In this document: positions 1 to 64,000 of the stretch, piece after piece
Position numbering within the stretch: the first letter of the stretch is position 1
Layout: each line of letters begins with the position of its first letter
Assembly: GCA_965207785.1 (NCBI GenBank)
Contig: CBDBNO010000011.1
Span: 140,664-204,663, forward strand
Source: Alphaproteobacteria bacterium
GTDB taxonomy: Bacteria > Pseudomonadota > Alphaproteobacteria > SP197
Reading direction: 5' to 3'
Length of the DNA stretch: 64,000 nt
Translations under genes and position numbers: made by a program
Notes under the pieces: generated by a model
Database searches by the model: none
The model's input: the letters and a program-made list of their open reading frames with translations, nothing else
Told to the model about the DNA's origin: nothing

Positions 1-253
1 CCTGGGCGTAGTTTCCGGTGCCACCGCCGCGCGGGGTGACCGGAATGTCCAGTTCCCAGCATGCGGCCAGGACCCGCAGCAGTTCCTCCTCGTTGCGCGG
101 CGAGACGACGGCCTCTGCCGTGACGTCCTTGAGCTTCTCCTTGAGGACCGGCGAATACCAGAACGAATCGCGGCTCTTCCCGCGGACCACATTCGCACGC
201 GTGGTGATCGCGATATCGTCGATTCTTTCCGTGAGCGCCTCGATGCGGCTCAT
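1..253 (-). CDS. FAD-linked oxidase (FAD_binding_4 / PCMH-type), N-terminal part only; gene runs off the window start
   Basis: Minus-strand ATG at 253..251 gives MSRIEALTERIDDIAITTRANVVRGKSRDSFWYSPVLKEKLKDVTAEAVVSPRNEEELLRVLAACWELDIPVTPRGGGTGNYAQ. VVSP...PRGGGTG is the FAD-binding oxidase N-terminal motif. ATGA overlap with the stop of the upstream gene. Confidence 0.6.
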   Translation of the reverse strand, partial: MSRIEALTERIDDIAITTRANVVRGKSRDSFWYSPVLKEKLKDVTAEAVVSPRNEEELLRVLAACWELDIPVTPRGGGTGNYAQ

Positions 254-1581
254 ATCCGCATTCCTTTCATGTCGTCCAGGTGTTGATAGTCAGGCGGGGT
301 CGTATCGATCGGGCATCCGCCGCGCAGGACGATTCGATCCGATAGCGGACGGGAAACGAACTCGCCCCAGTTGCGCGCCGTGAAGACGATGAGATCGGCC
401 GGCGCGCCTGCCTCCAGCCTGCCGCGATCGGACAGACCCATGAGGTCTGCCGCGGTCGTCGTCACGGCCATTGCCCAGTCGCCGAGCGGATGATCGAGCT
501 GCATCATGCGTACGGCGTCACGAAAGAGTTCCGGGACATCGTGATCGCCGTAGGCGTAGAACGCGTCGCGCACGTTGTCCGACGCGATGGCCACCGGAAT
601 GCCGTGCTTGCGCATTTCGTGCACCGGAGCACAGCCTCGATAGCGCGGCGTTTCGCCGGCCCGGCGATCCATGAGATAGGCATTGCAAAGCGGCAGCGAG
701 ACGACGCCGATACCAGCCTTTGCCACCCGCTCAAGCGTGCGCTCGAGCGTCTCTGGCGGCTGCACCGACAGGGCACAGCAATGCCCGACCAGCACCGGTC
801 GATCGAAGCGATTGCGCAACACCGCTCGGGCGATGGCGTCGAGGCCCCTGGAATCCGGGTCGAGAACCTCGTCGGCATGCAAGTCGAGCTCCAGGCCGTA
901 ACGCCCGGCCATTGCCATGACGTCGTCGAGCGCGCGATCGAATTCCAAGTTCGCGGGCATGAAGACGCTCAGAATGCCGGCATGATCGTGGCGCGCCCGT
1001 TCCGCCACGTCGCGGATCCAGTCAGGGTCCTCGTCTATGCTCACAAAGGGGCAGACCTGGAGCGCAATCCGATCGCGCCAGTCATCGGCCAGTTCACAGA
1101 GGGTGGCAAAGGCCTCACCGAACGAGGAACGGCCGGAATCCACATGGCTGCGGATTGCCGTGGTGCCGTGGGCAAAGGCCGTGTTGAGCGCGAAGTCGGC
1201 CCTTTGCCGGATATCGTCTGCGCAGTGATAGGCGGCCGCATCCCGACTGGCGCTGGTCGAGGCGCCGTCGAACGTGCCGTCCGCATTCGGCGAACGCTGC
1301 CACACCAGCGCCTTGTCCAGGTGGGTGTGGCAATCGACCGGCCCCGGCCAGGCCATGGCCCTGGCCATGTCGAGGCCGTCCGGCAGGTCGTCGCGGCTGG
1401 CCGGCGGACCAAGCCAGTCAATGCGCCCTTCGGCAATCACCATGTCGGCACCCAGCAGGCCGTCGCCGACCTGCGGCAGGCCGGCCTTCGGTACCGTTCC
1501 CTGGGGGAGGCGCAGGTTGCGCAGGGCCAGGGGCTCGCCTGCCTGCGCCGACAACAACTGCCGTGGGGTGTCCTGTTTCAT
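250..1581 (-). CDS. cytosine deaminase-like metal-dependent amidohydrolase
   Basis: 443-aa ORF with HTHLD metal-binding motif, HADE and ASDN motifs, collinear with the CodA/AtzC family. Start overlaps the TauD stop (ATGA). Confidence 0.7.
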   Translation of the reverse strand: MKQDTPRQLLSAQAGEPLALRNLRLPQGTVPKAGLPQVGDGLLGADMVIAEGRIDWLGPPASRDDLPDGLDMARAMAWPGPVDCHTHLDKALVWQRSPNADGTFDGASTSASRDAAAYHCADDIRQRADFALNTAFAHGTTAIRSHVDSGRSSFGEAFATLCELADDWRDRIALQVCPFVSIDEDPDWIRDVAERARHDHAGILSVFMPANLEFDRALDDVMAMAGRYGLELDLHADEVLDPDSRGLDAIARAVLRNRFDRPVLVGHCCALSVQPPETLERTLERVAKAGIGVVSLPLCNAYLMDRRAGETPRYRGCAPVHEMRKHGIPVAIASDNVRDAFYAYGDHDVPELFRDAVRMMQLDHPLGDWAMAVTTTAADLMGLSDRGRLEAGAPADLIVFTARNWGEFVSRPLSDRIVLRGGCPIDTTPPDYQHLDDMKGMRI

Positions 1582-2465
1582 GGACGCGTCGCGGACAAGC
1601 CATCGGCATCACCGGCCGAGATGCAACAGCTCACCAGCGTTCGTGCCTGATCGTAGGGCCAGGGTGTGCCGCGGTGCAGAGTGGCGCGCTCATCCCAAAC
1701 CAGCACGTCTCCCGGACGCCAGTGATGGGCATAGATATGGCCCGGTCCGGTCATGCGCTCGATCAGATCGTCGATGAACGTCTGGCCCTCGTCGTCGTCC
1801 ATGCCGCTCGCCGCAAAGGCATGCGAAGCGACATAGACCGCCTCGGCGCCGGTCACCGGGTTGCGCCACACCGCGCGCCATTCGGTATCCGGCCACATGG
1901 TGAAGAGGTCCAGTTTGGCCAGGTCCGGATCGATGCGGGCCCGTGAGTGACTGTAGCGATGGCGAAATGTCATGCTGCGCAACCGCCGCTGCATGGCTGG
2001 CTCGAGCGCCCCGAACCCGGCCCTGGTTGAAACGAACTCAGTGGCACCGCCCTTCTGCGGCACGACTCGCGCCTGCAGCACGTTGGCCAATGCCGGCGTC
2101 GGCAGGAAGGTGCTGTCGGTGTGCCAAAGCATGTTGGCTTTCAAGCCGAGCAGGCGCAGGTCGTCCTCATCGTAGACGCCGCCATCCTCGGTCTCGTTGC
2201 TGACGCCGTAGGATATGTGCGGCTCGCCATCCATGCGCGTGTTGGAGCGGTCTTCGATGGGCCCGAACAGCCGGCCGAAGGCGAGGTGCTCAAGGTCGTC
2301 GAGGTGCTGTTCCGCGAACAGCAACAGCGAATGCCGCTCAAACAGGGCACGGATTGCCGGGTACATGCGATCCGCCGTGACATCGCGCAAATCGACATCG
2401 TGCACCTCTACGCCAAACTCGGGATGCAACGGTGTCGTCTTCAGTCGATCCGCCTTCCCGCTCAT
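1578..2465 (-). CDS. TauD/TfdA-family Fe(II)/2-oxoglutarate-dependent dioxygenase
   Basis: 295 aa. HTD (HxD) iron ligands, C-terminal LHRGT, family-typical length and layout. Confidence 0.75.
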   Translation of the reverse strand: MSGKADRLKTTPLHPEFGVEVHDVDLRDVTADRMYPAIRALFERHSLLLFAEQHLDDLEHLAFGRLFGPIEDRSNTRMDGEPHISYGVSNETEDGGVYDEDDLRLLGLKANMLWHTDSTFLPTPALANVLQARVVPQKGGATEFVSTRAGFGALEPAMQRRLRSMTFRHRYSHSRARIDPDLAKLDLFTMWPDTEWRAVWRNPVTGAEAVYVASHAFAASGMDDDEGQTFIDDLIERMTGPGHIYAHHWRPGDVLVWDERATLHRGTPWPYDQARTLVSCCISAGDADGLSATRP

Positions 2466-2876
2466 CGCTCGCCTCGCTCGTCAAGGGGAGGGTTTCTCGC
2501 GATTCTCCCCCTCGAGGTGCGCGCAACGAAAGCCGCCGCAAGGCACCTGCGCAGGCGCGCCCGGCTTGACGGCCTCGAGGGGCGTGAACATCGGGGAGAA
2601 CACCCGCACCGCCGATATGGGACCGTTGCGTGATCGCTGCCGGGTCGAGAATCGGGAAGGGAATAAGCGACCTGGGCCATGCGTCCCTCCGTGAAGACGG
2701 AACTGCGGCCCTGATATAACCCTATCGCCAGTGGGTGCCCCGAAAGATGGAACGACATCCAGAAGCTGTCAAGAGGTTGCCCAGGCGTTGAAAAAGAGAC
2801 GGGTCTTGGCCTTCATCGAGTCCGCTCAGGATCATCCTTTGCCGTACTCCGGTGCGGACCCCGGGTCAGGGGACAT

Positions 2877-4257
2877 TCAGATTTGAGCGACCGGGCGGCC
2901 GAGGGGAACAGCGGATTCCGGGAACCCGCAGGGCAGAAATTCGCCGCGTCCCGGCTCGGCCCGTATCTCGCCGTCCGCCCAGACCACTTCCCCGCGCGAC
3001 AGCGTGATGGCCGGCCATCCCGTGATGTTCATTCCCTCGTACGGCGTGTAGTCGACGTTGTGGTGCAGCAGGTCGTTGCTGATGGTCACCTCCCGCGAAT
3101 CATCCCAGATGACGATGTCGGCGTCGCAACCGACTGCGATCGTGCCCTTTTGCGGATAGAGCCCATAGAGCTTGGCGGGTGTCGTGGCTGTCAGTTCCAC
3201 GAATCGCTCGAGGCTGATGATGTTCTTGCCGACTCCCTCCGAGAAGAGGAGCGGCATGCGGGTCTCGACGCCCGGCACACCGTTCGGGATCCAGCGAAAC
3301 GAGGCGTCTTCGCCGCGCATCTTCTTTCCGCCGGGACCCTCGAAACGGGTCGGGGCATGATCGGAAGAAAACACGTCGAAGGTTCCGTTGCGAAGCCCAT
3401 CCCAGATCACCTGCTGGTTGGCCTTGTCCCGGGGCGGCGGGCTGCAGACGCACTTGGCGCCTTCGAAGCCGGGCTTGTCGAGGTCATCCTCGGTAAGGAA
3501 CAGGTACTGCGGACAGGTTTCCGCAAACAGCTTGAGACCGCGGGCACGGGCCCTGTGGATTTCGTCCACCACGTCACGAGCGGAAACGTGCACCAGCAGT
3601 ATCGGCACATCCAGGAGCTCGGCCAGGGTGATGGCCCGGTGCGTGCCTTCGCGCTCGACGGGCCGCGGACGGGAATGGGCATGGTACTTCGGCGCGATCT
3701 TGCCCGACTGCTCCAGCCGATCGGTCAGCCAGCTGATGCAGTCGCCATTCTCGGCATGCACCATCACGAAAGCCCGTTCGCGGCGCGCCAGCGCCAGCAC
3801 GTCCAGGATCTCGCGGTCATTCAGCATGAGGCCGTCGTAGGTCATGTAGATCTTGAACGAGGTGTAGCCGTCTCGGATCAATCCCGGCATTTCCTGGCCC
3901 AGGACGTGCTCGTTGGGATCAACGACGATCATGTGAATCGCGTAGTCGGTCATCGCTCGGTTCTCGGCGCGTCCGCGGTACTCGTTCACGGCCTCCCTGA
4001 GACTCTGGCCCCTGAACTGCAGGGCAAAGGGAATCACCGTGGTCGTGCCGCCGGCAAGCGCCGAGCGCGTGCCGGTCAGAAAGTCGTCGGCGCAGACCGA
4101 TCCATCCCTGCTGGGCTGATCGATGTGACAGTGGCTGTCGATGCCACCGGGGGTCACCGTTCGCCCCTCGGCGTCGATCACATGATCGGCGCCTTCCAGT
4201 GAATCCGCCAGCGCCGCGATGCGGCCTTCGCGGATGCCGATGTCACACCTGACGACG
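2877..4257 (-). pseudogene. D-hydantoinase/dihydropyrimidinase, 3' body of a split gene; missing its first ~18 codons, which lie at 14708..14760
   Basis: Annotated ORF gives ...PGGIDSHCH...; cyclic-amidohydrolase fold (HxH, KIYM, DHAP motifs). In-frame upstream reading gives VVRCDIGIREGRIAALADSLEGADHVIDAEGRTV, preceded by TAG and no start codon. The first in-frame start is an internal GTG at ~4182. Confidence 0.75.
4241..4257. repeat. 17-bp direct repeat TGTCACACCTGACGACG, left junction (attL core) of the integrated element
   Basis: Exact copy at 14691..14707. Flanking bases differ on both sides. Lies inside hydantoinase codons AVVRCD on the minus strand. Confidence 0.65.
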
Positions 4258-4372
4258 CACCTTCGGTGCTAAACAACTGATACAACGTAACGTTTTTCTC
4301 TCTCATGTGCAACTGCGGGACGTTTCCGCCACGGATTCTCCCGCCTCTGCAACTCATGACGAGAGGGAATCG

Positions 4373-5497
4373 ATGGCCGCGACCAAACTCACCCAGGCGC
4401 GCTTGCACGCGCTCCGGCCCCGCAAGACCGTCCGCGATGTCCGCGACGCCGAACTCAGGGGATTCGGCGTCCGTCTCTATCCGTCAGGGCGCAAGTGCTT
4501 CTTCATCCACAGCCAACACGAGGGGAAGAGGGTCTGGAAGATCGTCGGCGATGCCGCGTGCCTGAGCGTGGAAGACGCCAGGACCAGGGCCCGCTCCATG
4601 CTGGCAGCCGGCCGGCACGGCACGTCGGCAGCATCGGATCACATCCTGTTCGAGGAGGCGGCCGAGGAAGTCTTCCGCCGCTACGCCAGGAACTGGAAGC
4701 CCGGGACGCTCAGGGTCAACCGGGGTTACTTCGCCAACCAGATTCTTCCCTGGTTCCGGGGACGGCCGATTGCGGCCATCACGGCTGTGGATGTCCGGGA
4801 GTGGTTCGCCTCTCTCCATGCCACGCCGGTGGCGGCCGACCGGTCCGCTCCGGTGCTGTCCGTCATCATGGCCCAGGCGGAGGCCTACGGATACCGTCCC
4901 GAGGGCTCCAACCCCTGCCAGGGCATCAGGCGCTACCGGCGCAAGGGCCGGGAGCGCTTTCTTTCGGACGAGGAAGTCCGCCGGCTCGGGAGGGCGCTGC
5001 GCCGTCACGAAGAGCAATCGGGGATGCATGTGGCGATCATCCGTCTTCTCCTGCTGACCGGGTGCCGCAGTGCTGAGATCGTGACGCTTCGCTGGAGGGA
5101 GTACAGGGACGGTCATCTCCATCTCGCGGACTCCAAGACGGGGCCGCGCATGGTCTGGCTGTCGTCTCCGGCACGGACGATCCTGGACCGGCAACCCCGG
5201 ACGTCGCCGTGGGTCTTTCCTTCGGCCCGGACCGGCAGGTCCGTCGCGGCGGACGCCGTCGGCAAGTTCTGGCGGCAGCTTCGTCTGGAGGCTGGCCTGC
5301 GCGATGTCAGGCTGCATGACCTGAGGCACACATACGCCAGCATTGCCGTCATGACGGGGGAGAACGTGCTCACCGTCGGCCGGCTTCTCGGCCACAACGA
5401 TCCCGGCACGACACTGAAGTACACGCACCTTGCCGACGACGCGGTCGCCACGGCGGCCGAGGCGATGGGGCCCCTTCTCGCGAATGCCGCGTCATGA
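4373..5497 (+). CDS. tyrosine recombinase/integrase, P4-like with N-terminal arm-binding (DUF4102-type) domain
   Basis: MAATKLTQARLHALRPRKTVRDVRDAELRGFGVRLYPSGRKCFFIH matches the DUF4102 N-terminus. Catalytic box LLLLTGCRSAEIVTLRW, HDLRHTYAS, LGHNDPGTTLKYTHL (R, H-x-x-R, Y all present). The annotated ORF starts at 4307, but ATG 4373 better fits the family N-terminus. Confidence 0.85.
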   Translation: MAATKLTQARLHALRPRKTVRDVRDAELRGFGVRLYPSGRKCFFIHSQHEGKRVWKIVGDAACLSVEDARTRARSMLAAGRHGTSAASDHILFEEAAEEVFRRYARNWKPGTLRVNRGYFANQILPWFRGRPIAAITAVDVREWFASLHATPVAADRSAPVLSVIMAQAEAYGYRPEGSNPCQGIRRYRRKGRERFLSDEEVRRLGRALRRHEEQSGMHVAIIRLLLLTGCRSAEIVTLRWREYRDGHLHLADSKTGPRMVWLSSPARTILDRQPRTSPWVFPSARTGRSVAADAVGKFWRQLRLEAGLRDVRLHDLRHTYASIAVMTGENVLTVGRLLGHNDPGTTLKYTHLADDAVATAAEAMGPLLANAAS

Positions 5498-6645
5498 ACC
5501 GCCGGACAAGACTGACCGATGCCGTGATCCGGCGTCTCAAGCCCGGTTCTCGGGAATACACGGTCCGCGATACCGTGGTGCCCTCGCTGGGAGTGCGCGT
5601 GCATCCCTCCGGCGGCCGCGCCTATGTCCACGTCGCCGCGGGGCGGAAGGCATCGCTGGGTTTCGTGGCGCTCCGCACGGTCGAGGAGGCCCGTCGGGAG
5701 AGCCGTGCGCTGCTGGCGGATGGCATGCCAAAGAGGACGGCGGCGGCGCTCTTCCGGGACTTCGTCGCCGGTCCGTGGCGCCAGTCCTGGGTCCACCGGT
5801 GCAAGCCGTCGACGATCAGGTGGCGCGACGGACATCTCGACAAACGCCTTCTGCCGGCATTCGGCCACCTGCGCCTCGACCGCATGTCGCCGGCCGCGGT
5901 GACGAGATGGTTCGACGATTACAGCAGGACCGCTCCGGCCAACGCCAACCACTGCCTCTCGACCCTGCGCCACATCTTCAATCATGCGCTCGCCTGCGGG
6001 CATGTCGCCGCGAACCCCGTCCGCGGCGTCAGGCCCAACCCGCGCCGGAAGATCACCCGCTTCCTCTCCCGGGAGGAACTCGAGCGGCTGCACCGCGTTC
6101 TCGATCGCCATGCCGGCGTCGCAGCCATCAGACCGTCGCACCGCGACCAGATCGACATCATCAGGCTTCTTCTCCTGACAGGCTGCCGCAGGAACGAGAT
6201 CGTCCGCCTTCGCCGGGACGAGGTGGCCGGAACCCGTCTCCGGTTGCGCGACAGCAAGACCGGCCCCAGAACGGTGTTCCTGAACGCCGAAGCCCGGTCC
6301 ATCCTCGAACCAAGGCTGAAGGGCAGCCGGGAGTATCTGTTCACGTCGCCAAAGGATGCCGGACGGCCGCTCAATGAGAGGCTCCCGGTCTGGTACGCCG
6401 TCCGCAAGGAGGCAGGGCTTGAAGACGTCCGCCTCCACGATCTCAGACACACATATGCCAGTCATGCGGTCATGCAGGGAACGCCGCTTCCCGTCGTGGC
6501 GAGGCTCCTTGGTCACAGCAGGACGGCCATGACGCTGCGCTACGCCCACACCGGAGATGCCGAGACCGCGGCCGCCGCCGAGCGGATCGGCCGCGTCATC
6601 GCCGGACTCTGCGGATGCGCCGGCGACTCCGGCGCACCCGCCTGA
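5494..6645 (+). CDS. second tyrosine recombinase/integrase, paralog of the upstream gene, translationally coupled
   Basis: ATG overlaps the int1 TGA (ATGA at 5494-5497). LLLLTGCRRNEIVRLRR, HDLRHTYASHAVM, LGHSRTAMTLRYAHT; same domain layout as int1. Confidence 0.85.
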   Translation: MNRRTRLTDAVIRRLKPGSREYTVRDTVVPSLGVRVHPSGGRAYVHVAAGRKASLGFVALRTVEEARRESRALLADGMPKRTAAALFRDFVAGPWRQSWVHRCKPSTIRWRDGHLDKRLLPAFGHLRLDRMSPAAVTRWFDDYSRTAPANANHCLSTLRHIFNHALACGHVAANPVRGVRPNPRRKITRFLSREELERLHRVLDRHAGVAAIRPSHRDQIDIIRLLLLTGCRRNEIVRLRRDEVAGTRLRLRDSKTGPRTVFLNAEARSILEPRLKGSREYLFTSPKDAGRPLNERLPVWYAVRKEAGLEDVRLHDLRHTYASHAVMQGTPLPVVARLLGHSRTAMTLRYAHTGDAETAAAAERIGRVIAGLCGCAGDSGAPA

Positions 6646-6646
6646 C

Positions 6647-6664
6647 CCCGGGGCGCAGGCCCCG
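6647..6664. terminator. GC-rich hairpin CCGGGGC-gcag-GCCCCGG between convergent int2 and the adhesin gene
   Basis: 7-bp perfect inverted repeat with a 4-nt loop in the 67-bp convergent intergenic gap. No U-tract, as is common in high-GC genomes. Confidence 0.3.
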
Positions 6665-6712
6665 GGGCCGCGCGGGACCGTCCGCATCCATGACGCGGCG
6701 ATCACCGCCGCC

Positions 6713-9700
6713 TCACCAGCGGATGGCGAGATCGACCCCGATGCCGTGCTCCGCCCTGGCCGTGCCGCTCTCCCGGCGCGTCACCTTCACCCCAAACGAC
6801 AGGTCGGGCGCGCTCGCGCCCTCCGGCGTCAAGCGCCAGCCGAGGCTCCAGTCGCGCACGCCCGTGGCGAGCCCGAGGCCCGCATGCGGGCTGCCGGTCC
6901 AGCGCCCGCCGAAGGCCGGCAGGCCGTACGCCGCCTCCACCGCCCAGCGGGAGGTCGCCTCGCTGCCGGTGCGGTCCTCCAGCGTCTGCGGCTGGAACAG
7001 CGCGTCGAGACCGCCGGTGGCCCGGCCGCCGAAGTCATGGCGCAGGCTGAGCGACGCGCCCCGCTTCGTCGCCGGGGCCGGGTCGTATGCCAGCGCCGCC
7101 GCGAAGCCGCGGTCCTTCAGGTCGTCGTTGCCATGTGCGATGAGCGTACGGCCCGACAGGTCGAGCATGAGGCCCATGCCCGGATCGCTCCACCTGACGC
7201 CGCCGCCGGTCTCCACCCCGAAGCCGGTCTCCGCATCGCCGCCGTCATGGCGCGCGCCAAGCTCCAGCTTCGGCACGAGCGTGCCGCCGCCGTCGAGCGC
7301 GACATGGTAGCGGCCCTCAAGGCCGACCCGGAGCCGCGTCGCGTCGGAGTCCGACGCCGCGAGCCGGGCCGTCTTCTCCGAGGAGGTCCGCGTCCACAAG
7401 GCGTCCGAGGTCACCGCCAGCGCCGGGCCGGAGCCTTCCTGCGGGGCTTGGAGCAGGTCGCCCCGCAGCCCCGCCGCCGCCATGCTCCAGCTCGTGTCCG
7501 CGCTGTAGCGGCCGCCCAGTTCGGTCTTCAGCGTCACCTCGCCGGTGCCGTAGCCGGCCGCGCCCCAGAGCTTCAACCGCTCCGATGCCTGGAAGGCCGC
7601 ATAGGGGACCGCCGCCGTCAGCGACGCCTCCACCGTGCCGTCGCCCTCCCGCACCGCGCCCCGGCACAGCTCGGCCGCCTCGGCCGGGCAGTCCTGCGAG
7701 GCGGCGCGGGCCGCGATGTCCGTGTCGCGGTAGTCGCCCTCGCCGTCGCTCTGCGCCAGCGCAAGGCCGACCAGCCACCTGCCCCGGGCATAGTCCGCCC
7801 CCAGCATGCCGGTGGTGACCGTGCCGTCGAGCGAGAAGGTGCCCTCAGCACCATCGAAGCGCGCTTGCGCCGCCCGGCCCCAGAACGCCATGCTGCCGCC
7901 CGAGGAGTCCTTCTCGCCCGTCAGCGAGAAGCTGGAGCCCAGCAGCGCGTCGCGCGCCGTCATGGTGCGCGACTGCGCCGGGGTTTGACCGAAGCCGATC
8001 CCGCCTGTCCCGGAGACCGATCCGGGGCCGCCCGCGCTGCCGCCGAAGCCGCGCGCGATCTCCGCCATGGCCAGCGCCGCCTCGCCGTCGGGAGACCCCG
8101 CGGACCCGAGGTCCGGCCCGCCGCTGCCGGAAGGCGCCGGGTTGAGGTTGACCGCCTGTCCGGCGATCGCGCCCTGCATGCCGGGCGTGCGCGGCGCGGA
8201 CATCCGCCCCGCGATCCCGTCCAGCGCCTGCTCCGCCACCGTGCGACCGAACCGCGCCAGCCACGCCGCCGGCATCGGGTCGTCGTTGACGATGGTGCCC
8301 ACCGCAACCCCGTCGCCGATAACCGCACCCCGCGCCTTCGACAGCACCACCTCGAAGGTCTCCGCCCCCTCGTCATGGCTGTCGTCGTAGATCCGGATCC
8401 ACACCACCTTCTCCGTCTCCCCCGCCTGGAACGTCAGGTCGGAGCTGCCCGGCGCGTAGTCCCGGCCCGGCTCCGCCGACACCGGCGTCGACGGCCGCGT
8501 CGAGACATACACCCGCACCGGCGCGGGCGCCGGCGACGACAGACTCACCGTGAACGGCATCACCGGCAGGCGGCCGCCCTCCTTCGCCGTCGAGTCGCCC
8601 ACCGACAGCGCAGGCACCGTCGAAGGCACGTCGTCGTCCTTCACCTCGACCGACGCCGAGGCCGGATCGCCCACCGTGTAGCCCGCGCCGGCCTCGACCG
8701 TCACCACCGCCGCGCCGTCCGGCTCGTCGGCGTCGTCGTTCACCGTGGCGACGATGAACGACGCCTCCGTCGCGTCATTCGGGATCGTCACCGTGGCCGG
8801 ACCCTCGTCCGCCGCCGCCACGTGGTCGCCGTCCCCGGTCTCGGAGACCGCGAGCGTCACCGTCAGGTCGGCGTCCGGCGCGCGGTCGGCGGTGAGCGTG
8901 AACACCGCATCGCCGCCCTCGCTCACCGAGGCCGCCTTCGCCGCGATCGTCACCACGGGCGGCGGCAGGTCGTCGTCGCGCACCGCGACCGTGGCGTAAG
9001 CCGAAGCGCCGACCGTGTAGCCGCTGCCGTCCGTCACCGTCGCCGTGACCGAGCCGTCCGGCTCGTCCGCGGCGTCGTCGGTCGTCGCCAGGGTCAGCGT
9101 CGCGCTGCCGGTCGTGGGGATGGTGACCGTCTGCGTCCCGGCGGTCACGCCCCAGTCGCCGTCGGCCGCCACGCTCACGCTGACCGCCAGGTCCGCCGCC
9201 GGGGCGGGGGTCGCCGTCAGCGTGAACACCGCATCGCCGCCCTCCGTCACCGAGGCCGCCTTCGCCGCGACGGTCACCTCGGGCAGGGCCGCGTCGTCGT
9301 CACGCACCGCCACGGTGCCCGACGCCGGGTCGCCCGCCGTCCAGCCGCTGCCGTCCGCCACCGTCACGGTGACCGAGCCGTCGGGCTCGTCCGCGGCGTC
9401 GTCGGTCGTCGCCAGGGTCAGCGTCGCGCTGCCGGACGTGGGGATGGTGACGGTCCGGCTGCCGGCGGTCACGCCCCAGTCGCCGTCGGCCGCCACCGTC
9501 ACGCTGACCGCCAGGTCCGCCGCCGGGGCCGGGGTCGCCGTCAGGGTGAACACCGCGTCGCCGCCCTCGGTCACCGCGCTTCCCGCCGAGACCGCGATCT
9601 CCGGCGGGGTCAGGGGCGGCGTGTCGGGCGGCGTGTCGGGCGCCGCCGCCAGCTTCTCCAGCGCCTCGACGATCCGCGGCCACAGCGGGCTACTGTATTT

Positions 9701-12694
9701 CTGCGCATTCGCCTTCGCCTCCGCCAGCGTGGTCGGCGTCAGGCCGGGATACTCCTCCACGCCGAACGCCACCAGCACGCGCCGCCAGCGCTTCACATGC
9801 GCCGCGCCGTGCTGCGTCTGCGCCGCCATCGCGCGCACCTCCGCGACCAGCGCCGGGTCCACCGCCGCAACCGCCGGCGCCGCATCGTCGTCGTCCCGCA
9901 CGGAGACCGTGCCGGAGCCGGACGAGCCCACCGTGTAGCCGCTGCCGGCCGCCACCGTCACGGTGACAGAGCCGTCCGGCTCGTCCGTGGAATCGTCGCC
10001 GGTCGTCAGCGTCAGCGTGGCGCTGCCCGACGCCGGGATGGTCACCGTTTGCGTGCCGGCGGCGACGCCCCAGTCGCCGTCCGACGCCACCGTCACGCTG
10101 ACCGCAAGGTCCGCCGCCGGGGCCGGGCTCGCCGTCAGGGTGAACACCGCATCGCCGCCCTCCGTCACCGCGCTCCCCGCCGACACCGCGATCTCCGGCG
10201 TCTGCTGTTGCGGCTGGTCCTGCCCCTGCTCAAGCGACGACAGGTACACCGAGGCCGCCCAGAACGGGCTCGACGGCCACTTCGCCGCGTTCTCGTGGAT
10301 CTCGGAGGCCGGCATCGCCTCCTCCGGGCTCGCCGTATAGCCGATCGACGCCAGCACCCGGTTCCACTTCCTGATGTGCGCGGGATTGCCCTTCACCGCC
10401 TTGTTCGCCGGGTTGTCCCGCGCCGCGATCAGATGGTCCACCACCGTCTGGTAGTCGGTCCAGTCCGGCGCGCCCTGCCCGGGCTCGTGGTTGAGGATCC
10501 TGATCGCCGAGCGCACCGGCGTGAACGGCTGATAGCCGCCGCTCGCCTCCAGATGCACCGTGACCCACTCGCCGCTGTCCTCCGCCGAATCGTCGATAAT
10601 CGTCACCGGAATGACCGCCGTCGTCGCGCCCGGCGGCACCGTGACCGTCGACGGAACCGTGTAGTCGACGCCCCGCGTCGCATTGCCCGACAGCCTGTAG
10701 TTCAGGGTGAAGTCCGCACTCGGCGCCGGGTTGACCGCCACCACCAGGTTCACCGTCCCGGCCGTGCTCTCCCGCACCTGCCGCGAGTTGGTCACGAAGG
10801 ACACCTTGCGGGCGACCGAGTCGTCGTCGCGCACCGTCGCCTCCGCCGCCGCCCGGTGCGGGAAGGTGTGCCCGCCCACGGACAAGCCGTTCGTGTCGAT
10901 GGTGTAGCCGAAACGGCTCCCCGCCGGCACCACCGTCGTGACCGTCCCGTCCGCCGGCACCGTGCCGTCGGCCCGCGCCAGCGACGCCCGCACCGTGCAG
11001 TCCGGCTCCGCGGTGCCGTCGTTCACCGTCGGCACGGTCAGGACCGTGCTCCCGACCCGCGGCGCGAAGTAGACCTCGTGGCGCTTCGCGTTCCCCGGCG
11101 CCAGGCAGTTGCCGGTCTGCCCCACCTTCAGATGCACCGTGAACGGCCCCTGCGCCGGCGACGGGGCACTGACCTCGAAGTGGACGGGCTTCCCCTCCGC
11201 CACGCCGCCGTCGAGCGCCTGCGGGTGCCACTGCCTGACCGTGACCGTCGGGACGACGTTGCCCGCCGAGCCGTCCGGGCCGTCCTTGATCGTGATCCAG
11301 TACGGATCGTTGGTGACGACCCCGAAGGGCGGCGGGTTGCCTTCGCCCCAGCTGCCGACCGGGCCGGAGAACATCAGCATCCTGCGCACGTCGCTCTCGA
11401 CCAGGGTGGAAGGCGAGATCCGGAGAAGCGCAGTCTTGCTCTTCTCGCCGACGGCAAAGGTCAGGGGGGTGAGCCACTGGTGTGCATGGACGCCCGGCTG
11501 CACGTAGGCGTTCACGGCGATCTGCCGGGTCGCCGCCACGGGGATGAACCCCACCCCCTTCTCCAGCGCCGGGCGGACGAGCCGCGCATTGATGATGATG
11601 TCGCTGCCGGCGGGTGCCTCCGTAATCTCGCATTCGCGGCCGGTGCACGAGCCGCCGACAGGAACAATGCTGTCCACGATGACCAGCGGCGGGCCCGGCG
11701 AGGGCGTGTAGGGCAGCTCCTCCAGCAGCCTGATCTCGCCGTCGCCCGAGCGGCTCGACGAGGCCACCGTCACCCCCGTCGAGGTCACCGTGCCCAGGCT
11801 CACCGTCACCGTCTCGTCGTCGTCGGTGTTGTCCGGAGCGGCCTGCACCTCCAGCGTGGCCGCGGCGACCGACGGGCCGGTGAAGGTCACCGTGCTCCCG
11901 GACAGCGACACCCCCGTGAACGTGCTCGTCAGGAACAGGCTGAAGTCCGCGGGCCGCGAGGCGCCGGCGAAGTTCAGCGGAACCGTCACCGTCTCGCCGC
12001 TCACCAGCGCACGGCTCAGCGCCACGCGGATCTGCGCCACGTTGTTGGCGTCGTCCTCAACCGCAAGGTCGTCCGGGATCGACAGGGTGAGGGTGAAGGG
12101 TGGCTTGACCACGCCGCCGAGGCTGATTTTCAGGGGTACCGTGACGGTGGCCCATGCGCCTGTTGAATTCCATTGTCTACGCAAAGCGTTGTTACCGATG
12201 CTCCAGCCGGCCAGGGCTCCGCTGTCCTCGTTGTTCGAATCCGTGCTGCGTAGGTCCGACGAACCTCTATTGGAGCTCATATCGATCACAAGGAAGTACG
12301 TGGTACCGGCCGCAAGGTCGATGCCCGTGCTCGTGAAGGTCAGCGTCTGGTCCGAGTTGGAGTTGGTGAAGGCGGGGTTGGTCAGGGTCCCGAGAGAACT
12401 GCCCGGAGACCCGCTGGATTCGGAGTGGATGCTGGCGGTGAGCTGCGAAGAAGTAATATTGCTGATCGTGGAAAATTCCACTTCGACGCTGCGCAGGCTG
12501 TAACCTTCGCTGTTGCTGCCGGTCGTGAACGCCATGGCGTAATCGGTGCTCAAACCATATGCGGCTCCGTCTGCCTGACCGACGTTGCTGACAAAGGTCT
12601 GCGTCGTCTGCGCCTCGGCCCCGGTCGGCAGGGCGGCCAGCAGCGGCAGGGCGAGCAGCGCGGCGGCGAGGACCGGGCGCAGGCCGCGCCCCAA
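6713..12694 (-). CDS. giant type Va autotransporter adhesin (1,993 aa) with multiple Calx-beta domains and C-terminal beta-barrel translocator
   Basis: TTG start. Signal peptide MGRGLRPVLAAALLALPLLAALPTGAEA/QT. Repeated Calx-beta motifs (TEGGDAVFTLT...DDAADEPDGSVTV; GNATRGVDYTVP...IIDDSAEDSGEWVTVHL). C-terminal ~300 aa is a classic autotransporter beta-domain (MAFWGRAAQARFDG...LGADYARGRWLVGLALAQSDGEGDY...GIGVDLAIRW) ending in W. Confidence 0.85.
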   Translation of the reverse strand: MGRGLRPVLAAALLALPLLAALPTGAEAQTTQTFVSNVGQADGAAYGLSTDYAMAFTTGSNSEGYSLRSVEVEFSTISNITSSQLTASIHSESSGSPGSSLGTLTNPAFTNSNSDQTLTFTSTGIDLAAGTTYFLVIDMSSNRGSSDLRSTDSNNEDSGALAGWSIGNNALRRQWNSTGAWATVTVPLKISLGGVVKPPFTLTLSIPDDLAVEDDANNVAQIRVALSRALVSGETVTVPLNFAGASRPADFSLFLTSTFTGVSLSGSTVTFTGPSVAAATLEVQAAPDNTDDDETVTVSLGTVTSTGVTVASSSRSGDGEIRLLEELPYTPSPGPPLVIVDSIVPVGGSCTGRECEITEAPAGSDIIINARLVRPALEKGVGFIPVAATRQIAVNAYVQPGVHAHQWLTPLTFAVGEKSKTALLRISPSTLVESDVRRMLMFSGPVGSWGEGNPPPFGVVTNDPYWITIKDGPDGSAGNVVPTVTVRQWHPQALDGGVAEGKPVHFEVSAPSPAQGPFTVHLKVGQTGNCLAPGNAKRHEVYFAPRVGSTVLTVPTVNDGTAEPDCTVRASLARADGTVPADGTVTTVVPAGSRFGYTIDTNGLSVGGHTFPHRAAAEATVRDDDSVARKVSFVTNSRQVRESTAGTVNLVVAVNPAPSADFTLNYRLSGNATRGVDYTVPSTVTVPPGATTAVIPVTIIDDSAEDSGEWVTVHLEASGGYQPFTPVRSAIRILNHEPGQGAPDWTDYQTVVDHLIAARDNPANKAVKGNPAHIRKWNRVLASIGYTASPEEAMPASEIHENAAKWPSSPFWAASVYLSSLEQGQDQPQQQTPEIAVSAGSAVTEGGDAVFTLTASPAPAADLAVSVTVASDGDWGVAAGTQTVTIPASGSATLTLTTGDDSTDEPDGSVTVTVAAGSGYTVGSSGSGTVSVRDDDDAAPAVAAVDPALVAEVRAMAAQTQHGAAHVKRWRRVLVAFGVEEYPGLTPTTLAEAKANAQKYSSPLWPRIVEALEKLAAAPDTPPDTPPLTPPEIAVSAGSAVTEGGDAVFTLTATPAPAADLAVSVTVAADGDWGVTAGSRTVTIPTSGSATLTLATTDDAADEPDGSVTVTVADGSGWTAGDPASGTVAVRDDDAALPEVTVAAKAASVTEGGDAVFTLTATPAPAADLAVSVSVAADGDWGVTAGTQTVTIPTTGSATLTLATTDDAADEPDGSVTATVTDGSGYTVGASAYATVAVRDDDLPPPVVTIAAKAASVSEGGDAVFTLTADRAPDADLTVTLAVSETGDGDHVAAADEGPATVTIPNDATEASFIVATVNDDADEPDGAAVVTVEAGAGYTVGDPASASVEVKDDDVPSTVPALSVGDSTAKEGGRLPVMPFTVSLSSPAPAPVRVYVSTRPSTPVSAEPGRDYAPGSSDLTFQAGETEKVVWIRIYDDSHDEGAETFEVVLSKARGAVIGDGVAVGTIVNDDPMPAAWLARFGRTVAEQALDGIAGRMSAPRTPGMQGAIAGQAVNLNPAPSGSGGPDLGSAGSPDGEAALAMAEIARGFGGSAGGPGSVSGTGGIGFGQTPAQSRTMTARDALLGSSFSLTGEKDSSGGSMAFWGRAAQARFDGAEGTFSLDGTVTTGMLGADYARGRWLVGLALAQSDGEGDYRDTDIAARAASQDCPAEAAELCRGAVREGDGTVEASLTAAVPYAAFQASERLKLWGAAGYGTGEVTLKTELGGRYSADTSWSMAAAGLRGDLLQAPQEGSGPALAVTSDALWTRTSSEKTARLAASDSDATRLRVGLEGRYHVALDGGGTLVPKLELGARHDGGDAETGFGVETGGGVRWSDPGMGLMLDLSGRTLIAHGNDDLKDRGFAAALAYDPAPATKRGASLSLRHDFGGRATGGLDALFQPQTLEDRTGSEATSRWAVEAAYGLPAFGGRWTGSPHAGLGLATGVRDWSLGWRLTPEGASAPDLSFGVKVTRRESGTARAEHGIGVDLAIRW

Positions 12695-12861
12695 GCGGCG
12701 GGCGGCATGGCGGACGCCAGCAGCGGCGCGGGCGGCGGGAAGGTCGCGACTGTCGGGAGTGTCGTGATGCCCCCGGTTAGAGAGACCGGGGCAGGCAGAA
12801 GAAGAAGCGTCAGGCGGGGAGGCTAGCGGGCGAAAGCGGTCCCGTACGCAAGACGCAGGTT

Positions 12862-12979
12862 GGGCGACCCGGCGACCCGGCGACCCGGCGACCCGGCGAC
12901 CCGGCGACCCGGCGACCCGGCGACCCGGCGACCCGGCGACCCGGCGACCCGGCGACCCGGCGACCCGGCGACCCGGCGA
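12862..12979. repeat. perfect tandem repeat of the 8-bp unit GGCGACCC (about 14.7 copies), 168-285 bp upstream of the adhesin start codon
   Basis: Read directly: gggcgaccc ggcgaccc ... ggcgacc. It produces artefactual repeat peptides (PGDPATRR / GSPGRRVA) in two ORF-track entries. Confidence 0.9.
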
Positions 12980-13321
12980 CCATTATACCGCCGGCATCAT
13001 CCCGGTTTGTCAAGCCGTCGGGTGAGCGGATGTCGCTCGCCCCGCCGTCCGGAGCCCCCGCGAGCGCAACCTTCGCCGCGCGCAAAATGTCACCGATCCT
13101 GTCCAACATGGTCATCGCATTGGTCCCCAACTCTGTCGCCCGGCAGGCCCCGCAAGGCACACGCCCGCCGGTCAACGCCTGTTCCATCGGCAATTCGTAA
13201 GCGGATTCCGGCGGCAACGCAAACACGGATCGTCCAAGACCACCCTGATCGGCGAGCTGTCGTCGGGTTCGGCCACGTTGAGCGCACACCGGCGCCAGCA
13301 TCATCTGGCCATCGTGCCAGC

Positions 13322-13555
13322 CCTGCGAACGCCCGTTCGGAGACCCGGTACCTCTCGCGCAACTCGGCCGTCATCATGGCACGGTTGAAGAGCCACGCTG
13401 ACCTGCTCGACATGGTCTCGGGGGCGATGGTGCCGGTCATCAACGGTTGCTGCAATCTCTACCACCCCTGCCAGGCACTCGCGGACGTGCTGACTATCGC
13501 GGCGGACCGGCGCGGGGATCCCGGTGGCGCACGCCGCCTGACCTACGTCGGCGGG
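13322..13555 (+). pseudogene. ornithine/aspartate carbamoyltransferase internal fragment (~78 codons), gene relic
   Basis: ETRYLSRNSAVIMARLKSHADLLDMVSGAMVPVINGCCNLYHPCQALADVLTIAADRRGDPGGARRLTYVGG matches the OTC core (VPVING..HPCQALAD...YVGD). Sequence on both sides is unrelated. No start or C-terminal domain. Confidence 0.55.
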
Positions 13556-13694
13556 TTGCGGTTGAGCGCGCGATCGACCAGCAGCTTCGACATCGACACG
13601 CCCTCGCGCTCCGCCAGGGCGCGGATGCGCTCCCGTTCGAGACGGCTGCACGAGATCGAGTGCATGGTGGCTCTCTCCTCGACGCGCCGGCCCG

Positions 13695-14027
13695 TCATGG
13701 TCCCGGCCTCCCGGCGTCCTGCCGCGCCTGGAATTCCCGGGCCGCAAGGTAGAGGAACGACAGCGCCTCCATGGCGGTGACGTCGCTCCCCGGCAAGGGC
13801 TCCATCAATTCCTCGAGAAGAAGCAGGGTGCGGTTCACCCGATTGAGAAGGTCGCGCTGTTCGGATTCCGAGAGCACCAGGCGCATGTCGTCCTCGTCCT
13901 CCAGGGCGCAGGCGACCATGAAGCGCGAGATCGGCATCTTCGCCGCCTTGGCCCGCCGGCCGATCTCCGCCCAGTCGCTCGGGCGGCAGCTGACGCTGAA
14001 CAGCTGGTTGCGTCTCACGGTCGTGAC
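13695..14027 (-). CDS. small ribbon-helix-helix (CopG/MobC-N-terminal-like) DNA-binding protein, ~111 aa, GTG start
   Basis: VTTVRRNQLFSVSCRPSDWAEIGRRAKAAKMPISRFMVACAL... fits the RHH pattern (beta-strand, then A..G.S.S.y.r). Paralog of the next gene. Start inferred by alignment to the paralog. Confidence 0.45.
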   Translation of the reverse strand, partial: VTTVRRNQLFSVSCRPSDWAEIGRRAKAAKMPISRFMVACALEDEDDMRLVLSESEQRDLLNRVNRTLLLLEELMEPLPGSDVTAMEALSFLYLAAREFQARQDAGRPGP

Positions 14028-14347
14028 TCCTTCCCCTCGATCTCGACCTCGGCCTTCAGCAGGGACTCGATCTCCTCCTCGATCGCCTGCCAGGCCTCCG
14101 CTTCTCCGGCGCGCTCGAAGCGATGGCGCTCGATGCGGGCCAGCACCATGAGGTGATGCGCAAGGCGCCACTGCAGGTCGGCCGGAAGACCGGCCGGTTG
14201 GGGTGGTCTTGTGGTCAGCATCTGCTGCACAGCGTAGCGCGAGATGGGCATGTCGAGGGCCTTCGCGCGCTCGCCGATCCGGGCCCACTCGCTGTCTGAT
14301 GCCATGATGGTGCGCGCCTTGCGCCGCGGATCCTTCGCGTTCATCAT
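14015..14347 (-). CDS. small ribbon-helix-helix DNA-binding protein, ~111 aa, paralog of the downstream gene
   Basis: MMNAKDPRRKARTIMASDSEWARIGERAKALDMPISRYAVQQML...; shares the SDxEWAxIGxRAKAxxMPISRxxV core with the neighbour. Overlaps it by ~12 nt. Confidence 0.45.
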   Translation of the reverse strand: MMNAKDPRRKARTIMASDSEWARIGERAKALDMPISRYAVQQMLTTRPPQPAGLPADLQWRLAHHLMVLARIERHRFERAGEAEAWQAIEEEIESLLKAEVEIEGKESRP

Positions 14348-14690
14348 GGACTCGGTGGCCGGTGGTGGGAACGACGTAAGGGGGCCGTGATGGTGTGTTC
14401 TGGCGGATGTTCGCGTGATGTACTGGACAGAATCACCATGGTCTGCATTGGTATCCATTGTGTGTGATTGTCATGCATTGACGGTGTTCCGGAGCATATA
14501 GGCGATGGAAGAAAGTCTACGTATGACTTCCCCGAATGCAACTGTGGCTCTACGGATCGCTATGCATGTATAGATCTGATGTCGTCCGTGGTACTTGACA
14601 TGGCCGTATTCCGCGCGTAATTAGCGTGACTTGGAGAGAGAGATGCCTTTTGGTGTTTCGATTACATGTATACATGTCGTCAAATTTCTC

Positions 14691-14707
14691 TGTCACACCT
14701 GACGACG
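14691..14707. repeat. 17-bp direct repeat TGTCACACCTGACGACG, right junction (attR core)
   Basis: Exact match to 4241..4257. Preceded by a 230-bp AT-rich tract. Confidence 0.65.
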
Positions 14708-14760
14708 GCGGCTGATGTCGCCACCCTACCTCCCCGAACGATGGTATCGAATCTGCTCAC
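14708..14760 (-). pseudogene. displaced 5' end of the hydantoinase gene (start codon plus ~18 codons)
   Basis: Minus strand: AGGAGA ribosome-binding site, GTG at 14760..14758, then SRFDTIVRGGRVATSAAVVRCD running into the 17-bp repeat. Joined to 4240.., this gives MSRFDTIVRGGRVATSAAVVRCDIGIREGRIAALADSLEGADHVIDAEGRTVTPGGIDSHCH, a textbook hydantoinase N-terminus. An upstream in-frame TGA fixes the start. Confidence 0.65.
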
Positions 14761-14808
14761 GTGTCTCTCCTCTCATTCCTGGCGGCATGACGGACCGGCA
14801 GGCGAGCC

Positions 14809-15924
14809 TTAAGGCGGCGCCACGCCGAGCTGCCTGCCAATCTCCAGACCGTCCTCCCAGCAGTGGCGGTCGATCCGCACCTCGCCCTCTTCAAGCGCCT
14901 GCCTCCGGCGCGCGGCGCTGCCCTCGCCGGGATACCTGATTTCCGTCACGCCGGGAGCCTTCCTGGAGGACTTGAGCGCTCCGAGGCGCTGACCCACGGA
15001 GCGCTTGAAGTCCTCGATGCTGCCAAAGATCTCCGGGTCGATCGCGATGAACAGGTGACCCTTGAGGGGCCCCTCCTTTTCCACGTGGTCCACGCCCATG
15101 TCACAACCGACCAGGGCGCCCGAGAGGAAATCGATCAGCAGCAGCAGGCCGTAGCCCTTGTGTCCGCCCGGGTCGATCGCGCCGATATCGCGGGTGTAGT
15201 TGAGGCCGTCGCACACCAGGCCGGGGTCGCTCGCAGAACGCCCGTCGCTGTCGTGAGCCACCCCGTCGGGGAGCCTGCCCCGATAGCGCCGGGTATAGCG
15301 CACGTAGGTGGGAAGCGTCGCGCAGGGTGTGAAATCGGCCAGAAACGGCGTGCTTCCGGTCGGCACCGAGAACGCCATCGGGTTGCTTCCGATGACGGGT
15401 TCGACGCCGCCGACCGGGTGGACGACGGGCACGACATCGTCGCTGAACACCATGCCGACCACATCCCGGTTCGCCATGCGCTCCGCGTACAGGCCCGCAT
15501 GAAACAGGTCATGGCTGTTTCTCACCCCGACGACCGCGCACCCGGCGACTTTCGCCTTGGCGGCCGCGACCTCGGCCGCCAGAAGGCCGGCCAAGGGGCC
15601 CGGGCCCGAGTTTCCGTCGATGAGCGCGAAGCAGGCCTTTCCCCTGACGATTTGAGGTCTTGCGACCGGATCGGCCTCGCCCTTCCGGTAGTACTGCAGG
15701 TGGCTGTTGATCAGGTGATTGAAGCCCTGCACGCCCACGCCCCTCAGATCGGATTCGAGGTGCACGTCCGCCACCACGGCCGCAGCCTCCCGGTCGAACC
15801 CCACCGCTTCCAGGAGACGTTGCATGTAGATCCGCAGGACATCGATCCGAACCGCTCTCGTTTCGTGGCCAAGCATGATGTCTCTTCCCTCACGACCCCA
15901 ATGGCTGCCATGGACGGGGGGCAA
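14809..15924 (-). CDS. Ldh_2 family (malate/L-lactate/ureidoglycolate dehydrogenase type 2) oxidoreductase
   Basis: 371-aa ORF with family-typical glycine-rich motifs and length. The true start may be the internal Met at ~15876 (MLGHETRAV...). Confidence 0.65.
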   Translation of the reverse strand: MPPVHGSHWGREGRDIMLGHETRAVRIDVLRIYMQRLLEAVGFDREAAAVVADVHLESDLRGVGVQGFNHLINSHLQYYRKGEADPVARPQIVRGKACFALIDGNSGPGPLAGLLAAEVAAAKAKVAGCAVVGVRNSHDLFHAGLYAERMANRDVVGMVFSDDVVPVVHPVGGVEPVIGSNPMAFSVPTGSTPFLADFTPCATLPTYVRYTRRYRGRLPDGVAHDSDGRSASDPGLVCDGLNYTRDIGAIDPGGHKGYGLLLLIDFLSGALVGCDMGVDHVEKEGPLKGHLFIAIDPEIFGSIEDFKRSVGQRLGALKSSRKAPGVTEIRYPGEGSAARRRQALEEGEVRIDRHCWEDGLEIGRQLGVAPP

Positions 15925-16660
15925 TGCCGGTTTCGAAGACGCTGACCCGAAGCGGATAGACCGGAATCTCCACCTCTCTCCACCCTCGTGGCTCTACCGT
16001 TCCGTCCCCGTAAGGACAGATCGAGATCGCGACAACCTGCTCGATCTCGGCGTAGAACTCAATGTAATCGCCAACCTCGGCATCGCTGGTTCCGAATACG
16101 TAATCGCCGCTGCGAGGTTCGATGGCGACCTTGTAGAACAGGTTGAGATTGTCGTGGACCGCGTGCTGGCCGAAACCCATCATCGCCATTCCCGCGCGCA
16201 GGTTGTCGTAACAGGTTCTCGGGTGAACGCCGGCATACTGCACCCAGTGATGTGCGTTGCAGTGAGCAGCGTGGGAAATGTGGTCACGAGCATGATCGCC
16301 GTTGTCATGCCAGCGCACGGTGTCAGCCAGGCAGGTGCACAGGGGCCTCGAACGCGGGGGCGTTCCCCAAACCCGTGTGAACTTCTTGATACGGCCCCCC
16401 TCGAGGGCGATTTGAGCGGCCGGAAAATAGTGCTCGCTCGGGTCGTCCGGGTTCATCACGCAAACGTCCAGGGCATTCGTGCCTTCAACCACCGTGAGGC
16501 GCCACACTTGGCCTGCACTCACCCTGAAGCCGTAGCCGCTGCCGCGCGGCATCTCGTGCTCGAACACCGTTTGGAAGGACTCCCGGCGCGAGATCACGCC
16601 CTCGTAGAAGCCTGTGTCGAAGGAGTGTTTCTCCCGCACCATGGGTGCTGGTTCGGCCAT
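15890..16660 (-). CDS. conserved hypothetical protein, DUF1989-like (urea-carboxylase-associated family); tentative
   Basis: 256 aa, paralog of the next ORF. Shared motifs (..VxDxxAFNPxDPxE...FTRxWG...RPLxTxxxDTV). Confidence 0.4.
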   Translation of the reverse strand: MAEPAPMVREKHSFDTGFYEGVISRRESFQTVFEHEMPRGSGYGFRVSAGQVWRLTVVEGTNALDVCVMNPDDPSEHYFPAAQIALEGGRIKKFTRVWGTPPRSRPLCTCLADTVRWHDNGDHARDHISHAAHCNAHHWVQYAGVHPRTCYDNLRAGMAMMGFGQHAVHDNLNLFYKVAIEPRSGDYVFGTSDAEVGDYIEFYAEIEQVVAISICPYGDGTVEPRGWREVEIPVYPLRVSVFETGIAPRPWQPLGS

Positions 16661-16662
16661 GT

Positions 16663-17550
16663 TCAGCTCTCCCTTCCCGGAGTGGGCACCGGCTTGCTGG
16701 AGCGCCGGCCGTGGCCGTCCTCATAGAGAGAAAGATCGGGGTATGGCACTCCCGGATACGGCCAGCCCAGGGGGTCAGCGACCGGATAGCTCACCGCGAT
16801 CTTCACAGCGCGGGGACGTGGATGTCTGATTTCGGCGGGGGAACGCGAACCGTCGATGTATGGGCTGAGTGCCAGCAACACACTCAAGTCGATTTCGGCG
16901 AACAACGTCACCCGGTCGCCGCGCCTGGCATCGGAAGGGTGGATCCGGAACTCCTGGCTCGGCCCCTCGACTTCCATTCTCTGGAACAGGCTGATGTGCC
17001 CCTTGTCCAGCAAGGAGGGTTCGAGCGAGCGCGACTCGAGCGCGTCGGAAAACTGCTCCCATGTTGATTTCACGCCCTGCTGGCCGCCTTGAAGCCGCCA
17101 GTCTGACGGGGTTTCGAAACCGCCGAACAGAAAATGGTGCCTGCCCTCGCCGGTCCGCGCGGCGACCGTGTCCTCGACGAACGTCAGCAACGGGCGATAC
17201 CGGGCCATCGTTCCCCACAACCGGTTGAACCGCGTAAGATAGATCCCTTCGATCAGGCACATGTCCTGGGTCCAGATACGCTCGTCGGGATCGTGGGGAT
17301 TGAAGGCAAACAGGTTGACGATCTGCGCGCCTTCGGCGAGTTCGAGGGTCAGCAACTCGCCTGCAGCCAACGCGATGCACACGGCCCCTGTTCCGGCCAG
17401 CTCCTGGGTGGCGCGAAACTCCTCCGGCCTGAGATGATCGGCGAGTGACTGGTAGAACTTCCTCCGAAAAGGGCGCGGGTGCGCGGAGTTCGAAGGGTAG
17501 AGCTCGTAGTCCATCTGCTGCTTCTCCGGCCTCGAGGATCCCTGCGTCAA
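16663..17550 (-). CDS. conserved hypothetical protein, DUF1989-like paralog; tentative
   Basis: 295 aa. Same motif set as 15890..16660. The tandem pair resembles the 'urea carboxylase-associated protein 1/2' layout. Confidence 0.4.
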   Translation of the reverse strand: MTQGSSRPEKQQMDYELYPSNSAHPRPFRRKFYQSLADHLRPEEFRATQELAGTGAVCIALAAGELLTLELAEGAQIVNLFAFNPHDPDERIWTQDMCLIEGIYLTRFNRLWGTMARYRPLLTFVEDTVAARTGEGRHHFLFGGFETPSDWRLQGGQQGVKSTWEQFSDALESRSLEPSLLDKGHISLFQRMEVEGPSQEFRIHPSDARRGDRVTLFAEIDLSVLLALSPYIDGSRSPAEIRHPRPRAVKIAVSYPVADPLGWPYPGVPYPDLSLYEDGHGRRSSKPVPTPGRES

Positions 17551-17577
17551 GAACGCGTGCCGGTCCCATCCGGCGCG

Positions 17578-18374
17578 TCAATCGTCTGCATTGACCATAG
17601 CTTCATGGCGCATCATGCGCATGATCTTTCGGTCCAGTCGGCCATACTCCGGATCTGTCAGAATATCTTCCTTCTGGCGAAACTTCATCTCGCGCTTGAA
17701 CGCCACGGGGATGTCTTCGAGAACCTTGCCCGGGTGACGAGTCATGAAGATGATTCGATCCGCCAGGAAAATCGCCTCGTGAATATCATGGGTGACCAAC
17801 AGCACCGTGGTGTTCGATTTCTCGATGACTTCCAGGAGCAACTCCTGCATCCGCCAGCGGGTCTCGGCATCAAGCGCACCAAAGGGTTCATCCATAAGCA
17901 GAAGCGCGGGATCGTTCGCCAGGGTCCGGGCGATCGCGACCCGCTGTTTCATGCCCCCGGACAACGCTTTGGGAAAGACATGCCTGAATCGCGTCAGATC
18001 GACGAGATCGATGAAGTGGGCCGCGCGTTCGGCACGTTCGGCCTTGCCCATGCCCTGCAGCCTGAGGCCGTATTCGACGTTCTGCTGGACATTCAACCAC
18101 GGAAATGAGGTGTACGTCTGGAAGATCATTCCGCGGTCAGGACCCGGCCCGGTGATCTCCGTCCCATGCAGGTAAATCGCTCCCCGGGTGGGTTCCTCGA
18201 GGCCGGCGACGAGGCGCAGCATGGTCGACTTCCCGCAGCCGGACGGTCCCAGCAACACGCACGATTCGTTCTTGGCGACGCTGAAGGACATGTCCGACAA
18301 TGCGGTGATACTGGCGTCACCGTTCAACTGAAAGTCCTTCGTGACGCGGTCGACCACCAACATGACCTTGTCGC
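17578..18374 (-). CDS. ABC transporter ATP-binding protein, NitT/TauT (SsuB/TauB-like) family
   Basis: Walker A GPSGCGKST, signature LSGGMKQRVAIARTL, Walker B LLLMDEPFGALD. Start taken at MLVVDRVTKDF; the annotated ORF extends further upstream. Confidence 0.8.
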
Positions 18375-18407
18375 TTTGCGAGTCCAAGCGTGACTGCCCC
18401 CGTTCGT

Positions 18408-19241
18408 TCACTCTGATTCTTCCAGGTAGGAGAACATCAGGCGATGCACCAGCCGGAAAAGCAGGTCGAACATCAGCCCGAGCAGACCGATGACCAGGAT
18501 TCCGGCCATGATTTCGTCCACGTGGATAAAGCGTCTGGAACGCATCATCATCGCACCAATGCCCGTGGTCTGAGCGGTGATCTCCGCGATCACCAGGTAG
18601 GTCCAGCTGGCCGCCAGCATTTGACGCGCCGAAGTGACTATGTCGGGAGACACCGCCGGCAGGATCACCGTCATCAACACCTGTTTGCGCGTGGCACCAA
18701 GCGTCAGCGCCGTTTCGATGAGTTCGGCACGAACCGCCTTGGTGTGGTCCATGATCAGGGTAATGAGGAACCACACCGCTCCCAGAAACAGTATGCTGAT
18801 CTTGACCAGTTCGCCCGTTCCAAGCCACATCAGGAGCAGGGGTATCAACGCCGCCGCCGGTATGTAGCGCCAGGCGGACACCAGCGGATTGAAGAACCCC
18901 TCAACAGTTTTGAAGGAACCCATCAGGATGCCGAGGGGAGCCGAGACCGCGCATGCGGCGGCAAATCCCAGCACCACCCTCCACACGCTGGCCCAGATGT
19001 CGTAGAGAAAACCCTTGTCGATGACCAGTTCATAGAGGGCCGCTATGACCGCGGGAGGTGCGGGCAGGATGATGGCCGGCGCCCAACCACGCAGATTGGC
19101 GGTCTGCCACAGTCCGAAGAAGATCGCCCATATCGAAATCCCCAGCACGATGCTCCATGAGACAGGGATTTGCGTCTTGTACTCGAACCAACGTCTTCTC
19201 CGCCGACTCGGGCTCGGTATGCTCTCTTGATACTCGCTCAT
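18408..19241 (-). CDS. ABC transporter permease, NitT/TauT (SsuC/TauC-like) family
   Basis: 277 aa, six predicted transmembrane segments, permease signature region (TALTLGATRKQVLMTVILPAVSPDIVTSARQML). Confidence 0.8.
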   Translation of the reverse strand: MSEYQESIPSPSRRRRRWFEYKTQIPVSWSIVLGISIWAIFFGLWQTANLRGWAPAIILPAPPAVIAALYELVIDKGFLYDIWASVWRVVLGFAAACAVSAPLGILMGSFKTVEGFFNPLVSAWRYIPAAALIPLLLMWLGTGELVKISILFLGAVWFLITLIMDHTKAVRAELIETALTLGATRKQVLMTVILPAVSPDIVTSARQMLAASWTYLVIAEITAQTTGIGAMMMRSRRFIHVDEIMAGILVIGLLGLMFDLLFRLVHRLMFSYLEESE

Positions 19242-19340
19242 GTCTGCCGTCCTATCTCCCGCTTCCTGAGACGACGGACTCCCGACTCGCGCAGCGGGCG
19301 CTTGAAATCGATCGTCGCGCCGGCACAGGCGGACAAAGGC

Positions 19341-21140
19341 CTACCGTTCGACGGTTTGCGTACGCAATCGCTTCGTTTTCTGATGATCGACAGTGCCCGT
19401 TTCATCGAGCACCACGCAGTACGTCGCCCTGGCGCGCTCCGGGGTCACATAGCCCTCGATTACATCACGCTGAACCCGAACCGGGTCGCGCCTTCGAGGA
19501 TCGCCATAGCCCGCTCCACCGCAGGAGACACCGATGATACTCTCGTCGGCGGCGAGTGTCAGATCGCCATACGGTGGAATGGGAACGTCTTCTCCGGACG
19601 CATTGCGCATCAACGTCCGGGCACGGGCTCCTGTTAACCCGCCGCGAGTCCCCAGCGGCGCGTTCACGGTGCCGTCGGTGACGTAGATAACCCGCAGCGA
19701 GCAGTCGACCGGACTGAACTCGACAAAGGACGAGGGCGCGCCGCAAAACTCACCCGCACCCTCGCTGTCAGTGACGATGCGGCGCTCAGTGACACGAATG
19801 GGATAGAGCGTCTCGTCGACCTCGACACTGTCCCAAAGGCATTGCCCGGCGCTGCCCGCGCCGAACAACGTCAACCAGCCGTCTTCACTGGGTCCGGCTG
19901 CGCCGAGGGTGTCTCCGAGCTGCAGCTGGTTCACGAAGGCCCTGTCGTTGTTGCGCGGATCAAAACCCGATATGACCGCGCCTGCGGGCGATTGCACCGC
20001 ACCGGTTTCGGCCATGCCGTAACCTTCGGCAAACTCGGCGATGGCGCGCTGCACTGCATTGGTGACCCTGTCAGCGACATTGGTGGTCGCGATTGAGCAA
20101 CTGGCCGGATGGCGAGGAATGCCGACAACGCAGTTTTCGCGCAGGTGAACACTGATCCGCCTGAAGCTGCCGGCGTTCGGTGGCACGCCGGGCTCAATGC
20201 TGTTGAAGATACCGATCATGGCGGCGGTGCGGGCGCAGGCTTCGCTGAGATTCAGGCCACTGGGCAGACAGTCCATGTTGTCGCGCAGGTCCACTTCAAT
20301 GCAGCCGGCTTCGGCGTCCATCTCCACCGTGAGGTTCACCGGGATCCCTTCCGGTGGTGTTCCCGGAAAGGGATCGTGAGTGCTGCACGCTCTGGTGCGG
20401 CCACTCGGGAGTTTCTGAAGCGCCGCCACCATGCGCTGCTCGCTGTAGTGAAACCACTCGCGCTGATAGGCACGGAGCACCTCCCAGCCGATTTCGTCGC
20501 CAAGTGCCAACAACTCCCGTTCCGCTATCCGCGCTGCGCCCAGGGCCGCCAGATAGTCTCCGCGCCACTGGTCCGGAACCCTGATACGCAACATGCACAT
20601 CCGAATGATATCCTCGATATCCCGGTAATCCTCCTGCACCTTCACGGACGGGAAGATGAGCGCGCCCTCTTCGTAGACGTCCTTCGCCGAGAACATGTAG
20701 GTGGTGGGCATAGCGTTGCCGATGTCCGCCTGGTGCGCCTTCGCGATGGCCGTGAACCGGTGCACCCCCTGATCGTCGATCACCGGCACCAGGATGGACT
20801 GATCGGCGGCGTGGGAGCAGCCATGGTAGGGCGAGTTATGGATGAAGGCGTCTCCGCGACGGAGCTCAGGGTGCAAATCCTTCATGGACTGGGCCATCAT
20901 GTCGGATCCCACCATCAGATGGATGGGCAGGCTCTCCCCCAAGGTCAGCAGCTCCGCATCTCCCGTGAGGATGCAGCAGGAGAAATCCCGCCCATTGTTG
21001 ATCACGCCTGAGCGGGCTGTGCGCAGCAGCGTGTTGTGCATCTTGCGGACTATTCCTTCCAGCCGCTTGGAAAGAACGGCAAGCAAAACGCCGTCAATCG
21101 CCGGGTCGTGCCCAGCGTTCGGTTCCACAGTGCCTACCAC
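19341..21140 (-). CDS. hyuB: hydantoinase B/oxoprolinase family protein (HyuB-like)
   Basis: 599 aa, Hydantoinase_B family architecture and motifs. Immediately downstream of the hyuA-like gene. Confidence 0.8.
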   Translation of the reverse strand: MVGTVEPNAGHDPAIDGVLLAVLSKRLEGIVRKMHNTLLRTARSGVINNGRDFSCCILTGDAELLTLGESLPIHLMVGSDMMAQSMKDLHPELRRGDAFIHNSPYHGCSHAADQSILVPVIDDQGVHRFTAIAKAHQADIGNAMPTTYMFSAKDVYEEGALIFPSVKVQEDYRDIEDIIRMCMLRIRVPDQWRGDYLAALGAARIAERELLALGDEIGWEVLRAYQREWFHYSEQRMVAALQKLPSGRTRACSTHDPFPGTPPEGIPVNLTVEMDAEAGCIEVDLRDNMDCLPSGLNLSEACARTAAMIGIFNSIEPGVPPNAGSFRRISVHLRENCVVGIPRHPASCSIATTNVADRVTNAVQRAIAEFAEGYGMAETGAVQSPAGAVISGFDPRNNDRAFVNQLQLGDTLGAAGPSEDGWLTLFGAGSAGQCLWDSVEVDETLYPIRVTERRIVTDSEGAGEFCGAPSSFVEFSPVDCSLRVIYVTDGTVNAPLGTRGGLTGARARTLMRNASGEDVPIPPYGDLTLAADESIIGVSCGGAGYGDPRRRDPVRVQRDVIEGYVTPERARATYCVVLDETGTVDHQKTKRLRTQTVER

Positions 21141-21162
21141 GCCACGAACTCCCGTTGCATTT

Positions 21163-23235
21163 TCAAGGCTTGATCACCAGGTTGCCCTGGAGTGTCCGGC
21201 GAATTTCTGCACCGGGGTCGACGACCACGGTGGTGAACGGAGATTCGACGATGGCAGGACCCGTCACTGTCTCGTCGGGCTGCATCGCTTCAAACCAGAC
21301 GATGTTCGTTTCGAGCATGCCCAAACCGCCGAAGTGGCATTCGCGAGTGCCATGGGCAAGTCCTGCATCGTGCCGGGTCCGTTCCATGGAACCGACCGCC
21401 GATTCGCGCAGCTGACAGCGCACTCGGGCGTGCCAACTGACCAACTCGATCTCGGAGTCGGGATCGCTGAACGCGAAGATCTGCTGGTGAACTCCATGGA
21501 AGTCCTCGGTGAGCGCATCCACATCCCGTTGGGAATTGAAGCGTCCGCGGCGCAAGGGTACGTCAATCTCCCAAATCTGGTGCAGGTAGCGTCCCTCGAC
21601 AAAAAACTCGATGGATTGATCGAACGAACGGGCTCCGGGCCCGTCGATGAAGCGCCGGCACCTGCTTTCCAGGTTGGCCAGGGTGCAATTGACACGGTCG
21701 CGGTCGAACGCGGCGTTGGTCGTGAACAACAACTCGGCATACTCACTGGTAAGGTCGGAGATCAGGGCACCGGCTGCACTGAGTCCGGCCGCCGCGTCGG
21801 GTATCACGATCTCCTTGCATCCCAGGCACCTGGCCGTCGCGACAATATTGAGTCCCGCCGCGCCGCCACCGCCGACGAGCACCGCGTCGCGAGGATCGAT
21901 TCCCTGGTGAATGGTGATTTCCTCGATGGCGGTCACCATGTTCTCGGTGAGCAGGTCGATGACGGCGACGGCAGCCTGGTCCATCCCGATGGCCAGCGGT
22001 TCGGCGACATGCTCGACCATCGCCGACCTCGCGGCAGCGAGGTCCAGGTCCATGGTGCCGTTCAGGAACCGGGCCGGATCGATGTAGCCCAACGTGACCG
22101 CGGCGTCTGTGACCGTCGGACGGGTGCCGCCCCGGCCGTAGCACGCGGGGCCCGGAACCGACCCGGCGCTGTCGGGACCGACGTGGAGAAGACCGCCGGC
22201 GTCGACCCAGGCAATGCTGCCGCCGCCTGCCCCGACGCTCGTCACATCCACGGAGGGAAATCCGGTCATGTGACCGAGGTAAGGACGTCCGATCCACGTT
22301 TCCCGAGTCCAGGGAATCTGGCCGTTGCGGATCAGACTTACGTCATAGGTGGTTCCACCCGCGTCCGCGACGATTGCCGTTTGCGACCTTGACTCGACGC
22401 TCGCGTAGTGACGGCCGGCGACGGGCGCCATGGCAGGCCCGGACTTGATCGAGTGAATGGGAGCTTGCGCGACATCCGACGCGTCGAGAACACCGCTCTG
22501 GGACGTGATCACGAGAAGACGACCTTGAAAGCCCAACTCGCGCAGTTCGTCACGAAGGTTGTTCAGATAGCGACTGAGCAGGGGCTTGAGGGAAACGTCG
22601 ATGCAGGTTGAGGATGCGCGCCGGTACTCTCGCAACGAAGGGTTGATTTCGTGCGACAGCGAATAGGGAACGCCGGGTAGATGTGCTTCCAGCAGTTCGC
22701 CTATCCGTTTCTCGTGCACCGGGTTCACAATGGACCACAGCAGACAGACACCGACTGCCTCCACTGAACGTCGTTCGATCTCGAGAAGGTTCTCGACCAC
22801 GGCGTCCTCGTCCAATGGCGCAACCACCCTACCATCCATGCCGATTCGTTCCGGAACCTCGAAGGTCAACGCCCGGGGCACATAAGGTTCCGGATACGGG
22901 ATCGCGTAATCGAACGTGGAAAGACCGATGCGTCCGCCTTCCCTGATCACGAGGATGTCCCGATGGCCCCGGGTGGTCAGAAAAGCCGTCTTGGCCGTAC
23001 GACGGGTCAGGATTGCATTGGTGGCAATAGTGGTGCCGTGTACCAGCAAATCAACTCGCCCGAGCAGAGCCCGCGTTTCAACCCCCAGATCCGCACTCGC
23101 CGTATCAATGGCCGCCCGTACACCCCTGACCGGGTTTTCCGGGGTGGTCGAGGCCTTGTACATGCGAAGCCCGCCGCTGTCGTCCTCGACGATCAGGTCC
23201 GTGAACGTGCCTCCGGTATCGACTGCGAATCTCAA
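21163..23235 (-). CDS. hyuA: hydantoinase A/oxoprolinase family protein (HyuA-like, ATP-dependent)
   Basis: 690 aa. N-terminal MRFAVDTGGTFTDLIV ATPase (ASKHA) motif. Hydantoinase_A family. Confidence 0.8.
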   Translation of the reverse strand: MRFAVDTGGTFTDLIVEDDSGGLRMYKASTTPENPVRGVRAAIDTASADLGVETRALLGRVDLLVHGTTIATNAILTRRTAKTAFLTTRGHRDILVIREGGRIGLSTFDYAIPYPEPYVPRALTFEVPERIGMDGRVVAPLDEDAVVENLLEIERRSVEAVGVCLLWSIVNPVHEKRIGELLEAHLPGVPYSLSHEINPSLREYRRASSTCIDVSLKPLLSRYLNNLRDELRELGFQGRLLVITSQSGVLDASDVAQAPIHSIKSGPAMAPVAGRHYASVESRSQTAIVADAGGTTYDVSLIRNGQIPWTRETWIGRPYLGHMTGFPSVDVTSVGAGGGSIAWVDAGGLLHVGPDSAGSVPGPACYGRGGTRPTVTDAAVTLGYIDPARFLNGTMDLDLAAARSAMVEHVAEPLAIGMDQAAVAVIDLLTENMVTAIEEITIHQGIDPRDAVLVGGGGAAGLNIVATARCLGCKEIVIPDAAAGLSAAGALISDLTSEYAELLFTTNAAFDRDRVNCTLANLESRCRRFIDGPGARSFDQSIEFFVEGRYLHQIWEIDVPLRRGRFNSQRDVDALTEDFHGVHQQIFAFSDPDSEIELVSWHARVRCQLRESAVGSMERTRHDAGLAHGTRECHFGGLGMLETNIVWFEAMQPDETVTGPAIVESPFTTVVVDPGAEIRRTLQGNLVIKP

Positions 23236-23292
23236 CGTCTGCTCCCGCGATTGGGCTAGGCTCCCCCAACTCCCTCCTGCAGGCGTGGAGCA

Positions 23293-24375
23293 TCACTTGC
23301 CACGGTAACCCGAGTCGTACAGTGCGTTCATGACGCTGCAGTCAACGGCACTTCCCGGATCGACTTGCTGCGTCATCTGCCCGAACTTGATCCACCAATC
23401 GTTGATGGTTTCCACCGCCGTGTATGCATGGCCGTTTTGCTGCCCGAACGGGCCATCGCCTGGAGCTCCGGCGCAGATGCGCGCAGCCTCCATGAACGAA
23501 TACTGCCAGATAGTGGAATCCTCACGAGTGCCGGTCACGCCGTTGATCGCGTTGATGTCGGCCAGGTCCCACTGCAGGATGTCCGACAGCATCTGGTTGG
23601 CTTCTTGCGGGTTTGTCTGCCAGAACGCTACCGCTTCCCAAAACGCCTGCATGGCCTTTGCCGCCAAGTCCGGCTGTTCCGCCAGAAACTTGTCCGACAT
23701 GTAGACGGCGTCCGTCATGAAACCCTTCTCCAACCAGTTGGGCTTTCGTGTGCTGCCCAGGATCATCGATCCCTCGAGTTGCTCAATGACTTGCTCTGTG
23801 TAGGGGGAGAACAGATACGCAAGGTCGATGTCCCCGGCCAACATGGCGGATGCAGCCTGGTCTCCGGCGAGGTTGATCCAATTGACCTCATCGACGCTCA
23901 CTCCCTGCTCGTCGAGCCATATGCCGACCATGATCTGCCCCAGATAACCCTCTACTGCAGCCACCCTTGAACCCCGAATGTTGGCGATGTCGTCCATACC
24001 CTCGATGCCGACCACATGGTCCGCGCCATAAGATATCGTTGTAAACGCCACCAGCTTGATCGGAACCCCTTGCTCGGCCGCGATCGGTGCGTACTCCATG
24101 GTGGCATGAACAATGTCAGTCTGCCCTGCGCCAAGAAGCGTCCAAGCGGCGAACGGATCATTGATGGTGCTGACCTCCAGTTCGAGGCCCGGCACCTGAT
24201 CGAGTTCCGCCGCCAGGTTCCACATCGCGTAGGCCGGCCATTCGATGCCCAGCGCGACCCTGACCTTGTCCTCGGCGGAACTGGAGCCTGGCAGCGTGAT
24301 GCCGAATGCCATGGCCAAAGTCGCTACGGTCAATGCACGACAAATGGTTCCACGTGCTAATCCTGCAAGTGACAT
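23293..24375 (-). CDS. ABC transporter periplasmic substrate-binding protein, NMT1/SsuA-like, with signal peptide
   Basis: 360 aa. Signal peptide (ICRALTVATLAMAFGITLPGSSSA). NitT/TauT-type substrate-binding-protein fold. First gene of the minus-strand operon. Confidence 0.7.
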   Translation of the reverse strand: MSLAGLARGTICRALTVATLAMAFGITLPGSSSAEDKVRVALGIEWPAYAMWNLAAELDQVPGLELEVSTINDPFAAWTLLGAGQTDIVHATMEYAPIAAEQGVPIKLVAFTTISYGADHVVGIEGMDDIANIRGSRVAAVEGYLGQIMVGIWLDEQGVSVDEVNWINLAGDQAASAMLAGDIDLAYLFSPYTEQVIEQLEGSMILGSTRKPNWLEKGFMTDAVYMSDKFLAEQPDLAAKAMQAFWEAVAFWQTNPQEANQMLSDILQWDLADINAINGVTGTREDSTIWQYSFMEAARICAGAPGDGPFGQQNGHAYTAVETINDWWIKFGQMTQQVDPGSAVDCSVMNALYDSGYRGK

Positions 24376-24394
24376 CGCCCTCTCCCGTTTGGTT

Positions 24395-24425
24395 TAGAAC
24401 CTGTTCTTGTGTCCGTAGAGTTCTA
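24395..24425. promoter_or_regulatory. candidate operator: TAGAAC-CT-GTTCTT ... AGAGTTCTA inverted repeats in the divergent promoter region
   Basis: GAACctGTTC is a perfect palindrome. A second GTTCTA half-site lies 19 bp away, in the 147-bp gap between the divergent transporter and aminotransferase operons. Relatively AT-rich. Confidence 0.25.
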
Positions 24426-24522
24426 TGCGTTGAAACGAAACTCCTTGCACAAAGTGACGCAGACGGAACGCCAATGCCAAAAAGGCGCTCTTGAGAAAGA
24501 TTAAGCCGTTATTATACTTTAC

Positions 24523-25923
24523 ATGTGTAAGCTCGACCATGCAAGGAATGCCCCGATGGTCCTCGCCAACCGATTCGAAGTACTTGACGCTGGCGCCGTT
24601 TCGACGGTGCAATCCGAGACCTTGCACCGGGAGGCATGGCAGTACGCTCCCGCAGGCGTGCAGGGAGACGGGCGCTACTACAAACCGTACCCGCTCTATA
24701 TTCGCCGTGCAAAAGGTGCGCGCTTGTGGGACCTGGACGATAACGAATACATCGATTTCCACGGTTCCTACGGGCCTGCGGTCCTGGGGTACTCCGACGA
24801 CCGCGTCAACAATGCCGTCAAGGAAGTTATGGACAGCGAGGGTGTGCTGTTTGCCTTGCCCCATCCCAGAGAGGTGGAGTTGGCGAAGGTTGTGGCCGAA
24901 GTCGTGCCATCGGGCGAGAAAACCATTTTCACGAATTCTGGCACCGAGGCTGTCTACCATGCCGTGCGCGTTGCCCGCGCCTTCACGGGGCGGAATCTGA
25001 TCGTCAAGCTAGAGGGCGCCTATCACGGCTGGTTCAACGACGTGGCGGTAAGCATCAAGCCTGAACTCGAGGAAGCCGGTCCGGCCGCTCAACCGCATAC
25101 CGTACCGGGATCCGCCGGCATCCCCAGAGAGTATCTCGAAAACGTGCTCGTCCTGGCCTACAACGACCTTGACTCGATCGAGAAAGTACTCGAGAGAAGA
25201 CGTGGGGAAATCGCAGCCATCCTGGTTGAACCGGTGGTTCACAGCTGTGGCTGCCTGAAGCCCATGGATGGGTATCTTGAGGGACTGAGGGAACTTGCCT
25301 CGTCCCATGACGTGGTTCTCATCTTTGACGAGGTCATGACAAGTTTCCGCCACCATCAGGGCGGCTGCCAAGCGATTTTCGGGGTCACCCCGGATTTGAC
25401 AACCTTTGGCAAGGCATTGTCGAACGGCTATGCCATCAGCGGCGTCACCGGCAAGAACGAGATCATGTCCAGGATTGTCCCCGAGGGCGATGTCTTCTTC
25501 TCCGGGACGTTCAACGGGCATCTGCTCAACGTGACGGCGGCTTTGCGAACCCAGGAAATCCTTCGCGATTCGTCCATTTACGAACGGCTGTGGAAGCTCG
25601 GGCGAATGGTCGAAGACGGAATCAACACCGCGGTCGAGAGGCTTGGCGTCAAGGCGCGGTGCGAGTCCTTCGGTTCGGTATGGTCATTGTACTTCGGCAC
25701 TCGGGAGATACGGGACTACCGGGACCTCATCGAGGTGGCGTACAGCAAGGACGATCCCGTGATGAGAGCCTACCTCAGTTCGCTGTTGAACAACGGCATC
25801 TACGTTCAACCGTTCTACGTGGTGCGTTCCTTCATCTCGGCGGCACATACCGAAGACGACATGCAGAAGACAATCGATGTGACCGTGAGATTCCTGGAGG
25901 AAAACAGGATCGCATTGTCCTGA
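24523..25923 (+). CDS. class-III (GSA-aminomutase-like) PLP-dependent aminotransferase
   Basis: 466 aa. AT-III fold motifs (DEVMTSFR, GKALSNGY lysine region). Start could be the internal MVLANRFE at ~24556. Confidence 0.75.
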   Translation: MCKLDHARNAPMVLANRFEVLDAGAVSTVQSETLHREAWQYAPAGVQGDGRYYKPYPLYIRRAKGARLWDLDDNEYIDFHGSYGPAVLGYSDDRVNNAVKEVMDSEGVLFALPHPREVELAKVVAEVVPSGEKTIFTNSGTEAVYHAVRVARAFTGRNLIVKLEGAYHGWFNDVAVSIKPELEEAGPAAQPHTVPGSAGIPREYLENVLVLAYNDLDSIEKVLERRRGEIAAILVEPVVHSCGCLKPMDGYLEGLRELASSHDVVLIFDEVMTSFRHHQGGCQAIFGVTPDLTTFGKALSNGYAISGVTGKNEIMSRIVPEGDVFFSGTFNGHLLNVTAALRTQEILRDSSIYERLWKLGRMVEDGINTAVERLGVKARCESFGSVWSLYFGTREIRDYRDLIEVAYSKDDPVMRAYLSSLLNNGIYVQPFYVVRSFISAAHTEDDMQKTIDVTVRFLEENRIALS

Positions 25924-25955
25924 GAGTGGCCGGTGGGCCGCCCGGAGCATTCGAC

Positions 25956-27962
25956 GTGAAACGCATCGGAGTCGATATCGGCGGTACCTTCACCGACCTC
26001 GTGTTGTACGATGGCGCCCGGAACGTCATTTGCAGCGCCAAGACGCTGAGCACTCCCGAAGCACCCGAACAGGCTGTCAGACAGTTGCTGGGAGATGTCG
26101 GCATCGGCGAGGGCGAATCGTTTCAGCTCATGCACGGCACCACGCTCGTGACCAATCTGATCGTGGAGCGGTCCGGTGCGAAAGTCGGTCTCGTGACCAC
26201 CCGTGGTTTCAGAGACGTGCTGGAATCCATGCGCGCCGACCGCCAGCATCTTTACGATCTTCAATGGGACAAGCCCAGGCCATTCGTCCCACGCTATCTG
26301 CGTGTCGAAGTGCACGAACGCCTGGACCACCGCGGAAACGTGCTAATCGAGCTGCACGACGAGGATGTCAGCAACGTGGTCAGGTATCTGCTCGGGCATG
26401 ACGTCGAGGCGGTGGCGGTCTGCCTTTTGCACTCCTATGCCAATCCGGTTCACGAGAGGCGGATTGCGGACATCATCGCAGAGATGGCCCCCGAACTTCC
26501 GGTCACGGTATCATGCGACGTCAACCCGGAGATTCGAGAGTACGAGCGAACCAGCACGACAGTCCTCAACAGCTATGCATTGCCCAAGACCAAGGCTTAC
26601 GTCGCCCGGCTTGAACAGGCCTTCAGCCGAACCGGCTTGATCAGGTACATGCACAGTGGCGGCGGGCTGGTGTCTGCCGAGGTGGCGCGAAGCATGCCGG
26701 TACACCTGGCCTTCTCCGGTCCGGCTGCAGGGGTCCGGGCAGCAACCTGGGTCTGCCAGCGCGCCGGAATCTCCGACATTGTCACTGTCGACATGGGCGG
26801 CACCAGCTTCGACGTGTGCCTGGTTCAGGATGGCGTGCCGGAAACCACGGGCGAACTGGAAGTCGAGTGGGAGATTCCCATCCGTGCGCGTGCGCTCAAC
26901 ATCAACTCCATCGGCGCCGGCGGTGGCAGTATCGCTTGGATCGATGCCGGGGGCGCTCTGCGCGTGGGACCACGCAGCGCGCGTGCCGATCCGGGGCCGG
27001 CCTGCTACAACCGCGGGGGTGCCGAGCCGACCGTGACGGATGCCAACATGGTCCTGGGCTTGCTCAATCCGGCGGGATTCTCCGGCAGCGGGCTCGTTCT
27101 GGATGCCGACAAGTCCATCCGCGCGCTGCAGTCGCTGGCGGAAAACTTCGACCAGCCGGTAGCAGAAATGGCCAAGGGCATCTACAGCATCGTGAATGCC
27201 AACATGGCCCAGGCCATTCGCGAGATCACCATTGAAAAGGGTATCGATCCCCGGGACTTCACCGTCGTGTCCTTCGGGGGTGCCGGGGGACAACATGCCG
27301 TCGAAGTGGCCAGGGAAGTGGGCGCGCGCCGGGTTGCCTTTCCCGCGCTGCCGGGGACGTTCTCGGCGCTCGGCCTGCTGGCGGCCGATATGAGATACTC
27401 ACGCTCCAGAAGCATGGTGACGCACCTCCGTGACGTTCCCATGGACCGGCTTTCGGACGAGCTTGCCACTCTGAAGCGGCAGGGGCTTTCCCTGCTCGCC
27501 TCGGAGCACGAGATGGCTCATCATGGGATCACAGTCGAATGCAGCGCCGATCTCCGCTACGTGCAACAGTCCCACGAGATCAATGTCGACCTCGATCCCG
27601 ACGAGTTGACCCATGAGAGAATCTATGCCGACTTCGAGACCATGCACGAACGTTTGTACGGTACCAGACTGGAAGACCCCTTGGAGATCATCAGCCTTCA
27701 CGTGACCGTTTCAGGCCGAGTCCCGCGCCCTCGCCTTCCGGAGGAGGAACCGGGACCGACGGCCTTGCCGAAACCAGTGCGCCACGCCGAGGTAGCGTTC
27801 CTTGACGAGCCGGTCGCGGTGTTCGACCGCGAGGCCATGCGAGCGGGGATGGCCATCACCCGGCCTGCTCTCATCGAGGAACCCCATTCCATTCTGTATG
27901 TTCCGAACGATTGCAGCGGGCAGGTCGACAGATACGGAAACATCACCATTGAACTGAACTGA
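25956..27962 (+). CDS. hyuA: hydantoinase A/oxoprolinase family protein, second copy (HyuA-like), GTG start
   Basis: VKRIGVDIGGTFTDLVLYDG... The ORF-track entry starts far upstream in-frame. GTG at 25956 follows GGAGCA and matches the family N-terminus. Confidence 0.8.
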   Translation: MKRIGVDIGGTFTDLVLYDGARNVICSAKTLSTPEAPEQAVRQLLGDVGIGEGESFQLMHGTTLVTNLIVERSGAKVGLVTTRGFRDVLESMRADRQHLYDLQWDKPRPFVPRYLRVEVHERLDHRGNVLIELHDEDVSNVVRYLLGHDVEAVAVCLLHSYANPVHERRIADIIAEMAPELPVTVSCDVNPEIREYERTSTTVLNSYALPKTKAYVARLEQAFSRTGLIRYMHSGGGLVSAEVARSMPVHLAFSGPAAGVRAATWVCQRAGISDIVTVDMGGTSFDVCLVQDGVPETTGELEVEWEIPIRARALNINSIGAGGGSIAWIDAGGALRVGPRSARADPGPACYNRGGAEPTVTDANMVLGLLNPAGFSGSGLVLDADKSIRALQSLAENFDQPVAEMAKGIYSIVNANMAQAIREITIEKGIDPRDFTVVSFGGAGGQHAVEVAREVGARRVAFPALPGTFSALGLLAADMRYSRSRSMVTHLRDVPMDRLSDELATLKRQGLSLLASEHEMAHHGITVECSADLRYVQQSHEINVDLDPDELTHERIYADFETMHERLYGTRLEDPLEIISLHVTVSGRVPRPRLPEEEPGPTALPKPVRHAEVAFLDEPVAVFDREAMRAGMAITRPALIEEPHSILYVPNDCSGQVDRYGNITIELN

Positions 27963-27967
27963 ACTGC

Positions 27968-29722
27968 ATGCTTGAGGATCCGTTTACCAGCGAAGTGATT
28001 CGCTCCTATCTCGCATCCACCGTCCGGGAAATGGTCAAGGCAACCACCCGGACCGCCTACTCCATCGTATTCAGTGAAGGAGCGGATTTCTCCTGCGCGT
28101 TGTTCGACGGGCAGGCGAGATGCATCAGCCTGGAATCAGGCAATCCGGTGCACATGGCTTCGCTGCCGAGTGCCTTGCAAGCCCTCAGGGAGAGATACCC
28201 CGAAATCGATGAAGGTGACGTCCTACTGACCAACGATCCCTACAGGGGCGGGACCCATCATTCCGATGTGGTGGTCGTCAAACCGATTTTCCACGCGGAA
28301 AAGCTGGTCGCATTCGGCATCAACCGCGGCCACTGGTCGGATATCGGAGGCATGTCCGCCGGCGGTTTTTCCGGCGCCGCACGAGATGTGATCCAGGAGG
28401 GCCTGATTATTCCACCCATCAAGCTTTATCGGCGCGGCAGACTGGTGCCGGAACTCAAGGATCTGCTGACGTCGAACGTGCGTGTGAGCGACAGGGTCTG
28501 GGGTGATCTGCAGGCTCAGATTGCGGCCGTGATAACGGCGGAAAGACGCTTGAAATCCCTGATCGAGAAGTATGGCCTGACTGCGGTCATCGATGGTATG
28601 GACTATGCCATTGCCTACAGCAAGCGGCGATTCCTGCGCGGGATGCAGGCCATACCCGACGGTGACTATCACGCGGTCCAGTTCATGGAGGATGATGGCG
28701 CAGTCGATCGTCCGTACCGAATCGAAGTGCACATCACCAAGATGGCAGACGGGTTCACGGTGGATTTCAACGGCTCGGACCGCCAGGCGCTTGGACCGAT
28801 CAATGCATCGCTCGCGGTGTCGATGGCATCCTCCTTCTGCGCGCTCACCGCCGTGGTCGATGCCTACACGCCCCTGAACCAGGGCGTATTCGATCTGGTC
28901 GATGTGATTGCACCCGAGGGAAGCGTGGTCAATCCGACCTATCCGGCACCCTTGTACGGAGGCAACTGCGACACTGCTGCACGAATCTTCGAGGCCGTAG
29001 TGAAGGCATTCGCCGGCGCGATGCCGGAGCGCGTGATGTCAGGGCATGTGGCGTCCGGCATGAATACGACAGCTTGGGGCCAGGAACCGGAATCCCGGAA
29101 CGAGTTCGCCTGGTACATGTTTCCAAGCGGTGGCTGGGGAGCAAGGGCGTCAAAAGATGGCAACAATGACGTGTTCCATGCCATGGGCAACTGCATGAAT
29201 CAGCCCGTTGAGGTGTGGGAGACACGCCATCCCACCCGGATCGAGAAGTGCGAACTGCGAACCGATTCAGGAGGGGCCGGCAGATTTCGGGGTGGACTGG
29301 GCATAGAGCGTCACCTGCGGATGCTGGCCAGGGAAACACTGGTCTCGGCATTGGCTGATGGCTGCGCCCAACAACCGTTTGGCCTGGATGGCGGCCGGCC
29401 CGGAAGTTCCAATGCCTTTGAATTGATCCGCGCAGCCGACGGACCTAGGTCGTTGCGGGAAGCATACGACTTGCCGTCTTGGGGAAAGTTCTCGAATGTG
29501 CCGTTGCAGCAAGACGACATTTTGTCCATAAAATGTGCAGGCGGCGGTGGTTTCGGATCACCGGAGGAACGCGATTTCGAGGCTCTGGAGTGGGACGTCC
29601 TCAATGGCTACGTGTCACCCGAGGCCGCCCGGGACGAGTATCGCGTCTGTATCGACGAATCCACCGGCAAGATCGATCGCAAGAAGACCGAAGAGCTCAG
29701 GAGCCGTTCCACCCGGCGGTAA
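27968..29722 (+). CDS. hyuB: hydantoinase B/oxoprolinase family protein, second copy (HyuB-like)
   Basis: 584 aa. Hydantoinase_B family. 5 nt downstream of the second hyuA. Confidence 0.8.
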   Translation: MLEDPFTSEVIRSYLASTVREMVKATTRTAYSIVFSEGADFSCALFDGQARCISLESGNPVHMASLPSALQALRERYPEIDEGDVLLTNDPYRGGTHHSDVVVVKPIFHAEKLVAFGINRGHWSDIGGMSAGGFSGAARDVIQEGLIIPPIKLYRRGRLVPELKDLLTSNVRVSDRVWGDLQAQIAAVITAERRLKSLIEKYGLTAVIDGMDYAIAYSKRRFLRGMQAIPDGDYHAVQFMEDDGAVDRPYRIEVHITKMADGFTVDFNGSDRQALGPINASLAVSMASSFCALTAVVDAYTPLNQGVFDLVDVIAPEGSVVNPTYPAPLYGGNCDTAARIFEAVVKAFAGAMPERVMSGHVASGMNTTAWGQEPESRNEFAWYMFPSGGWGARASKDGNNDVFHAMGNCMNQPVEVWETRHPTRIEKCELRTDSGGAGRFRGGLGIERHLRMLARETLVSALADGCAQQPFGLDGGRPGSSNAFELIRAADGPRSLREAYDLPSWGKFSNVPLQQDDILSIKCAGGGGFGSPEERDFEALEWDVLNGYVSPEAARDEYRVCIDESTGKIDRKKTEELRSRSTRR

Positions 29723-29761
29723 CCGCTGAACCCGTAACCCGGTCGAGACAGGACTATCAAC

Positions 29762-30373
29762 ATGCAGATTGTGTTCAGTCGCACCTCACCGTACGCACGC
29801 AAGGTCATGGTGCTGGCCCATGAGACCGGCGTGATCGATGAGTTCGAAATCATTGAAAGCGGTGATTTGTCAGCCGTGACAAGGAACGAGACCGTTGTTG
29901 CAAGAAATCCCATCGGAAAGATACCGGTGCTGGTGCTGGATGATGGTTCGTCCGTGATTGATTCTCGGGTTATCTGCGAGTTTCTCGACGGTCTGCACAC
30001 GGGTCCAAGGATGTTTCCACCGTCGGGCCGGCGCAGATGGCAGGTGCTCACCCGACAGGCTGTCGCGGAGGGAATCCTGGACGCGGCCGTGAACACGCGT
30101 GACGAGATCATGCTGCGTCCCGAACGGTACCGGTGGCCGGAGTGGATTGACGGCCAGATGCTCAAGGTCCGCCGCGCGCTCGACCAGCTGGAGACGGAAG
30201 TCGGCGACATCGATGCCGCCGTGGACATGGGTAGCATCGCCGTTGCCTGCGCACTTGGCTACTTGGACTTCCGGTACAAGGACGAGGGCTGGCGGGACAG
30301 CCGACCCGGGTTGGCCGAGTGGTACCGGGCGTTTTCGGCTCGCCCGTCCATGCAGGCAACCACTCCGGAGTGA
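29762..30373 (+). CDS. glutathione S-transferase
   Basis: 203 aa. N-terminal thioredoxin-like GST domain (SPYARKV, IPVLVLDDG) and C-terminal helical domain. Confidence 0.7.
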   Translation: MQIVFSRTSPYARKVMVLAHETGVIDEFEIIESGDLSAVTRNETVVARNPIGKIPVLVLDDGSSVIDSRVICEFLDGLHTGPRMFPPSGRRRWQVLTRQAVAEGILDAAVNTRDEIMLRPERYRWPEWIDGQMLKVRRALDQLETEVGDIDAAVDMGSIAVACALGYLDFRYKDEGWRDSRPGLAEWYRAFSARPSMQATTPE

Positions 30374-30378
30374 GCGAC

Positions 30379-30792
30379 ATGACCACGCTCCGTGTCAATG
30401 CCGGACCTTTCGAGTTCATCGCCAGGATGGAAGAGGACAATGCGCCGGAAACCTGCGCGGCGTTCCAGGAGCTGCTGCCCTTCAAGAACAAGCTCATCCA
30501 TGTGCGCTGGAGTGGCGAGGCCACGTGGATTCCGCTCGGTGACTTCCAGATGGGGGTAGGCTTCGAGAACCACACCAGCTATCCCTCACGAGGTGACGTG
30601 CTGCTGTACCCGGGTGGCATCAGCGAGACCGAAATCCTGCTTGCATACGGTAGCACCAGCTTTGCCAGCAAGATGGGGCAACTGGCCGGAAATCACTTTC
30701 TCACCATCATTGAAGGTCGAGAGCATCTCGTCGAACTGGGCCAGCTGGTGCTTTGGGAGGGCGCTCAGAACATCGTGTTCGACAGGACGTGA
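30379..30792 (+). CDS. cyclophilin-like DUF3830 family protein (hypothetical)
   Basis: MTTLRVNAGPFEFIARMEEDNAPETCAAFQELLPF... about 137 aa. The ORF-track start at 30319 overlaps the GST; ATG 30379 fits the family N-terminus. Confidence 0.45.
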   Translation: MTTLRVNAGPFEFIARMEEDNAPETCAAFQELLPFKNKLIHVRWSGEATWIPLGDFQMGVGFENHTSYPSRGDVLLYPGGISETEILLAYGSTSFASKMGQLAGNHFLTIIEGREHLVELGQLVLWEGAQNIVFDRT

Positions 30793-30949
30793 GTGATCAC
30801 GAAGAAAGAGCCGGGATGCGCGCCGGTGCCGCTTTCGACCTTCGAGTAGATATTGAATCACATCGACGATGCCGGATGCGAACTTTTCGACCGTGTGCAC
30901 CGCGACGCGGCGGCGACGCAGTCAACTGCTCCGCCGCCAGGACCAGTTC

Positions 30950-31113
30950 ACCTGGGTGAACCATCTCATCTTGGCCAACTCGGCTACGTGCTCCTGTCAC
31001 AGACCGCAAGCGAGTTCCCGTTCGACGTCTTCAGCCGGCGCTACGAGAACAGCGCCACCGTCGTCACCTCCAACCTGCGCTCCCCGAAAACGAACATCCG
31101 GGTACGCCGGTGA
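30950..31113 (+). pseudogene. IS21-family IstB (AAA+ helper) C-terminal fragment, IS remnant
   Basis: ...LGQLGYVLLSQTASEFPFDVFSRRYENSATVVTSNL... matches the IstB core (LDELGY.P......LLF.VIS.RYER.S.I.TSNL). No N-terminal ATPase domain and no istA. Confidence 0.5.
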
Positions 31114-31597
31114 ACGCCTCACCGGCGTTCTGCTCGACCGCATCTCCCATCACGTTTCATCCTGGAGATGAATGGCGAGAGCTATCGGCCCAAGCAGAGC
31201 CAATTGCGCCGCCGGTCTTTCGTTCAAGAACCCGTCTGACCCCGTGGACCCTCCTGCGGATCTGCAGGGACAAGCAAACCGGGCATTCGATGGATCGATG
31301 CCCATGACCAAGCACCGAACCCGCAGCATCGCTCCAAGGCGCCAGGTTGTTTCAGGAGTAAGTCGCCGGCGAAACGCTCCGCTCCTCGACGCGCCGCTTT
31401 GACCTGTCCCGGAACCTGATCCGGACCTGGGTGGACCGGCATGAGGCCCGCACCTTCGACGAGGAGGCCGAAGCGGCCGATACCACCCTGGAGTACGAAG
31501 TGCTGATCGACAAAGCCGAGCAATCAAACCGTTGGACTCCCAAAGAGGAGCAGGTCAAGTTGGCCCGATTGGTGGCGGAAGACCGGAGCGCGATGTC

Positions 31598-32332
31598 ATG
31601 ACCCTGGACTGGAACCTCGACGGCCGCGTGGTCGTCAACTGGAAGACCTGCGACTGCCAACCCTTTCCCGCCCTCGGGGGCGGAGAGACCGGTCTGACGT
31701 GGCACCCGGTCCGCGCCATGTCCGGTTGCGGCGACGGCACCTACCTGATGAAGGTGACGCCGGGCGGCTCTACCGGGCTGCACGCCCACGCGGGCCGGGA
31801 GTCCTTCGTCGTTCTCGAGGGCGCACTGGTGGACGGCGACGGCACGGTCCTCGTCGAGGGCGACGTGGTGACCTACGATCCCGGCACGCGCCACCGCACC
31901 GACAGCCCCGAATGCTGCACGCTGATGGTGTGGAACGAGGCGCCGATCGAATTGGTCGAGGGTGACGAGGAGTTTGGAGCCATGAAAGCCGGACGCAGGA
32001 TTGTCAACTGGAAGACGACCGCCTACGAACGCTACCCCCGCCTGCCCGAGACCGCCGATCAGATCGACTGGTGCAACGTCCGCGCCGATCCGGAGACGGG
32101 ACAGGGCCTGTCGCTCATCAGGTTCGCGCCGGGCGCCAGTTCCCGGCTCCACGAGCACAGGGGCTGGGAGGAATTCATCGTGCTCGATGGAATGGCCACC
32201 GACCCCGACGGCACGACCTACCGCACCGGCGACGCGGTGAGCCTGCCCCCCGGCAGCGTCCACGCCTCCCGCCCCGACACCGGCTGCATAGGCGCCGTCA
32301 TGATCGAGAAGCCAGTCATGAGGCTGGCGTAG
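31598..32332 (+). CDS. bicupin (two cupin-2 domains) protein
   Basis: MTLDWNLDGRVVVNWKT... Two repeated halves, each with G.H.H...E metal motifs (GLHAHAGRESFVVLEG; RLHEHRGWEEFIVLDG). Confidence 0.55.
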   Translation: MTLDWNLDGRVVVNWKTCDCQPFPALGGGETGLTWHPVRAMSGCGDGTYLMKVTPGGSTGLHAHAGRESFVVLEGALVDGDGTVLVEGDVVTYDPGTRHRTDSPECCTLMVWNEAPIELVEGDEEFGAMKAGRRIVNWKTTAYERYPRLPETADQIDWCNVRADPETGQGLSLIRFAPGASSRLHEHRGWEEFIVLDGMATDPDGTTYRTGDAVSLPPGSVHASRPDTGCIGAVMIEKPVMRLA

Positions 32333-32662
32333 GGTTGGTCTGGCGCAAGGATCGAAGAGTCGCGCGAGCGGTATCGATCCCGATGCGGCTGGTCATGGTG
32401 CTCCGGGCCCTCGAGCCCGCATGATGAGGGCGCTCTTCCCGACAACGTTGCCAGCTCGTCCACCGCCACGACGAACCCGTCAGGTTCGCGTCACCTCGCC
32501 GCAAGTGGAGGCCACCGGACCACGGTGGCGGTAGAGAGTTGCCGTCATGCGTGCCCGTTAGCCCGTGACTCGTGTCCCCGCCAATTCTGCGGAGTGCGTC
32601 GATAACTGGACCCAAACGATCGTCGACGGCATGCTTGACGACACACACGAGGAGGCAAAAGG

Positions 32663-33190
32663 ATGGATGCAATCGTGACGGATCCCAGAGCGTTCATCGG
32701 TTTCGACGAGCCGGTCCTGGCCCATCTTGGGCAGAAACCCGAGATGGTGGTCTGGGACACCAGCGACGAGAGGATGTGGGTCGAGATTGAACCGAACATC
32801 TTCTTCCGCCCGTTGATGTTTGACATGGTGACCGGCGCCCACAGCGAGCTTCTCAAGATCCACGGGCCCGCGACCCTGGGCCGCCATCGCCACACCGCAG
32901 CGGTGCACGGTTTCGTGATCAAGGGAGAGTGGCACTACAAGGAGCACACCTGGAGAGCGAAGCAGGGCTCTTACATCTATGAGGCTCCGGGTGAGGTGCA
33001 CACGCTGACCGTTGATGCCGATTGTGAGGAAATGATCACGTACTTCTATGTCGGCGGTTCGCTGATCTACATGGACGATGACGAGAACATCCTTTCGATC
33101 GAGGACAACATCGGTCTGATCGAGATGTGCCGGGATCACTTCGAAAAGGTGGGTCTGGGCGGCGATTTCGTGCACAACTTCATCCGCTGA
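32663..33190 (+). CDS. 2,4'-dihydroxyacetophenone dioxygenase-like cupin protein
   Basis: 175 aa. Length and sequence pattern of the DAD cupin family (HRHTAAVHGFVIKGEW...GEVHTL). Confidence 0.5.
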   Translation: MDAIVTDPRAFIGFDEPVLAHLGQKPEMVVWDTSDERMWVEIEPNIFFRPLMFDMVTGAHSELLKIHGPATLGRHRHTAAVHGFVIKGEWHYKEHTWRAKQGSYIYEAPGEVHTLTVDADCEEMITYFYVGGSLIYMDDDENILSIEDNIGLIEMCRDHFEKVGLGGDFVHNFIR

Positions 33191-33349
33191 TCGCCAAGCC
33201 GACTGGTTTCGGAACGCCCGACGAGGAGTGCGGGCGGACCGTCCCGTCGGCCCCAATGTGTTCCGGGTGAGGTCGGTGGCGGGATTGCCGCGGATCACGT
33301 CCGGGAACGTTGACGTCAGGGTGGGCTGAAACGAGGAAATCGACCAACT

Positions 33350-34750
33350 TTGGAGGGAAAGGTGGACAACACGAAGCTCTGGGGCGGAGAGCCCTACTAT
33401 GGCCTGGATTACGAATTCGACCCCCAGTGGTTCCTCACCGATGAGCAGCAGAAGCTCCAGCGCCAACTCATCGAGGTGTGCCACGATGTCCTTCGTCCCA
33501 ATGCGGCCAAGTGCGACGAGTCGGGCGCCTATCCCTGGGAGAGCGTGAAGGCTCTGGCCGAGTTGCGGCTGCTCGGCTGCATCGTGCCCGAGAAGTGGGG
33601 CGGGCGTGGCGAGAATCACACGGGCCTCGCGATGATCGGCGAGACCATCACCCGTTACGGCTGTCCATCGACCGGGGTGATCTTCATGATGCACATGGCC
33701 GGTCTCGCGGCGCTTCTGTTCCGGGCCGGCGGCAATCGGGCCATACAGGAACTCCTTGCCCGCATCGACAGCGACGTCATGATCGGCTCGGCCTCCTACA
33801 CCGATCCCGAGACGGGCGGCCACTTCTGGTATCCCAAGGTCTCCGGCGTCGAGAGGGTCGACGGCGGCTGGCATGTCAGGAAACGTTCCGCGTTCACCAC
33901 CTCCTGCGGCGAGGCCCGCTGGATGACGACCCAGACGACAAGTCCCGATTTTGACGGTGACTACTCCGACCTCTCCGTCTTCCTCGTCTACGAGGACGAA
34001 ATGAAGCCCAACCCGGGTCTATGGGACGTCATGGGCATGCGGGCTACCAGCTCCGGTCCTGTCGATTTCGACGTGGTGCTGCCCGAGGACCGTATGGTCG
34101 GTCCGCCGGGCGACGGCGCCGCGTCCAACGACGAGGCCGTCAACGCGGTGGGGATGATCATGTATGGCGCGCTCTACTGCGGTGTGGCCATGGGGGCCCT
34201 GGATATCGCCAAGCGCTACACAACCCAGCGCCGTCACGCCAACTTCGGTCAGTGCGTCGCGGACTATCCGACCACGCATGATGTCTACGGAACCAGCGTG
34301 GTGGATGCCCAGGCCGCACGAATGTTCCTCTTCAGCTTCTGCCAGCAACTGGACCGGGCCACCAGCAACGGCGATTGGACCCTTTACGAGGACGATCCCG
34401 ATGCGCGACCCCGTTCCCCATACATCCTGTGGGGCTTGAAGGTGAAGGAAGTGGCGGCCCGCGCCGCCAGCGAGGTCACCGAGCGCATGTTCCGGCTGTT
34501 CGGCGGGTCAGGGTTCAGTCGCAACCTCGAGATCGAACGCCTTCTGCGGGACTCCAAGGCTGGTTGGGTAATGGGACCGAGCAACGAGGTGACTCGCGGC
34601 ATGGTGGGACGCTGGGCGCTGCACGGCGGCGAGGCCGTTGACTGGTGGAACCAACGCCCCAACGTTGGCCTGCTCAACGCCGAGATCGGCAAGCTCGACC
34701 CTGAAGGCAAGAAGAAACTCATCGCGCAGCTTGAATCCAACCTTGCTTGA
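33350..34750 (+). CDS. acyl-CoA dehydrogenase family protein
   Basis: 466 aa. ACAD N, middle and C domains (C-terminal RLFGGSGFSRNLEIERLLRD). Confidence 0.65.
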   Translation: MEGKVDNTKLWGGEPYYGLDYEFDPQWFLTDEQQKLQRQLIEVCHDVLRPNAAKCDESGAYPWESVKALAELRLLGCIVPEKWGGRGENHTGLAMIGETITRYGCPSTGVIFMMHMAGLAALLFRAGGNRAIQELLARIDSDVMIGSASYTDPETGGHFWYPKVSGVERVDGGWHVRKRSAFTTSCGEARWMTTQTTSPDFDGDYSDLSVFLVYEDEMKPNPGLWDVMGMRATSSGPVDFDVVLPEDRMVGPPGDGAASNDEAVNAVGMIMYGALYCGVAMGALDIAKRYTTQRRHANFGQCVADYPTTHDVYGTSVVDAQAARMFLFSFCQQLDRATSNGDWTLYEDDPDARPRSPYILWGLKVKEVAARAASEVTERMFRLFGGSGFSRNLEIERLLRDSKAGWVMGPSNEVTRGMVGRWALHGGEAVDWWNQRPNVGLLNAEIGKLDPEGKKKLIAQLESNLA

Positions 34751-35025
34751 GACCTCCCGCTGTCGGGGCCGGGCGACGTCGTTGATCATGCCCCTGAAAC
34801 CGCGCTCCGCGTGCTGACCTGAAAGGGGTGCGGCCGTACCGTCCGGTACCTGTCTTGGTCACACTTCAGGGGCCGTATGTCTCCGCTTACGCCCTCTGAG
34901 CCACTCACATGACTGCTTGCAGGTGCCCTGCGCGAGATGGTGGAGCTGTCATGGTCGTGGGCGTCGCGCAGGCCGGCATCCGCTCTCGTTGTCGCGCGTC
35001 CGAGACCGCCCGACTCCTGAGAGAA

Positions 35026-36834
35026 TCACCGCGACCCCCCGACGGGGTCCTGGCGGCCTTCCTCGGTGGCGTTTCGTTCATCCTCGGCGAACATCTCTTC
35101 GAGCTCACGGGTCCAGTGCCTGGCCTCTTCGGCCATGCGATCGGTGTCGTGCGCGATCGCGTGTTGCCGGAGCAGGCGTTCGGTGTCGTGGTCGCGGAAG
35201 GTGTTAACGGTTCGTTGGCTCTCGAAGGCGTCGAGGCCCAGTTCCGTCAGGATCGCGCGGGCAAGCTCGAGGCTCGAGTGAAAGGTGTCGCGCACGATAT
35301 GCCTGATGCCGAGGTCCATCAACGCATGAGCGTGCTGGCGGTTGCGCGCGCGAGCGAAGATCGTGAGGTGCGGGAAGTGTCTGCGCACGGCGCGCGCCGT
35401 CACGAGCGATTGCTCGACATCCTCGATCGCCAGCACGAAAAGAACCGCCTTGTCGGCATTCGCGGCGCGCAACAGTTCGACGCGGCTCGCATCGCCATAG
35501 TAAACCTTGCTGCCGAAGCGGCGCACGAAGTCGACCTGGTCCGAGCTCGTCTCGAGCGCGGTGAAACCGATGCGGCGCATGCGCAGGATGCGGCCCACGA
35601 TCTGGCCGACCCGGCCGAACCCGGCGATGATGACCCGGTTCTCCTCCTCGATGATCTGCTCGTACGCGAGTTCCGCTTTCGGCTCCAGCCGGACGTTCAG
35701 CCAGTCGCCCGCCCTGAGGGCCAGCGGCGTAGCCGCCATCGAGAGTGTCACCGCGACGATCAGCATGTCGGCGGTGCGCCAGTCCATCAGTGCGGAAGAC
35801 ACGCCAAGCGCGAGGATGACGAAGGCGAACTCGCCTCCCTGCGAAAGCGCCACGGCCGTGCCGCGGATCGTGCGCCAGTTCGCCGTTTCGACACGCGCGA
35901 CAGCGATCAGGCAGAGCATCTTGACCGACATCAGACCGAGCGCGAGGCCCAGCACGGCGAGGGGCGTTTCGATCACCAGACCGATGTTGACAGTCATCCC
36001 GACCGCCATGAAGAAGAGGCCGAGAAGCAGCCCCTTGAAGGGCTCGATATCGGCTTCGAGTTCGTGCCGGTATTCGGAATCGGCGAGCAGCACGCCGGCC
36101 AGGAACGCTCCGAGAGCCATCGAGAGGCCGACGAGGTCCATCAGCAGGGCCACGCCCACGACCGTGAGCAGGGCGGTGGCGGTAAACACCTCGTGCGTGC
36201 CGAACTGCGCCACGAGCCGCAGCACGTGGCGCAGGAGGTAGCGGCCACCGAGCACCATCAGCACGATCAGGCCGACCGCCTTGGCGATGTTGAGCCAGAG
36301 AGCTCCCTCGCCGGCGCTTGCGGACGCGGGCGCCAGAAGGGGCAGAAGGGCCAGAATGGGGATCACCGCGAGGTCTTGGAACAGCAGGATCGAGAACGAC
36401 AGGCGGCCGTGACGGGTCGTGAGTTCGTTGCGCTCGGCGAGCGCCTGCAGCGCGAAGGCGGTTGACGACAGCGACAGGGCGAGTCCGGCAACCACGGCGG
36501 CCTCGAGCGGCAGTCCCAACGCGAAGGCGAGACCGGCGAGCGCTACAACGGTCAGCGCGAACTGCCCTCCGCCCAGCCCGAACACCGCCCGGCGCATGGC
36601 CCATAGACGCAGCGGCTGCAGTTCGAGGCCGATGACGAACAGCAGCAGGACGACGCCGAGTTCGGCGAAATGAAGGATTTCCTGCTCGTCGTCGACAAGA
36701 TCCAGCGCCCAGGGACCGACGATCAAGCCCGCCAGCATGTAGCCAAGAACCGAACCCATTCCGGCTCGCCTGGCAAGCGGGACGACGACCACGGCCGCGG
36801 CGAGAAAGATGGCAACCTGCTCGAGAAACGCCAT
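35026..36834 (-). CDS. glutathione-regulated K+ efflux / CPA2 cation:proton antiporter with TrkA-N domain (KefB/KefC-like)
   Basis: 602 aa. About 12 transmembrane segments followed by a Rossmann TrkA-N domain (IIAGFGRVGQIVGRIL). Confidence 0.8.
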   Translation of the reverse strand: MAFLEQVAIFLAAAVVVVPLARRAGMGSVLGYMLAGLIVGPWALDLVDDEQEILHFAELGVVLLLFVIGLELQPLRLWAMRRAVFGLGGGQFALTVVALAGLAFALGLPLEAAVVAGLALSLSSTAFALQALAERNELTTRHGRLSFSILLFQDLAVIPILALLPLLAPASASAGEGALWLNIAKAVGLIVLMVLGGRYLLRHVLRLVAQFGTHEVFTATALLTVVGVALLMDLVGLSMALGAFLAGVLLADSEYRHELEADIEPFKGLLLGLFFMAVGMTVNIGLVIETPLAVLGLALGLMSVKMLCLIAVARVETANWRTIRGTAVALSQGGEFAFVILALGVSSALMDWRTADMLIVAVTLSMAATPLALRAGDWLNVRLEPKAELAYEQIIEEENRVIIAGFGRVGQIVGRILRMRRIGFTALETSSDQVDFVRRFGSKVYYGDASRVELLRAANADKAVLFVLAIEDVEQSLVTARAVRRHFPHLTIFARARNRQHAHALMDLGIRHIVRDTFHSSLELARAILTELGLDAFESQRTVNTFRDHDTERLLRQHAIAHDTDRMAEEARHWTRELEEMFAEDERNATEEGRQDPVGGSR

Positions 36835-36946
36835 GTGATTCGCCCCTCCTCTTCGAACCGCGCCCGCAGAGCCTGATCTTGTGGCCGCATCTCCGGAACT
36901 CTACCATGCCGGCCGCACGGGCTGGCGCCACGGGAGAGTGTTGACA

Positions 36947-37399
36947 ATGCTCGACATCGAGAAGGTGGACCACATCGGCATTCGGGTCAGCGACAGGACC
37001 GTCTCCATCGCGTTCTACGAACGCCTCGGCTTCAGGACCCTTGCCGACGCGGGCTTCGAGAAGGGCCACCCCATTATCATGCAGCATCCCTCGGGCGTCG
37101 TGCTCAACCTGCTCGGCCCGGCAAACACCACGAACGACACCAACATCCTGATGGACGTGGACGAGAAGTATCCGGGCATCACCCACGTCTCGTTCAAGGT
37201 GGCCTCGCTCGACGCCGCCAAGGCGTTCCTTGCGGAGAGCGGCATTCCGCTCAGCGGCCAGTTCTCGTTCAAGGACCTGCGGGCGGTCTTCATCCGCGAT
37301 CCCGACCGCAACGTGATCGAGCTTGACGCCTACGCCGCAGAGGAGCCTCAGACGCGGGCCGTCCCTGCTGAGGATGCCGGCTACCGGGCGCATCCATAG
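36947..37399 (+). CDS. VOC (glyoxalase/bleomycin-resistance/dioxygenase) family protein
   Basis: MLDIEKVDHIGIRVSD... about 150 aa. VOC fold motifs (HIGIRV, HVSFKV). Confidence 0.6.
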   Translation: MLDIEKVDHIGIRVSDRTVSIAFYERLGFRTLADAGFEKGHPIIMQHPSGVVLNLLGPANTTNDTNILMDVDEKYPGITHVSFKVASLDAAKAFLAESGIPLSGQFSFKDLRAVFIRDPDRNVIELDAYAAEEPQTRAVPAEDAGYRAHP

Positions 37400-37497
37400 A
37401 GGGTGCACAAGGCCCGGTGCGCCAGCGCCGGCACGAGCAGCCCGCTGTCCCGGACCAGGAGGCTGGTCAGTTCTTCAAGCGCGACGATCTCGATGCC

Positions 37498-37760
37498 TCA
37501 GGAGTGGACTCGCACGTCGGAGCACGGCGCGCTGACGCCGCCGATATGATCCGGATGGACATGGATGCAGATCACGGCGCGAACCGGCTTGACCGTGATC
37601 CGGCGGCAGCATTCGGCGACCGGCTCGGCGAACTCGACTGTCGGCAACGGATCGACCAGGAGGCAGCCGTAGTCGCCCTCGACCAGCGCGCGGTTGGACG
37701 AGCTGAACCAGCGGGCGACACGATCGCGTCCGGCAAGGGTTCGAGCTTGGAGTTCCGGAA
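37498..37760 (-). pseudogene. metallo-beta-lactamase-fold hydrolase N-terminal fragment (truncated)
   Basis: ...RALVEGDYGCLLVDPLPTV...VRAVICIHVHPDHIGGV then a stop; carries the HxHxDH zinc motif but lacks the rest of the fold. Confidence 0.3.
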
Positions 37761-37852
37761 GGCGAGGCCGGGATGGACGGTTACGGGCCGGTTCGAATCC
37801 TGCGCTTTGCTGTGGCGGTTCTGCGACGCCGCAAATCAGCCCGGTCCGCCAA

Positions 37853-40090
37853 TCAGACCTTTCCGGCACTCGCGATTGCGGCGATGTTGAGCAGGCCGCG
37901 CACGGTGGCATTCGGCGTGACGATATGGGCTGCGCCGCCATAGCCGAGCAGGATCGGGCCGATCGGCTGGGCGTTGCCAAGGGCCGACAGCGCGTGGATC
38001 GCCGCGTTGGCTGCGTCCATCCCCGGAAAGACCAGGATGTTGGCGCGTTCGGTGAGCCGCGCTTCGGGCAGGAAGTGATCACGCGCTGCCTTGTCGAAGG
38101 CCAGGTTGAGCTGCATCTCGCCCTCGAACTCGAAATCGGCTTGCGTTTCGGCAAGGATTTCGGTCGCACGACGCATCCGGGCCGCGCTCGGGCTGGAATG
38201 AGCACCGAAGTTGGCATGGCTGATCAGCGCGACCCGCGGGATCTGGCCGAAGGCGTGGACCTGCGCCGCCGCCGCGCGGCAGATCCCGGCAATGGCTTCT
38301 GCATCCGGTTCGTAGTTCACATAGCCGTCGGCGATAAAGACGGTGCCGGAATCCGTGATCAGCGGCACCAGGGCCGTTACGGTTTCCGACTGGGCCCCCA
38401 GAATCTGGTCAACGTGTTCCAGATGGGTTGAATAATGACCCGAGGTACCGCAGATCAGGCAGGCCGCACCACCCTCGCGGACGTGCATTGCCGCGGCCAG
38501 GGTGTCGCTGGTCCGGAACAGCTTGCGGGCGGCCTCTGGGCCGATCCCGTCGCGGGCCCGCAGACCGTGGAGCCTTGCGCCATAACGCTCGATCACCTCT
38601 TCGTCATCGTGGTCGAACACTTCGAAGTCCCTGTCGGGCGTCACGCGCAGGCCCCTCTCGGTGCACAGGGCAGCGATCCGGCCTGCCCGCCCGGTGGCGA
38701 CGGGCGCTGCGATGCCCTCATCGAGAATGTTCTGGATTGCCCGGAGCACCCTCCGGTCCTCGCCCTCGGCAAAGATCACCTTGCGCGGCGCTGCCCGGGC
38801 GCTGTCGAAGATCGGCCGCATCAGGAAACTGGTTCGGTAAACGAAACTGGAAAGCCGGGTACGGTAGGCGTCGAGGTTCTCGATCGGGCGCGTCGCGACG
38901 CCGCTCTTCATCGCCGCGCTGGCGACGGCCGGTGCGATCGCGCCGAGAAGCCGCGGATCGAAAGGCCGGGGCAACAGGTAGTCGCGGCCGAACTTCAGCC
39001 GCTCCTCGCCGTAGGCCCGGGCGACCTCGTCGGTGATGCCCGCGCGCGCCAGTTCGGCCAGCGCGGTGACGCAGGCAAGTTCCATCTGCCTGTTGATGGC
39101 CGTTGCGCCGACATCGAGCGCGCCGCGAAAAATGAATGGAAAGCACAGGACGTTGTTGACCTGGTTCGGATAGTCGGTCCGCCCGGTGCAGACAATGGCG
39201 TCCGGGCGCGCGGCGCTAACCTCTTCGGGCATGATCTCCGGCACCGGGTTGGCCAGCGCCATGACCATGGGTTCCGGTCCCATGCGTCGGCACTGTTCGG
39301 AACTCAGCACGTTCGGCCCGGAAAGGCCGAGAAAGATGTCTGCGCCGTCGATCGCGTCGTCCAGGGTTCGGGCGCGGGTGTCCCGGGCGAAGGCGGCCTT
39401 GTGCGGCTCCGCGTGACGCCCCTTGTGGACGAGCCCTTCGATGTCGACCAGCCAGACATTCTCGCGTTTCAGCCCGAGGTCCAGAAGCAGGTTCAGGCAG
39501 GCGATACCGGCTGCGCCGCCGCCGGTCGAGACCAGCTTGATCCGGCTGAGTTCCTTGCCCAGGAGATGCATGCCGTTGACAATGGCGGCGGCGACGACGA
39601 TGGCGGTGCCGTGCTGGTCGTCGTGGAAGACGGGGATGTTCATCTCCGCCTTCAGCCGGCTTTCGACCTGGAAGCAGTCGGGCGCCTTGATGTCTTCCAG
39701 ATTGATGGCGCCGAAAGCCGGCTCGAGCCGCCGGATCGTGTCGGCCAGCGCGTCCGGATCGCTCTCGTCGATCTCGATGTCGAACACGTCGATATCGGCA
39801 AATCTCTTGAAGAGGACAGCTTTGCCTTCCATGACCGGCTTTGCCGCTAGCGCCCCGATGTTGCCGAGCCCGAGCACGGCCGAGCCGTTGGTGACGACCG
39901 CGACCAGATTGGCCCGCGCCGTGTAGCGCGCCGCATCCTCCGGTCGTTCGGCGATCGCGCTGCTCGCCTCTGCGACGCCCGGGGAATAGGCCAGCGCAAG
40001 ATCGCGTTGGTTGGCCAGGGGCTTGGTCGGGCGGATCGCCAGTTTCCCCGGCCTGCCTGCTGCATGATAGCGCAAAGCGTCCTGGTCCAT
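37853..40090 (-). CDS. maeB: NADP-dependent malic enzyme (malic enzyme + phosphotransacetylase-like C-terminal domain)
   Basis: Start at MDQDALRYHAAG (the annotated ORF extends upstream). Malic-enzyme N-terminal and NAD domains, plus a ~330-aa C-terminal phosphotransacetylase-like domain typical of MaeB. Confidence 0.85.
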   Translation of the reverse strand: MDQDALRYHAAGRPGKLAIRPTKPLANQRDLALAYSPGVAEASSAIAERPEDAARYTARANLVAVVTNGSAVLGLGNIGALAAKPVMEGKAVLFKRFADIDVFDIEIDESDPDALADTIRRLEPAFGAINLEDIKAPDCFQVESRLKAEMNIPVFHDDQHGTAIVVAAAIVNGMHLLGKELSRIKLVSTGGGAAGIACLNLLLDLGLKRENVWLVDIEGLVHKGRHAEPHKAAFARDTRARTLDDAIDGADIFLGLSGPNVLSSEQCRRMGPEPMVMALANPVPEIMPEEVSAARPDAIVCTGRTDYPNQVNNVLCFPFIFRGALDVGATAINRQMELACVTALAELARAGITDEVARAYGEERLKFGRDYLLPRPFDPRLLGAIAPAVASAAMKSGVATRPIENLDAYRTRLSSFVYRTSFLMRPIFDSARAAPRKVIFAEGEDRRVLRAIQNILDEGIAAPVATGRAGRIAALCTERGLRVTPDRDFEVFDHDDEEVIERYGARLHGLRARDGIGPEAARKLFRTSDTLAAAMHVREGGAACLICGTSGHYSTHLEHVDQILGAQSETVTALVPLITDSGTVFIADGYVNYEPDAEAIAGICRAAAAQVHAFGQIPRVALISHANFGAHSSPSAARMRRATEILAETQADFEFEGEMQLNLAFDKAARDHFLPEARLTERANILVFPGMDAANAAIHALSALGNAQPIGPILLGYGGAAHIVTPNATVRGLLNIAAIASAGKV

Positions 40091-40375
40091 GTCCTGCCCC
40101 TCGAACCGGCGGAACGTGACTCTCGCAATCAGGAACCGTATCACAGAAGCCGCGAGGTGGCCGCCGGCCCGATGGTCATTCGGTCCCATGCACCGCCGCG
40201 ACGCACCCGCGCGTGAAGCATGTTCCGCACCCGTCCGCCCGTGTTGACCGATCAAATCCCTGGCCAAACAGGAGCGCGAAGGATTCTGACAACACCATTG
40301 CCGTCAATGGTTGCGAGGGAAAGACGTGAACCTGCGACTCTTGGGTTGTGAGGGGCGCGATTCAGGCGCTTTCAT

Positions 40376-41173
40376 CTATGTCAGTGCGCCGATGAGGGCG
40401 TCGAGAGTCAAGTTGGGGCGCTCCGCCATCATCATGTGGCCGCATCCCTCCAGCACGATCATGCGGCCATCGGGGAGGGCGTCGACGAGGGCCCGGGCAT
40501 TGCGTGGCGGCGTCATCATGTCCCGATCGCCGAGGATGAGCGTCGCCGGGCACGTGACCCCGGCGGCCGCCTCGAGCCCGTTGGTGTAGTCGTTGCAGGC
40601 CTTCATGTCGTTGTAGAGGACGCCGTCGCCGCCGCGTTCGAGCAGACGCATGCCGCCCCCGGTGATCCACAGCCCCGGGACTTCCGAGCCTCCCATCTGG
40701 GCGGCACGACTGTGTCCCCAGACGGTCACCATGTCGTAGGCGGCATGGCTGTTGATCCGGGCGTTGTCCAGCAGGGCATCGGTGACGGGCATCGGCACGC
40801 TGGTGCCCAGCAGCACGATGTGTGTGCACCGTGGCGGGTAGCGGGAGGCGGCCTCGAGGACGGGCAGCGAACCCATGGAATGTCCGACCAGGGAGGCCGT
40901 GGCCACTCCGGCGGCATCGAGAACGTGCATGAGCCAGTCGGCGACGGCGCCGACCGAAGGCAGGGGCGGCCCCTCCGACCGGCCGTGTCCGGGCAGGTCG
41001 ACGGCGAGGACGGCGTGGCCATGGTGGGCAAACCAGCGGGCCTGAGCCGACCAGACCGTGCGGTTCATGGAGGCGCCGTGGACGAAGAGAACCACCGGCA
41101 GTGCCGCATCGAATGTCCTGCCGCCGGTGGCTGCGAAGACCGCGCGGCCGTCGACGGTAAGTTCCAGTGACAT
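40376..41173 (-). CDS. alpha/beta-fold hydrolase
   Basis: 265 aa. GHSMG nucleophile elbow, HG oxyanion motif, C-terminal His. Confidence 0.7.
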   Translation of the reverse strand: MSLELTVDGRAVFAATGGRTFDAALPVVLFVHGASMNRTVWSAQARWFAHHGHAVLAVDLPGHGRSEGPPLPSVGAVADWLMHVLDAAGVATASLVGHSMGSLPVLEAASRYPPRCTHIVLLGTSVPMPVTDALLDNARINSHAAYDMVTVWGHSRAAQMGGSEVPGLWITGGGMRLLERGGDGVLYNDMKACNDYTNGLEAAAGVTCPATLILGDRDMMTPPRNARALVDALPDGRMIVLEGCGHMMMAERPNLTLDALIGALT

Positions 41174-41177
41174 CGCC

Positions 41178-42473
41178 TCAGGCCCTGGAAGCGGCGGCGA
41201 GGCCGCGCTTGAGATCAGCGACGAGATCGTCCGGATCCTCGAGTCCTATGGAGAGGCGCACGAGCCCTTCGGAGATGCCGGCCGCCTCGAGGGCAGCCGC
41301 ATCCATCTGCTGATGGGTCGTCGAGGCAGGATGGATGACCAGCGACTTGGCGTCTCCGACGTTGGCGAGATGAGAAAAGAGCTGCAATGCCTCGATGAAC
41401 TTCACGCCCGCCTCGCGGCCTCCCTTCAGCTCGAAGCTGAAGATCGCGCCGGGTCCCTTCGGCAACAGACGCTTCGAGAGCTCGTGGTCGGGATGGGACG
41501 GGAGCTCGGGCCACAGGACGCCGCGGACCGCATCGTGTCCGGCAAGGAAGGTGACGACGGCACGGGCATTCTCGACATGGCGCGTCATGCGCAGCGGCAG
41601 GGTTTCCACGCCCTGGAGCAGGTAGAAGGCGGTGGCCGGGCTCATGCAGGCGCCAAAGTCGCGCAAACCCTCGGCGCGGGCCCGCATGATGAGGGCTCCC
41701 GGGCCGAACTCCTCCGCGAAATCGAGACCGTGATAGCCGGCATAGGGTTCGGTGAGGGTGGGAAAGAGCCCGCTTGCCTCCCAGTCGAAGGCGCCCCGGT
41801 CGACGAGCACGCCGCCAATGGCAACGCCGTGTCCGCCGAGGAACTTGGTGGCCGAGTGCATGATGAGATCGGCGCCGTGGTCGAACGGGCGCGACAGGAA
41901 GGGCGAGGCAAAGGTGTTGTCGATCATCAGCGGCAGACCGGCCTCGTGGGCGACTCCGGCGACAGCGGGAATGTCGAGGACCTCGAGACCCGGATTGCCA
42001 AGCGTCTCACCGAAGAGAAGCCGCGTGCGGGGGCCGATGGCCTGGCGGAAGGCATCCGGATCCCGGGGGTTGACGAAGGTCGTCGTGATACCGAAGCGGG
42101 GCAGCGTGTAGTTGAACATGTTGTGGCTGCCGCCGTAGATCGAGCCGGAAGCAACGATGTGATCCCCGTTGCCCATGAGCGTGGCCACGGCGAGGTGAAG
42201 CGCTGCCTGGCCGCTTGCGGTGGCCACCGCTCCGACACCGCCCTCGAGGCCGGCGATCCGTTCCTCGAAAACGGAGACGGTTGGATTGGAAATGCGTGAA
42301 TAGATGTGACCGGCGCGTTCGAGGTTGAAGAGCGAGGCGGCATGATCGGTCGACGGGAAGACAAAGGAGGTCGACTGGTAGAGGGGAACGGCACGCGCCC
42401 CGGTCACGGGGTCGGGCTTCTGCCCTCCATGGAGGGCAAGAGTATCGAATCGCGGGTGTCCGGAACCGGCCAT
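41178..42473 (-). CDS. metY: O-acetylhomoserine aminocarboxypropyltransferase / sulfhydrylase (PLP, Cys/Met-metabolism family)
   Basis: 431 aa. MAGSGHPRFDTLALHGG...YQSTSFVF N-terminus and a PLP-lysine region typical of MetY/MetZ. Confidence 0.8.
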   Translation of the reverse strand: MAGSGHPRFDTLALHGGQKPDPVTGARAVPLYQSTSFVFPSTDHAASLFNLERAGHIYSRISNPTVSVFEERIAGLEGGVGAVATASGQAALHLAVATLMGNGDHIVASGSIYGGSHNMFNYTLPRFGITTTFVNPRDPDAFRQAIGPRTRLLFGETLGNPGLEVLDIPAVAGVAHEAGLPLMIDNTFASPFLSRPFDHGADLIMHSATKFLGGHGVAIGGVLVDRGAFDWEASGLFPTLTEPYAGYHGLDFAEEFGPGALIMRARAEGLRDFGACMSPATAFYLLQGVETLPLRMTRHVENARAVVTFLAGHDAVRGVLWPELPSHPDHELSKRLLPKGPGAIFSFELKGGREAGVKFIEALQLFSHLANVGDAKSLVIHPASTTHQQMDAAALEAAGISEGLVRLSIGLEDPDDLVADLKRGLAAASRA

Positions 42474-42600
42474 GGGAGCTGCTCATCCTTGGGAAGCCGG
42501 CGCACACTAGACCGCCGGTCGTTGAGCGTCCACCGCGGGCGGATTGATCCTGAACAGGCTTGCGGTAATGTCAGCGCCGCTGACCGGAGGACTCTCGATC

Positions 42601-44019
42601 ATGGCACCACTCCCGCAATCCATGGCCGAAGCGCTGCCAACGGACGACCGGATCCGCGAAACCGGCGAGTGGCTGGCGGGTCACAACGTCAAGTACATCC
42701 TGTGCTGCTGGATCGATCTCCTTGGGCAGCCCAAGACCAAGCCTGTGCCGCTCAGCGACTGGGAACGGCTCGCCAGGGGGATGGGCCCGCAGTTTGCCGT
42801 GCATTCGGTATCGTTTGTCCCTGAACTGGGCCCGGCCGATCCGGACCAGATCATGGTTCCCGATCTCGACTCCCTGACATTGTGCCCCTGGGATAAGACC
42901 ATGGCTTGGGTCTTTGCCGATCTCTGGTGGTCCGACAAGCCCTACAATCTGTGTCCCAGAGGGGCGATGAAACGGATTCTCGCCGACTGCGAGGACAAGG
43001 GCTATCTGGTCTATGCCGGTGTCGAGCCCGAGTTCATCGCCATGCGCTGGAAGGACGGCAGGCCCGTCAAGGCGTTCGATGACGACCTGGAGGCTGGCGA
43101 AGGCCTGCGTCCTCGCCGCCAGGCCTTTGGCTACGACGTCGAGTACTCCATCAATTCGATGGGGTTTCTGGGTGAACTGATCGACATACTCGACGGTGAA
43201 CTCGACTGGGACCTGCACGACGTGGTGTGCGAGGGGGCCTACAGCCAGTTCGAACTCGACTTCGGCTACACCGATGCGCTTGCCATGGCAGACCGCCTCG
43301 TCTTCCTCAGAATCCTGCTCAAGGAAATCGCCAAGAAGCACGGCATGTTCATCACGTTCATGCCGAAGCCGACGACCGGCGACTGGCGCTCGGGTGCGCA
43401 CATGAATACCTCCATGCGCAGTACCACGTCGCCGGACGCCAATCTCTTCGAATCACCGGATGGCTGGTCGCCGGAAGTCAGCCATGCCATTGGCGGCCTG
43501 TTGCAGCATGGCGGGGCTCTGACGGCGATTGCCTGTCCGACCGTCAATTCCTACAACGGTCTGGTTCCCCGGGTCGGCGGCTTCGAGGGCGGCACGGTCA
43601 CCTGGGCGCCGACCCACATGACCTACGGCTACAACAACCGTTCGGCCATGTTGCGCATGCCGCAAAACCGCTACTGCATCGAGAACCGTGCGGCCGACAT
43701 GTGCATGAATCCCTATCTGGCCCTGGGCGTGACCGCGGCCTGCATGACCGAGGGCATCGTCTCCGGGATCGATCCCGGGCCACCGCTGAACGAGGACCTC
43801 TACAGTCTCAGCGAAGAGGATCTCGCCCGTTCGGGCGCCCAGCGCCTGCCGCGCAATCTCTTCGAGGCCGCTGAGATCTTGCGCGACGATACCTTCGTCA
43901 AGGAGGTCATCGGCGAGCAGATGCACGCCTCGTTCCTTGCCTACAAGTTCGACGAATGGGAGCGTTACCACCAGGAAGTGACGGACTGGGAGGTTCGCGA
44001 GTACCTGAGGCTCTATTGA
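42601..44019 (+). CDS. glutamine synthetase family protein (GS catalytic domain; gamma-glutamyl ligase type)
   Basis: GS beta-grasp and catalytic domains (GVEPEF, NSYNGLV, RMPQNRY motifs). The annotated ORF starts at 42544; an internal Met at 42601 is possible. Confidence 0.75.
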   Translation: MAPLPQSMAEALPTDDRIRETGEWLAGHNVKYILCCWIDLLGQPKTKPVPLSDWERLARGMGPQFAVHSVSFVPELGPADPDQIMVPDLDSLTLCPWDKTMAWVFADLWWSDKPYNLCPRGAMKRILADCEDKGYLVYAGVEPEFIAMRWKDGRPVKAFDDDLEAGEGLRPRRQAFGYDVEYSINSMGFLGELIDILDGELDWDLHDVVCEGAYSQFELDFGYTDALAMADRLVFLRILLKEIAKKHGMFITFMPKPTTGDWRSGAHMNTSMRSTTSPDANLFESPDGWSPEVSHAIGGLLQHGGALTAIACPTVNSYNGLVPRVGGFEGGTVTWAPTHMTYGYNNRSAMLRMPQNRYCIENRAADMCMNPYLALGVTAACMTEGIVSGIDPGPPLNEDLYSLSEEDLARSGAQRLPRNLFEAAEILRDDTFVKEVIGEQMHASFLAYKFDEWERYHQEVTDWEVREYLRLY

Positions 44020-45035
44020 TGGCCGACTCCTTCGAGACGTGGTCCCTTGGTGATGTCTCGCTGCAGTCGGGAGAAGTTCTCAGGGGCGCTCGCCTTGCCT
44101 ACCGCACCTGGGGCGCGCTGAATCCGGCAGGTGACAACGCGGTTCTCATTCCCACCTACTACACAGGCACGCACCGCAACAACGAGGCCTATTTCGGTCC
44201 CGGGCGCGCGCTCGATCCGGCACTGCATTTCATCGTCTCGATCGACCTCTTCGGCAACGGCCTGTCGTCGTCACCGGATAATCATCCCGCCCCCCAGGAC
44301 GGTCCGCGATTCCCGCGGACCACCTTCTTCGACAATGTCGCCTGCCAGCGCCGCCTGTTGACGGAAGCGCTGGGGGTCACCCGTCTGCGCCTTGTCACCG
44401 GCTGGTCCATGGGAGGCTGCCAGTCCTTCCAGTGGGGCGCCCAGTATCCCGACATGGTCGACGCCATTCTGCCATTCTGCGGGTCGGCGCGGACATCGCC
44501 CCACAACATCGTCTTCCTCGAAGGCGTCAAGGCCGCACTCACCGCCGATGCAGCGTGGTCGGGCGGCGACTACACGGAGCAACCGGTCACCGGTCTCAAG
44601 GCGTTCGGCAGAGTCTACGCCGGCTGGGCCTACTCGCAGACGTGGTACCGTGAGGCCCACTACCGCGATCTCGGTTTCGAAAGCATCGAGGACGTCCTTG
44701 CCGACTGGGAGGCCGACCATGTCGACAACTGGGACGCCAACAACCTGCTTCACAAGCTCTGGACCTGGCAGAAGGGCGACATCAGCGCCAATCACCTCTA
44801 TGGCGGCGACTTCGCCCGAGCGCTTGGCGCCATCACGCCGCGGGCCATCGTCATGCCCTCGTCAACCGACCTTTACTTCCCGCCGGAGGACAGCGAGATC
44901 GAGGTTGAGGGCATGCCCAACGCCGAACTCAGGGTCTATCCGACGGTCTGGGGACATTGCGTGGCCAGCGGCCATGCAGTCCCGGCCTTCCACGACTTTC
45001 TCGATCAAGCCATCCGCGACCTCATCGATTGCTGA
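44019..45035 (+). CDS. homoserine O-acetyltransferase (MetX)-family alpha/beta hydrolase
   Basis: MADSFETWSLGD... GWSMGG nucleophile motif, MetX-like length. ATG overlaps the GS-like TGA (TGATG). Confidence 0.65.
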   Translation: MADSFETWSLGDVSLQSGEVLRGARLAYRTWGALNPAGDNAVLIPTYYTGTHRNNEAYFGPGRALDPALHFIVSIDLFGNGLSSSPDNHPAPQDGPRFPRTTFFDNVACQRRLLTEALGVTRLRLVTGWSMGGCQSFQWGAQYPDMVDAILPFCGSARTSPHNIVFLEGVKAALTADAAWSGGDYTEQPVTGLKAFGRVYAGWAYSQTWYREAHYRDLGFESIEDVLADWEADHVDNWDANNLLHKLWTWQKGDISANHLYGGDFARALGAITPRAIVMPSSTDLYFPPEDSEIEVEGMPNAELRVYPTVWGHCVASGHAVPAFHDFLDQAIRDLIDC

Positions 45036-45066
45036 CCGCAGGAGGAGCCTCTTCGGCGGCGGGCGG

Positions 45067-46203
45067 CTACCAGGTGCGGCCGCGGCCCTCGATGGGCCAG
45101 ATGTCGACGAGACGGTCGCCGCGGACGCAGTGATAGATGTCGTGGAGGTTGACCGTGGGATCGCAGTGGGGCGTGACGCATGTCACGACGTCGCCGACGG
45201 CGGGTCCGTTGGTTCCCGGCGGGACCACGATCCTGCCGTGCTCGTCACCCATGAATTCGTAGAGGGACCCTTCCGCGGCGCCGTCGGCGACGTCCGGCAC
45301 AGGTCCGTCCGTGGCAAAGGCCTTGATGCCGGCATCGATGGTGGCGGCGCCGGCCATGTTGGCCGAGATCACCGTCGACTGCACGAAGAGGGCGGTCCGG
45401 AAGGGGCCGGGGGTGCCGTCCCGGCGCATCACGGCATTGTACTCGACATCCATGAAGATCGCCGAACCCACCTGGATGTCGGTAAAGACACCGCAGTCCG
45501 AATCGTGATCATAGGTGCCTGTACCGCCGCCGGTCACGATCCCGGGAGAACCAGCGACCGTGGTGACGGCGCGCTGTGCCTCGTCGAGGTAGGCAGCAAC
45601 CTCGGCGGCCTCCCTCTCGCGCGCGGCGCAGTCGGCAATGTGCTGGATATCGCCGGCGTAGCACTGCAGTCCGGCGAGTTCGAGCGAGGGCCGGCGGACG
45701 ATCTCCCTTGCCAGCGCGACGGCATCCGCAATCGAGGAAACTCCGGTGCGGTGGAGACCGATGCCGAGATCGATGAGAACCCTCATCGGCTTCTGACGGC
45801 CGGCTGCAAGGGATGCGAGGCGATCGACGACCGTGGCGTTGTCGACCACGAGGATCAGTTCCTCTGCCGTGTCATTGAGCGCCAGCACCCGTTCGAGCTT
45901 GTCGGCCGTGACGATGGGCGAGGTGATGAGGATGCGGCCGATACCCTCGCGGACCAGGGCGTCGGCCTCGCCGAGCTTGGCGACACAGATGCCCGTCGCT
46001 CCGGCATCAAGCTGGAGTCGTGCGATTTCCGCGCACTTGTGGGTCTTGGCGTGGGGCCGCCAGCCGGCCGGCGTCCGGCTGAAGTGGGCTGCCAGGGTCC
46101 TGATGTTGTGTTCGAATGCATCGAGATCCAGCACGAGGGCGGGTGTCGCCAGGCGCCACCGGTTCTCTCCCTTGAGGTGGCGGTTGATGGAAAGGCCGGT
46201 CAT
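45067..46203 (-). CDS. PLP-dependent alanine-racemase-fold enzyme, DSD1/D-threonine aldolase/D-serine dehydratase-like
   Basis: Start near MTGLSINRHLKGENRWRLATPALVLDLDAFEHNI (family-typical). PHAKTHKC PLP-lysine motif. Confidence 0.6.
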   Translation of the reverse strand: MTGLSINRHLKGENRWRLATPALVLDLDAFEHNIRTLAAHFSRTPAGWRPHAKTHKCAEIARLQLDAGATGICVAKLGEADALVREGIGRILITSPIVTADKLERVLALNDTAEELILVVDNATVVDRLASLAAGRQKPMRVLIDLGIGLHRTGVSSIADAVALAREIVRRPSLELAGLQCYAGDIQHIADCAAREREAAEVAAYLDEAQRAVTTVAGSPGIVTGGGTGTYDHDSDCGVFTDIQVGSAIFMDVEYNAVMRRDGTPGPFRTALFVQSTVISANMAGAATIDAGIKAFATDGPVPDVADGAAEGSLYEFMGDEHGRIVVPPGTNGPAVGDVVTCVTPHCDPTVNLHDIYHCVRGDRLVDIWPIEGRGRTW

Positions 46204-46399
46204 GGCGGTCTCCAGGTTCGAACGGTTGATGGTGGCTGTGAACTCTTTCCACGGCAAGGTGCGAAGGGGCATTGCATCGCCGGATGATGCGGCGATACTT
46301 GCGATCGCCATTGACGGAGCTGCGCGTGATTCGCGTTCTGCTTCAGGACCAGTCCGGTGGTGTCCTTCTCCGGCTCTCTGCCGGGAGGTGCGGCGTCGC

Positions 46400-47929
46400 A
46401 TGAACCGGCGGCGCGGTCGGGACCGCCGCATGGAGGAGCGCCGTCAGGCGCCCGCTGCCGCGGTGTCGCCCGGTTGCCCGGGCGGTTGCTACAGACCGCT
46501 CTCTGACAGTGATGTGACGGCGATCCATCGCTGCGTGATGCGCCTCATGGAGGAAGTCGGGTTCTCGGGCGCCATTCCCCCGATGGTCGAGCGTGTCACC
46601 CAGCGGGGCGGCAGGGTCTGCGGCAACGGACGGCTCCACTTTCCGGCATCCCTCGTCGAGGAGGTGCTGCGGTGCAGCCGGCGCTCCTTTGTCGCCTGGG
46701 GGCAGACCCGTGAACATGACCTCGACATTGCCGACGGACGGGTTCACTTCGGATCCGGCGGTGCGTCGCCCAACATCGTCGATCTGGAGACGGGGCGTTA
46801 CCGGAGCGCCACGGTACGGGATCTCCACGACGTCGCCCGCATCGTCGATACCCTCGAGAACATTCACTTCTACGATCGCTCGCTCGTCGCCTGCGACATC
46901 GAGGACCCTCTCGCCTTCGACATCAACACGGCCTACGCCATCCTCGCCGGCACTGCCAAGCATGTCGGGACCAGCATCACCGAAGCCCGCAATGTCGAGG
47001 CTGTCGTTGGACTGTTCGACGCCATTGCCGGTGGCGAGGGCCGGTATCGCCAACAACCCTTTGCCATGCTGCTCTCGTGCCATGTGGTTCCGCCCCTTCG
47101 CTTTGCCGAGGAGGCCTTGTGGGTTCTCGAACGGGCCATTCCTTTGGGTATGCCGGTGATGCTGGTTTCCGCCGGACAGGCCGGCGCCACGGCGCCGGCG
47201 ACCTTGGCGGGGGCGGTGGCCCAGGCGGTTGCCGAGGCACTTGCCGGGCTGGTCTACTGCCACCTCATCGATCCCGATTGCGTCGCCATCATCGGGCCCA
47301 AGCCCCTGGTCTCGGACCTGCGCACCGGCGCCATGTGCGGTGGCAGCGGGGAACAGGCGGTCGCCGCCGCCGCTGCAACCCAGATGGCCCGTCACTACGG
47401 CCTGCCGTGCAGCGTCATGGCCGGCATCACGGATTCCAAGGTTCCCGATGCCCAGTCCGGCTACGAGAAGGCCTGTGCCGTCACCCTCGCAGCCCAGGCG
47501 GGCTGTTCGATGATCACCCAGAGTTGCGGCATGCACGCAAGCCTGCTCGGCGCCGCTCCGGAGAGTTACATCATCGACAACGACATGCTCGGCGCCATCA
47601 TGCGGACGGTCCGCGGCATCGAGGTCAACGACGACACGCTGTCGGTCGATACCGTCAACGAGGTGGTGACCGGAGAGGGCCACTATCTGGGCCACTCCCA
47701 GACCCTTGGCGCCATGACCCGGGACTACCTCTACCCCCGGCTGGCGGACCGGCAACCGCCCGGCGCATGGGAGGAAGCCGGTGCGCTCGACATCCGGGAA
47801 AGGGCGCGCCAGGAAGCCCGGCGGATCCTCCGGGATCACCGGACGGGGCACTTTTCTCGGGCGCTCGACCGGCGCCTGCGCGAGCGCTTTCCGATACACC
47901 TGCAGCCGGACGCCGTTCATCCGCCATGA
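46400..47929 (+). CDS. MttB-superfamily (trimethylamine methyltransferase-like, non-pyrrolysine) methyltransferase
   Basis: About 510 aa from MNRRRGRDRRMEERRQ... MttB fold motifs (TIM barrel). The first 600 nt of the ORF-track entry are antisense to the neighbouring gene. Confidence 0.7.
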   Translation: MNRRRGRDRRMEERRQAPAAAVSPGCPGGCYRPLSDSDVTAIHRCVMRLMEEVGFSGAIPPMVERVTQRGGRVCGNGRLHFPASLVEEVLRCSRRSFVAWGQTREHDLDIADGRVHFGSGGASPNIVDLETGRYRSATVRDLHDVARIVDTLENIHFYDRSLVACDIEDPLAFDINTAYAILAGTAKHVGTSITEARNVEAVVGLFDAIAGGEGRYRQQPFAMLLSCHVVPPLRFAEEALWVLERAIPLGMPVMLVSAGQAGATAPATLAGAVAQAVAEALAGLVYCHLIDPDCVAIIGPKPLVSDLRTGAMCGGSGEQAVAAAAATQMARHYGLPCSVMAGITDSKVPDAQSGYEKACAVTLAAQAGCSMITQSCGMHASLLGAAPESYIIDNDMLGAIMRTVRGIEVNDDTLSVDTVNEVVTGEGHYLGHSQTLGAMTRDYLYPRLADRQPPGAWEEAGALDIRERARQEARRILRDHRTGHFSRALDRRLRERFPIHLQPDAVHPP

Positions 47930-49863
47930 GGCTGCCCCACCTGTTCTCGCCCGTGACGATCGCCAGGACGGAGATCCGCAACCGAATCGTCTTCACCGGT
48001 CATCACACCCATCTTGCCGACGGACTGGTGAGCGACGATCTCGTGGCGTATCACGAGGCACGGGCAGCCGGCGGCGCCGGTCTCATCGTCGTCGAGATCG
48101 CCACCATCCACGACACCGGCGTCTTTGCCGCCAACTGCCTCGACGCCCGTTCGGCGGACTGCATTCCGGGATACCGACGCCTAGCCGGAGCGACCCAACG
48201 GCACGGCGCGCGGCTCTTCGGCCAGCTGTTTCATCCGGGCCGGGAAGTCCAGGTTCGCACCGATGGTCTCATGGCCACCGCCGTTGCTCCGTCCCCGGTT
48301 GCCAACGAGCGCTTTCACATCATGCCGCGGGCCATGTCCGGTGCCCTCATCGAGGAGGTGATCGAGGGATTCGCCCAGGGAGCCGGATATCTTGCCGAGG
48401 CGGGTCTTGACGGTGTGGAACTGGTCGCCAGCCACGGCTACCTGCCGGCGCAGTTTCTCAATCCCCGGCTCAATCTCCGCAATGACGCATGGGGAGGATC
48501 TTTCGACAGGCGCCTTCGATTCGTCGAGGAAACGCTGTCGGCGATGCGTGCCGCAATCGGTGATGCAACGCTCGGCATGCGGATTTCCGGCGACGAACTC
48601 GACCCGGCGCAGGGCCTCACCGCAGAGGATGTCGAAGAAATCGCAAGGGCCCTGGCGCACCGCCTTGACTACATCAGCGTCGTCGCCGGCATGTCGTCGA
48701 CTCTCGGCGCCTCGATCCACATCGCCGCGCCCATGGGTATTCCGGCCGGCTACATCGCTCCCCTTGCCCGCAGGGTGAAGGAGGCCTCCGGATTGCCGGT
48801 GATCGCCACCGGGCGCATCAACCAGCCGCAGATCGCAGAAGGCATCCTGGCATCAGGCGATGCGGATCTCTGTGGCATGACCCGAGCGATGATCTCGGAT
48901 CCCGCCATGCCACTGAAGGCCCGTGAAGCGCGCTTTGACGACATCCGTGCCTGCATTGCCTGCAACCAGGCCTGTATCGGGCACTCGCACAAGGGCGTTG
49001 CCATTTCCTGCATCCAGAATCCCGCCTCCGGGCGCGAACGCCGTTACGGCACGTATCTGCCTTCCCGCATCGCCCGGTCCGTCATGGTGGCAGGCGGCGG
49101 TCCGGGCGGGCTCAAGGCGGCGGCGGTGGCCGCCGCGCGAGGGCACCGTGTCACGTTGCACGAGGCGGGAGACGTGCCGGGGGGACAGGCGAGTCATGCC
49201 GCCATGCTTCCCGGCCGCGCGGAATTCGGCGGTCTGGTGCAGAATCTCGAACACGAAGCCCGCAGCGCCGGCGCGGAGATCCGCACCGGCTCGACGGTGA
49301 CTCCGCGCCTCGTCGAAGAGTGCGAGCCCGACGCCGTCATCGTGGCCACCGGCGCCCGGCCGTGGAGACCGCCCATCGAGGGCGAGGCCCACGTCGTGGA
49401 AGCCATCGCATTGCTCGACGGTGCCAACGTCGGGCATTCCGTCGTGATTGCCGATGGACGCGCCGACTGGACCGGGCCTGGCCTGGCGGAAAAGCTGGCC
49501 GAGGCAGGCCACAGGGTGCGTCTCGTGGTCAATGGCGCCATGGCAGGGGAGCTTCTCCAGCTCTATGTCCGCAACCACCATGTCGGGCGGCTGCGCCGGC
49601 TGGGCGTCGACATCATCACCCACGCGCGCCTCTTTGGCGCCGAAGATGACGTGGCCTACTTCCAGGACACGCTGACGGGCGAGGCGATCATCCTCGAGGA
49701 GATGGATTCCCTGGTGCTGTCACTTGGCTCTGTTCCGCACGACGATCTCGGCCTGGGTCTCGAGGCTGCCGGCCGGCCCTTCGTTCGGATTGGCGATTGC
49801 CTCGCCCCGAGAAGCGCCGAAGAGGCGGTTCTCGAGGGACTCGAGGCGGCATGGAGCCTGTGA
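47926..49863 (+). CDS. Old Yellow Enzyme-type NADH:flavin oxidoreductase fused to an FAD/NAD(P)-binding domain (DgcA/StcD/FadH-like)
   Basis: MRLPHLFSPVTIARTEIRNRIVF (OYE N-terminus). C-terminal GxGxxG Rossmann domain (VMVAGGGPGGLKAAA). ATGA overlap with MttB. Confidence 0.75.
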   Translation: MRLPHLFSPVTIARTEIRNRIVFTGHHTHLADGLVSDDLVAYHEARAAGGAGLIVVEIATIHDTGVFAANCLDARSADCIPGYRRLAGATQRHGARLFGQLFHPGREVQVRTDGLMATAVAPSPVANERFHIMPRAMSGALIEEVIEGFAQGAGYLAEAGLDGVELVASHGYLPAQFLNPRLNLRNDAWGGSFDRRLRFVEETLSAMRAAIGDATLGMRISGDELDPAQGLTAEDVEEIARALAHRLDYISVVAGMSSTLGASIHIAAPMGIPAGYIAPLARRVKEASGLPVIATGRINQPQIAEGILASGDADLCGMTRAMISDPAMPLKAREARFDDIRACIACNQACIGHSHKGVAISCIQNPASGRERRYGTYLPSRIARSVMVAGGGPGGLKAAAVAAARGHRVTLHEAGDVPGGQASHAAMLPGRAEFGGLVQNLEHEARSAGAEIRTGSTVTPRLVEECEPDAVIVATGARPWRPPIEGEAHVVEAIALLDGANVGHSVVIADGRADWTGPGLAEKLAEAGHRVRLVVNGAMAGELLQLYVRNHHVGRLRRLGVDIITHARLFGAEDDVAYFQDTLTGEAIILEEMDSLVLSLGSVPHDDLGLGLEAAGRPFVRIGDCLAPRSAEEAVLEGLEAAWSL

Positions 49864-51533
49864 TGCCGGCGCCTTCGCGCATGGGCGCCGGCGAGGCGGT
49901 GGCGCGTGTTCTCGAACGTGCCGGCGTCGACACGGTCTTTGGGGTCATCGGCGGCTCGATGCTCGAACTCCTCGATGCATTGCACGATTCTTCCATCTCC
50001 TACATCGGATCCCGCGACGAGCGAGCAGCCGGACACATGGCAGATGCCGCGGCACGCCTGACCGGCGGGCCGGGCGTGGTGCTCGGCGCCCAGGCCGGCC
50101 CCGGTGTTGCCAATCTGGCGACGGCCCTTGCGGAGGCTCACCTCGCCTATTCTCCCGTGGTGGCCATTGCCGGCGCCATCTCGCGAAGCCAGTCAGGGCG
50201 CGACACCTTCCAGGAGATCGACCAGGAGGCGCTCCTGGCGCCGGTCACCAAGCGCTCGATCCGGGTTCCTCATGCCGACCGGCTCTGCGAACTCCTCGAC
50301 GAAGCGCTGCGCGTTGCCATGACAGGCAGGCGAGGCCCCGTGGTGCTCCACGTGCCGCGGGACCTCTTCGCGTCATCGGTTTCAGGGGATCTGCCGTGGC
50401 CATCCGGGCCCATCACGGCAGGGGCGCCGGCGGACTGGCACGTCGAACAGGTGAAGGAGCTGCTTGCCGCCTCGGAGCGGCCGGTAATCGTGGCGGGTGG
50501 CGGATTGAAGTGGGCGAGGGCATCGGCTGAGCTCGATCGCCTCGCCCGTGCACTGGACGTCCCCGTCGTCGCCGCGACCGGCCACCATGACGTGCTGGCG
50601 ACGGATCACCCGTTGCTGGCCGGCCAGGCGGGCCCGCGCGGCAACCGTCTTGCCTCCAGGCTCACACGCGAAGCCGATGTCATCCTGGCACTGGGAACGC
50701 GCCTTGGATTCAACTCGACCTTTCACAGCGCCGACTACCTCAACCCTGACGCAGCCATCGTGCAGGTCGATATCGACGCCATGGCGCTTGGGCGTCACTT
50801 TCCGGTGACACTGGGCATTATCGCCGATGCCGGCGAGGCGGCCCGTGCCTTTCTGGCGGCCATCCCGGAGACAACACGTTGGCAGGCCTGGACAAGAGCC
50901 TTTCACGACGAAAGGCGCCTCATCGAGGCCGAACGCGAAGTCGAAGCCCGGCTGACCGGAATGCCGCTCTCGCCGGCAAGAGTGCTGGGAGAGATTCGCG
51001 ACACGCTGCCCCGGGATGCGATCGTCACTCTCGATACGGGCGCCGTCTGCCTGCAGGCCGCCGATCGCCTGAGGTTCGGCCGTTGTCCTGGTCTTGTGAC
51101 ACCGCTCGATTTCGGCCTCGTAGGCTTCGGCTATGCCGCTGCGCTTGGAGCACAGGCGGCGGCGCCCGGTTCCCCGGTGATCGCCATCATGGGCGATGGT
51201 GGATTCGGTCTCACCATGATCGAGCTGACGACGGCCGTGCAGCACGATCTTCCGGTGATCGCAGTCGTTCTCGACAACCGCGCCTGGGGCGCCGAGAAAG
51301 CGTACCAGCGGGACTTCTTCGACGGACGATACATGGGCGCCGATCTCCTCAATCCTCCCTTCGCCGACTACGCCCGGCTCATCGGCGCCAACGGCTGGCG
51401 CGTCAGGCGGCCGGGCGAGACTGCCCAGGCCCTCTCATCCGCTCTCGAGTCGGGCAGGCCGGCCGTCATCCATGTCGACGTCGATCCCGACGCCATCCAG
51501 AGCCTGAGGAAGGATCTCTTCCCGAAGGCCTGA
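49863..51533 (+). CDS. thiamine-pyrophosphate-dependent enzyme (acetolactate synthase/benzoylformate decarboxylase superfamily)
   Basis: TPP N-terminal, central and C-terminal domains (GDGGF TPP motif). Start overlaps the upstream stop (TGATG). Confidence 0.75.
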   Translation: MPAPSRMGAGEAVARVLERAGVDTVFGVIGGSMLELLDALHDSSISYIGSRDERAAGHMADAAARLTGGPGVVLGAQAGPGVANLATALAEAHLAYSPVVAIAGAISRSQSGRDTFQEIDQEALLAPVTKRSIRVPHADRLCELLDEALRVAMTGRRGPVVLHVPRDLFASSVSGDLPWPSGPITAGAPADWHVEQVKELLAASERPVIVAGGGLKWARASAELDRLARALDVPVVAATGHHDVLATDHPLLAGQAGPRGNRLASRLTREADVILALGTRLGFNSTFHSADYLNPDAAIVQVDIDAMALGRHFPVTLGIIADAGEAARAFLAAIPETTRWQAWTRAFHDERRLIEAEREVEARLTGMPLSPARVLGEIRDTLPRDAIVTLDTGAVCLQAADRLRFGRCPGLVTPLDFGLVGFGYAAALGAQAAAPGSPVIAIMGDGGFGLTMIELTTAVQHDLPVIAVVLDNRAWGAEKAYQRDFFDGRYMGADLLNPPFADYARLIGANGWRVRRPGETAQALSSALESGRPAVIHVDVDPDAIQSLRKDLFPKA

Positions 51534-51568
51534 GACCAGGCACGCCGAGAAGAACCGCACATCCGGTC

Positions 51569-52495
51569 ATGCCCTTTGACCTGGTTCCGTGCAACGCTCG
51601 GCTCATGCGTTCCGTGACCCACCGCCGGCTGATCCGGGCTCTCGACGCCGTTGCACAGCGACTCGATCATCCATGGACGGTCGAGGAGGTGGCTGCCGAA
51701 GCGGCATTCTCGCGTTTCCATTGCCAGCGCATGTTCCGCGCCATGACCGGCGATTCGATTGCCGGCCTGGTGCGGCGGTTGCGTCTGGAGAGGGCCGCCT
51801 GGCGCCTTCGCCACGAGAGCGTCGACGTGCTCGAGGTTGCCCTGGACGCGGGCTACAACTCGGCCGAGGCCTTTTCGAGAGCGTTCCGCCGCGCGTGCGG
51901 AATGAGTCCGGGCCACTACCGCAAGGTCTCAACGCCTCCGTCCCTTGCCGGTCCGGCGTCCCGTGTCAGGTACGACCCTGGCACCGGACGCCTGGACATC
52001 GATCTGCCAACAGGAGACATCAACATGGATATCCGCATCGAGACCATCGAAGACATCAGCGTGGCCCGCATTCGCCATGTCGGCCCCTACAACGAAGTGG
52101 GCCCGTGCTTTCAGCGCCTGTTCGCATGGGCGGCCAGCGTCGGCGCGACGCCTGGACGTATCTTCACCCTCTCGTTCGACGATCCCGGCGACGTTGCGCC
52201 GGGGAGCCTGCGTTCCGATGCCTGCCTCGAACTCGCAACCGACGCATCGCCGCCGCCCGGCATCACCCTCGACACGTTGCCTGCGGGGCGCTACGCCATC
52301 TACACCCATCGTGGTCCCTACGACGGCATTGCGGAAGCATACCGGCGGATGTTTTCGCTGTGGTTGCCGCAAAGCGGCGAGGACATCGACGATCGCCCGG
52401 ACATGGAGATCTACCGGAACTCGCCGCTTGACACCCAGCCCGCCGATCTGCTGACCGATCTCTGCATTCCGTTGAAGCCAGCGCCCGGTTCCTGA
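51569..52495 (+). CDS. AraC-family transcriptional regulator with C-terminal GyrI-like effector-binding domain
   Basis: N-terminal AraC helix-turn-helix (SRFHCQRMFRAMTGDSIAGLVRRLRLERA). C-terminal GyrI-like domain. Confidence 0.7.
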   Translation: MPFDLVPCNARLMRSVTHRRLIRALDAVAQRLDHPWTVEEVAAEAAFSRFHCQRMFRAMTGDSIAGLVRRLRLERAAWRLRHESVDVLEVALDAGYNSAEAFSRAFRRACGMSPGHYRKVSTPPSLAGPASRVRYDPGTGRLDIDLPTGDINMDIRIETIEDISVARIRHVGPYNEVGPCFQRLFAWAASVGATPGRIFTLSFDDPGDVAPGSLRSDACLELATDASPPPGITLDTLPAGRYAIYTHRGPYDGIAEAYRRMFSLWLPQSGEDIDDRPDMEIYRNSPLDTQPADLLTDLCIPLKPAPGS

Positions 52496-52738
52496 CACAA
52501 AGAGTTGTCCGTGCTGCCCGTTGTCCGGCCGGAGGAGGCCGATGCCGGGGCCTCCTTCTCCCAGGACACCTTCAGCAGCGAAGCGATCGAGGTCGACGGA
52601 TTCGAGACCGTTGTCGTCGCGGCTTGCCCACGAAGCGGCATAGCACTGCAGGACAAGATCTTTGCGTGTCGCGCACACTTCCATCTCGTCGGCGGAGCAC
52701 CGTGGAGGAGAGGTCACGAGCGGGCCTCAGGAGAGTCC

Positions 52739-53446
52739 TCACACGATCGTGCAGTGCAGCGCAGGAAGTCCTGTGATCCGGGCGGCAATGCGGTCGCCGC
52801 GGACGACCGCGCCGACCCCGGCGGGCGTGCCGGTGAAGACGAGGTCTCCGGGTCTGAGTTCCACCAGGCCAGAGAGCCAGGCGAGTGATTCGTCGGGCTT
52901 CCAGATCATCTGGCCGAGGGTGCCCGACTGCCGCCTTTCGCCGTTCACTTCGAGCGTGATCGAGGCGTCCTCGGGCGGTTCCCGGCGCGCCGCCGGCACG
53001 AGGGCGCCCACCGGACCGGAGGCGTCGAATCCCTTGGCCATGTCCCAGGGCCTCCCCGATCTCTTGGCGAGGTCCTGTAGGTCACGGCGCGTCAGATCGA
53101 TGCCCACGGCATGGCCGAAGATGGCCTCGCGGGCCGCCGAGCGGGAGAGGTCCCGGCCTCCCGAAACAAGCGCGACGACGAGTTCGACCTCGTGGTGCAG
53201 GCTGGCGGTGGCGGGAGGGTAGGGAAGCGATCCTCCCCCGGGGACGATCGCCGACGCCGGCTTGGCGAAGAAGAACGGCTCTTCGCGTTCCGGATCGCCG
53301 CCCATCTCGATCGCATGGTCGGCATAGTTGCGCCCGATGCAGAAGACACGGCCCACGGGAAAGAGCCGGGTCTCGCCCTCGATGGCAAGGCCCACGGGCT
53401 CCGCCGGTGGAAAGATGAAGGTCAGGGACTCTCTCCCGCTGGTCAT
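52739..53446 (-). CDS. fumarylacetoacetate hydrolase (FAH) family protein
   Basis: 235 aa, FAH-fold motifs. Confidence 0.7.
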   Translation of the reverse strand: MTSGRESLTFIFPPAEPVGLAIEGETRLFPVGRVFCIGRNYADHAIEMGGDPEREEPFFFAKPASAIVPGGGSLPYPPATASLHHEVELVVALVSGGRDLSRSAAREAIFGHAVGIDLTRRDLQDLAKRSGRPWDMAKGFDASGPVGALVPAARREPPEDASITLEVNGERRQSGTLGQMIWKPDESLAWLSGLVELRPGDLVFTGTPAGVGAVVRGDRIAARITGLPALHCTIV

Positions 53447-53549
53447 CGACGGGACCCATGGTCAGGTACCGGAAGCCGGTGTCAACCGACTGCAGCCCGG
53501 CCCCATTCCTGCGCCAGGACCTGCCGTTGCCGCATCCTTGACGCAACTC

Positions 53550-54716
53550 TCAGGTCCGAGGACCGGTTCCATCGGCGAGCACAGAGTAGCCGGACGGCGT
53601 GTGGTAGGCAGCCAGGGTGCGCTGCCGCATGATCCAGCGGCTTTGGCCCATGCCCGTCAGGGCAGGGCTTCTCAGCCATCCCGGCCAGGCCATGAACGCG
53701 CTGTAGAGTCCGGAGAGCCACTGTGTCCGGTTGATCAGCGGCCGGTTTTCCGCCTCCCAGGCTGAGAGAGCGTCACGTGTCGGGCCGGAAGGGTTGACGT
53801 GCATCGCCAGCGATACGGCGTTGACCATGGCGAGCGCGGCGCCCTGGCCGAAGTTGGGTGACATGGCATGGGCCGCATCGCCGATCAGCACGACCCGGCC
53901 CGCGTGCCATCGCCTGAGGATCACACTTTGATACTGGTCCCAACTCCAGCGCTCCTGTTCGCCGATGCTCTCGATGAAGGACCTCAGGCAGGGAAAGGAA
54001 GCGATCCAGGTCTCGATATCGATCGGCACCTGGATGCCGGCGGGATCGTCCCTTCGCGCAATGAGGCCCATGTAGAAGGCGTCCTCGCTGCAGGGCACGA
54101 GCATTGCCCGTCGCTTTCCGCTCCAGTACTCGGCGAAGGTGCCGGCTGGCCAGTCGAAGCGGTCGCGCACAGGCAGCAGGAGACGGATGGTGCCGTCGGC
54201 GAAGAACCGGCGCTTGCGCTCCAGGGCGCGACGCACGCGGTTGCGACAGCCGGCGCCGTCGGCCGCCACGACGAGTGCGGCCTCGCGCCTCGTGCCGTCC
54301 GACAGTTCGATGGCCCCTTCGGGATCCACGTCGCGCACCTCCGAGAGGAGTCGGATCTCGACGCCCGAACGGCGCGCCGCTCCGGCCAGGCCGGCGACGA
54401 CGCGGCTGCGCAGCATCATGAACATGCGCAACGCCGAATCCTCCGTGCGCCAGTCGTACGCCGAAATCAGGTGTCCTGATCCGTCCCGCGTCTCCCGGTT
54501 GTCGAGCGGGAAGGCGCCCTGCACCGCCTCGTCGTAGGCGCCCAGCATCTCCAGCACCTTGAGGCCGTTCTCGGAAAGCGCCAGGGCCGAACCGTGGCTT
54601 CGGATTTCACCGCCGCGCTCATGAAGGGTGACGCTCCATCCCACGCGGGCCAGGGCCGTCGCCGCGGCGAGGCCGGCGAAGCCTCCCCCGACGACCTCCG
54701 CGTGACGATCGTGCAC
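53550..54716 (-). CDS. FAD-dependent aromatic-ring monooxygenase (salicylate/3-hydroxybenzoate hydroxylase-like)
   Basis: GGGFAGL dinucleotide motif, GDAAH motif, group A flavin monooxygenase layout. Confidence 0.7.
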   Translation of the reverse strand: MHDRHAEVVGGGFAGLAAATALARVGWSVTLHERGGEIRSHGSALALSENGLKVLEMLGAYDEAVQGAFPLDNRETRDGSGHLISAYDWRTEDSALRMFMMLRSRVVAGLAGAARRSGVEIRLLSEVRDVDPEGAIELSDGTRREAALVVAADGAGCRNRVRRALERKRRFFADGTIRLLLPVRDRFDWPAGTFAEYWSGKRRAMLVPCSEDAFYMGLIARRDDPAGIQVPIDIETWIASFPCLRSFIESIGEQERWSWDQYQSVILRRWHAGRVVLIGDAAHAMSPNFGQGAALAMVNAVSLAMHVNPSGPTRDALSAWEAENRPLINRTQWLSGLYSAFMAWPGWLRSPALTGMGQSRWIMRQRTLAAYHTPSGYSVLADGTGPRT

Positions 54717-54746
54717 CGCGTTCCGCCCCCTTCGCCCGGTACGGCT

Positions 54747-56444
54747 CTAGTGCGCGGTCATCGGCCTGTCGGGACTCAGGCCAACGATTGGCGCCATTGC
54801 CTCGGGATCAACCGCGACGTCAATCACATAAGGCTCGCTGCAGGCGAGTCCGCGCTTGAGCGCACCGGCGACGGCACCTGGCTTGGTGACGCGCTCGCCC
54901 TGGCACTTCAGGCTTCTCGCCACCTCTGCGTAGTCGATGTCGAGGAAGTCGCATTCGCGGTGGACACCGTAAAGCTTGCGCTCGAAGTGCTTCTGGAACG
55001 CGAGGGTGCCGTTGTTCAGGACCACGACGACGACGGCTACGCCATAGCGCGCAGCCGTTTCCAGTTCGTTGAAGACATAGCCGAAGGCGCCGTCGCCCGT
55101 CAGGCAGAGCACCCTGCTCCCGGGCCTCGCCATCATTGCGCCGATCGCTGCGGGCAGCGACCAGCCTATACCGCCCGTACCCCGAGGCGAGATCATCGCT
55201 CGCCCGCCGCCCGGCGTGTCGATATGGCTCATGGCCCACCCGGTCACATAGCTTGCGTCCGTGACGATGATCGTGTCCTCGTCGATCAGCGCGGAAACCT
55301 CGCGCATCACCCGCTCGGGGCGAATGGGAGTCTGCTCCGACGTAAAGACCGCGCGCGTCCATGCGCGCCATTCGGCGCGCAGCGCGTCAAGCCGGGGGCG
55401 CGGATCAGCAGCCCGGGGGCAATCTCCCTCGACGGTCTCGCACAGGTCTCGCAGGACCTCCCGCGCGTCGCCCACGAGCCCCACATCGGTAGGGAAATTG
55501 CGTCCGATTTCCTGCGCGTCGACGTCGATTTGGACGATACGGCAGCCCGGGGCGGGGAGTGTCCAGTTCATGGAGCAGATCTGGCCGTTCCGGGACCCCG
55601 CGATCAGCACCGCGTCGGCATCACCGAGGATCGTGTTGGCGATCCGGCCGCGACCGTAGAGTCCGCCGGTCGAGGAACCCGAGACGCCGGCGCTCAGCGG
55701 ATGGCCGTCCGCGATCAGGCCCTTGCCGTTCATGGTGGTGGCGACAGGCGCGTTCAATGCCTCGGCGAGTTCGACAACCTCGTCAGCGGCACCGGAGATG
55801 ACCGCCCCGCCGCCTGCCAGGATGACTGGCCGCTCCGCTGCCAGCAGGATCCCGGCCGCCTCCGCGGTCGCGTCGCGCGAAGCGCGGCTGCGGGTCGACG
55901 GATAGTGCGTGTGCCGGCCTTCTATCTCAGCCTCGCTCCACTCGATCTCCGTTCCGATCACGTCAGGCGGGCACAGGACGACGACGGGTCCCGGTCGGCC
56001 GGAGGTCGAGATGCGGAAGGCGTGCATTGCCGTCTCAAGCGCGCGCGTCGGCGTCTCGATTCTGCCGACCCACTTGACGAAGGGGCCGAGACAGGCCTCG
56101 TGATGGATCTCGCTGGCCGCGTGACGCCCGCGATTTTCCGCAGGGATATCCTGCACGAAGGCGATAACGGGGTTCGACGACTTCTGCGCCTCCAGGAGCC
56201 CCGTGATCAGATTGGTCGCTCCCGGCCCGCAGGTCGCCAGGCACACGCCTGGCCGCCCGGTCGCTCTGGCGTATCCATGCGCCATGATGGCGCCGTGCTT
56301 CTCGTCGTGGACCGTTACGGTCCTGATCGAGTTGCCATCCAGGCCGTGTACGATCTCCACCGGGTCTTCCATGCCGAAGACGCACGTGACGCCGTGGGCC
56401 TTGAGCAGAGCCGCGATCGCCTTGCCGGCCGTTGTCCGCATCAC
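54747..56444 (-). CDS. thiamine-pyrophosphate-dependent enzyme (acetolactate synthase large subunit-like)
   Basis: 565 aa. Three TPP-enzyme domains, GDGAF motif. Confidence 0.75.
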   Translation of the reverse strand: MMRTTAGKAIAALLKAHGVTCVFGMEDPVEIVHGLDGNSIRTVTVHDEKHGAIMAHGYARATGRPGVCLATCGPGATNLITGLLEAQKSSNPVIAFVQDIPAENRGRHAASEIHHEACLGPFVKWVGRIETPTRALETAMHAFRISTSGRPGPVVVLCPPDVIGTEIEWSEAEIEGRHTHYPSTRSRASRDATAEAAGILLAAERPVILAGGGAVISGAADEVVELAEALNAPVATTMNGKGLIADGHPLSAGVSGSSTGGLYGRGRIANTILGDADAVLIAGSRNGQICSMNWTLPAPGCRIVQIDVDAQEIGRNFPTDVGLVGDAREVLRDLCETVEGDCPRAADPRPRLDALRAEWRAWTRAVFTSEQTPIRPERVMREVSALIDEDTIIVTDASYVTGWAMSHIDTPGGGRAMISPRGTGGIGWSLPAAIGAMMARPGSRVLCLTGDGAFGYVFNELETAARYGVAVVVVVLNNGTLAFQKHFERKLYGVHRECDFLDIDYAEVARSLKCQGERVTKPGAVAGALKRGLACSEPYVIDVAVDPEAMAPIVGLSPDRPMTAH

Positions 56445-56928
56445 CCGAATCCGCCTGGTTGCCCTGTGCCGCGGAACGGGAAGGGCAAACCACTGTGATG
56501 ACGCGTCTCAATGTCCTGCCCGGGAGTGCTGTTTCCGGCGGCGAGGCCGTACTTCAGGGACTCCGGCATTCCGTATCGTGGGAACGTGGTGGCCATGAGT
56601 TCCCTTGCCAGCACCCGGTACTGCAAGGTGCCCCCGGCCCTGGCCGGGAGATCGTCATCGCTCGCAGCGGCCAGCGGGAAACGCATCGATATCCTCTCGC
56701 AGATTCCCACGTCGCATCGAAGGTAGTACGGGCCATGGGGGTGATCAAGCGGCCATCGCGGCGGCGATGCCCGGAGTGATCAGGCGGTCACGGCCATGGC
56801 CGAGACCACACCGTCAGGGGCCACATGGCGTTCAGGTTGGAAGACAGGTCGGCATGCGGTCTGACCTCGGCGCCACGGATGCTGCGGCGGGACGGACTCC
56901 GCGGTGGCAGGGCCGTCCCCGGTCACGA

Positions 56929-57010
56929 TGCGTGGTCGGCTGCCGACCGGTCGGCCAGGCATTCGAAGACAGCAGCCGACGCGAGGCCGGTGCCGCCTGG
57001 ATAGTCGAAG
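56929..57010 (-). pseudogene. displaced duplicate of the 3' end of the tcuA-like gene (~85% identical to 57713..57804), including its stop codon
   Basis: Encodes FDYPGGTGLASAAVFECLADRSAADHAS*, against FNYPGGTGLTSGAVFGRLAGQSAAASAS* in the intact gene. Both copies begin with CCGGTCACGATGCG. Confidence 0.6.
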
Positions 57011-57016
57011 CAGGGA

Positions 57017-57104
57017 CGCATTCTCACCCTCTCATTCAACGATCCGGGCGATGTTGCGCCGGAGAACCTGCGTCCCGATGCCCGTCTCGAGCTCACGCCC
57101 GACA
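57017..57104 (+). pseudogene. GyrI-like domain gene fragment, ~85% nt identity to 52157..52244 of the AraC/GyrI regulator
   Basis: Direct nucleotide comparison (tcaccctctcattcaacgatccgggcgatgttgcgccggagaacctgcg... versus tcaccctctcgttcgacgatcccggcgacgttgcgccggggagcctgcg...). Confidence 0.45.
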
Positions 57105-57202
57105 CAGTCACGTCACGGAGTCCCCGAGCGAAGCTGGCAGCGGCGCCTGTCGTGGAATGATCTCCATATCGTGGAGTCAGCCGAGCGCTTCGAGCCGTGC
57201 CA

Positions 57203-57520
57203 TCAGGTCCGAGGGACCGCGGTGCTCGTCCGGGACAGCGGGAAGGGCTCACGGCCGGGGTGCACGACGAATCGCTCATCCACCTCGAGATCGGAGGCGG
57301 CGAGTTCGAATCCCTTTCCGGTCCTGGGCGCGGCGCTTCGCTTTATCTCGACCGCCCACAGGCGGCGGTCGGGCATGTTCAGTAGGAGATCGATCTCCGC
57401 TCCCGCCCGGGTGCGGTAGAACCAGGCGTCCGTCCCGAAGGGCGCGGCCGCGATCAGATTCTCGATCGCGTAGCCTTCCCAGCTTGCCCCGTTCACCACC
57501 GGATCGGGAGAATGCGCAAG
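57203..57520 (-). pseudogene. C-terminal DUF4143-domain fragment of an AAA+ ATPase (gene remnant)
   Basis: ...VVNGASWEGYAIENLIAAAPFGTDAWFYRTRAGAEIDLLLNMPDRRLWAVEIKRSAAPRTGKGFELAASDLEVDERFVV matches the DUF4143 C-terminal module. No ATPase domain is present. Confidence 0.4.
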
Positions 57521-57536
57521 CACGTCGCGCAACCCG

Positions 57537-57645
57537 GCAAGGGAAGCAGGATGTCGCCGCAGCAAAGTCTCCGATCTGCGCTGGCGCGACATGGGCCAAG
57601 GCGTCATCACGCTCAGCGATTCGAAGACCGGGCCGGGCAGACAAG
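57537..57645 (+). pseudogene. tyrosine-integrase fragment homologous to the catalytic-box region of the island integrases
   Basis: AREAGCRRSKVSDLRWRDMGQGVITLSDSKTGPGRQ, against int1 TGCRSAEIVTLRWREYRDGHLHLADSKTGPRM and int2 TGCRRNEIVRLRRDEVAGTRLRLRDSKTGPRT. Only ~36 codons remain. Confidence 0.5.
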
Positions 57646-57716
57646 GGAGGTCTGCGTGCAGTCTGGCGCGGCAAAGCTCCGCGGCCTGCCGGTTCCGGAG
57701 GCCGTAGAGCCTCCGG

Positions 57717-59204
57717 TCACGATGCGCTGGCGGCTGCCGACTGGCCGGCCAGGCGTCCGAAGACCGCACCCGACGTGAGACCGGTGCCGCCTGGATAGTT
57801 GAAGTAAAAGAGGCCACCGACGAGCTCACCGGCTGCAAGGAGGCCGTCGATTGGCCTGAGATCGCCGTCGAGAACGTTGGCGGCGGTGTCAATGCGCAGG
57901 CCGCCAAACGTGAAGGTGACACCGCAGGTGACGGCATAAGCCTCGAAGGGAGGCTCATCGATGGTGTTGGCCCAGTTCGACTTGGGGATGGCCAGCCCTT
58001 CGGTGGACCGTCCGTCCCTGACCGAGGGGTCGAAGGCGATGTCCTGCCGGACGGCGGCATTGAAGGACCGGATCGTGGCCAGGGCCGCTACGCCGTCGAC
58101 ACCCGACATGCGCGAGACGAGATCCTCGAGGGTCGGGGCGCGAACCCGTGTCACCTGGCGTATGCGGTACTCGTCCCGCAGCAGTCCGGACACCTTGGCA
58201 TCGAAGACCTGCCAGGCGAGCTGCTCGGGCTGGTTGAGGATCTCGGCGCCGTACTTCGCATAGGTGTAGTTCCGAAAATCGGCGCCTTCGTCGAGGAATC
58301 TCTCTCCTCTCGCGTTGATCATGACGGAGAAGGGATAGGAGTGCTTCTGGAAGCCGTCGCCAACGGAAAGGTCGCCGAACTCCGGGGCATTGAGGTCCCA
58401 GGCGACGGCGTGGCACCCCGACCAGTGCCCAAAGGGCGCGGCGCCGATGTCGAGGGCCATGCGGATGCCGTCGCCCGTATTGAAACGGCTGCCGCGCACC
58501 CGTGCCAGATCCCAGCCCGGGCCGAGGTAACGGGCGCGCCATTCGTGGTTCGCCTCGAAGCCGCCGCAGGCCAGCACAACCGCTCCCGCGGCAATGGTAC
58601 GGAACGCACCGTCGTGCAACACCCTGACGCCGGTAACCCGGGTGTCCTTCCTGACAAGTTCGACGGCCCTGGCTTCGTGGATGAGACGGATTCCAGCCTT
58701 CCGGGCGGCCCGTGAAAGACCGTCCACCAGTCCCTCGCCGCCGCCGGCCACCTCGACGGCAAGTCCCCCCCAGAACCGGAAACGCCCGTCGACTTCGAAC
58801 GCCTGGCGTCCCCACATCGGCTGGAACCGGATGCCCTTGGAACGCATCCACAAAAGAGTCTCGCGACTTCTCGTCACAAGGTAGTCCGCGAGGTCGGGGT
58901 CGCAGCGGTAGCGGGTCACGCGTCCCATGTCGTCAAGAAAGTCTTCCCTGCTGTAGGTGCCGAAGTCGGACCGGGCAATCTCCTCGTCGGACAGATCAGG
59001 CATGAGTGTCCTGAGGTCCCCGATCCCGTCATAGACCGTCCGCATGGCGCCGGCCGTGAACCGGCTGTTGCCGCCAGACTCTTCGGCGGGGGCGCGTTCG
59101 ATCATGAGGACATTGCTGCCGGCATCGTTGGCGCCGAGTGCCGCGCAATGGGCGGCGTTGCCACCTCCGATGACGATGACGTCGGCCCTTGCCGGTACGG
59201 TCAT
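57717..59204 (-). CDS. FAD-dependent tricarballylate dehydrogenase (TcuA)-like flavoprotein
   Basis: 495 aa. N-terminal VIVIGGGNAAHCAAL FAD motif. TcuA/fumarate-reductase flavoprotein family layout. Start overlaps the cobB stop. Confidence 0.7.
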   Translation of the reverse strand: MTVPARADVIVIGGGNAAHCAALGANDAGSNVLMIERAPAEESGGNSRFTAGAMRTVYDGIGDLRTLMPDLSDEEIARSDFGTYSREDFLDDMGRVTRYRCDPDLADYLVTRSRETLLWMRSKGIRFQPMWGRQAFEVDGRFRFWGGLAVEVAGGGEGLVDGLSRAARKAGIRLIHEARAVELVRKDTRVTGVRVLHDGAFRTIAAGAVVLACGGFEANHEWRARYLGPGWDLARVRGSRFNTGDGIRMALDIGAAPFGHWSGCHAVAWDLNAPEFGDLSVGDGFQKHSYPFSVMINARGERFLDEGADFRNYTYAKYGAEILNQPEQLAWQVFDAKVSGLLRDEYRIRQVTRVRAPTLEDLVSRMSGVDGVAALATIRSFNAAVRQDIAFDPSVRDGRSTEGLAIPKSNWANTIDEPPFEAYAVTCGVTFTFGGLRIDTAANVLDGDLRPIDGLLAAGELVGGLFYFNYPGGTGLTSGAVFGRLAGQSAAASAS

Positions 59205-60511
59205 GACGTCGGCCCTTCCTCGCGGTCAATGATGTGCATGAACGACGCGGCGACGTTGCCGTTGACGGCGCCGCTTGCGCCGAGATCGCGCCCGTTCGCG
59301 TCGCTGGCGAAGAAGAGAGGAGACGCTGCCGAGGAGGTCTCGCAGGCGTAGTGGAATTCATGGCCGCGCCAGATGCGCCCGGCCTTGCCCAACGGACCGT
59401 TGGACGCGAGGACCATGCGTCGATACCCCAGGTGCCGGCGGGGCGCACGCATGGAGACGGTGATCGGCAGCAGACCGGCCATGGCATGGGTATGGCCTTC
59501 CATGTCCGTGAGCTGTCGGCCCAGCACCATGTAGCCGCCGCACTCGCCGTAGATCACGCAACCCCGGTCCGCAGCGCGTCTCAGGCCAGCCAAAAAGGTC
59601 CGGCCGGCGGCCAGCCTGCCGGCGTGGAGTTCAGGGTAGCCGCCCGGCAGATAGACGGCGTCGGCCGTCTCGTCGGGAGGCTCGTCCTCCAGCGGGGAAA
59701 ACAACAGGATCTCGGCACCGGCATCCCGCCACGCCTGTGTCAGCGATGTATAGAAAAAGGAGAAGGCACCATCGCAGGCAATGGCGATTCTCTGGCCCGG
59801 AGGCGCCAGGGGAACCGGATCCGTGTTGTTCGTCACCGCGATGGGTCGCGCCAGTGCGATCATGCCGTCCACGTCCACACCAGCTGCGATACACGTGGCG
59901 GCGTGATCGATGATGCCGGGATCACCGTCATGGGCCTGAACGAGGCCGAGATGCCGATGCGCCACGACGAGGCGGTCATCCCTGTCGACGTGACCGAGGA
60001 CGGTCGCAACACCCTCGAGAGCACGGGAAAGCATCTTCCGGTGGGTGTCACCCGCTGTCCGGTTCAAAATGACGCCGGCCATGTCGATATCGGGACGGTG
60101 ATCGCGGAATCCGGCGACGGTAGCCGCCACAGATTGCGCCTGTCCGCTGACGTCGATGACGAGAACGACTGGCAGGTCAAGGAATCGCGAGGCGTCGGCT
60201 GTCGACCCCTCGCCCGAGAGACTGGCGTCAAAAAGGCCCATCGCTCCCTCACCGATGACGAGATCCGCGCCATCGGTACAGCGCCGGAACGCGGCACGTG
60301 CCGTGGCCGGTCTCATGGCCCACAGGTCGATGTTGTGGCTGGCGCGGCCGGATGCGGCGGCATGATAGCCTCCGTCGATGTAGTCCGGACCGACCTTGAA
60401 GGATGATACCGCATACCCCCGCCTGGAGAGCGCCCGGATGAGGGCTGACGTGATGATCGTCTTGCCGGCGCCGCTTCGGGTTGCCGAGATGATGAGACCG
60501 CGCGCCGCCAT
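59201..60511 (-). CDS. cobB: cobyrinic acid a,c-diamide synthase
   Basis: 436 aa. N-terminal ATPase (SGAGKT) and C-terminal glutamine amidotransferase domain. Confidence 0.8.
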   Translation of the reverse strand: MAARGLIISATRSGAGKTIITSALIRALSRRGYAVSSFKVGPDYIDGGYHAAASGRASHNIDLWAMRPATARAAFRRCTDGADLVIGEGAMGLFDASLSGEGSTADASRFLDLPVVLVIDVSGQAQSVAATVAGFRDHRPDIDMAGVILNRTAGDTHRKMLSRALEGVATVLGHVDRDDRLVVAHRHLGLVQAHDGDPGIIDHAATCIAAGVDVDGMIALARPIAVTNNTDPVPLAPPGQRIAIACDGAFSFFYTSLTQAWRDAGAEILLFSPLEDEPPDETADAVYLPGGYPELHAGRLAAGRTFLAGLRRAADRGCVIYGECGGYMVLGRQLTDMEGHTHAMAGLLPITVSMRAPRRHLGYRRMVLASNGPLGKAGRIWRGHEFHYACETSSAASPLFFASDANGRDLGASGAVNGNVAASFMHIIDREEGPTS

Positions 60512-61347
60512 CAGACGGCCTCCCTGGAGGTGTCCGTGCCGAGCGGGTCCGCAACCAGGATGCGTCCCTCCATGGCGCCCATCCAGTCGAGACCGGCGCG
60601 CAACCGGACGAACGCGCCGATGGCGACGATCGCCGGCGCGTCGAGATCCCGCGAATCGACAGCAGCATTGGCGAGGGTCGTCTCGATCACTTTCTGGTGG
60701 CGGGTGGTGGCGCGGCTGATAATGGCCACCGGCGTATCGCTGGCGAGGCCCGCCCCGACGAGGCGGTCGGCGATGGACGCGAGTCGCGCCAGAGCCATGT
60801 AGATGACGAGCGCGTGACCGGGAGCGGCGAGGGCGGTCCAGTCGAGACCGTCGGGAATGTCTCCGCCCGCCAGGCGCCCGGTGATGAAAGTGATGGCATG
60901 ATTGGTGTGGCGATCCGTTGCCGGAATGCCGGCCACGGACAAGCCGCCGATACCCGCAGTGATCCCCGGGATGACACGGAACGGGATGCCAGCAGCAACA
61001 AGGGCGAGAGCCTCCTCACCGCCCCGTCCGAAGACGAAGGGGTCACCACCCTTGAGCCGCAGGACTTTCTTTCCCGACCGGGCGAGTTCGATGAGCCGCC
61101 GAGAGATGTCGGGCTGTCCGGGAGACGGTCTGCCGCCGCGTTTTCCGGCATGGATGAGTTGCGCTCCAGGGCGTGCCAGCCTCAGAACGCCATCGTCGAC
61201 GAGGGCGTCATGAACGATGCAATCGGCTTCGCCCAGGGCATGGTGTGCCAGAAGGGTGAGAAGGCAGGGGTCGCCCGGTCCGGCACCGGCGAGCCACACC
61301 CATCCGGCCTCGAAGGCAGGCATGGGCGGCAGCGGGGAATGCGGCAT
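60511..61347 (-). CDS. cobA: uroporphyrinogen-III C-methyltransferase (SUMT)
   Basis: 278 aa. Tetrapyrrole methylase fold (VWLAGAGPGDPCLLT, GGDPFVFGRGGEE). Confidence 0.8.
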   Translation of the reverse strand: MPHSPLPPMPAFEAGWVWLAGAGPGDPCLLTLLAHHALGEADCIVHDALVDDGVLRLARPGAQLIHAGKRGGRPSPGQPDISRRLIELARSGKKVLRLKGGDPFVFGRGGEEALALVAAGIPFRVIPGITAGIGGLSVAGIPATDRHTNHAITFITGRLAGGDIPDGLDWTALAAPGHALVIYMALARLASIADRLVGAGLASDTPVAIISRATTRHQKVIETTLANAAVDSRDLDAPAIVAIGAFVRLRAGLDWMGAMEGRILVADPLGTDTSREAV

Positions 61348-61424
61348 CAGTCACCCCTCGCAACATTGGTGCGACAGACGATCCATAATCGCATTCTCTT
61401 GCGAATTCATCACCACGCGACACA

Positions 61425-62537
61425 ATGTCCCCACAATCGATGTCCGGTGCGGCGGGAGACATGGCGAAGGATGCCTTGCGCAAGGGGTGGACCACCGGAG
61501 CCTGCGCCGCCGCGGCGGCCGCGGCGGCCTACGAGGCGCTGACCACCGGCACGTTCCCGGATCCGGTTCGGATCACCCTGCCAGGTGGCAGGGAGGCAGG
61601 GTTTCCGCTGGCATCGCACCACCTTGGCCATGGTGAGGCTCGGGCATCGGTGATCAAGGACGCCGGCGATGATCCCGATGTCACCCACGGTGCGGAAATC
61701 GTCGTCACCGTGAAGGCCGGTGAAGCGGGAATCGGCGTGGTCTTTCGTGCCGGAGAGGGTGTCGGCACCGTGACCAAGGCGGGATTGCCCGTCGCGCCTG
61801 GCGAGCCTGCGATCAATCCGCGGCCTCGTGAGATCATGACCGAGGCCATCCGCAAGCTTGCCTGGCGCCATGGCGGAACCGCCGACGTCGTTCTCACCAT
61901 CGGCGTCGTCGACGGCGAAGCCCTGGCCCGCAAGACGTGGAATCCGCGACTCGGCATCAAGGGAGGGTTGTCGATTCTCGGGACCACAGGAATCGTCATT
62001 CCCTATTCCTGCTCGGCCTGGATCCATGCCATCCACAGAGGCATCGACGTTGCCCGTGCCGAAGGCCTCGAACACCTCGCAGGGGCCACAGGAAGAACCT
62101 CCGAGACGGCCGTCCGGAGTTTTCATTCCCTGCCCGAGGCCAGCCTCATCGACATGGGAGACTTTGCCGGAGGCATGTTGAAGTACCTGCGCCGCCATCC
62201 GGTTCCCAGAGTGTCGATTGCCGGGGGATTCGCCAAGATGACGAAGCTGGCGCAGGGAGCCCTCGACCTTCATTCGGCGAGGAGTCAGGTGGATTTCGGC
62301 CTGCTTGCCACCATGGCGAGTGAGGCGGGAGCCGATGCCGGACTGGCGCGACACGTGGCCGCATCGACAAGCGCCGGGGAGGCCCTTGGACTGGCACGCG
62401 AAGCCGGTTTGCCCCTGGCCGATCAGGTAGCTGGCGGCGCCCGGCAAACGGCACTGGCCACTCTGGCTGGTGGCGTTTCCGTGGACGTGATCGTCATCGA
62501 TCGTTCGGGCACCATCGTCGGCCAGGCGGGTCCGTGA
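61425..62537 (+). CDS. cbiD: cobalt-precorrin-5B (C1)-methyltransferase CbiD family
   Basis: WTTGACAAAAAAAA motif and CbiD-family length. Start may be the internal Met at 61461. Confidence 0.7.
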   Translation: MSPQSMSGAAGDMAKDALRKGWTTGACAAAAAAAAYEALTTGTFPDPVRITLPGGREAGFPLASHHLGHGEARASVIKDAGDDPDVTHGAEIVVTVKAGEAGIGVVFRAGEGVGTVTKAGLPVAPGEPAINPRPREIMTEAIRKLAWRHGGTADVVLTIGVVDGEALARKTWNPRLGIKGGLSILGTTGIVIPYSCSAWIHAIHRGIDVARAEGLEHLAGATGRTSETAVRSFHSLPEASLIDMGDFAGGMLKYLRRHPVPRVSIAGGFAKMTKLAQGALDLHSARSQVDFGLLATMASEAGADAGLARHVAASTSAGEALGLAREAGLPLADQVAGGARQTALATLAGGVSVDVIVIDRSGTIVGQAGP

Positions 62538-63289
62538 CCCGCATTCTCATCCTCGGCGGGACCGCGGAGGCCGTGGCGTTGGCGAGGGGCATCGCCGAAC
62601 GGGCTCCCGGGGTCGACGTCGTGACGTCGCTGGCGGGTGTTCTTGACGGGACTCCGGATCTTCCCGGACGCCTCCGGCGTGGAGGATTCGGGGGCGCCGA
62701 CGGCCTCGCCCGCTATCTCGACGATGAACGCATCGATGCTCTTGTCGATGCGACCCATCCCTTCGCCCGCATCATGGCCGCTACCGCCTGCACGGCGGCC
62801 TGCCGGTCGGGGGTGCCGAGAATCAAGCTGGTAAGGCCGATGTGGAACAGGATGCCCGGTGATTGCTGGATCGTGGTCGATGATCTCGATGCCGCCGTCG
62901 ACGCCCTGAAAACACTCGCTCCGCCAGTGGCCCTGATCACGCTGGGAAGCCGAGCCGTGGAGTCCTTCCGCTGCATCGATGGCATGCGGCTCATCTTCCG
63001 CATGATCGCTCCGCCGAAGGAACCTCTGCCGAAACCAGCCATGGAGGTCCTGCTGCAGCGGGGACCGTTCGACGTGGAAGGGGAGAAGGCGCTGATGACG
63101 GATCGCCGCATCGGTGCACTGGTCACGCGGGCGAGCGGTGGCGGAGCGACCGAAGCCAAGATCAGGGCCGCCGGCGTTTTTCAGCTCCCGGTAATCATGA
63201 TCCGCCGTCCCGCCGTTCCGGAAGGCCCGGTGACGGCCACCGCGGATGGTGTTCTGGACTGGCTCCGCGAGGGAGGATTCGCCGGATAG
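62534..63289 (+). CDS. cobK: precorrin-6A / cobalt-precorrin-6A reductase
   Basis: MTRILILGGTAEA N-terminus typical of CobK/CbiJ. GTGA overlap with cbiD. Confidence 0.75.
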   Translation: MTRILILGGTAEAVALARGIAERAPGVDVVTSLAGVLDGTPDLPGRLRRGGFGGADGLARYLDDERIDALVDATHPFARIMAATACTAACRSGVPRIKLVRPMWNRMPGDCWIVVDDLDAAVDALKTLAPPVALITLGSRAVESFRCIDGMRLIFRMIAPPKEPLPKPAMEVLLQRGPFDVEGEKALMTDRRIGALVTRASGGGATEAKIRAAGVFQLPVIMIRRPAVPEGPVTATADGVLDWLREGGFAG

Positions 63290-63365
63290 ACAGGGCGCTC
63301 GTGACTGTCTATTCCGACAGTTGCTTATGTGGTGAGGCCTTCAACGGCAAGATGGGAGACATGTC

Positions 63366-64000
63366 ATGCTGCCAACCGTTTCCAGAATCGTCGATCTCAG
63401 TCACCCGATGTACTCCAACATGCCGAACATCGGCGGACAGGTGACATTCTTCCCTCTCGATGATCACGCCTATCTTTCGCAGATCACCGGCGGCAGGATG
63501 GCGATGGAGAGCCGCATGATCCTCATGCCCGAGCACTGCGGCACCCATCTTGACGTGCCGAGGCACTGTGATGCCGACGGCCTGAGTGTTGATCAGGTTC
63601 CCCTGGAACACCTGGTGCTGCCCGGCCATATGCTTGACCTGCGTCACCGGCAGAACGGTGAGGCGATCACCATTGCCGATCTCGAGGAAGCGGAACGCAG
63701 GAGCTCACGCACCATCGGTCCGGATGCAGCCTGCATCGTGTGGACGGGAACCTCGAAGGACTGGGGCAAGGACGACTTCGCCATGAACCGTCCCTTTGTC
63801 CCGGTCGACGCGGCCCAGTGGCTGGTGGACCGCGGCATCAGGCTCTTGTGCACCGACCTCATCGGCATGGACGATCCGTCCGAGTGGTGGTGGCCGACTC
63901 ACGCGGTATGGAACACCCAGGGCGTGTGCATGGTCCAGCAACTGTGCAATCTCGAGGCGCTGGAGGGCGAGGATTTCCTCTTTGTCTGTCTTCCGCTCGC
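63366..64000 (+). CDS. cyclase-family (kynurenine formamidase-like) protein, 3' end beyond window
   Basis: MLPTVSRIVDLSHPMYSNMP... with HCGTHLDVPRH metal motif of the putative cyclase family. No stop before the window end. Confidence 0.6.
   Translation, partial: MLPTVSRIVDLSHPMYSNMPNIGGQVTFFPLDDHAYLSQITGGRMAMESRMILMPEHCGTHLDVPRHCDADGLSVDQVPLEHLVLPGHMLDLRHRQNGEAITIADLEEAERRSSRTIGPDAACIVWTGTSKDWGKDDFAMNRPFVPVDAAQWLVDRGIRLLCTDLIGMDDPSEWWWPTHAVWNTQGVCMVQQLCNLEALEGEDFLFVCLPL

Follow-up and report, generated by a model that had tools for sequence, protein, structure and literature searches.

Type Va autotransporters such as BrkA, pertactin, AIDA-I and EspP are single polypeptides with a Sec signal, a beta-helical passenger and a C-terminal barrel of about 255–280 amino acids, which consists of 12 strands, is directly preceded by a pore helix and ends in an aromatic residue. 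The LapA, BapA and RTX adhesins (PF20579, PF03160) have tandem beta-sandwiches with acidic motifs, forming a Ca2+-stiffened stalk with a distal ligand-binding region; they are exported by type 1 secretion, carrying RTX signals at the C-terminus and retention modules at the N-terminus. In the Opa proteins of Neisseria, which are small and eight-stranded, CTCTT repeats in the signal-peptide coding region set the reading frame; the start codon lies immediately before the repeat and multiple paralogs per genome switch independently. HMW1 and HMW2 of Haemophilus influenzae are type Vb two-partner adhesins of a single pathogen. According to PMC2651432, (GCATCATC)12–15 is located 200–213 nt upstream of hmw1A and hmw2A and (TGAAAGA)13–38 about 100 nt upstream of HMW adhesin genes, and the copy number varies by strain and modulates expression (citing Dawid et al. 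1999). In sponges, the Aggregation Factor proteins MAFp3/p4 carry arrays of 8–29 Calx-beta domains per protein and mediate Ca2+-dependent adhesion (PMC5400394, PMC11670116). P4-type islands contain an integrase with Arm-DNA-binding, SAM-like and catalytic domains beside cargo of foreign composition.

The locus described here is located in a 64,000-nucleotide stretch of DNA from an alphaproteobacterium (GCA_965207785.1, CBDBNO010000011.1:140664–204663), called the window below. We consider it fairly probable that it encodes a repeat-switched, barrel-anchored Calx-beta adhesin that is exchanged among apparent sponge symbionts. The adhesin gene is present exactly where the earlier note had placed it (positions 6713–12694, minus strand), with 1,993 codons and a stop. 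With codon-position GC contents of 0.68, 0.58 and 0.92 and homologs in the thousands, it is clearly coding. Its GC3 is about 0.92–0.93, compared to 0.74–0.83 in neighbouring genes, and its overall GC content 0.725, compared to 0.60–0.66 in the flanks. An antisense frame of 1,869 amino acids (6557–12166, plus strand) was dismissed as the shadow ORF of a GC-rich gene. An exact-protein look-up of the window ORF returned no record, and the best identity to the adhesin in the species set, which does not include the window's own genome, is 74%. The TTG codon, assigned earlier as the start, is indeed the first canonical one, but it is probably not the native start: the frame remains open for 96 codons further 5', a stretch kept as peptide in relatives, and no Shine-Dalgarno sequence was found before TTG. 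The true start codon may therefore be a different one. A Sec signal peptide, as claimed before, is evident by inspection (core residues 1–28; 12611–12694, minus strand), with n-, h- and c-regions GRGLRP-VLAAALLALPLLAAL-PTGAEA/Q and predicted cleavage at AEA/Q. The same region is kept in relatives as ...LRRGL..ALL.LPLL.GLA...A/Q.

The mature protein begins with a head domain (residues 29–205; 12080–12610, minus strand), of which the first 175 or so residues are covered by the NCBIfam choice-of-anchor R model NF041539 (E 1e-29). It is predicted to be a jelly-roll or beta-sandwich, with an AF2 pLDDT of 95.8, and its fold weakly matches those of CBMs and phage receptor-binding proteins. Homologs of the head occur in MAGs named Acidimicrobiaceae, Chloroflexi, Nitrospira and Synechococcus. 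The fold makes it probable that the head attaches to a molecule of the host or the matrix, possibly a glycan.

The head is followed by a stalk (residues 206–1475; 8270–12079, minus strand) of about eight Calx-beta/LapA-type modules, assigned with Pfam PF03160, an internal HMM and hhalign. Modules 1 to 4 comprise residues 206–322, 481–592, 630–737 and 832–938, and modules 5 to 8 residues 1030–1136, 1137–1244, 1245–1357 and 1360–1475. PF03160 gives 66.6 bits for the whole protein, above its gathering threshold of 27, which bears out the Calx-beta assignment; single modules at about residues 627–720 and 1312–1455 score 31.3 and 56.9 bits. Three tandem, near-identical 108-residue repeats (residues 1030–1357; 8624–9607, minus strand; 324-nt period, 87% matches) and a fourth copy (9881–10201, minus strand) score below PF03160 and match LapA PF20579 weakly (E 2e-4). 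They are tied to the Pfam-positive modules by the internal HMM (E 1e-6 to 1e-8), and hhalign aligns them with a Pfam-positive module with an E-value of 6e-5 and a probability of 65%. Six modules contain DDxxDExxG/E acidic motifs (DDSAEDSGEWV, DDSTDEPDGSV, DDAADEPDGSV twice, DDADEPDGAAV and DDSHDEGAETF), clusters that form a putative Ca2+-binding motif of the DDxxxExxE type.

The passenger of about 1,650 residues, described in the earlier note as made of Calx-beta modules, does contain them, but its head of about 175 residues is not Calx-beta. The module series is further broken by a stretch of about 150 residues without module assignment (residues 323–480) and by two helical inserts of about 90 residues each, for which no family was matched. 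The first insert (residues 740–830; 10205–10477, minus strand) contains the motif H.RKWNRVLASIGY, an akin motif being present in relatives, and the second (residues 940–1029; 9608–9877, minus strand) the motif HVKRWRRVLVAFG. The passenger would thus be a rod of about eight sandwiches tipped by the head; in seawater, Ca2+ bound by the DDxxDE clusters would make it stiff. Tandem acidic-motif sandwiches are shared with LapA, BapA and the RTX adhesins, as would be a stalk of this kind and a distal ligand-binding region; unlike these, members of the present family carry a Sec signal and end in a barrel. The sandwich chain with its jelly-roll head also differs from the beta-helix of type Va passengers.

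Between stalk and barrel, a junction (residues 1476–1600; 7895–8269, minus strand) contains a conserved amphipathic helix, AWLARFGRTVAEQALDGIAGR (residues 1477–1499), and then a disordered Gly/Ser/Pro-rich linker of about 60 residues; the helix is located about 100 residues before strand 1, whereas in type Va proteins the pore helix directly precedes it. The C-terminal outer-membrane barrel (residues 1601–1993; 6716–7894, minus strand) was assigned from AF2, Foldseek and PF03797 matches in relatives. In a single AF2 model, 18 strands are predicted over residues 1601–1992, about 390 residues, with a pLDDT of 74.7 overall and 85–95 in the strands. In this model, two long loops are on the extracellular side and the amino- and carboxy-termini are periplasmic; a pair of cysteines, Cys1669 and Cys1677, is found in the long loop joining strands 3 and 4. 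The protein ends in ...GVDLAIRW, within a conserved EHxxGxExxxRW motif, and the terminal W, already pointed out before, is invariant among the aligned relatives.

The barrel is not the canonical autotransporter domain that it had been taken for, nor was it modelled with the 12 strands expected of one, an outcome that the earlier note had named as a refutation. No match to PF03797 was obtained with the whole protein, or with the last 518 residues alone at E ≤ 10; none of the NCBIfam autotransporter models (TIGR01414 was tested) match the adhesin, and PDB searches with the barrel, as single sequence and as profile, gave nothing even at E ≤ 10. The window adhesin is below the threshold of every autotransporter model, unlike type Va members. 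PF03797 does match seven of 58 relatives (best E 5e-12), over profile positions 1–207 of 255, which correspond to the first 225 or so of about 395 barrel residues. Foldseek matches with the best identity are the beta-domains of BrkA, EspP and EstA; BrkA is 19–21% identical, at TM-scores of only about 0.5. As far as these similarities indicate, the barrel is descended from an autotransporter beta-domain in its first ten or so strands, and enlarged.

An ordinary type Va autotransporter, with a 12-strand barrel, a constitutive TTG start, a place as sole cargo of an integrase island and a merely incidental upstream repeat, would have a signal peptide, Calx-beta matches, a terminal W and adjacent integrases, as observed here. 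Some relatives also match PF03797, and NCBI labels some 'autotransporter outer membrane beta-barrel domain-containing protein'. We nevertheless find this interpretation improbable. It is weakened by the model of the barrel, by the failure of the profile and PDB searches, by the restriction of PF03797 to the first part of the domain in relatives and by the low TM-score to BrkA. The features upstream of TTG described above also disagree with it, and different phyla share not only the gene but also its repeat array, promoter-like pair and leader, which are therefore not incidental.

It is also unlikely that the barrel serves as anchor or pore only, with the passenger exported by TAM, a two-partner-like system or another machine, or staying in the periplasm. 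An 18-strand barrel would be unlike all characterised type V translocators, and the distant helix and disordered linker would fit such an arrangement. However, the homology of the first ten or so strands is to autotransporter beta-domains, and the barrel is always at the extreme carboxy-terminus of very long repeat proteins with amino-terminal signal peptides. The window has no linked Omp85, POTRA, TpsB-like or other secretion gene, and none is seen repeatedly in the related loci. Furthermore, in MAGs named Acidimicrobiaceae and Chloroflexi the head is paired with other anchors, as for a surface module. A large Sec-exported, barrel-anchored surface adhesin, as first proposed, is supported. After export of the precursor by Sec, the carboxy-terminal 390 residues or so would be inserted into the outer membrane by BAM, via the terminal aromatic signal, and the barrel would anchor the passenger and probably translocate it.

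The window gene is a typical member of a large unnamed family. A word-index search gave more than 945 homologs, and the family comprises 4,187 clusters at E ≤ 1e-30, with usual lengths of 1,000–3,500 amino acids; this architecture, previously thought to be rare, is abundant in its niche. At least 334 family loci are found in species genomes of about eight phyla, with barrel identities of 50–74%. The MAG names include Alpha- and Gammaproteobacteria, Binatia, Spirochaetia, Acidobacteriota, Gemmatimonadota, Nitrospirales, Thermodesulfobacteriota and Ca. Poriferihabitaceae. Most MAG names indicate sponge microbiomes and the bin names fit sponge studies; with the literature, in which Calx-beta is enriched across phyla in sponge microbiomes (PMC9531527, PMC11706023), these names make the carriers appear to be sponge symbionts. 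The family is most likely shared by horizontal transfer between bacteria of many phyla, and no adhesin homolog was found among the PLSDB plasmids. The Aggregation Factor of the presumed host resembles the adhesin in its extracellular Calx-beta arrays, and differs from it as a eukaryotic proteoglycan with wreath and vWFD domains; that the adhesin interacts with the Aggregation Factor or mimics it would be a hypothesis.

The region upstream of the gene contains a hypervariable repeat array, which is missing from the earlier note, yet is the most informative feature of the locus. In the window, the octanucleotide (GGGTCGCC)14.9, read on the gene strand, forms a perfect array (12863–12981, minus strand; TRF score 238) 169 nt upstream of TTG. 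It is abutted by the TATAAT of a promoter-like pair (12982–13013, minus strand), in which TTGACA (13013–13008) and TATAAT (12987–12982) are separated by a 20-nt spacer; because of this spacer, a consensus promoter scan called no promoter at the pair. An upstream ORF beginning MTMLDRIGD... (12810–13115, minus strand; 101 amino acids as sequenced) starts at a conserved ATG after an SD-like GGGGA and reads through the array, the window copy being out of the adhesin frame by one base. As sequenced, it ends at a TGA within a conserved 14-mer, GCCTCCCCGCCTGA (12810–12823, minus strand), and a TAG 13 nt upstream closes the third frame. The leader between array and TTG (12695–12862, minus strand) is C-rich (C 63, G 31 over 12695–12822) and stays open in the adhesin frame; its homolog in relatives is a conserved amino-terminal extension rich in Ser, Pro and Arg. 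When the array is changed in silico by +1 or −2 units, upstream ORF and adhesin become fused into one frame of 2,136 or 2,128 amino acids, respectively. The remaining conserved 5' part of the cassette extends over 13116–13232 (minus strand), homology to loci L001 and L020 stopping at about 13232.

No Rfam family was found in 12500–13500. A metagenome scan for the window-type leader gave 0 matches, and no second copy of the window locus was found. A scan for (GGGTCGCC)4 gave 79 metagenome matches, with the cassette architecture in only three or four LXNI01 contigs; the others are short or imperfect arrays in unrelated contexts, so the octamer alone is not diagnostic.

Perfect arrays are present in 39 loci, 38 of them related loci, with 4.8–40 copies of about nine independent repeat-unit types, all of period 5, 7 or 8 and never a multiple of three. 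Loci L006 and L044 have 10.8 and 4.8 units, respectively, between flanks that are 100% identical over 400 nt on each side, and other pairs with near-identical upstream flanks are 3–18 units apart. Long perfect arrays at the 5' end of a surface-protein gene, and copy numbers that differ in an otherwise identical setting, are two features of simple-sequence-repeat contingency loci. From array to signal peptide, 32 of the 39 loci keep the adhesin frame open; each of the two other frames is closed in 30 of these 32, just past the array, by stops made from an invariant CCTGA and a CTA codon. A second leader type has a start/stop overlap, ATGA. Upstream ORFs with SD and ATG that run into the array are also present in relatives. 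G-quadruplex formation by (GGGUCGCC)n was rejected as a general explanation, because many arrays, such as GCCGA, AGCCAAG and GGATCGCC, have no G-runs.

The array thus probably switches the adhesin on and off. With a conserved start/promoter module on its 5' side and the signal peptide on its 3' side, it would gain and lose units by slipped-strand mispairing, and expression would be stochastic. Since the unit length is not a multiple of three, each slip would shift the frame of ribosomes entering the leader; one frame would continue into the adhesin, while the other two would run into the conserved stops within about 50 nt, so that the leader, C-rich and Rho-prone, would remain untranslated. 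The window copy, one base out of frame, would be in a 'phase OFF' state, with at most basal initiation at TTG. A non-3n repeat in the amino-terminal leader-coding region of a surface adhesin is also found in Opa, and, as there, several paralogs in a genome may switch independently; in the window the repeat is about 170 nt short of the signal peptide, and the start of a poorly conserved upstream ORF precedes it by about 130 nt. With HMW1 and HMW2, the locus shares a large adhesin gene with a 7- or 8-nt array of 12–38 copies 100–213 nt upstream. The HMW units are AT-rich and act at promoter level, whereas the window module has GC-rich units and is conserved across phyla; its upstream ORF, its stops in the other frames and the open adhesin frame suggest frame control.

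Possible, though doubtful, is an action of the array on the transcript and not on the frame. Transcription from TTGACA/TATAAT would begin within repeat unit 1. How many units there are would determine how long the 5' leader is or how it folds, or else how far away a regulator site lies, giving graded expression, and translation would start past the array, at TTG here and at ATG elsewhere. The hexamers are perfectly conserved and AT-rich within DNA of 65–75% GC, would be rare codons were the region coding, and adjoin the array in 31 of the 39 loci. Many loci have an in-frame ATG directly after the array, and the hmw1A/hmw2A repeats (PMC2651432) are a close precedent. The conserved hexamers argue for a transcription start inside the array, which would exclude the upstream ORF from the transcript and speaks against a frame switch. 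Against it are also the absence of purifying selection on the upstream ORF peptide (codon-position differences 92/92/92), the weak coding signature from array to signal peptide (160/122/163), and the upstream ORF being in the adhesin frame in only seven of 37 loci, no excess over the one-third expected by chance. Simple fusion as the only mechanism is therefore unsupported. An ON-state precursor would moreover have an extension of about 140 residues before its signal peptide, unusual for Sec substrates. On the other side, the hexamer spacer is 20 or 23 nt, and 17 in one locus, varying in steps of 3 nt and lying outside the sigma-70 optimum. Action on the transcript also leaves unexplained why the unit types all have periods of 5, 7 or 8, the off-frame stops and the adhesin frame that is open through array and leader, and in window-like loci the stretch that separates the array from the signal peptide contains no start codon.

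That the window copy is decaying or silent, and its array a neutral, mutation-prone remnant, seems very improbable. Its upstream ORF is out of frame and the closest relative, L001, is split into several ORFs, but the 5,979-nt ORF of the window is intact, with a strong coding signature, and the surrounding architecture is conserved. The arrays are 100% perfect in 39 loci, which indicates ongoing turnover under selection and not decay.

The 3' end of the adhesin gene abuts a pair of tyrosine recombinase genes convergent with it, int1 (4307–5497, plus strand; P4-type, with an Arm-DNA-binding domain; PF00589, PF13356) and int2 (5494–6645, plus strand; PF00589), which overlap by ATGA. Orthologs of int2, 48–56% identical, are found directly 3' of relatives, and those of int1 are 56–60% identical; the convergent int2–int1 pair also follows adhesin relatives in loci L030, L051, L052, L070, L073 and L046. 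There are no other genes between the integrase pair and the adhesin control region, and in 53 of 61 loci the adhesin gene exceeds its flanks in GC content. The adjacent integrases, foreign composition and six recurrences agree with the earlier view of an element with the adhesin as sole cargo. That the element is dedicated to it is less clear: most relatives have no integrase within 10 kb, and one relative adjoins F-type conjugation genes. No repeat of at least 10 nt is shared between both edges of the window element. Searches for att sites yielded only chance-level 11–12-mers in the window and L070, and none in L030, so the element ends are putative. P4-type islands are similar in integrase domains and foreign-composition cargo, while the window element has two recombinases and single-gene cargo; no tRNA target or flanking direct repeats were found, the only tRNA in the window being 33 kb away. 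The control region and gene would form a cassette of about 6.5 kb, and together with the translationally coupled recombinase pair a putative integrative element of about 9 kb (about 4250–13232). The integrases are associated with the adhesin, which is plausibly horizontally mobile; a promoter-repeat-leader-adhesin cassette riding in several kinds of element is a better description of what moves.

How sponges keep dense and diverse symbionts while eating other bacteria is a long-standing question. A further-reaching explanation would be a cross-phylum mobile 'symbiosis adhesin' cassette that combines a new 18-strand type V-like translocator class, a broad-host-range phase-variation module and a stalk with exchangeable heads engaging or mimicking the sponge Aggregation Factor; we think it unlikely to hold in full. 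Calx-beta has so far been noted in sponge microbiomes only as an enriched 'eukaryote-like' domain (PMC9531527, PMC11706023). The locus ties this enrichment to a concrete, very abundant family with a proposed export route, a putative mobile cassette exchanged across about eight phyla and a probable stochastic switch. A barrel with an autotransporter-like beginning and about six extra strands would widen the known range of type V systems, and it would be unusual to find, outside pathogens, a repeat switch that is kept with its gene from one phylum to another. The locus raises the questions of phase-variable symbiont attachment, of binding to the host Aggregation Factor or its glycans, and of whether unrelated bacteria enter the sponge niche with the help of one laterally transferred cassette. 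If the proposed mechanism is true, a phase-variation module travels between phyla with an adhesin gene, and symbionts would vary their attachment stochastically and escape host recognition or phagocytosis.

The adhesin gene occupies positions 6713..12694 of the minus strand and encodes 1,993 amino acids, with a TTG as the first canonical start in the ORF listing. The frame is coding: its GC content by codon position is 0.68/0.58/0.92, with third-position values of 0.74-0.83 in neighbouring genes. A 1,869-residue ORF on the opposite strand was rejected as a shadow of this high-GC gene. At window scale, GC is 0.73-0.755 across the gene and 0.60-0.66 on both sides, and the gene likewise exceeds its flanks in 53 of 61 loci. 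The amino-terminus, read from the sequence as …GRGLRP-VLAAALLALPLLAAL-PTGAEA/QTTQ, resembles a Sec signal peptide, and the protein ends in …GVDLAIRW. The ORF and signal peptide proposed in the earlier note were thus borne out by the exact coordinates, the codon-position GC and this amino-terminal sequence. What is said here about the function of the locus consists of inferences from sequence, comparison and prediction.

The passenger contains Calx-beta domains that exceed the Pfam threshold for PF03160 (whole protein 66.6 bits; separate segments 31.3 and 56.9 bits). An internal HMM, seeded on four near-identical 108-residue repeats, finds about eight related stalk modules, at residues ~206-322, 481-592, 630-737, 832-938, 1030-1136, 1137-1244, 1245-1357 and 1360-1475. 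The 108-residue repeats score below PF03160 and weakly match LapA PF20579; aligned by hhalign, they are co-linear with the terminal module that Pfam recognises (E 6e-5). Acidic motifs DDxxDExxG/E are present in six modules. Two helical inserts of about 90 residues (residues 740-830, positions 10205-10477, and residues 940-1029, positions 9608-9877), each with the motif H..RW.RVL.A.G, are located between Calx-beta modules. Neither insert, nor the ~150-residue stretch 323-480, matches a Pfam family. The relatives P0094, L041, L046 and L067 have similar motifs at their amino-termini or close to them.

Residues 36-193 form a head domain that matches the NCBIfam "choice-of-anchor R" model NF041539 (E 1e-29); together with the helical inserts and the stretch without a family, it shows that the passenger, contrary to what had been claimed, is not uniformly Calx-beta. 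An AlphaFold model of the head (residues 29-205, 25 homologs) is all-beta and very confident (pLDDT 95.8, pTM 0.90). Foldseek against the PDB returns only weak similarity (TM ~0.5-0.6), to phage baseplate and receptor-binding proteins, AcXE-CBM, CBM6/35/36, a collagen-binding domain and a lectin-like domain. Head homologs with 38-78% identity are found in MAGs named Acidimicrobiaceae, Chloroflexi, Nitrospira and Synechococcus (SB06xx bins), some of them joined to cadherin or other domains, a spread that fits a surface binding module carried on varied anchors. An unrelated second head type (…ECTTANTDGSY.VP.DWALKPSG…FRLLF.TST.RDAT…) takes the place of the choice-of-anchor R head as the first ~80 mature residues in L002, L006, L007, L019, L020, L044, L056 and L064, behind the same leader and signal peptide; by sequence comparison, heads appear to be exchangeable between family members.

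The carboxy-terminal barrel was described earlier as a canonical autotransporter domain, a description the searches do not sustain. PF03797 does not match the whole adhesin or its last 518 residues, even at E<=10, and the NCBIfam autotransporter models and the PDB, searched by sequence and profile, give no match to the barrel either. Among 58 close relatives, seven match PF03797 (best E 5e-12) and nine match OMP_b-brl; the PF03797 matches extend over profile positions 1-207 of 255 and leave the domain unmatched beyond the first ~225 of its ~395 residues. Kinship with autotransporters, as judged from these profiles, is transitive, via the relatives. AlphaFold, given the 58-sequence alignment, predicts 18 strands within residues 1601-1992, with two long loops in extracellular positions (mean pLDDT 74.7, strands 85-95). 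The long predicted extracellular loop between strands 3 and 4 contains the conserved pair Cys1669-Cys1677 (window 7672-7698; family consensus Q.CP......LC.GAVR), which may form a disulfide-stapled loop. The Foldseek matches of best identity are the beta-domains of BrkA, EspP and EstA (19-21%), in alignments limited to ~260 columns (TM ~0.5); when the alignment runs the full length, the matches are 22-26-strand barrels, at TM ~0.3. The modelled translocator has the appearance of a type V barrel in enlarged form. A barrel-anchored Calx-beta adhesin beside integrases stands; "canonical autotransporter" and "all Calx-beta" do not.

Upstream of the gene, 169 nt from the TTG, lies a perfect octanucleotide array of 14.9 copies of GGGTCGCC (12863-12981, gene strand). 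It is directly abutted by a perfect TATAAT (12982-12987), itself separated by a 20-nt spacer from a perfect TTGACA further upstream (13008-13013), both on the gene strand. Perfect arrays precede the gene in 39 loci, the window and 38 related ones, with 4.8 to 40 copies and a period of 5, 7 or 8, never a multiple of three. The 8-nt units also include GGATCGCC, GGATTGCC, TCAGCCGG, GACTCGGC and AGCCGCCG; 7-nt units are CCCCGAG, GCCGGAC and AGCCAAG, and 5-nt units GCCGA, AGCCG and AGCCA. TTGACA and TATAAT or TACAAT, with spacers of 20 or 23 nt, abut the array in 31 of the 39 loci. After the array, in gene orientation, 28 loci have a conserved leader containing the 14-mer GCCTCCCCGCCTGA; MAGs with the names Spirochaetia, Binatia, Acidobacteria and Poriferihabitaceae are among them. 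Across these loci, the array belongs to a conserved module that accompanies the gene. Rfam contains no family matching the control region. Additional perfect 8-nt arrays are found in L021 (13885-13951), L023 (13511-13545) and L033 (20886-21146), the last upstream of another adhesin-like gene, convergent with the first; the switch module may also serve other genes.

The array is hypermutable, because its copy number differs between otherwise identical loci. L006 and L044 are separate contigs of a single MAG; they agree at 100% over the 400 nt to either side of the array and at 99.9% over the next 1.6 kb, but have 10.8 versus 4.8 units. Further pairs with identical upstream flanks differ by 3-18 units. 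The 5' control module can also be 100% identical in front of diverged genes, including in different MAGs: for L006/L007, which belong to different MAGs, and L024/L030, ~220-400 nt upstream of the arrays are identical and the genes are 69-85% identical just downstream, which suggests that the module has been recombined or gene-converted independently of the gene. Since mature amino-termini behind this identical module are often non-homologous between loci, the family looks like conserved export ends that bracket exchangeable passengers.

In most loci, an ORF with an SD-like sequence and an ATG begins 93-155 nt upstream of the array. In the window this ORF (MTMLDRIGD…, 12810-13115, ATG at 13115) reads across TTG-ACA and the array, and is 101 residues long before it ends at the TGA of the 14-mer. 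In 32 of 39 loci the adhesin frame is open beyond the array as far as the signal-peptide core, and the other two frames are each closed in 30 of 32, mostly 2-91 nt after the array, by the TGA in the invariant 14-mer and by a TAG formed with a CTA codon. A second leader type has a conserved ATGA start/stop overlap. Translated in the adhesin frame, the leader gives an extension rich in Ser, Pro and Arg that is recognisably conserved, its indels keeping the frame (…ASPPESS…RRPASSSDSF…AARRLRRGL..ALL.LPLL). No SD precedes the TTG, which speaks against its proposed role as the start, and the leader, with 63 C versus 31 G in 128 nt, resembles a Rho loading site. These features speak for a frame switch: slippage of array units would shift the frame that enters the leader, and only the adhesin frame would continue. 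In simulation, adding one unit to the window array gives a continuous ORF of 2,136 residues and removing two gives 2,128; the window copy of this putative repeat switch thus appears to be out of phase.

Several observations count against such a switch. In just 7 of 37 loci does the upstream ORF share the adhesin's frame, its peptide shows no purifying selection (codon-position differences 92/92/92), and the coding bias of the amino-terminal extension is only weak (160/122/163). The conserved hexamers resemble a promoter, one from which transcription would begin within the array. The rival is a "volume control", in which array length, and with it leader length, would tune expression; H. influenzae hmw1A/hmw2A, with 7-/8-nt repeats at 100-213 nt upstream, offer a close precedent (PMC2651432). 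It does not account for the array periods, the stops in the other frames or the open adhesin frame; because a frame switch explains all three, we consider it somewhat more likely. Both models predict stochastic adhesin expression.

Next to the adhesin gene, and convergent with it, lie two tyrosine recombinase genes: int1 (4307-5497), with Arm-DNA-binding, SAM-like and catalytic domains, and int2 (5494-6645). They overlap in an ATGA (5494-5497), which indicates translational coupling, and their products are paralogs with 38% identity. Orthologous int2-int1 pairs (48-60% identity) lie, identically arranged, directly 3' of the relatives in L030, L051, L052, L070, L073 and L046; most loci are without an integrase within 10 kb. 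Cassette homology stops at ~13232, ~250 nt upstream of the array, and fades on the integrase side at ~4244-4256. These edges suggest a ~9-kb unit and favour the earlier view of the adhesin as sole cargo; neither att-type repeats nor a nearby tRNA were found. A 93-nt, unusually long tRNA-Ala(GGC) call by ARAGORN (46040-46132, plus strand), amid long ORFs on both strands, may be spurious. Beyond 13232, at ~13340-13780 on the plus strand, an OTCase-like fragment (aspartate/ornithine carbamoyltransferase) matches only the last third of the N-domain (…YHPCQALADVLTI…). Because it sits just outside the 5' edge of the cassette, this gene was probably truncated by the insertion. The closest relative, L001 on a 5.1-Mb contig (6938-12460 and 14026-22460; barrel 79% identical), adjoins an F-type conjugation set (TraL, E, K, B, V, C), downstream of PAAR and Cas3 genes; its gene is split into at least three ORFs, by frameshifts or assembly errors. 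Around the window element (250-4181, 14809-25923) lie genes for two amidohydrolases, one of them at 2877-4181, a TauD-family dioxygenase, Ldh_2, a DUF1989 pair, an NMT1-type ABC transporter, hydantoinase A/B and a class-III aminotransferase; these catabolic neighbours would suit the use of host-derived nitrogenous compounds.

Calx-beta passengers on autotransporters had been thought rare; the searches do not bear this out. A word-index search gave more than 945 matches to the carboxy-terminal domain, and an exhaustive profile search 4,187 cluster representatives at E<=1e-30, typically 1,000-3,500 residues long (maximum ~7,300), with the domain at the extreme carboxy-terminus. PLSDB plasmids carry no member. 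The domain is encoded at 334 or more places in contigs from one genome per species. The best 80 of these show 50-74% identity across all 518 residues, and a genome commonly has several copies; the MAGs they belong to bear the names Alphaproteobacteria, Thalassobaculaceae, Paracoccaceae, Defluviicoccus, Ca. Binatia, Spirochaetia, Vicinamibacteria/Acidobacteria, Gemmatimonadota, Nitrospirales, Thermodesulfobacteriota, Gammaproteobacteria, Thiotrichales and Ca. Poriferihabitaceae, a family comprising sponge-named genera. Full-length relatives taken from four classes each run to ~2,000 residues, with Calx-beta adjoining the barrel. The bin names RHO/CAR/COS/SB06xx correspond to sponge species of Robbins et al. 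2021 (PMC8163846). Calx-beta domains are enriched across phyla in sponge microbiomes (PMC9531527, PMC11706023), and the arms of the host Aggregation Factor are Calx-beta arrays (PMC11670116, PMC5400394). Our literature search found no paper connecting Calx-beta with autotransporters in a sponge-microbiome setting, nor one on a repeat switch. With sponge origin taken from MAG and bin names rather than metadata, the family is very abundant, apparently specific to sponge symbionts and exchanged across phyla.

What the first reader, a model, noticed from the sequence alone, without database searches (positions are those of the whole stretch)
12862..12979. Octanucleotide repeat tract (GGCGACCC x ~14.7) in the adhesin promoter region; candidate phase-variation switch
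A perfect 118-bp array of an 8-bp unit lies 168-285 bp upstream of the adhesin start codon, inside the mobile element. Perfect short tandem repeats of this length are strongly prone to slipped-strand copy-number change. The closest precedent is the 7-bp repeat array upstream of the Haemophilus HMW1/HMW2 adhesin genes, where copy number tunes expression. If the same applies here, the element would carry its own stochastic ON/OFF or volume control for the adhesin.
Basis: partly seen in the sequence, partly recalled or inferred. Interest (0 to 1): 0.75.

Follow-up and report, generated by a model that had tools for sequence, protein, structure and literature searches.

The report
Frame-shifting repeat switch before an adhesin gene
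A perfect run of about 15 copies of an 8-base unit sits inside a short leader reading frame just ahead of a 2000-residue surface-protein gene. Gaining or losing copies should join or separate the two frames, and more than 100 related genes in uncultured marine Alphaproteobacteria carry the same cassette.

Summary
A perfect array of 14.9 copies of an 8-bp unit lies at window 12863..12981, and 168 nt separate it from the annotated TTG of a 1993-aa autotransporter-like protein.

The tract is very likely a slipped-strand contingency switch. The same cassette precedes about 100 related genes with 2 to 30 units, and loci with nearly identical flanks differ in copy number.

It is not a plain promoter-region repeat. 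It lies inside a leader ORF that starts at an ATG with a Shine-Dalgarno-like (SD) ribosome-binding motif (13115) and encodes (GSPGRRVA)n.

After the tract, one frame stays open in every locus and runs into the adhesin signal peptide. The other two frames stop within 5-81 nt at conserved stops.

Because 8 is not a multiple of 3, copy number decides whether the leader and adhesin form one ORF. In this window, 14 units end the leader at TGA 12812..12810, so I infer the locus is OFF. With 15 or 12 units the sequence gives one ORF of 2136 or 2128 aa.

Consensus TTGACA and TATAAT hexamers, with an odd 20-nt spacing, lie inside the leader ORF just before the tract. This keeps an HMW-like reading, in which the tract is a transcribed 5'-UTR, alive as the main rival.

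This is a known kind of switch in a new form and a new ecological group. No expression data exist.

The parts
12863..12981 (-). Octanucleotide tract. In gene sense it is a 7-nt partial unit GGTCGCC followed by (GGGTCGCC)x14, with no mismatch. In any reading frame it encodes the cyclic peptide GSPGRRVA.
   Evidence: TRF; sequence; translation.
12810..13115 (-). Leader ORF in its present state: 101 codons, MTMLDRIGDILRAAKVALAG...GLT..GIM(VAGSPGRR)n..SLPA*. It starts at ATG 13115, runs through both hexamers and the whole tract, and stops at TGA 12812..12810.
   Evidence: Gene callers annotated it in the source record (P0121). About 98 homologous leader ORFs were found.
13124..13128 (-). Shine-Dalgarno-like GGGGA, 8 nt before ATG 13115. 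It is GGAGG in most related loci.
13008..13013 (-). TTGACA hexamer, always read as Leu-Thr of the leader ORF. It is a possible -35 box.
12982..12987 (-). TATAAT hexamer, 20 nt after TTGACA, ending 7 nt before the first full repeat unit. It is read as xT ATA ATG and is a possible -10 box.
   Evidence: The consensus scan (16-18 nt spacers only) found no promoter here.
12810..12822 (-). Nearly invariant motif CCTCCCCGCCTGA. In the adhesin frame it reads (A)SPP(D/E). In leader frame A its TGA is the stop used in this window.
12823..12825 (-). TAG stop of the third frame (frame B), reached with 13 or 16 units. It is TAA in L129, so a stop is kept there.
12695..12862 (-). 168-nt linker between the tract and the annotated TTG. 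It has 56 codons with no stop in the adhesin frame and no ATG, GTG or TTG.
6713..12694 (-). Adhesin-like ORF as annotated from TTG (1993 aa). It has a signal peptide (12608..12694), a choice-of-anchor R domain, Calx-beta repeats and a C-terminal beta-barrel-like region ending in W.
6706..13233 (.). Conserved module (about 120 nt upstream region, leader ORF, tract and adhesin gene). It recurs at about 90% identity in other contigs with unrelated flanks.
   Evidence: blastn; contexts.
4307..6645 (+). Two tandem tyrosine-integrase genes (4307..5497 and 5494..6645) immediately 3' of the adhesin gene.
   Evidence: Pfam.

Best explanation
The tract is a slipped-strand contingency repeat that works through the reading frame, not through promoter geometry.

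Translation starts at the SD-preceded ATG at 13115. It passes the TTGACA and TATAAT hexamers and then the tract, which encodes (GSPGRRVA)n.

Each unit is 8 nt, so gaining or losing one unit moves the ribosome into another of three frames:
- One frame continues without a stop through a 56-codon linker into the signal peptide and the whole adhesin. This is ON. In this window it happens with 12, 15 or 18 units and gives one ORF of 2128-2136 aa.
- The other two frames end 37 or 50 nt after the tract, at a TAG or at the TGA inside the conserved CCTCCCCGCCTGA motif. This is OFF. The 6-kb gene is then untranslated and presumably subject to polarity.

The window has 14 units and is in the TGA frame, so it is OFF. 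It is one unit gain or two unit losses from ON.

Shown: the anatomy, its conservation, the copy-number variation among related loci, and the existence of fused ORFs elsewhere.

Inferred: that slippage occurs at high rate within a population, that the leader ATG is used, that the fused protein is exported and is the functional form, and that OFF frames silence the gene.

Family nuance: most relatives also keep an in-frame ATG 4-30 nt after the tract (MS.AWLRR...). The frame-B stop overlaps it or lies just before it (ATGA). In those loci frame B may give coupled re-initiation, which would make three states. This window's subtype has lost that ATG.
For: 1. Leader ORF. In 20 of 20 alphaproteobacterial-type loci the frame TTG-ACA / ATA-ATG is open at least 142 nt upstream of the array. 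The other two frames are closed 3-118 nt upstream. Each locus has a GGAGG-like motif 6-10 nt before an in-frame ATG. Well-defined ATG-start genes in this window also use such motifs, and the annotated TTG has none.

2. Adhesin frame. It is open from the array to the signal peptide in every locus where the gene is present. The conserved motif is always read as SPPE in that frame, although the distance from motif to signal peptide varies widely. The other two frames stop at +5 to +81 nt.

3. No alternative start. The TTG at 12694 is CTG or CTT in close relatives with intact adhesin ORFs (L123, L126). Gene callers there had to start inside or after the signal peptide (P0003, P0004, P0008, P0010 and others).

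4. Fused ORFs exist. P0031 (n=26) and P0036 (n=24) were checked at DNA level as L124 and L125. P0046 and P0237 were seen as proteins only. L112 is also fused, but its ORF stops about 320 nt after the array.

5. Simulation in the window. 12, 15 or 18 units give one ORF of 2128-2136 aa, 14 units give 101 aa, and 13 or 16 units give 94 or 102 aa.

6. Hypervariability. Copy number ranges over 2-30 units across about 120 loci. Loci with near-identical flanks have different n. Arrays stay perfect while flanks are 65-80% identical.

7. The single-stranded tract folds into a long bulged hairpin, -82 kcal/mol for 14 units. Such a structure could stabilise slipped intermediates; this link is inference.
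Against: - The exact sigma-70 consensus hexamers TTGACA and TATAAT are conserved at nucleotide level, using rare codons TTG, ACA and ATA in a 67% G+C genome, right before the array. A transcript started there would lack the leader ATG.
- dN/dS of the leader N-terminus is about 0.5-1.4, so the peptide itself is not constrained.
- The fused frame is rare: 2 of 18 loci in the sample that was not selected on frame, where 6 are expected (P=0.03). Adhesin N-termini suggest about 3 of 43, although gene-caller start choice could hide some.
- A fused protein would carry about 140 residues before its signal peptide, which is unusual for Sec export.
- Most relatives have their own ATG after the tract, so frame need not matter there.
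- No read-level, transcript or protein data were available. The source contig is not in the gene-position index.
Confidence: 0.55

Rival explanations
1. HMW-like 5'-UTR rheostat. TTGACA-N20-TATAAT is the working promoter and transcription starts in the first repeat units, so the tract forms most of the 5'-UTR. Its length tunes mRNA structure, processing or translation, which makes it a graded volume control rather than a frame switch. The first reader's idea, updated, amounts to this.
For: - Both hexamers match the consensus exactly and are conserved across loci at nucleotide level, including synonymous positions.
- TATAAT ends 2-7 nt before the first unit in most loci.
- Most relatives have an in-frame ATG 4-30 nt after the array, at which about 27 database proteins were called.
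- The tract RNA forms a hairpin whose length scales with n.
- In H. influenzae hmw1A the SSR is transcribed and acts as an RNase III-processed hairpin (PMC12721329).
- H. influenzae biogroup aegyptius has an 8-bp unit in 12-15 copies upstream of hmwA (PMC3309571).
Against: - The spacer is 20 nt in most loci and 23 or 27 nt in others. This is outside the usual 16-18 nt, and the 3-nt steps look like a coding constraint. The consensus scan finds no promoter.
- This window's subtype has no ATG, GTG or TTG between the array and the unsupported TTG, so such a transcript could not make the adhesin.
- The model does not explain the SD-ATG leader ORF, the closure of the other two frames upstream, the conserved stops downstream, or the always-open adhesin frame.
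- The leader RNA is less stable than shuffled controls (z = +2.6).
Confidence: 0.25
2. The tract is mainly a recombination junction or neutral hypervariable spacer. Arrays shared by dozens of paralogous modules let upstream and downstream halves be exchanged, and copy number has no regulatory meaning.
For: - Identity drops sharply across the array: L093/L104 are 100% identical upstream and 61% downstream.
- L127/L128/L129 are 96-99.6% identical upstream and 65-88% downstream.
- WIN, L122 and L123 are mosaic in the leader.
- All three frames occur in assemblies.
Against: - It does not explain why the unit sequence, the leader ORF, the frame-specific stops and the open adhesin frame are conserved in over 100 loci.
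- It does not explain why one stop is kept by a TAG-to-TAA change.
- Recombination and frame switching are compatible, so this is more an added role than an alternative.
Confidence: 0.1
3. Three-state switch by translational coupling. The leader ORF is a regulatory upstream ORF. In frame B it ends at a TGA that overlaps the adhesin's own ATG or lies just before it, and ribosomes re-initiate (ON). In frame A they run over that ATG and stop 45-50 nt later (OFF). The fused frame is a rare third state.
For: - ATGA, or TGA followed by 2-5 nt and then ATG/GTG, is present in every ATG-type locus examined.
- Frame A is the commonest state and the fused frame the rarest.
- The leader peptide is unconstrained, which fits a role for the act of translation alone.
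- The internal ATG lacks an SD.
Against: - It cannot apply to this window, which lacks that ATG segment.
- The hairpin proposed to hide the ATG can pair in 87% of cells but shows no covariation.
- The A:B count from the protein search is biased by a query that carried an A-frame tail.
Confidence: 0.1

Closest known systems
Neisseria Opa proteins: CTCTT pentamer repeats in the signal-peptide-coding region (from general knowledge, not re-read here)
   Same: - A perfect SSR whose unit is not a multiple of 3 lies in the 5' translated part of a surface-adhesin gene, upstream of the mature protein.
- Copy number sets the frame.
- The family has many members per genome, and most are out of frame at any time.
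   Different: - The unit here is 8 nt and G+C-rich.
- The tract lies in a long leader about 140 codons before the signal peptide, not within it.
- Promoter-like hexamers sit inside the ORF.
- The genes are about 2000-aa autotransporter-like proteins on integrase- or ICE-associated modules in uncultured marine Alphaproteobacteria.
- No expression data exist.
Haemophilus influenzae HMW1A/HMW2A: 7-bp ATCTTTC repeats (8-bp GCATCATC in biogroup aegyptius) upstream of hmwA (PMC12721329, PMC3309571)
   Same: - A long perfect SSR of 7-8 bp in 12-15 or more copies lies between a promoter-like element and a large adhesin gene.
- Copy number differs between strains and between duplicated loci.
- The repeat RNA can form a hairpin.
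   Different: - In HMW the repeats are untranslated 5'-UTR and expression falls gradually with copy number through an RNase III-processed hairpin.
- Here the tract lies within an SD-led ORF, with frame-specific stops and an adhesin frame that is always open.
- The promoter-like hexamers here have a 20-nt spacer.
Moraxella catarrhalis UspA2: AGAT repeats in the 5'-UTR of an autotransporter adhesin gene (from memory, not checked)
   Same: The repeat lies between the promoter and the start codon of an autotransporter adhesin gene, and copy number affects its level.
   Different: That repeat is a tetranucleotide in an untranslated region with no frame logic.
Neisseria gonorrhoeae pilE G4 element with adjacent sRNA promoter (from memory, not checked)
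   Same: A promoter directly abuts a G-run sequence upstream of a variable surface-protein gene. (GGGN5)n fits the formal G-quadruplex motif.
   Different: ViennaRNA prefers a hairpin to a G-quadruplex for this tract. The pilE element drives gene conversion rather than slippage. There is no evidence here.

Membership tests
SSR contingency locus (slipped-strand phase variation) | Long perfect tandem repeat of a 1-9 nt unit | tested here: met
   14.9 perfect copies of an 8-nt unit.
SSR contingency locus (slipped-strand phase variation) | Repeat placed where copy number alters expression: inside an ORF with a unit that is not a multiple of 3, or in a promoter or 5'-UTR | tested here: met
   The tract lies inside the SD-led leader ORF. 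With 12, 15 or 18 units it fuses to the adhesin ORF; other counts stop within 50 nt. It also lies just after promoter-like hexamers.
SSR contingency locus (slipped-strand phase variation) | Copy number differs among otherwise near-identical alleles | tested here: met
   5 vs 4, 17 vs 7, 12 vs 3 and 5 vs 14 units with 94-100% identical flanks. Identical 48-aa leader N-termini carry repeat stretches of 24, 14 or 38 aa. These are paralogues or different samples, not proven alleles of one locus.
SSR contingency locus (slipped-strand phase variation) | Length heterogeneity within one population, and a matching change in expression | not testable with these tools
   No reads, transcripts or proteins were available. 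The source contig is not in the gene index and metagenome scans found nothing.
HMW-type 5'-UTR repeat rheostat | Repeat lies downstream of the transcription start and upstream of the start codon, untranslated | tested here: inconclusive
   Consensus hexamers precede the array, but with a 20/23/27-nt spacer and no hit in the promoter scan. The tract is inside an ORF. The TSS is unknown.
HMW-type 5'-UTR repeat rheostat | A usable start codon for the adhesin downstream of the repeat | tested here: not met
   In this window no ATG, GTG or TTG occurs between the array and TTG 12694, which lacks an SD and is CTG or CTT in close relatives. The feature is met in most other family members, which start MS.AWLRR.
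Opa-type translational frame switch | Initiation codon upstream of the repeat, in a frame that can be continuous with the mature protein | tested here: met
   ATG 13115 with an SD-like motif; a continuous ORF at n = 12, 15 or 18. Fused ORFs exist in relatives.
Opa-type translational frame switch | Out-of-frame states terminate early | tested here: met
   Stops at +37 (TAG) and +50 (TGA) in the window and at +5 to +81 in relatives; L116 has lost its frame-A stop.
Type V (autotransporter) secreted protein | N-terminal Sec signal peptide, passenger domain, C-terminal outer-membrane beta-barrel | tested here: inconclusive
   The signal peptide was read from the sequence. Passenger domains are choice-of-anchor R and Calx-beta. 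The barrel has only a weak PF13505 match (8e-4, below cut-off). A related protein (P0240) is named an autotransporter beta-barrel protein by NCBI. No structure was predicted.
Sigma-70 promoter | -35 and -10 hexamers separated by 16-18 bp | tested here: not met
   The hexamers are perfect, but the spacer is 20 nt here and 19, 20, 23 or 27 nt in relatives.

The most novel reading that the evidence does not exclude
The cassette may be a dedicated variation engine for a large family of mobile adhesin genes in host-associated marine Alphaproteobacteria. An SSR embedded in a leader ORF would give three translational states: off, coupled and fused. An internal consensus-like promoter would fire straight into the hairpin-forming, G-run repeat and make slippage depend on transcription. 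The shared arrays would also act as recombination points that reshuffle 5' modules among dozens of paralogues. That would be an Opa/pilE-like surface-variation system outside pathogens.
Probability: 0.2. Interest if true: 0.8.

Novelty: new variant of a known kind. Interest (0 to 1): 0.6.

Why it matters
SSR contingency loci are textbook features of host-adapted pathogens such as Neisseria, Haemophilus and Helicobacter. Here the same logic appears as a conserved cassette in front of more than 100 large surface-protein genes, often several per genome.

The bearers are uncultured, mostly alphaproteobacterial genomes, and the modules sit next to integrases, relaxases and IS elements. Some relatives carry NCBI names of Rhodospirillaceae MAGs. 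I recall these as sponge-microbiome genomes, but that was not verified here.

If the switch works, these bacteria vary their surface stochastically, and the switch moves horizontally together with the adhesin gene.

There is also a practical point for annotation. Gene callers split these genes into a small 'hypothetical protein' and an adhesin with a doubtful or missing start. The real gene model may therefore depend on repeat number.

The odd combination of a translated leader, perfect promoter hexamers at the wrong spacing, and frame-specific conserved stops gives a concrete, testable design.

Tried and rejected
- **Source contig look-ups.** Exact-protein look-ups of the adhesin (with L or M as first residue, and as P0001) and of the neighbouring integrase found no indexed contig. 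Same-locus comparison across samples was therefore impossible.
- **Metagenome scans.** A window-specific leader 22-mer gave no hits. The conserved 19-mer gave 3 unrelated hits.
- **Viral contig scan.** Three unrelated 3-unit hits.
- **Rfam.** No family at gathering threshold in the window. Only a chance-level hit (E=2.7) near the tract at relaxed threshold.
- **Structured RNA leader.** The 306-nt leader is less stable than shuffles (z=+2.56). RNAalifold on 10 loci found no covarying structure. My proposed hairpin hiding the internal ATG pairs in 87% of cells but has zero compensatory changes, so it is unsupported.
- **G-quadruplex.** The tract fits G3N5 formally, but ViennaRNA with G-quadruplexes enabled still prefers the hairpin.
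- **Programmed +1 frameshift at the conserved UGA.** Rejected by reading the sequence. The upstream sequence is C-rich (anti-SD-like, not SD-like) and the P-site codon cannot re-pair.
- **Leader peptide as a conserved small protein.** There are no Pfam or NCBIfam hits and dN/dS is about 1, so it is probably not a folded functional domain. No structure prediction was run.
- **ORF on the plus strand through the tract (12860..13780).** Rejected. Only a C-terminal OTCase fragment matches, and flanks on that side are not conserved among loci.
- **Frame counts from the leader-peptide search.** The search returned only short proteins and missed known fusions such as P0031. Its A:B:C counts are therefore biased and are not used for the fused fraction.

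Full report
**1. The observation**

Tandem Repeats Finder reports one outstanding array in the window: 12863..12981, period 8, 14.9 copies, 100% identity, unit GGCGACCC. The sequence confirms it. No other short-unit array in the 64 kb exceeds 4.2 copies.

The neighbouring large ORF is 6713..12694 on the minus strand (1993 aa). Its first possible start is TTG at 12694, so 168 nt separate it from the array. The product has these features:
- a typical signal peptide, read from the sequence;
- a choice-of-anchor R domain (NF041539, 1e-29);
- Calx-beta repeats (PF03160);
- a weak C-terminal OMP beta-barrel match;
- an aromatic last residue.

A related protein in the database, P0240, is named an autotransporter beta-barrel protein by NCBI. 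'Adhesin' is therefore a reasonable label, but it is not a tested one.

Two tyrosine-integrase genes lie directly 3' of the gene. The rest of the window encodes ordinary metabolism.

**2. Relatives**

Most are unrelated arrays in actinobacteria, for example 44 units in a Nocardia (L007).

Eighteen loci share the whole neighbourhood of the window's array. They come mainly from Alphaproteobacteria MAGs, plus one Pseudomonadales and one Paracoccaceae chromosome and a few bins of other phyla. Copy numbers there are 3, 3, 4, 4, 5, 7, 7, 8, 8, 10, 10, 12, 12, 16, 17, 18, 19 and 24. Several genomes hold two or more loci.

The arrays are perfect, while the flanks are only 65-80% identical.

A protein search with the adhesin found orthologues at 88-91% identity. 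Their contigs carry 14, 18, 26, 24 and 9 units. The block 6706..13233 of the window aligns to them at about 90% identity, but the flanks differ. In those contigs the flanks hold TrwC relaxase, coupling-protein, IS and toxin-antitoxin genes.

**3. Anatomy in gene sense**

Directly 5' of the array every locus has TTGACA, then a spacer, then TATAAT or TACAAT. The spacer is 20 nt in most loci and 19, 23 or 27 nt in some. In the window these hexamers are at 13013..13008 and 12987..12982.

Upstream of them every locus has a GGAGG-like motif 6-10 nt before an ATG. In the window the motif is GGGGA at 13128..13124 and the ATG is at 13115.

From that ATG one frame runs through both hexamers, always read as Leu-Thr and Ile-Met/Ile, and into the array. 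A test that does not depend on choosing the ATG shows the same thing:
- In 20 of 20 alphaproteobacterial-type loci this frame is open for at least 142 nt upstream of the array.
- The other two frames are closed 3-118 nt upstream.

Gene callers annotated this ORF in the source record (P0121). A search with its product found about 98 homologous small proteins. They share an N-terminus of about 47 aa, then (VAGSPGRR)n covering 2 to 30 units, then one of two kinds of tail.

dN/dS of the N-terminus is near 1. What is conserved is the ORF, not its peptide.

**4. Downstream of the array**

The three frames behave very differently, and they do so in every locus.

- **Adhesin frame (C).** It has no stop between the array and the signal peptide. 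The nearly invariant motif CCTCCCCGCCTGA(G) is always read there as SPP(E/D), although the distance from motif to signal peptide varies widely.
- **Frame A.** It stops at the TGA inside that motif.
- **Frame B.** It stops earlier.

In most loci the frame-B stop is a TGA that overlaps a conserved in-frame ATG or lies 2-5 nt before it (MS.AWLRR..RPSSPPES..). About 27 database adhesins were called from that ATG.

The window's subtype lacks that ATG segment. Its only candidate start is the TTG at 12694. That codon has no SD. It is the Leu of a conserved RRLxRGLRPVL motif and is CTG or CTT in close relatives whose 2000-aa ORFs are intact. Gene callers there had to start inside or after the signal peptide.

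**5. Consequence**

Because 8 is not a multiple of 3, copy number selects the frame. Editing the window sequence in silico gives the following:

| Units | ORF from ATG 13115 |
|---|---|
| 12, 15, 18 | one ORF of 2128-2136 aa, through the leader, repeat, linker, signal peptide and adhesin |
| 14 (observed) | 101 aa, ending at TGA 12812..12810 |
| 13, 16 | 94 or 102 aa, ending at TAG 12825..12823 |

Fused ORFs exist in nature. L124 (26 units) and L125 (24 units) were verified at DNA level. P0046 and P0237 were seen as proteins. L112 is also fused, but its ORF stops about 320 nt after the array.

In the sample that was not selected on frame (18 loci from the genome scan) the states are A 11, B 5 and fused 2. 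The fused state is thus rarer than one third (P=0.03).

**6. Hypervariability**

Loci with 94-100% identical flanks carry different numbers: 5/4, 17/7, 12/3 and 5/14 units. Leader proteins with identical 48-aa N-termini carry repeat stretches of 24, 14 or 38 aa. These are paralogues or different samples, so they show fast change but not within-population switching.

Identity often drops sharply across the array: 100% upstream vs 61% downstream, and 99.6% vs 88%. The arrays therefore also look like recombination junctions.

The single-stranded tract folds into a long bulged hairpin. Such a structure could stabilise slipped intermediates; this is inference.

**7. Interpretation**

The best reading is a translational reading-frame contingency switch of the Opa type, placed in a long leader. 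The window's allele is out of frame, one unit gain from ON.

The main difficulty is the pair of perfect promoter hexamers inside the ORF. They are conserved at nucleotide level with rare codons, so they are probably a DNA signal. However, their spacing (20/23/27 nt) is wrong for sigma-70, and its 3-nt steps look like a coding constraint.

If the hexamers do act as a promoter, the tract is also a transcribed 5'-UTR, as in HMW (PMC12721329). In relatives with the internal ATG it could then tune expression level.

I could not decide between these readings without a transcription start. I also could not show that the fused protein, with about 140 residues before its signal peptide, is exported.

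RNA-structure ideas were tested and found no support. Rfam has nothing here.

**8. Novelty**

Phase variation of adhesins by SSRs is well known, and 8-nt units have been described upstream of hmwA in H. influenzae biogroup aegyptius (PMC3309571).

New here:
- the conserved cassette design: leader ORF, embedded hexamers, three defined frames;
- its scale: more than 100 loci, several per genome;
- its mobility;
- its occurrence in uncultured marine, probably host-associated Alphaproteobacteria.

Full-text searches found no report of such loci in that group.

I rate it a new variant of a known kind, of moderate to good interest, resting entirely on comparative sequence evidence.

Noticed in passing
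window 12982..13013 (minus strand) and all related loci: Exact TTGACA and TATAAT hexamers lie inside the leader ORF, using rare codons (TTG, ACA, ATA). Spacers are 20 nt in most loci and 19, 23 or 27 nt in others. They are too well conserved to be chance and too far apart for a standard sigma-70 promoter. Many spacers also hold a TGA at a fixed position that closes one of the other frames.
   Followed up: partly
L093/L104, L127/L128/L129, L122/L123 around their arrays: Sequence identity changes abruptly across the array, for example 100% upstream vs 61% downstream. It looks as if paralogous modules recombine within the repeat.
   Followed up: partly
L129, 37-39 nt after its array: The frame-B stop is TAA instead of the TAG seen in the window. 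This is a non-synonymous change in the adhesin frame (Ala to Thr) that still keeps a stop in frame B.
   Followed up: no
window 13340..13500 (+) and 13695..14288 (-): A fragment matches only the C-terminal end of the carbamoyl-phosphate-binding domain of ornithine/aspartate carbamoyltransferase. A weak NikA-like mobilisation-protein ORF lies nearby. Both sit just beyond the 5' edge of the adhesin module and are probably debris at an insertion site.
   Followed up: no
window 4307..5497 and 5494..6645 (+): Two tyrosine-integrase genes in tandem overlap by 4 nt, immediately 3' of the adhesin gene. No tRNA gene lies nearby.
   Followed up: no
window 8859..9576: A 324-bp tandem repeat (2.2 copies, 87% identity) lies inside the adhesin gene and corresponds to repeated Calx-beta-type modules.
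   Followed up: no
window 27950..27966: (TGAAC)x3.4, perfect, ends one base before the ATG of the hydantoinase-B gene at 27968. It could be a second, much shorter SSR in a translation-initiation region.
   Followed up: no
window 46040..46132: ARAGORN calls a 93-nt tRNA-Ala(GGC) that lies inside an ORF with a full-length MTTB (trimethylamine methyltransferase family) match (45833..47929). It is probably a false positive.
   Followed up: no
window 14000..31000: G+C content is 58-62%, against 65-69% elsewhere. The region holds hydantoinase, ABC-transporter and aminotransferase genes and may be a separate acquired metabolic island.
   Followed up: no
L007 (Nocardia sp. NBC_01499), L063, L036, L074 and many Streptomyces loci: The same octamer GGCGACCC forms perfect arrays in unrelated high-G+C actinobacterial genomes, up to 44 units in L007, without the promoter-like box or the leader motif. 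The unit seems prone to expansion in its own right.
   Followed up: partly
L116 (Pseudomonadales chromosome), L061 (Paracoccaceae chromosome), L019/L086 (Prochlorococcaceae bin), L056 (Acidobacteria bin): The cassette occurs outside the main alphaproteobacterial group. This suggests horizontal transfer, or mis-binning in the case of the bins. L061 has a short version in which the frame is continuous with the adhesin.
   Followed up: no

What the first reader, a model, noticed from the sequence alone, without database searches (positions are those of the whole stretch)
56929..57716. Decayed relic of a second, related element that had integrated at the 3' end of the tcuA-like gene
Just downstream of the intact tcuA-like stop (57717) lie a ~36-codon fragment of an integrase homologous to the island integrases (57537-57645), a DUF4143 ATPase tail, a GyrI-domain fragment that is ~85% identical to part of the AraC/GyrI gene at 52157-52244, and an ~85%-identical second copy of the last ~28 codons plus stop of the tcuA-like gene (56929-57010). 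A diverged duplicate of a gene's 3' end next to an integrase is the classic signature of an element whose attP carries a replacement gene end. Together with the hydA insertion, this argues that this integrase family repeatedly targets the termini of protein-coding genes, and that the intact island is the active member.
Basis: seen in the sequence. Interest (0 to 1): 0.65.

Follow-up and report, generated by a model that had tools for sequence, protein, structure and literature searches.

The report
Duplication scar filled with mobile-element debris
The four gene fragments downstream of the tcuA-like gene are real, but they are best read as a small local tandem duplication of the ends of two neighbouring genes that later collected mobile-DNA debris. 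This is ordinary genome decay, not evidence that an integrase targets gene ends.

Summary
All four fragments exist, with small coordinate shifts:
- a copy of the last 28 codons of the tcuA-like gene
- a GyrI-domain fragment
- a DUF4143 ATPase tail
- a 29-31-codon integrase piece

The interpretation does not hold. Three related genomes (L002-L004) show the empty site: the tcuA-like gene and the AraC/GyrI gene converge, about 60-145 bp apart. The relic's GyrI fragment and tcuA-end copy come from these two neighbours. They are joined head-to-tail in permuted order (L003 position 11973 joined to 11398), which is the junction expected of a tandem duplication spanning about 0.58 kb.

The closest genome (L001) has the same junction, so it arose once, in a shared ancestor. 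The tcuA-end copy differs from its parent by 10 non-synonymous and 2 synonymous changes, so it decayed as non-coding DNA. The repeat also runs about 100 nt past the stop codon.

The integrase piece is cut on both sides by deletions. Its family is a multi-copy, two-integrase, GInt-like island. The window's intact member has only a 17-bp direct repeat and splits hydA without supplying a replacement end. The ATPase is a plasmid-type gene, still intact in L001.

Verdict: a real but ordinary duplication scar holding mobile-element debris. Low interest.

The parts
57717..59204 (-). Intact tcuA-like FAD flavoprotein gene. Its last 28 codons are the parent of the duplicated end.
   Evidence: Pfam FAD_binding_2 4.6e-40. 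It has 92-96% amino-acid identity to orthologues in L001-L004. Its C-terminus is conserved with the empty-site genomes.
57637..57716 (-). Intergenic spacer, copy A: native DNA downstream of the tcuA stop. It includes the hairpin CCGGAGGC...GCCTCCGG just after the stop.
   Evidence: Homologous to the spacer of the empty site in L003, up to the point where the integrase fragment starts. The window lacks 19 nt that L001 has.
57549..57635 (+). Internal fragment (29-31 codons) of an int1-family tyrosine recombinase, reading towards tcuA.
   Evidence: 52% identity to int1 residues 252-280, E 2.5e-5 against the whole window. The same fragment is in L001. It abuts native spacer on one side and the ATPase upstream region on the other, so both ends are deletion junctions.
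57501..57511 (.). Window-specific deletion junction. The 888 bp present in L001 (L001 11724-12611: ATPase promoter region and first 278 codons) are missing here.
   Evidence: Window-to-L001 blastn map. L001 has a full 389-420-aa AAA_14 + DUF4143 ORF.
57177..57510 (-). 3' remnant (about 110 codons, frameshifted near the end) of a DUF4143 (COG1373-type) ATPase gene.
   Evidence: Pfam DUF4143 1.9e-11. It is 91.5% identical to the L001 gene tail. Homologues at about 60% identity are common 'ATP-binding protein' genes on alphaproteobacterial plasmids.
57103..57176 (.). 74-nt spacer of unknown origin between the ATPase stop and the GyrI fragment.
   Evidence: Shared with L001 at 80%. No match elsewhere in the window.
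57014..57102 (+). Fragment of the GyrI-like domain of the neighbouring AraC/GyrI gene: the start of the duplicated segment.
   Evidence: 84% identity to 52154-52234. Maps to L003 11884-11973, 254-343 nt inside the AraC/GyrI gene of the empty site.
57011..57013 (.). Novel junction of the tandem duplication: GyrI interior joined to tcuA codon -28.
   Evidence: Window 57102->57013 equals L003 11884-11973 and is followed directly by window 57013->56917, which equals L003 11398-11491. L001 has the identical junction.
56923..57010 (-). Decayed copy of the last 28 codons plus stop of the tcuA-like gene.
   Evidence: 88% identity to 57713-57804. It differs by 10 non-synonymous and 2 synonymous changes. 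Shared with L001.
56825..56922 (-). Intergenic spacer, copy B: about 100 nt homologous to the native spacer downstream of tcuA.
   Evidence: Alignment with the functional copies and the L003 spacer. The right-hand limit is uncertain by 5-20 nt.
52497..56824 (-). 4.3-kb insert in spacer copy B. It holds an FAA-hydrolase gene (52739-53446), an FAD monooxygenase gene (53550-54716), a TPP enzyme gene (54747-56444) and an 89-codon ORF (56441-56710).
   Evidence: Pfam. Absent from L002-L004. L001 keeps only the hydrolase and has a histidine kinase and an OpuAC gene instead. Host-like G+C content.
51650..52495 (+). Intact AraC/GyrI regulator gene, parent of the GyrI fragment. In the empty site it is the convergent neighbour of tcuA.
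   Evidence: Pfam HTH_18 and GyrI-like. In L002-L004 its stop lies about 60-145 bp from the tcuA stop.

Best explanation
The stretch 56825-57716 is the interior of a small tandem duplication.

Steps that the sequence shows:
1. In the ancestor, the tcuA-like gene and the AraC/GyrI gene converged across a spacer of about 145 bp.
2. In the common ancestor of this genome and L001, a segment was duplicated head-to-tail. It ran from tcuA codon -28, through the spacer, to a point 343 nt inside the GyrI domain (about 0.58 kb).
3. This left both genes intact at the outer edges. Between them it left a non-functional middle: a GyrI 3' piece joined to a tcuA 3' piece, plus a second copy of the spacer.
4. 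The copies decayed as non-coding DNA.

Steps that are inferred:
1. The dispensable middle then collected foreign DNA. In the tcuA-proximal copy, a plasmid-type DUF4143 ATPase gene and a two-integrase island of the int1 family landed.
2. Later deletions removed all of the island except 29-31 codons of one integrase. They also removed the rest of that spacer and 254 nt of the GyrI piece.
3. In this genome, a further deletion removed two thirds of the ATPase gene.
4. The distal spacer copy received a block of catabolic genes.

Nothing in the window's relic is an intact gene. The order of duplication and insertions is also inferred.
For: - Empty site: in L002, L003 and L004 the tcuA stop is followed directly by the AraC/GyrI 3' end, with no insert.
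- Permuted mapping onto L003: 11375-11529, then foreign DNA, then 11884-11973 joined to 11398-11491.
- The same junction is in L001, so it was a single ancestral event.
- The repeat extends about 100 nt into the spacer in both copies.
- The inferred ancestral copy is 93-98% identical to the local tcuA end and 89-92% identical to the local GyrI.
- The copy differs from the functional end by 10 non-synonymous and 2 synonymous changes.
- Between the window and L001 the relic pieces are 80-89% identical and the genes 92-94%. This dates the duplication to roughly 1.2-1.5 times the age of the split between the two genomes (the ratio is my own estimate).
- The integrase piece abuts native spacer directly, so that boundary is a deletion junction.
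- L001 keeps a full ATPase gene.
- ATPase homologues are plasmid genes with no constant integrase neighbour.
- The int1 family is multi-copy, and its intact member here has only a 17-bp repeat.
Against: - The tcuA-proximal copy is incomplete. The 354 nt between L003 11530 and 11883 are replaced by foreign DNA, so the full duplicated unit is never seen.
- The two spacer copies are interrupted by foreign DNA at nearly the same point, within 5-20 nt. A plain duplication followed by independent insertions does not predict this. It could mean a shared earlier insertion or a preferred insertion site there.
- No genome was found with the bare duplication and no foreign DNA.
- The fragments are short (about 90 nt each), so the inference that the copy was made locally has limited power.
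Confidence: 0.6

Rival explanations
1. Campbell-type re-insertion of an aberrantly excised circle. An element (ATPase and/or int1-family island) first sat in the spacer between tcuA and AraC/GyrI. An illegitimate excision between tcuA codon -28 and the GyrI interior produced a circle carrying the element plus both host flanks. That circle re-entered a related chromosome by homologous recombination within the stretch of about 190 nt (tcuA end plus spacer). The result has the same permuted junction as a tandem duplication.
For: - It predicts exactly the observed order: tcuA, spacer, foreign DNA, GyrI piece joined to tcuA end, spacer.
- It explains why foreign DNA starts at about the same spacer position in both copies.
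- Mobile DNA is present between the repeats.
Against: - It needs more steps, including a prior insertion that had already removed 254 nt of the GyrI 3' end.
- The copy looks locally derived.
- There is no homology between the foreign DNA of the two copies.
- No circular or plasmid form was found, and ATPase relatives in metagenomes are only 52-63% identical.
- It still gives no role to site-specific targeting of the gene end.
Confidence: 0.2
2. An integrative element related to the island integrated site-specifically into the 3' end of the tcuA-like gene. Its attP carried a replacement gene end, so the distal copy is the displaced original end. The element then decayed to about 700 bp.
For: - Direct repeats of the gene end flank a stretch that holds an integrase fragment of the island family.
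- The stretch is absent from the empty site.
- GInt-type islands are reported to insert at gene ends and alter C-termini in some cases (PMC5385486).
Against: - The distal copy is fused to a piece of the gene from the other side of the empty site, which this model does not explain.
- The repeat covers about 100 nt of spacer as well.
- The changes are 10 non-synonymous to 2 synonymous, with near-identity at origin.
- The integrase fragment is internal and bounded by deletions.
- The intact family member has a 17-bp repeat and disrupts hydA with no replacement end.
- By the family's architecture (end, int1, int2, cargo), the ATPase lies upstream of the integrase, outside where the island body should be.
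- Only the window and L001, out of 80 tcuA loci, have the repeat.
Confidence: 0.1
3. Assembly artefact: a chimeric or collapsed join in a metagenome-assembled genome.
For: The relatives are metagenome-assembled genomes, and repeats can mislead assemblers.
Against: The same junctions occur in two independent assemblies that differ by 7-20% across the region. The pattern of divergence fits neutral decay.
Confidence: 0.02

Closest known systems
Tandem segmental duplication with a novel head-to-tail junction (illegitimate or microhomology-mediated recombination between sister chromosomes)
   Same: Two sequences that lie 0.58 kb apart in the empty site are joined end-to-start. Both outer genes stay intact. 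The inner copies decay neutrally.
   Different: The proximal copy is incomplete and filled with foreign DNA. The bare duplication has not been seen in any genome.
Genomic islands whose attP carries the 3' end of the target gene (tRNA, tmRNA and some protein-gene targeting integrases)
   Same: There is a direct repeat of a gene's 3' end, with an integrase remnant between the repeats and an empty site in relatives.
   Different: The distal repeat is fused to the neighbouring gene's fragment. The repeat covers spacer DNA. The copy decayed as non-coding DNA. The integrase fragment is not next to an element end. The intact family member uses a 17-bp repeat.
GInt genomic islands (Bardaji et al. 2017, PMC5385486): integrase operon, cargo, AT-rich 3' end, short imperfect direct repeats, insertion at gene 5' or 3' ends
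   Same: The island family that supplied the integrase fragment has integrase genes at one end, variable cargo and an AT-rich far end. It has a short direct repeat and inserts into the 5' end of hydA.
   Different: It has two overlapping integrase genes, not three plus ginD. Homology to Gin proteins was not tested. In the relic only 29-31 codons survive.
COG1373 / AAA_14 + DUF4143 ATPases
   Same: The relic tail matches DUF4143. The L001 orthologue has both domains.
   Different: In the window it is a truncated, frameshifted pseudogene.

Membership tests
Integrative element with attP-borne replacement gene end | Direct repeats that mark the two element-chromosome junctions, with element DNA directly inside each repeat | tested here: not met
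   The inner side of the distal repeat is a fragment of the host's neighbouring AraC/GyrI gene. The inner side of the proximal repeat is an internal integrase fragment, which is a deletion junction.
Integrative element with attP-borne replacement gene end | Empty site in related genomes | tested here: met
   L002-L004 have tcuA followed directly by AraC/GyrI.
Integrative element with attP-borne replacement gene end | The replacement end is a functional homologue, so differences fall mostly at synonymous sites | tested here: not met
   10 non-synonymous and 2 synonymous changes. The inferred ancestral copy is 93-98% identical to the local gene.
Integrative element with attP-borne replacement gene end | Intact members of the same integrase family show the same kind of attachment site | tested here: not met
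   The window island has a 17-bp perfect repeat and hydA is split after codon 23 with no replacement. The L012 island is inserted inside the D-serine-dehydratase-like (Dsd-like) gene.
Tandem segmental duplication | A novel junction joins the distal end of a contiguous ancestral segment to its proximal end, in the same orientation | tested here: met
   L003 11973 is joined to 11398. The junction is identical in L001.
Tandem segmental duplication | Both copies of the whole segment are present | tested here: not met
   The proximal copy lacks L003 11530-11883, which is replaced by integrase and ATPase DNA.
Tandem segmental duplication | The copies derive from the same lineage | tested here: inconclusive
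   The inferred ancestral copy is closest to the window/L001 genes, but the fragments are only about 90 nt and the reconstruction favours that outcome.
Tyrosine recombinase (Pfam Phage_integrase PF00589) | Match to the family profile and presence of the catalytic residues (R, K, H, R, H/W, Y) | tested here: inconclusive
   No Pfam hit for the 77-residue frame. The BLAST match to int1 residues 252-280 has E 2.5e-5 and covers only the region of the first catalytic arginine.
AAA_14 + DUF4143 ATPase | C-terminal DUF4143 domain above the Pfam cut-off, and an N-terminal AAA_14 domain | tested here: met
   DUF4143 scores 44.4 bits against a cut-off of 28.1 in the window. AAA_14 is deleted in the window and present in L001.
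GInt islands (for the source of the integrase fragment) | ginABCD operon: three integrases plus a small helix-loop-helix protein | tested here: not met
   Only two overlapping integrase genes in all six copies examined. Similarity to Gin proteins was not tested.

The most novel reading that the evidence does not exclude
The two-integrase, GInt-like islands that are multi-copy in these genomes sometimes excise aberrantly with both host flanks and re-enter by recombination. This would create long flank duplications such as the one here. It would be a natural route by which an element acquires a host gene end inside its attachment region, which is the first step towards an attP that carries a replacement gene end.
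Probability: 0.1. Interest if true: 0.5.

Novelty: new member of a known kind. Interest (0 to 1): 0.22.

Why it matters
The result mainly serves as a caution. A repeated gene end next to an integrase fragment looks like an attachment-site signature. Here, comparison with the empty site shows a local duplication scar that later trapped mobile DNA.

It removes the support this locus seemed to give to the idea that this integrase family targets the ends of protein-coding genes.

The locus does show that a dispensable duplicated spacer can become a landing pad. It now holds an ATPase gene, an island remnant and a catabolic gene block, and it splits a conserved gene cluster (tcuA-like, AraC/GyrI, TPP enzyme, OYE-type oxidoreductase, MttB).

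The integrase family itself may deserve its own study. It is multi-copy and carries two integrases and defence cargo. Its left end is the conserved motif CACACC, seven variable bases, then GCACCKKCGGTGC.

Tried and rejected
- Exact-sequence look-up of the tcuA-like protein and of P0012: not on record.
- Search for a repeat of the hydA end around the island by blastn and the repeat finder: nothing long. The 17-bp repeat was found only after the family's left end had been defined.
- Search for an intact source element through the L001 ATPase. Plasmid hits were about 60% identical with no constant integrase neighbour. Metagenome hits were 52-63% identical, and int1-like genes were not adjacent.
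- Idea that the tcuA-like gene is a cobalamin-pathway gene (CobZ-like) because it overlaps cobB: dropped. In distant genomes it travels with the MttB, OYE-type oxidoreductase and TPP-enzyme genes instead.
- Idea that L012 shows a second, independent insertion at the tcuA terminus: rejected. Its island sits in the D-serine-dehydratase-like (Dsd-like) gene, and a later deletion brought the integrase remnant next to tcuA.
- Search for the family's end motif in the relic: only a chance-level match at 56807-56825, which lies in native spacer.
- Test for shared foreign DNA between the two duplicate copies: none.
- Rfam, tRNA and promoter/terminator scans of the region: nothing above threshold.
- Look for an AT-rich island end in the 4.3-kb insert: none.

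Full report
**What is there**

The window is about 65% G+C. The gene at 57717-59204 (minus strand) is an FAD flavoprotein of the TcuA type (Pfam FAD_binding_2).

- The segment 56919-57010 repeats 57713-57804 at 88% over 93 nt (E 5e-26). This is the last 28 codons, the stop and 4 nt more. The copy's stop is at 56923-56925.
- The segment 57014-57094 repeats 52154-52234 at 84% (E 1e-16). That region lies in the GyrI-like domain of an AraC/GyrI gene on the plus strand (about 51650-52495).
- The minus strand of about 57177-57510 encodes the C-terminal part of a DUF4143 ATPase (E 1.9e-11).
- The plus strand of 57549-57635 encodes 29 residues that are 52% identical to residues 252-280 of the island integrase at 4307-5497. 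E is 2.5e-5 against the whole window, and it is the best non-self hit.

**The empty site**

A scan of one genome per species with the tcuA-like protein returned 80 loci. Four are close relatives, at 87-93% nucleotide identity.

In L002, L003 and L004 the tcuA stop is followed after about 60-145 bp by the 3' end of the AraC/GyrI gene, in convergent orientation. The TPP-enzyme, OYE-type oxidoreductase, MttB and D-serine-dehydratase-like (Dsd-like) genes follow in the same order as window 52496-45068.

The window therefore carries a 5.2-kb insert (52497-57716) relative to these genomes. The insert consists of the relic plus an FAA hydrolase gene, an FAD monooxygenase gene, a TPP enzyme gene and a small ORF.

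**The key junction**

I mapped the window onto the empty site of L003, reading in the sense of tcuA. The order is:
- L003 11375-11529: tcuA end and spacer
- foreign DNA
- L003 11884-11973: GyrI interior
- L003 11398-11491, following directly: tcuA codon -28 to the stop and beyond

Two sequences that lie 0.58 kb apart across the spacer are thus joined end-to-start, with 3 nt between them (57011-57013). This is the junction expected of a tandem duplication, or of a circle containing both flanks. It is not expected of an attachment site.

**Age and origin**

- The closest genome, L001, has the same mosaic with the same junction. The event therefore happened once, in the common ancestor. Of the 80 loci, only these two have a repeated tcuA end.
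- The consensus of the two relic copies is 93-98% identical to the local functional tcuA end and 89-92% identical to the local GyrI sequence.
- The window copy differs from its parent by 10 non-synonymous and 2 synonymous changes.
- Between the window and L001 the relic pieces are 80-89% identical, against 92-94% for the neighbouring genes.

Together these indicate a copy made locally, shortly before the two genomes split, that then decayed as non-coding DNA. The 88% identity reflects decay, not a foreign origin.

**Extent of the repeat**

At lower identity the repeat continues about 100 nt past the stop codon in both copies, and L003's spacer is homologous over the same stretch. The proximal copy ends where the integrase fragment begins (about 57637). 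The distal copy ends at about 56825, where the catabolic insert begins. The two end points coincide within 5-20 nt. This is only weakly improbable by chance and remains unexplained.

**The foreign pieces**

*ATPase.* In L001 the ATPase gene is complete (AAA_14 plus DUF4143). The window has lost 888 bp, comprising the gene's start and first 278 codons. Homologues at about 60% identity are common 'ATP-binding protein' genes on alphaproteobacterial plasmids, next to replication, toxin-antitoxin or defence genes, with no constant integrase neighbour. Metagenome relatives are 52-63% identical and again lack int1-like neighbours.

*Integrase piece.* It abuts native spacer on one side and the ATPase upstream region on the other. 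Both its ends are therefore deletion junctions, and it marks no element end.

**The integrase family**

- The island integrase has thousands of relatives, many at 65-87% identity.
- Several copies occur per genome: four on L003's chromosome and two on the window's own contig.
- In every context read, a 374-residue integrase is followed by a second, overlapping integrase of about 379 residues, then by variable cargo that is mostly defence-related.
- The left ends of five copies, plus the L012 relic, share the motif CACACC, seven variable bases, then GCACCKKCGGTGCTAA.

In the window, the island is bounded by a perfect 17-bp repeat, TGTCACACCTGACGACG, at 4241-4257 and 14691-14707. It splits hydA after codon 23. 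The first 23 codons lie at 14760-14692 on the minus strand. The far end of the island is AT-rich.

This resembles GInt islands, which have an integrase operon, cargo, an AT-rich 3' end, 10-11-nt repeats and insertion at gene ends (PMC5385486). The difference is two integrases instead of three plus GinD.

The family therefore makes short repeats and does not supply replacement gene ends.

**The second lineage**

L012 has a 145-residue N-terminal integrase relic (48% identity to int1, E 1e-37) close to its tcuA stop. Its conserved left end is intact and abuts the last 100 nt of the Dsd-like gene. The integrase reading frame is fused to the C-terminus of the TPP enzyme.

The island therefore sat inside the Dsd-like gene, and one large deletion brought the remnant next to tcuA. 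This is not a second hit at the tcuA terminus.

**Conclusion**

The best reading (confidence about 0.6) is a tandem duplication of about 0.58 kb across the convergent ends of two genes. Its dispensable middle later collected an ATPase gene, a two-integrase island (now 29-31 codons) and, in the second spacer copy, a catabolic gene block.

A variant is equally compatible with the junction but needs more steps (about 0.2). In it, an element excised aberrantly with both flanks and re-entered by homologous recombination.

No RNA family, tRNA or promoter signal is present in the stretch. The feature is real, decayed and ordinary.

Noticed in passing
window 4241-14707: The intact island is bounded by a perfect 17-bp direct repeat, TGTCACACCTGACGACG (4241-4257 and 14691-14707). 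It splits the hydantoinase-like gene hydA after codon 23, and the N-terminal 23 codons lie at 14760-14692 on the minus strand. Removing the island and one repeat restores the reading frame. The island has two overlapping integrase genes (4307-5497, 5494-6645), a giant Calx-beta protein gene as cargo, and an AT-rich far end (about 14380-14690).
   Followed up: partly
window 4244-4272; L164-L167 about 9865-9900; L012 about 12080-12115: The two-integrase islands are multi-copy, with at least four copies on one related chromosome, and carry mostly defence cargo (type ISP restriction, Mrr, AAA_16, HATPase_c_3, Vsr). Their left ends share CACACC, seven bases that differ at every copy, then the hairpin GCACCKKCGGTGC followed by TAA. 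The variable seven bases recall the coupling sequences of Tn916- or Tn554-type elements. The architecture resembles GInt islands but with two integrases.
   Followed up: partly
L012 11457-12215: There is a chimeric ORF (11475-11984, minus strand). The N-terminal 145 residues of an int1-family integrase are fused in frame to the C-terminus of a TPP enzyme. The last roughly 10 codons of L012's tcuA-like gene are replaced by antisense sequence from the 3' end of the TPP enzyme gene. The MttB, OYE-type oxidoreductase, TPP-enzyme and D-serine-dehydratase-like genes have been deleted in this lineage.
   Followed up: partly
window 45068-59204; L005, L006, L045: In distant genomes the tcuA-like gene travels with MttB-family methyltransferase, OYE/FMN oxidoreductase and TPP-enzyme genes. 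These probably form one catabolic cluster, possibly for a quaternary amine. The 5.2-kb insert splits this cluster in the window. Adjacency to cobB (4-nt overlap at 59201-59204) occurs only in the window, L001-L004 and L012.
   Followed up: no
window 12863-12982: There are about 15 perfect tandem copies of the 8-nt unit GGCGACCC, upstream of the giant Calx-beta gene inside the island.
   Followed up: no
window about 13340-13500: A fragment of an aspartate/ornithine carbamoyltransferase N-terminal domain (Pfam OTCace_N, profile positions 93-147 only) lies inside the island. It is another gene fragment among the cargo. A NikA-like ORF lies next to it at 13695-14288.
   Followed up: no
window 52586; L001 14385-18217: At this point L001 carries 3.8 kb that the window lacks: a hybrid histidine kinase/response regulator gene and an OpuAC-type binding protein gene. 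The window in turn carries the monooxygenase and TPP enzyme genes that L001 lacks. The shared FAA-hydrolase gene is only 86% identical between the two genomes, against about 93% for the flanking genes.
   Followed up: no
window 46040-46132: ARAGORN calls a 93-nt tRNA-Ala (anticodon GGC) inside the coding region of the D-serine-dehydratase-like gene (45067-46431, minus strand). It is probably a false positive.
   Followed up: no
window 29014-29115: There is a weak match (E 0.06-0.12) to the C-terminal catalytic region of both island integrases, in an alternative frame inside the hydantoinase B gene. It is probably chance.
   Followed up: no
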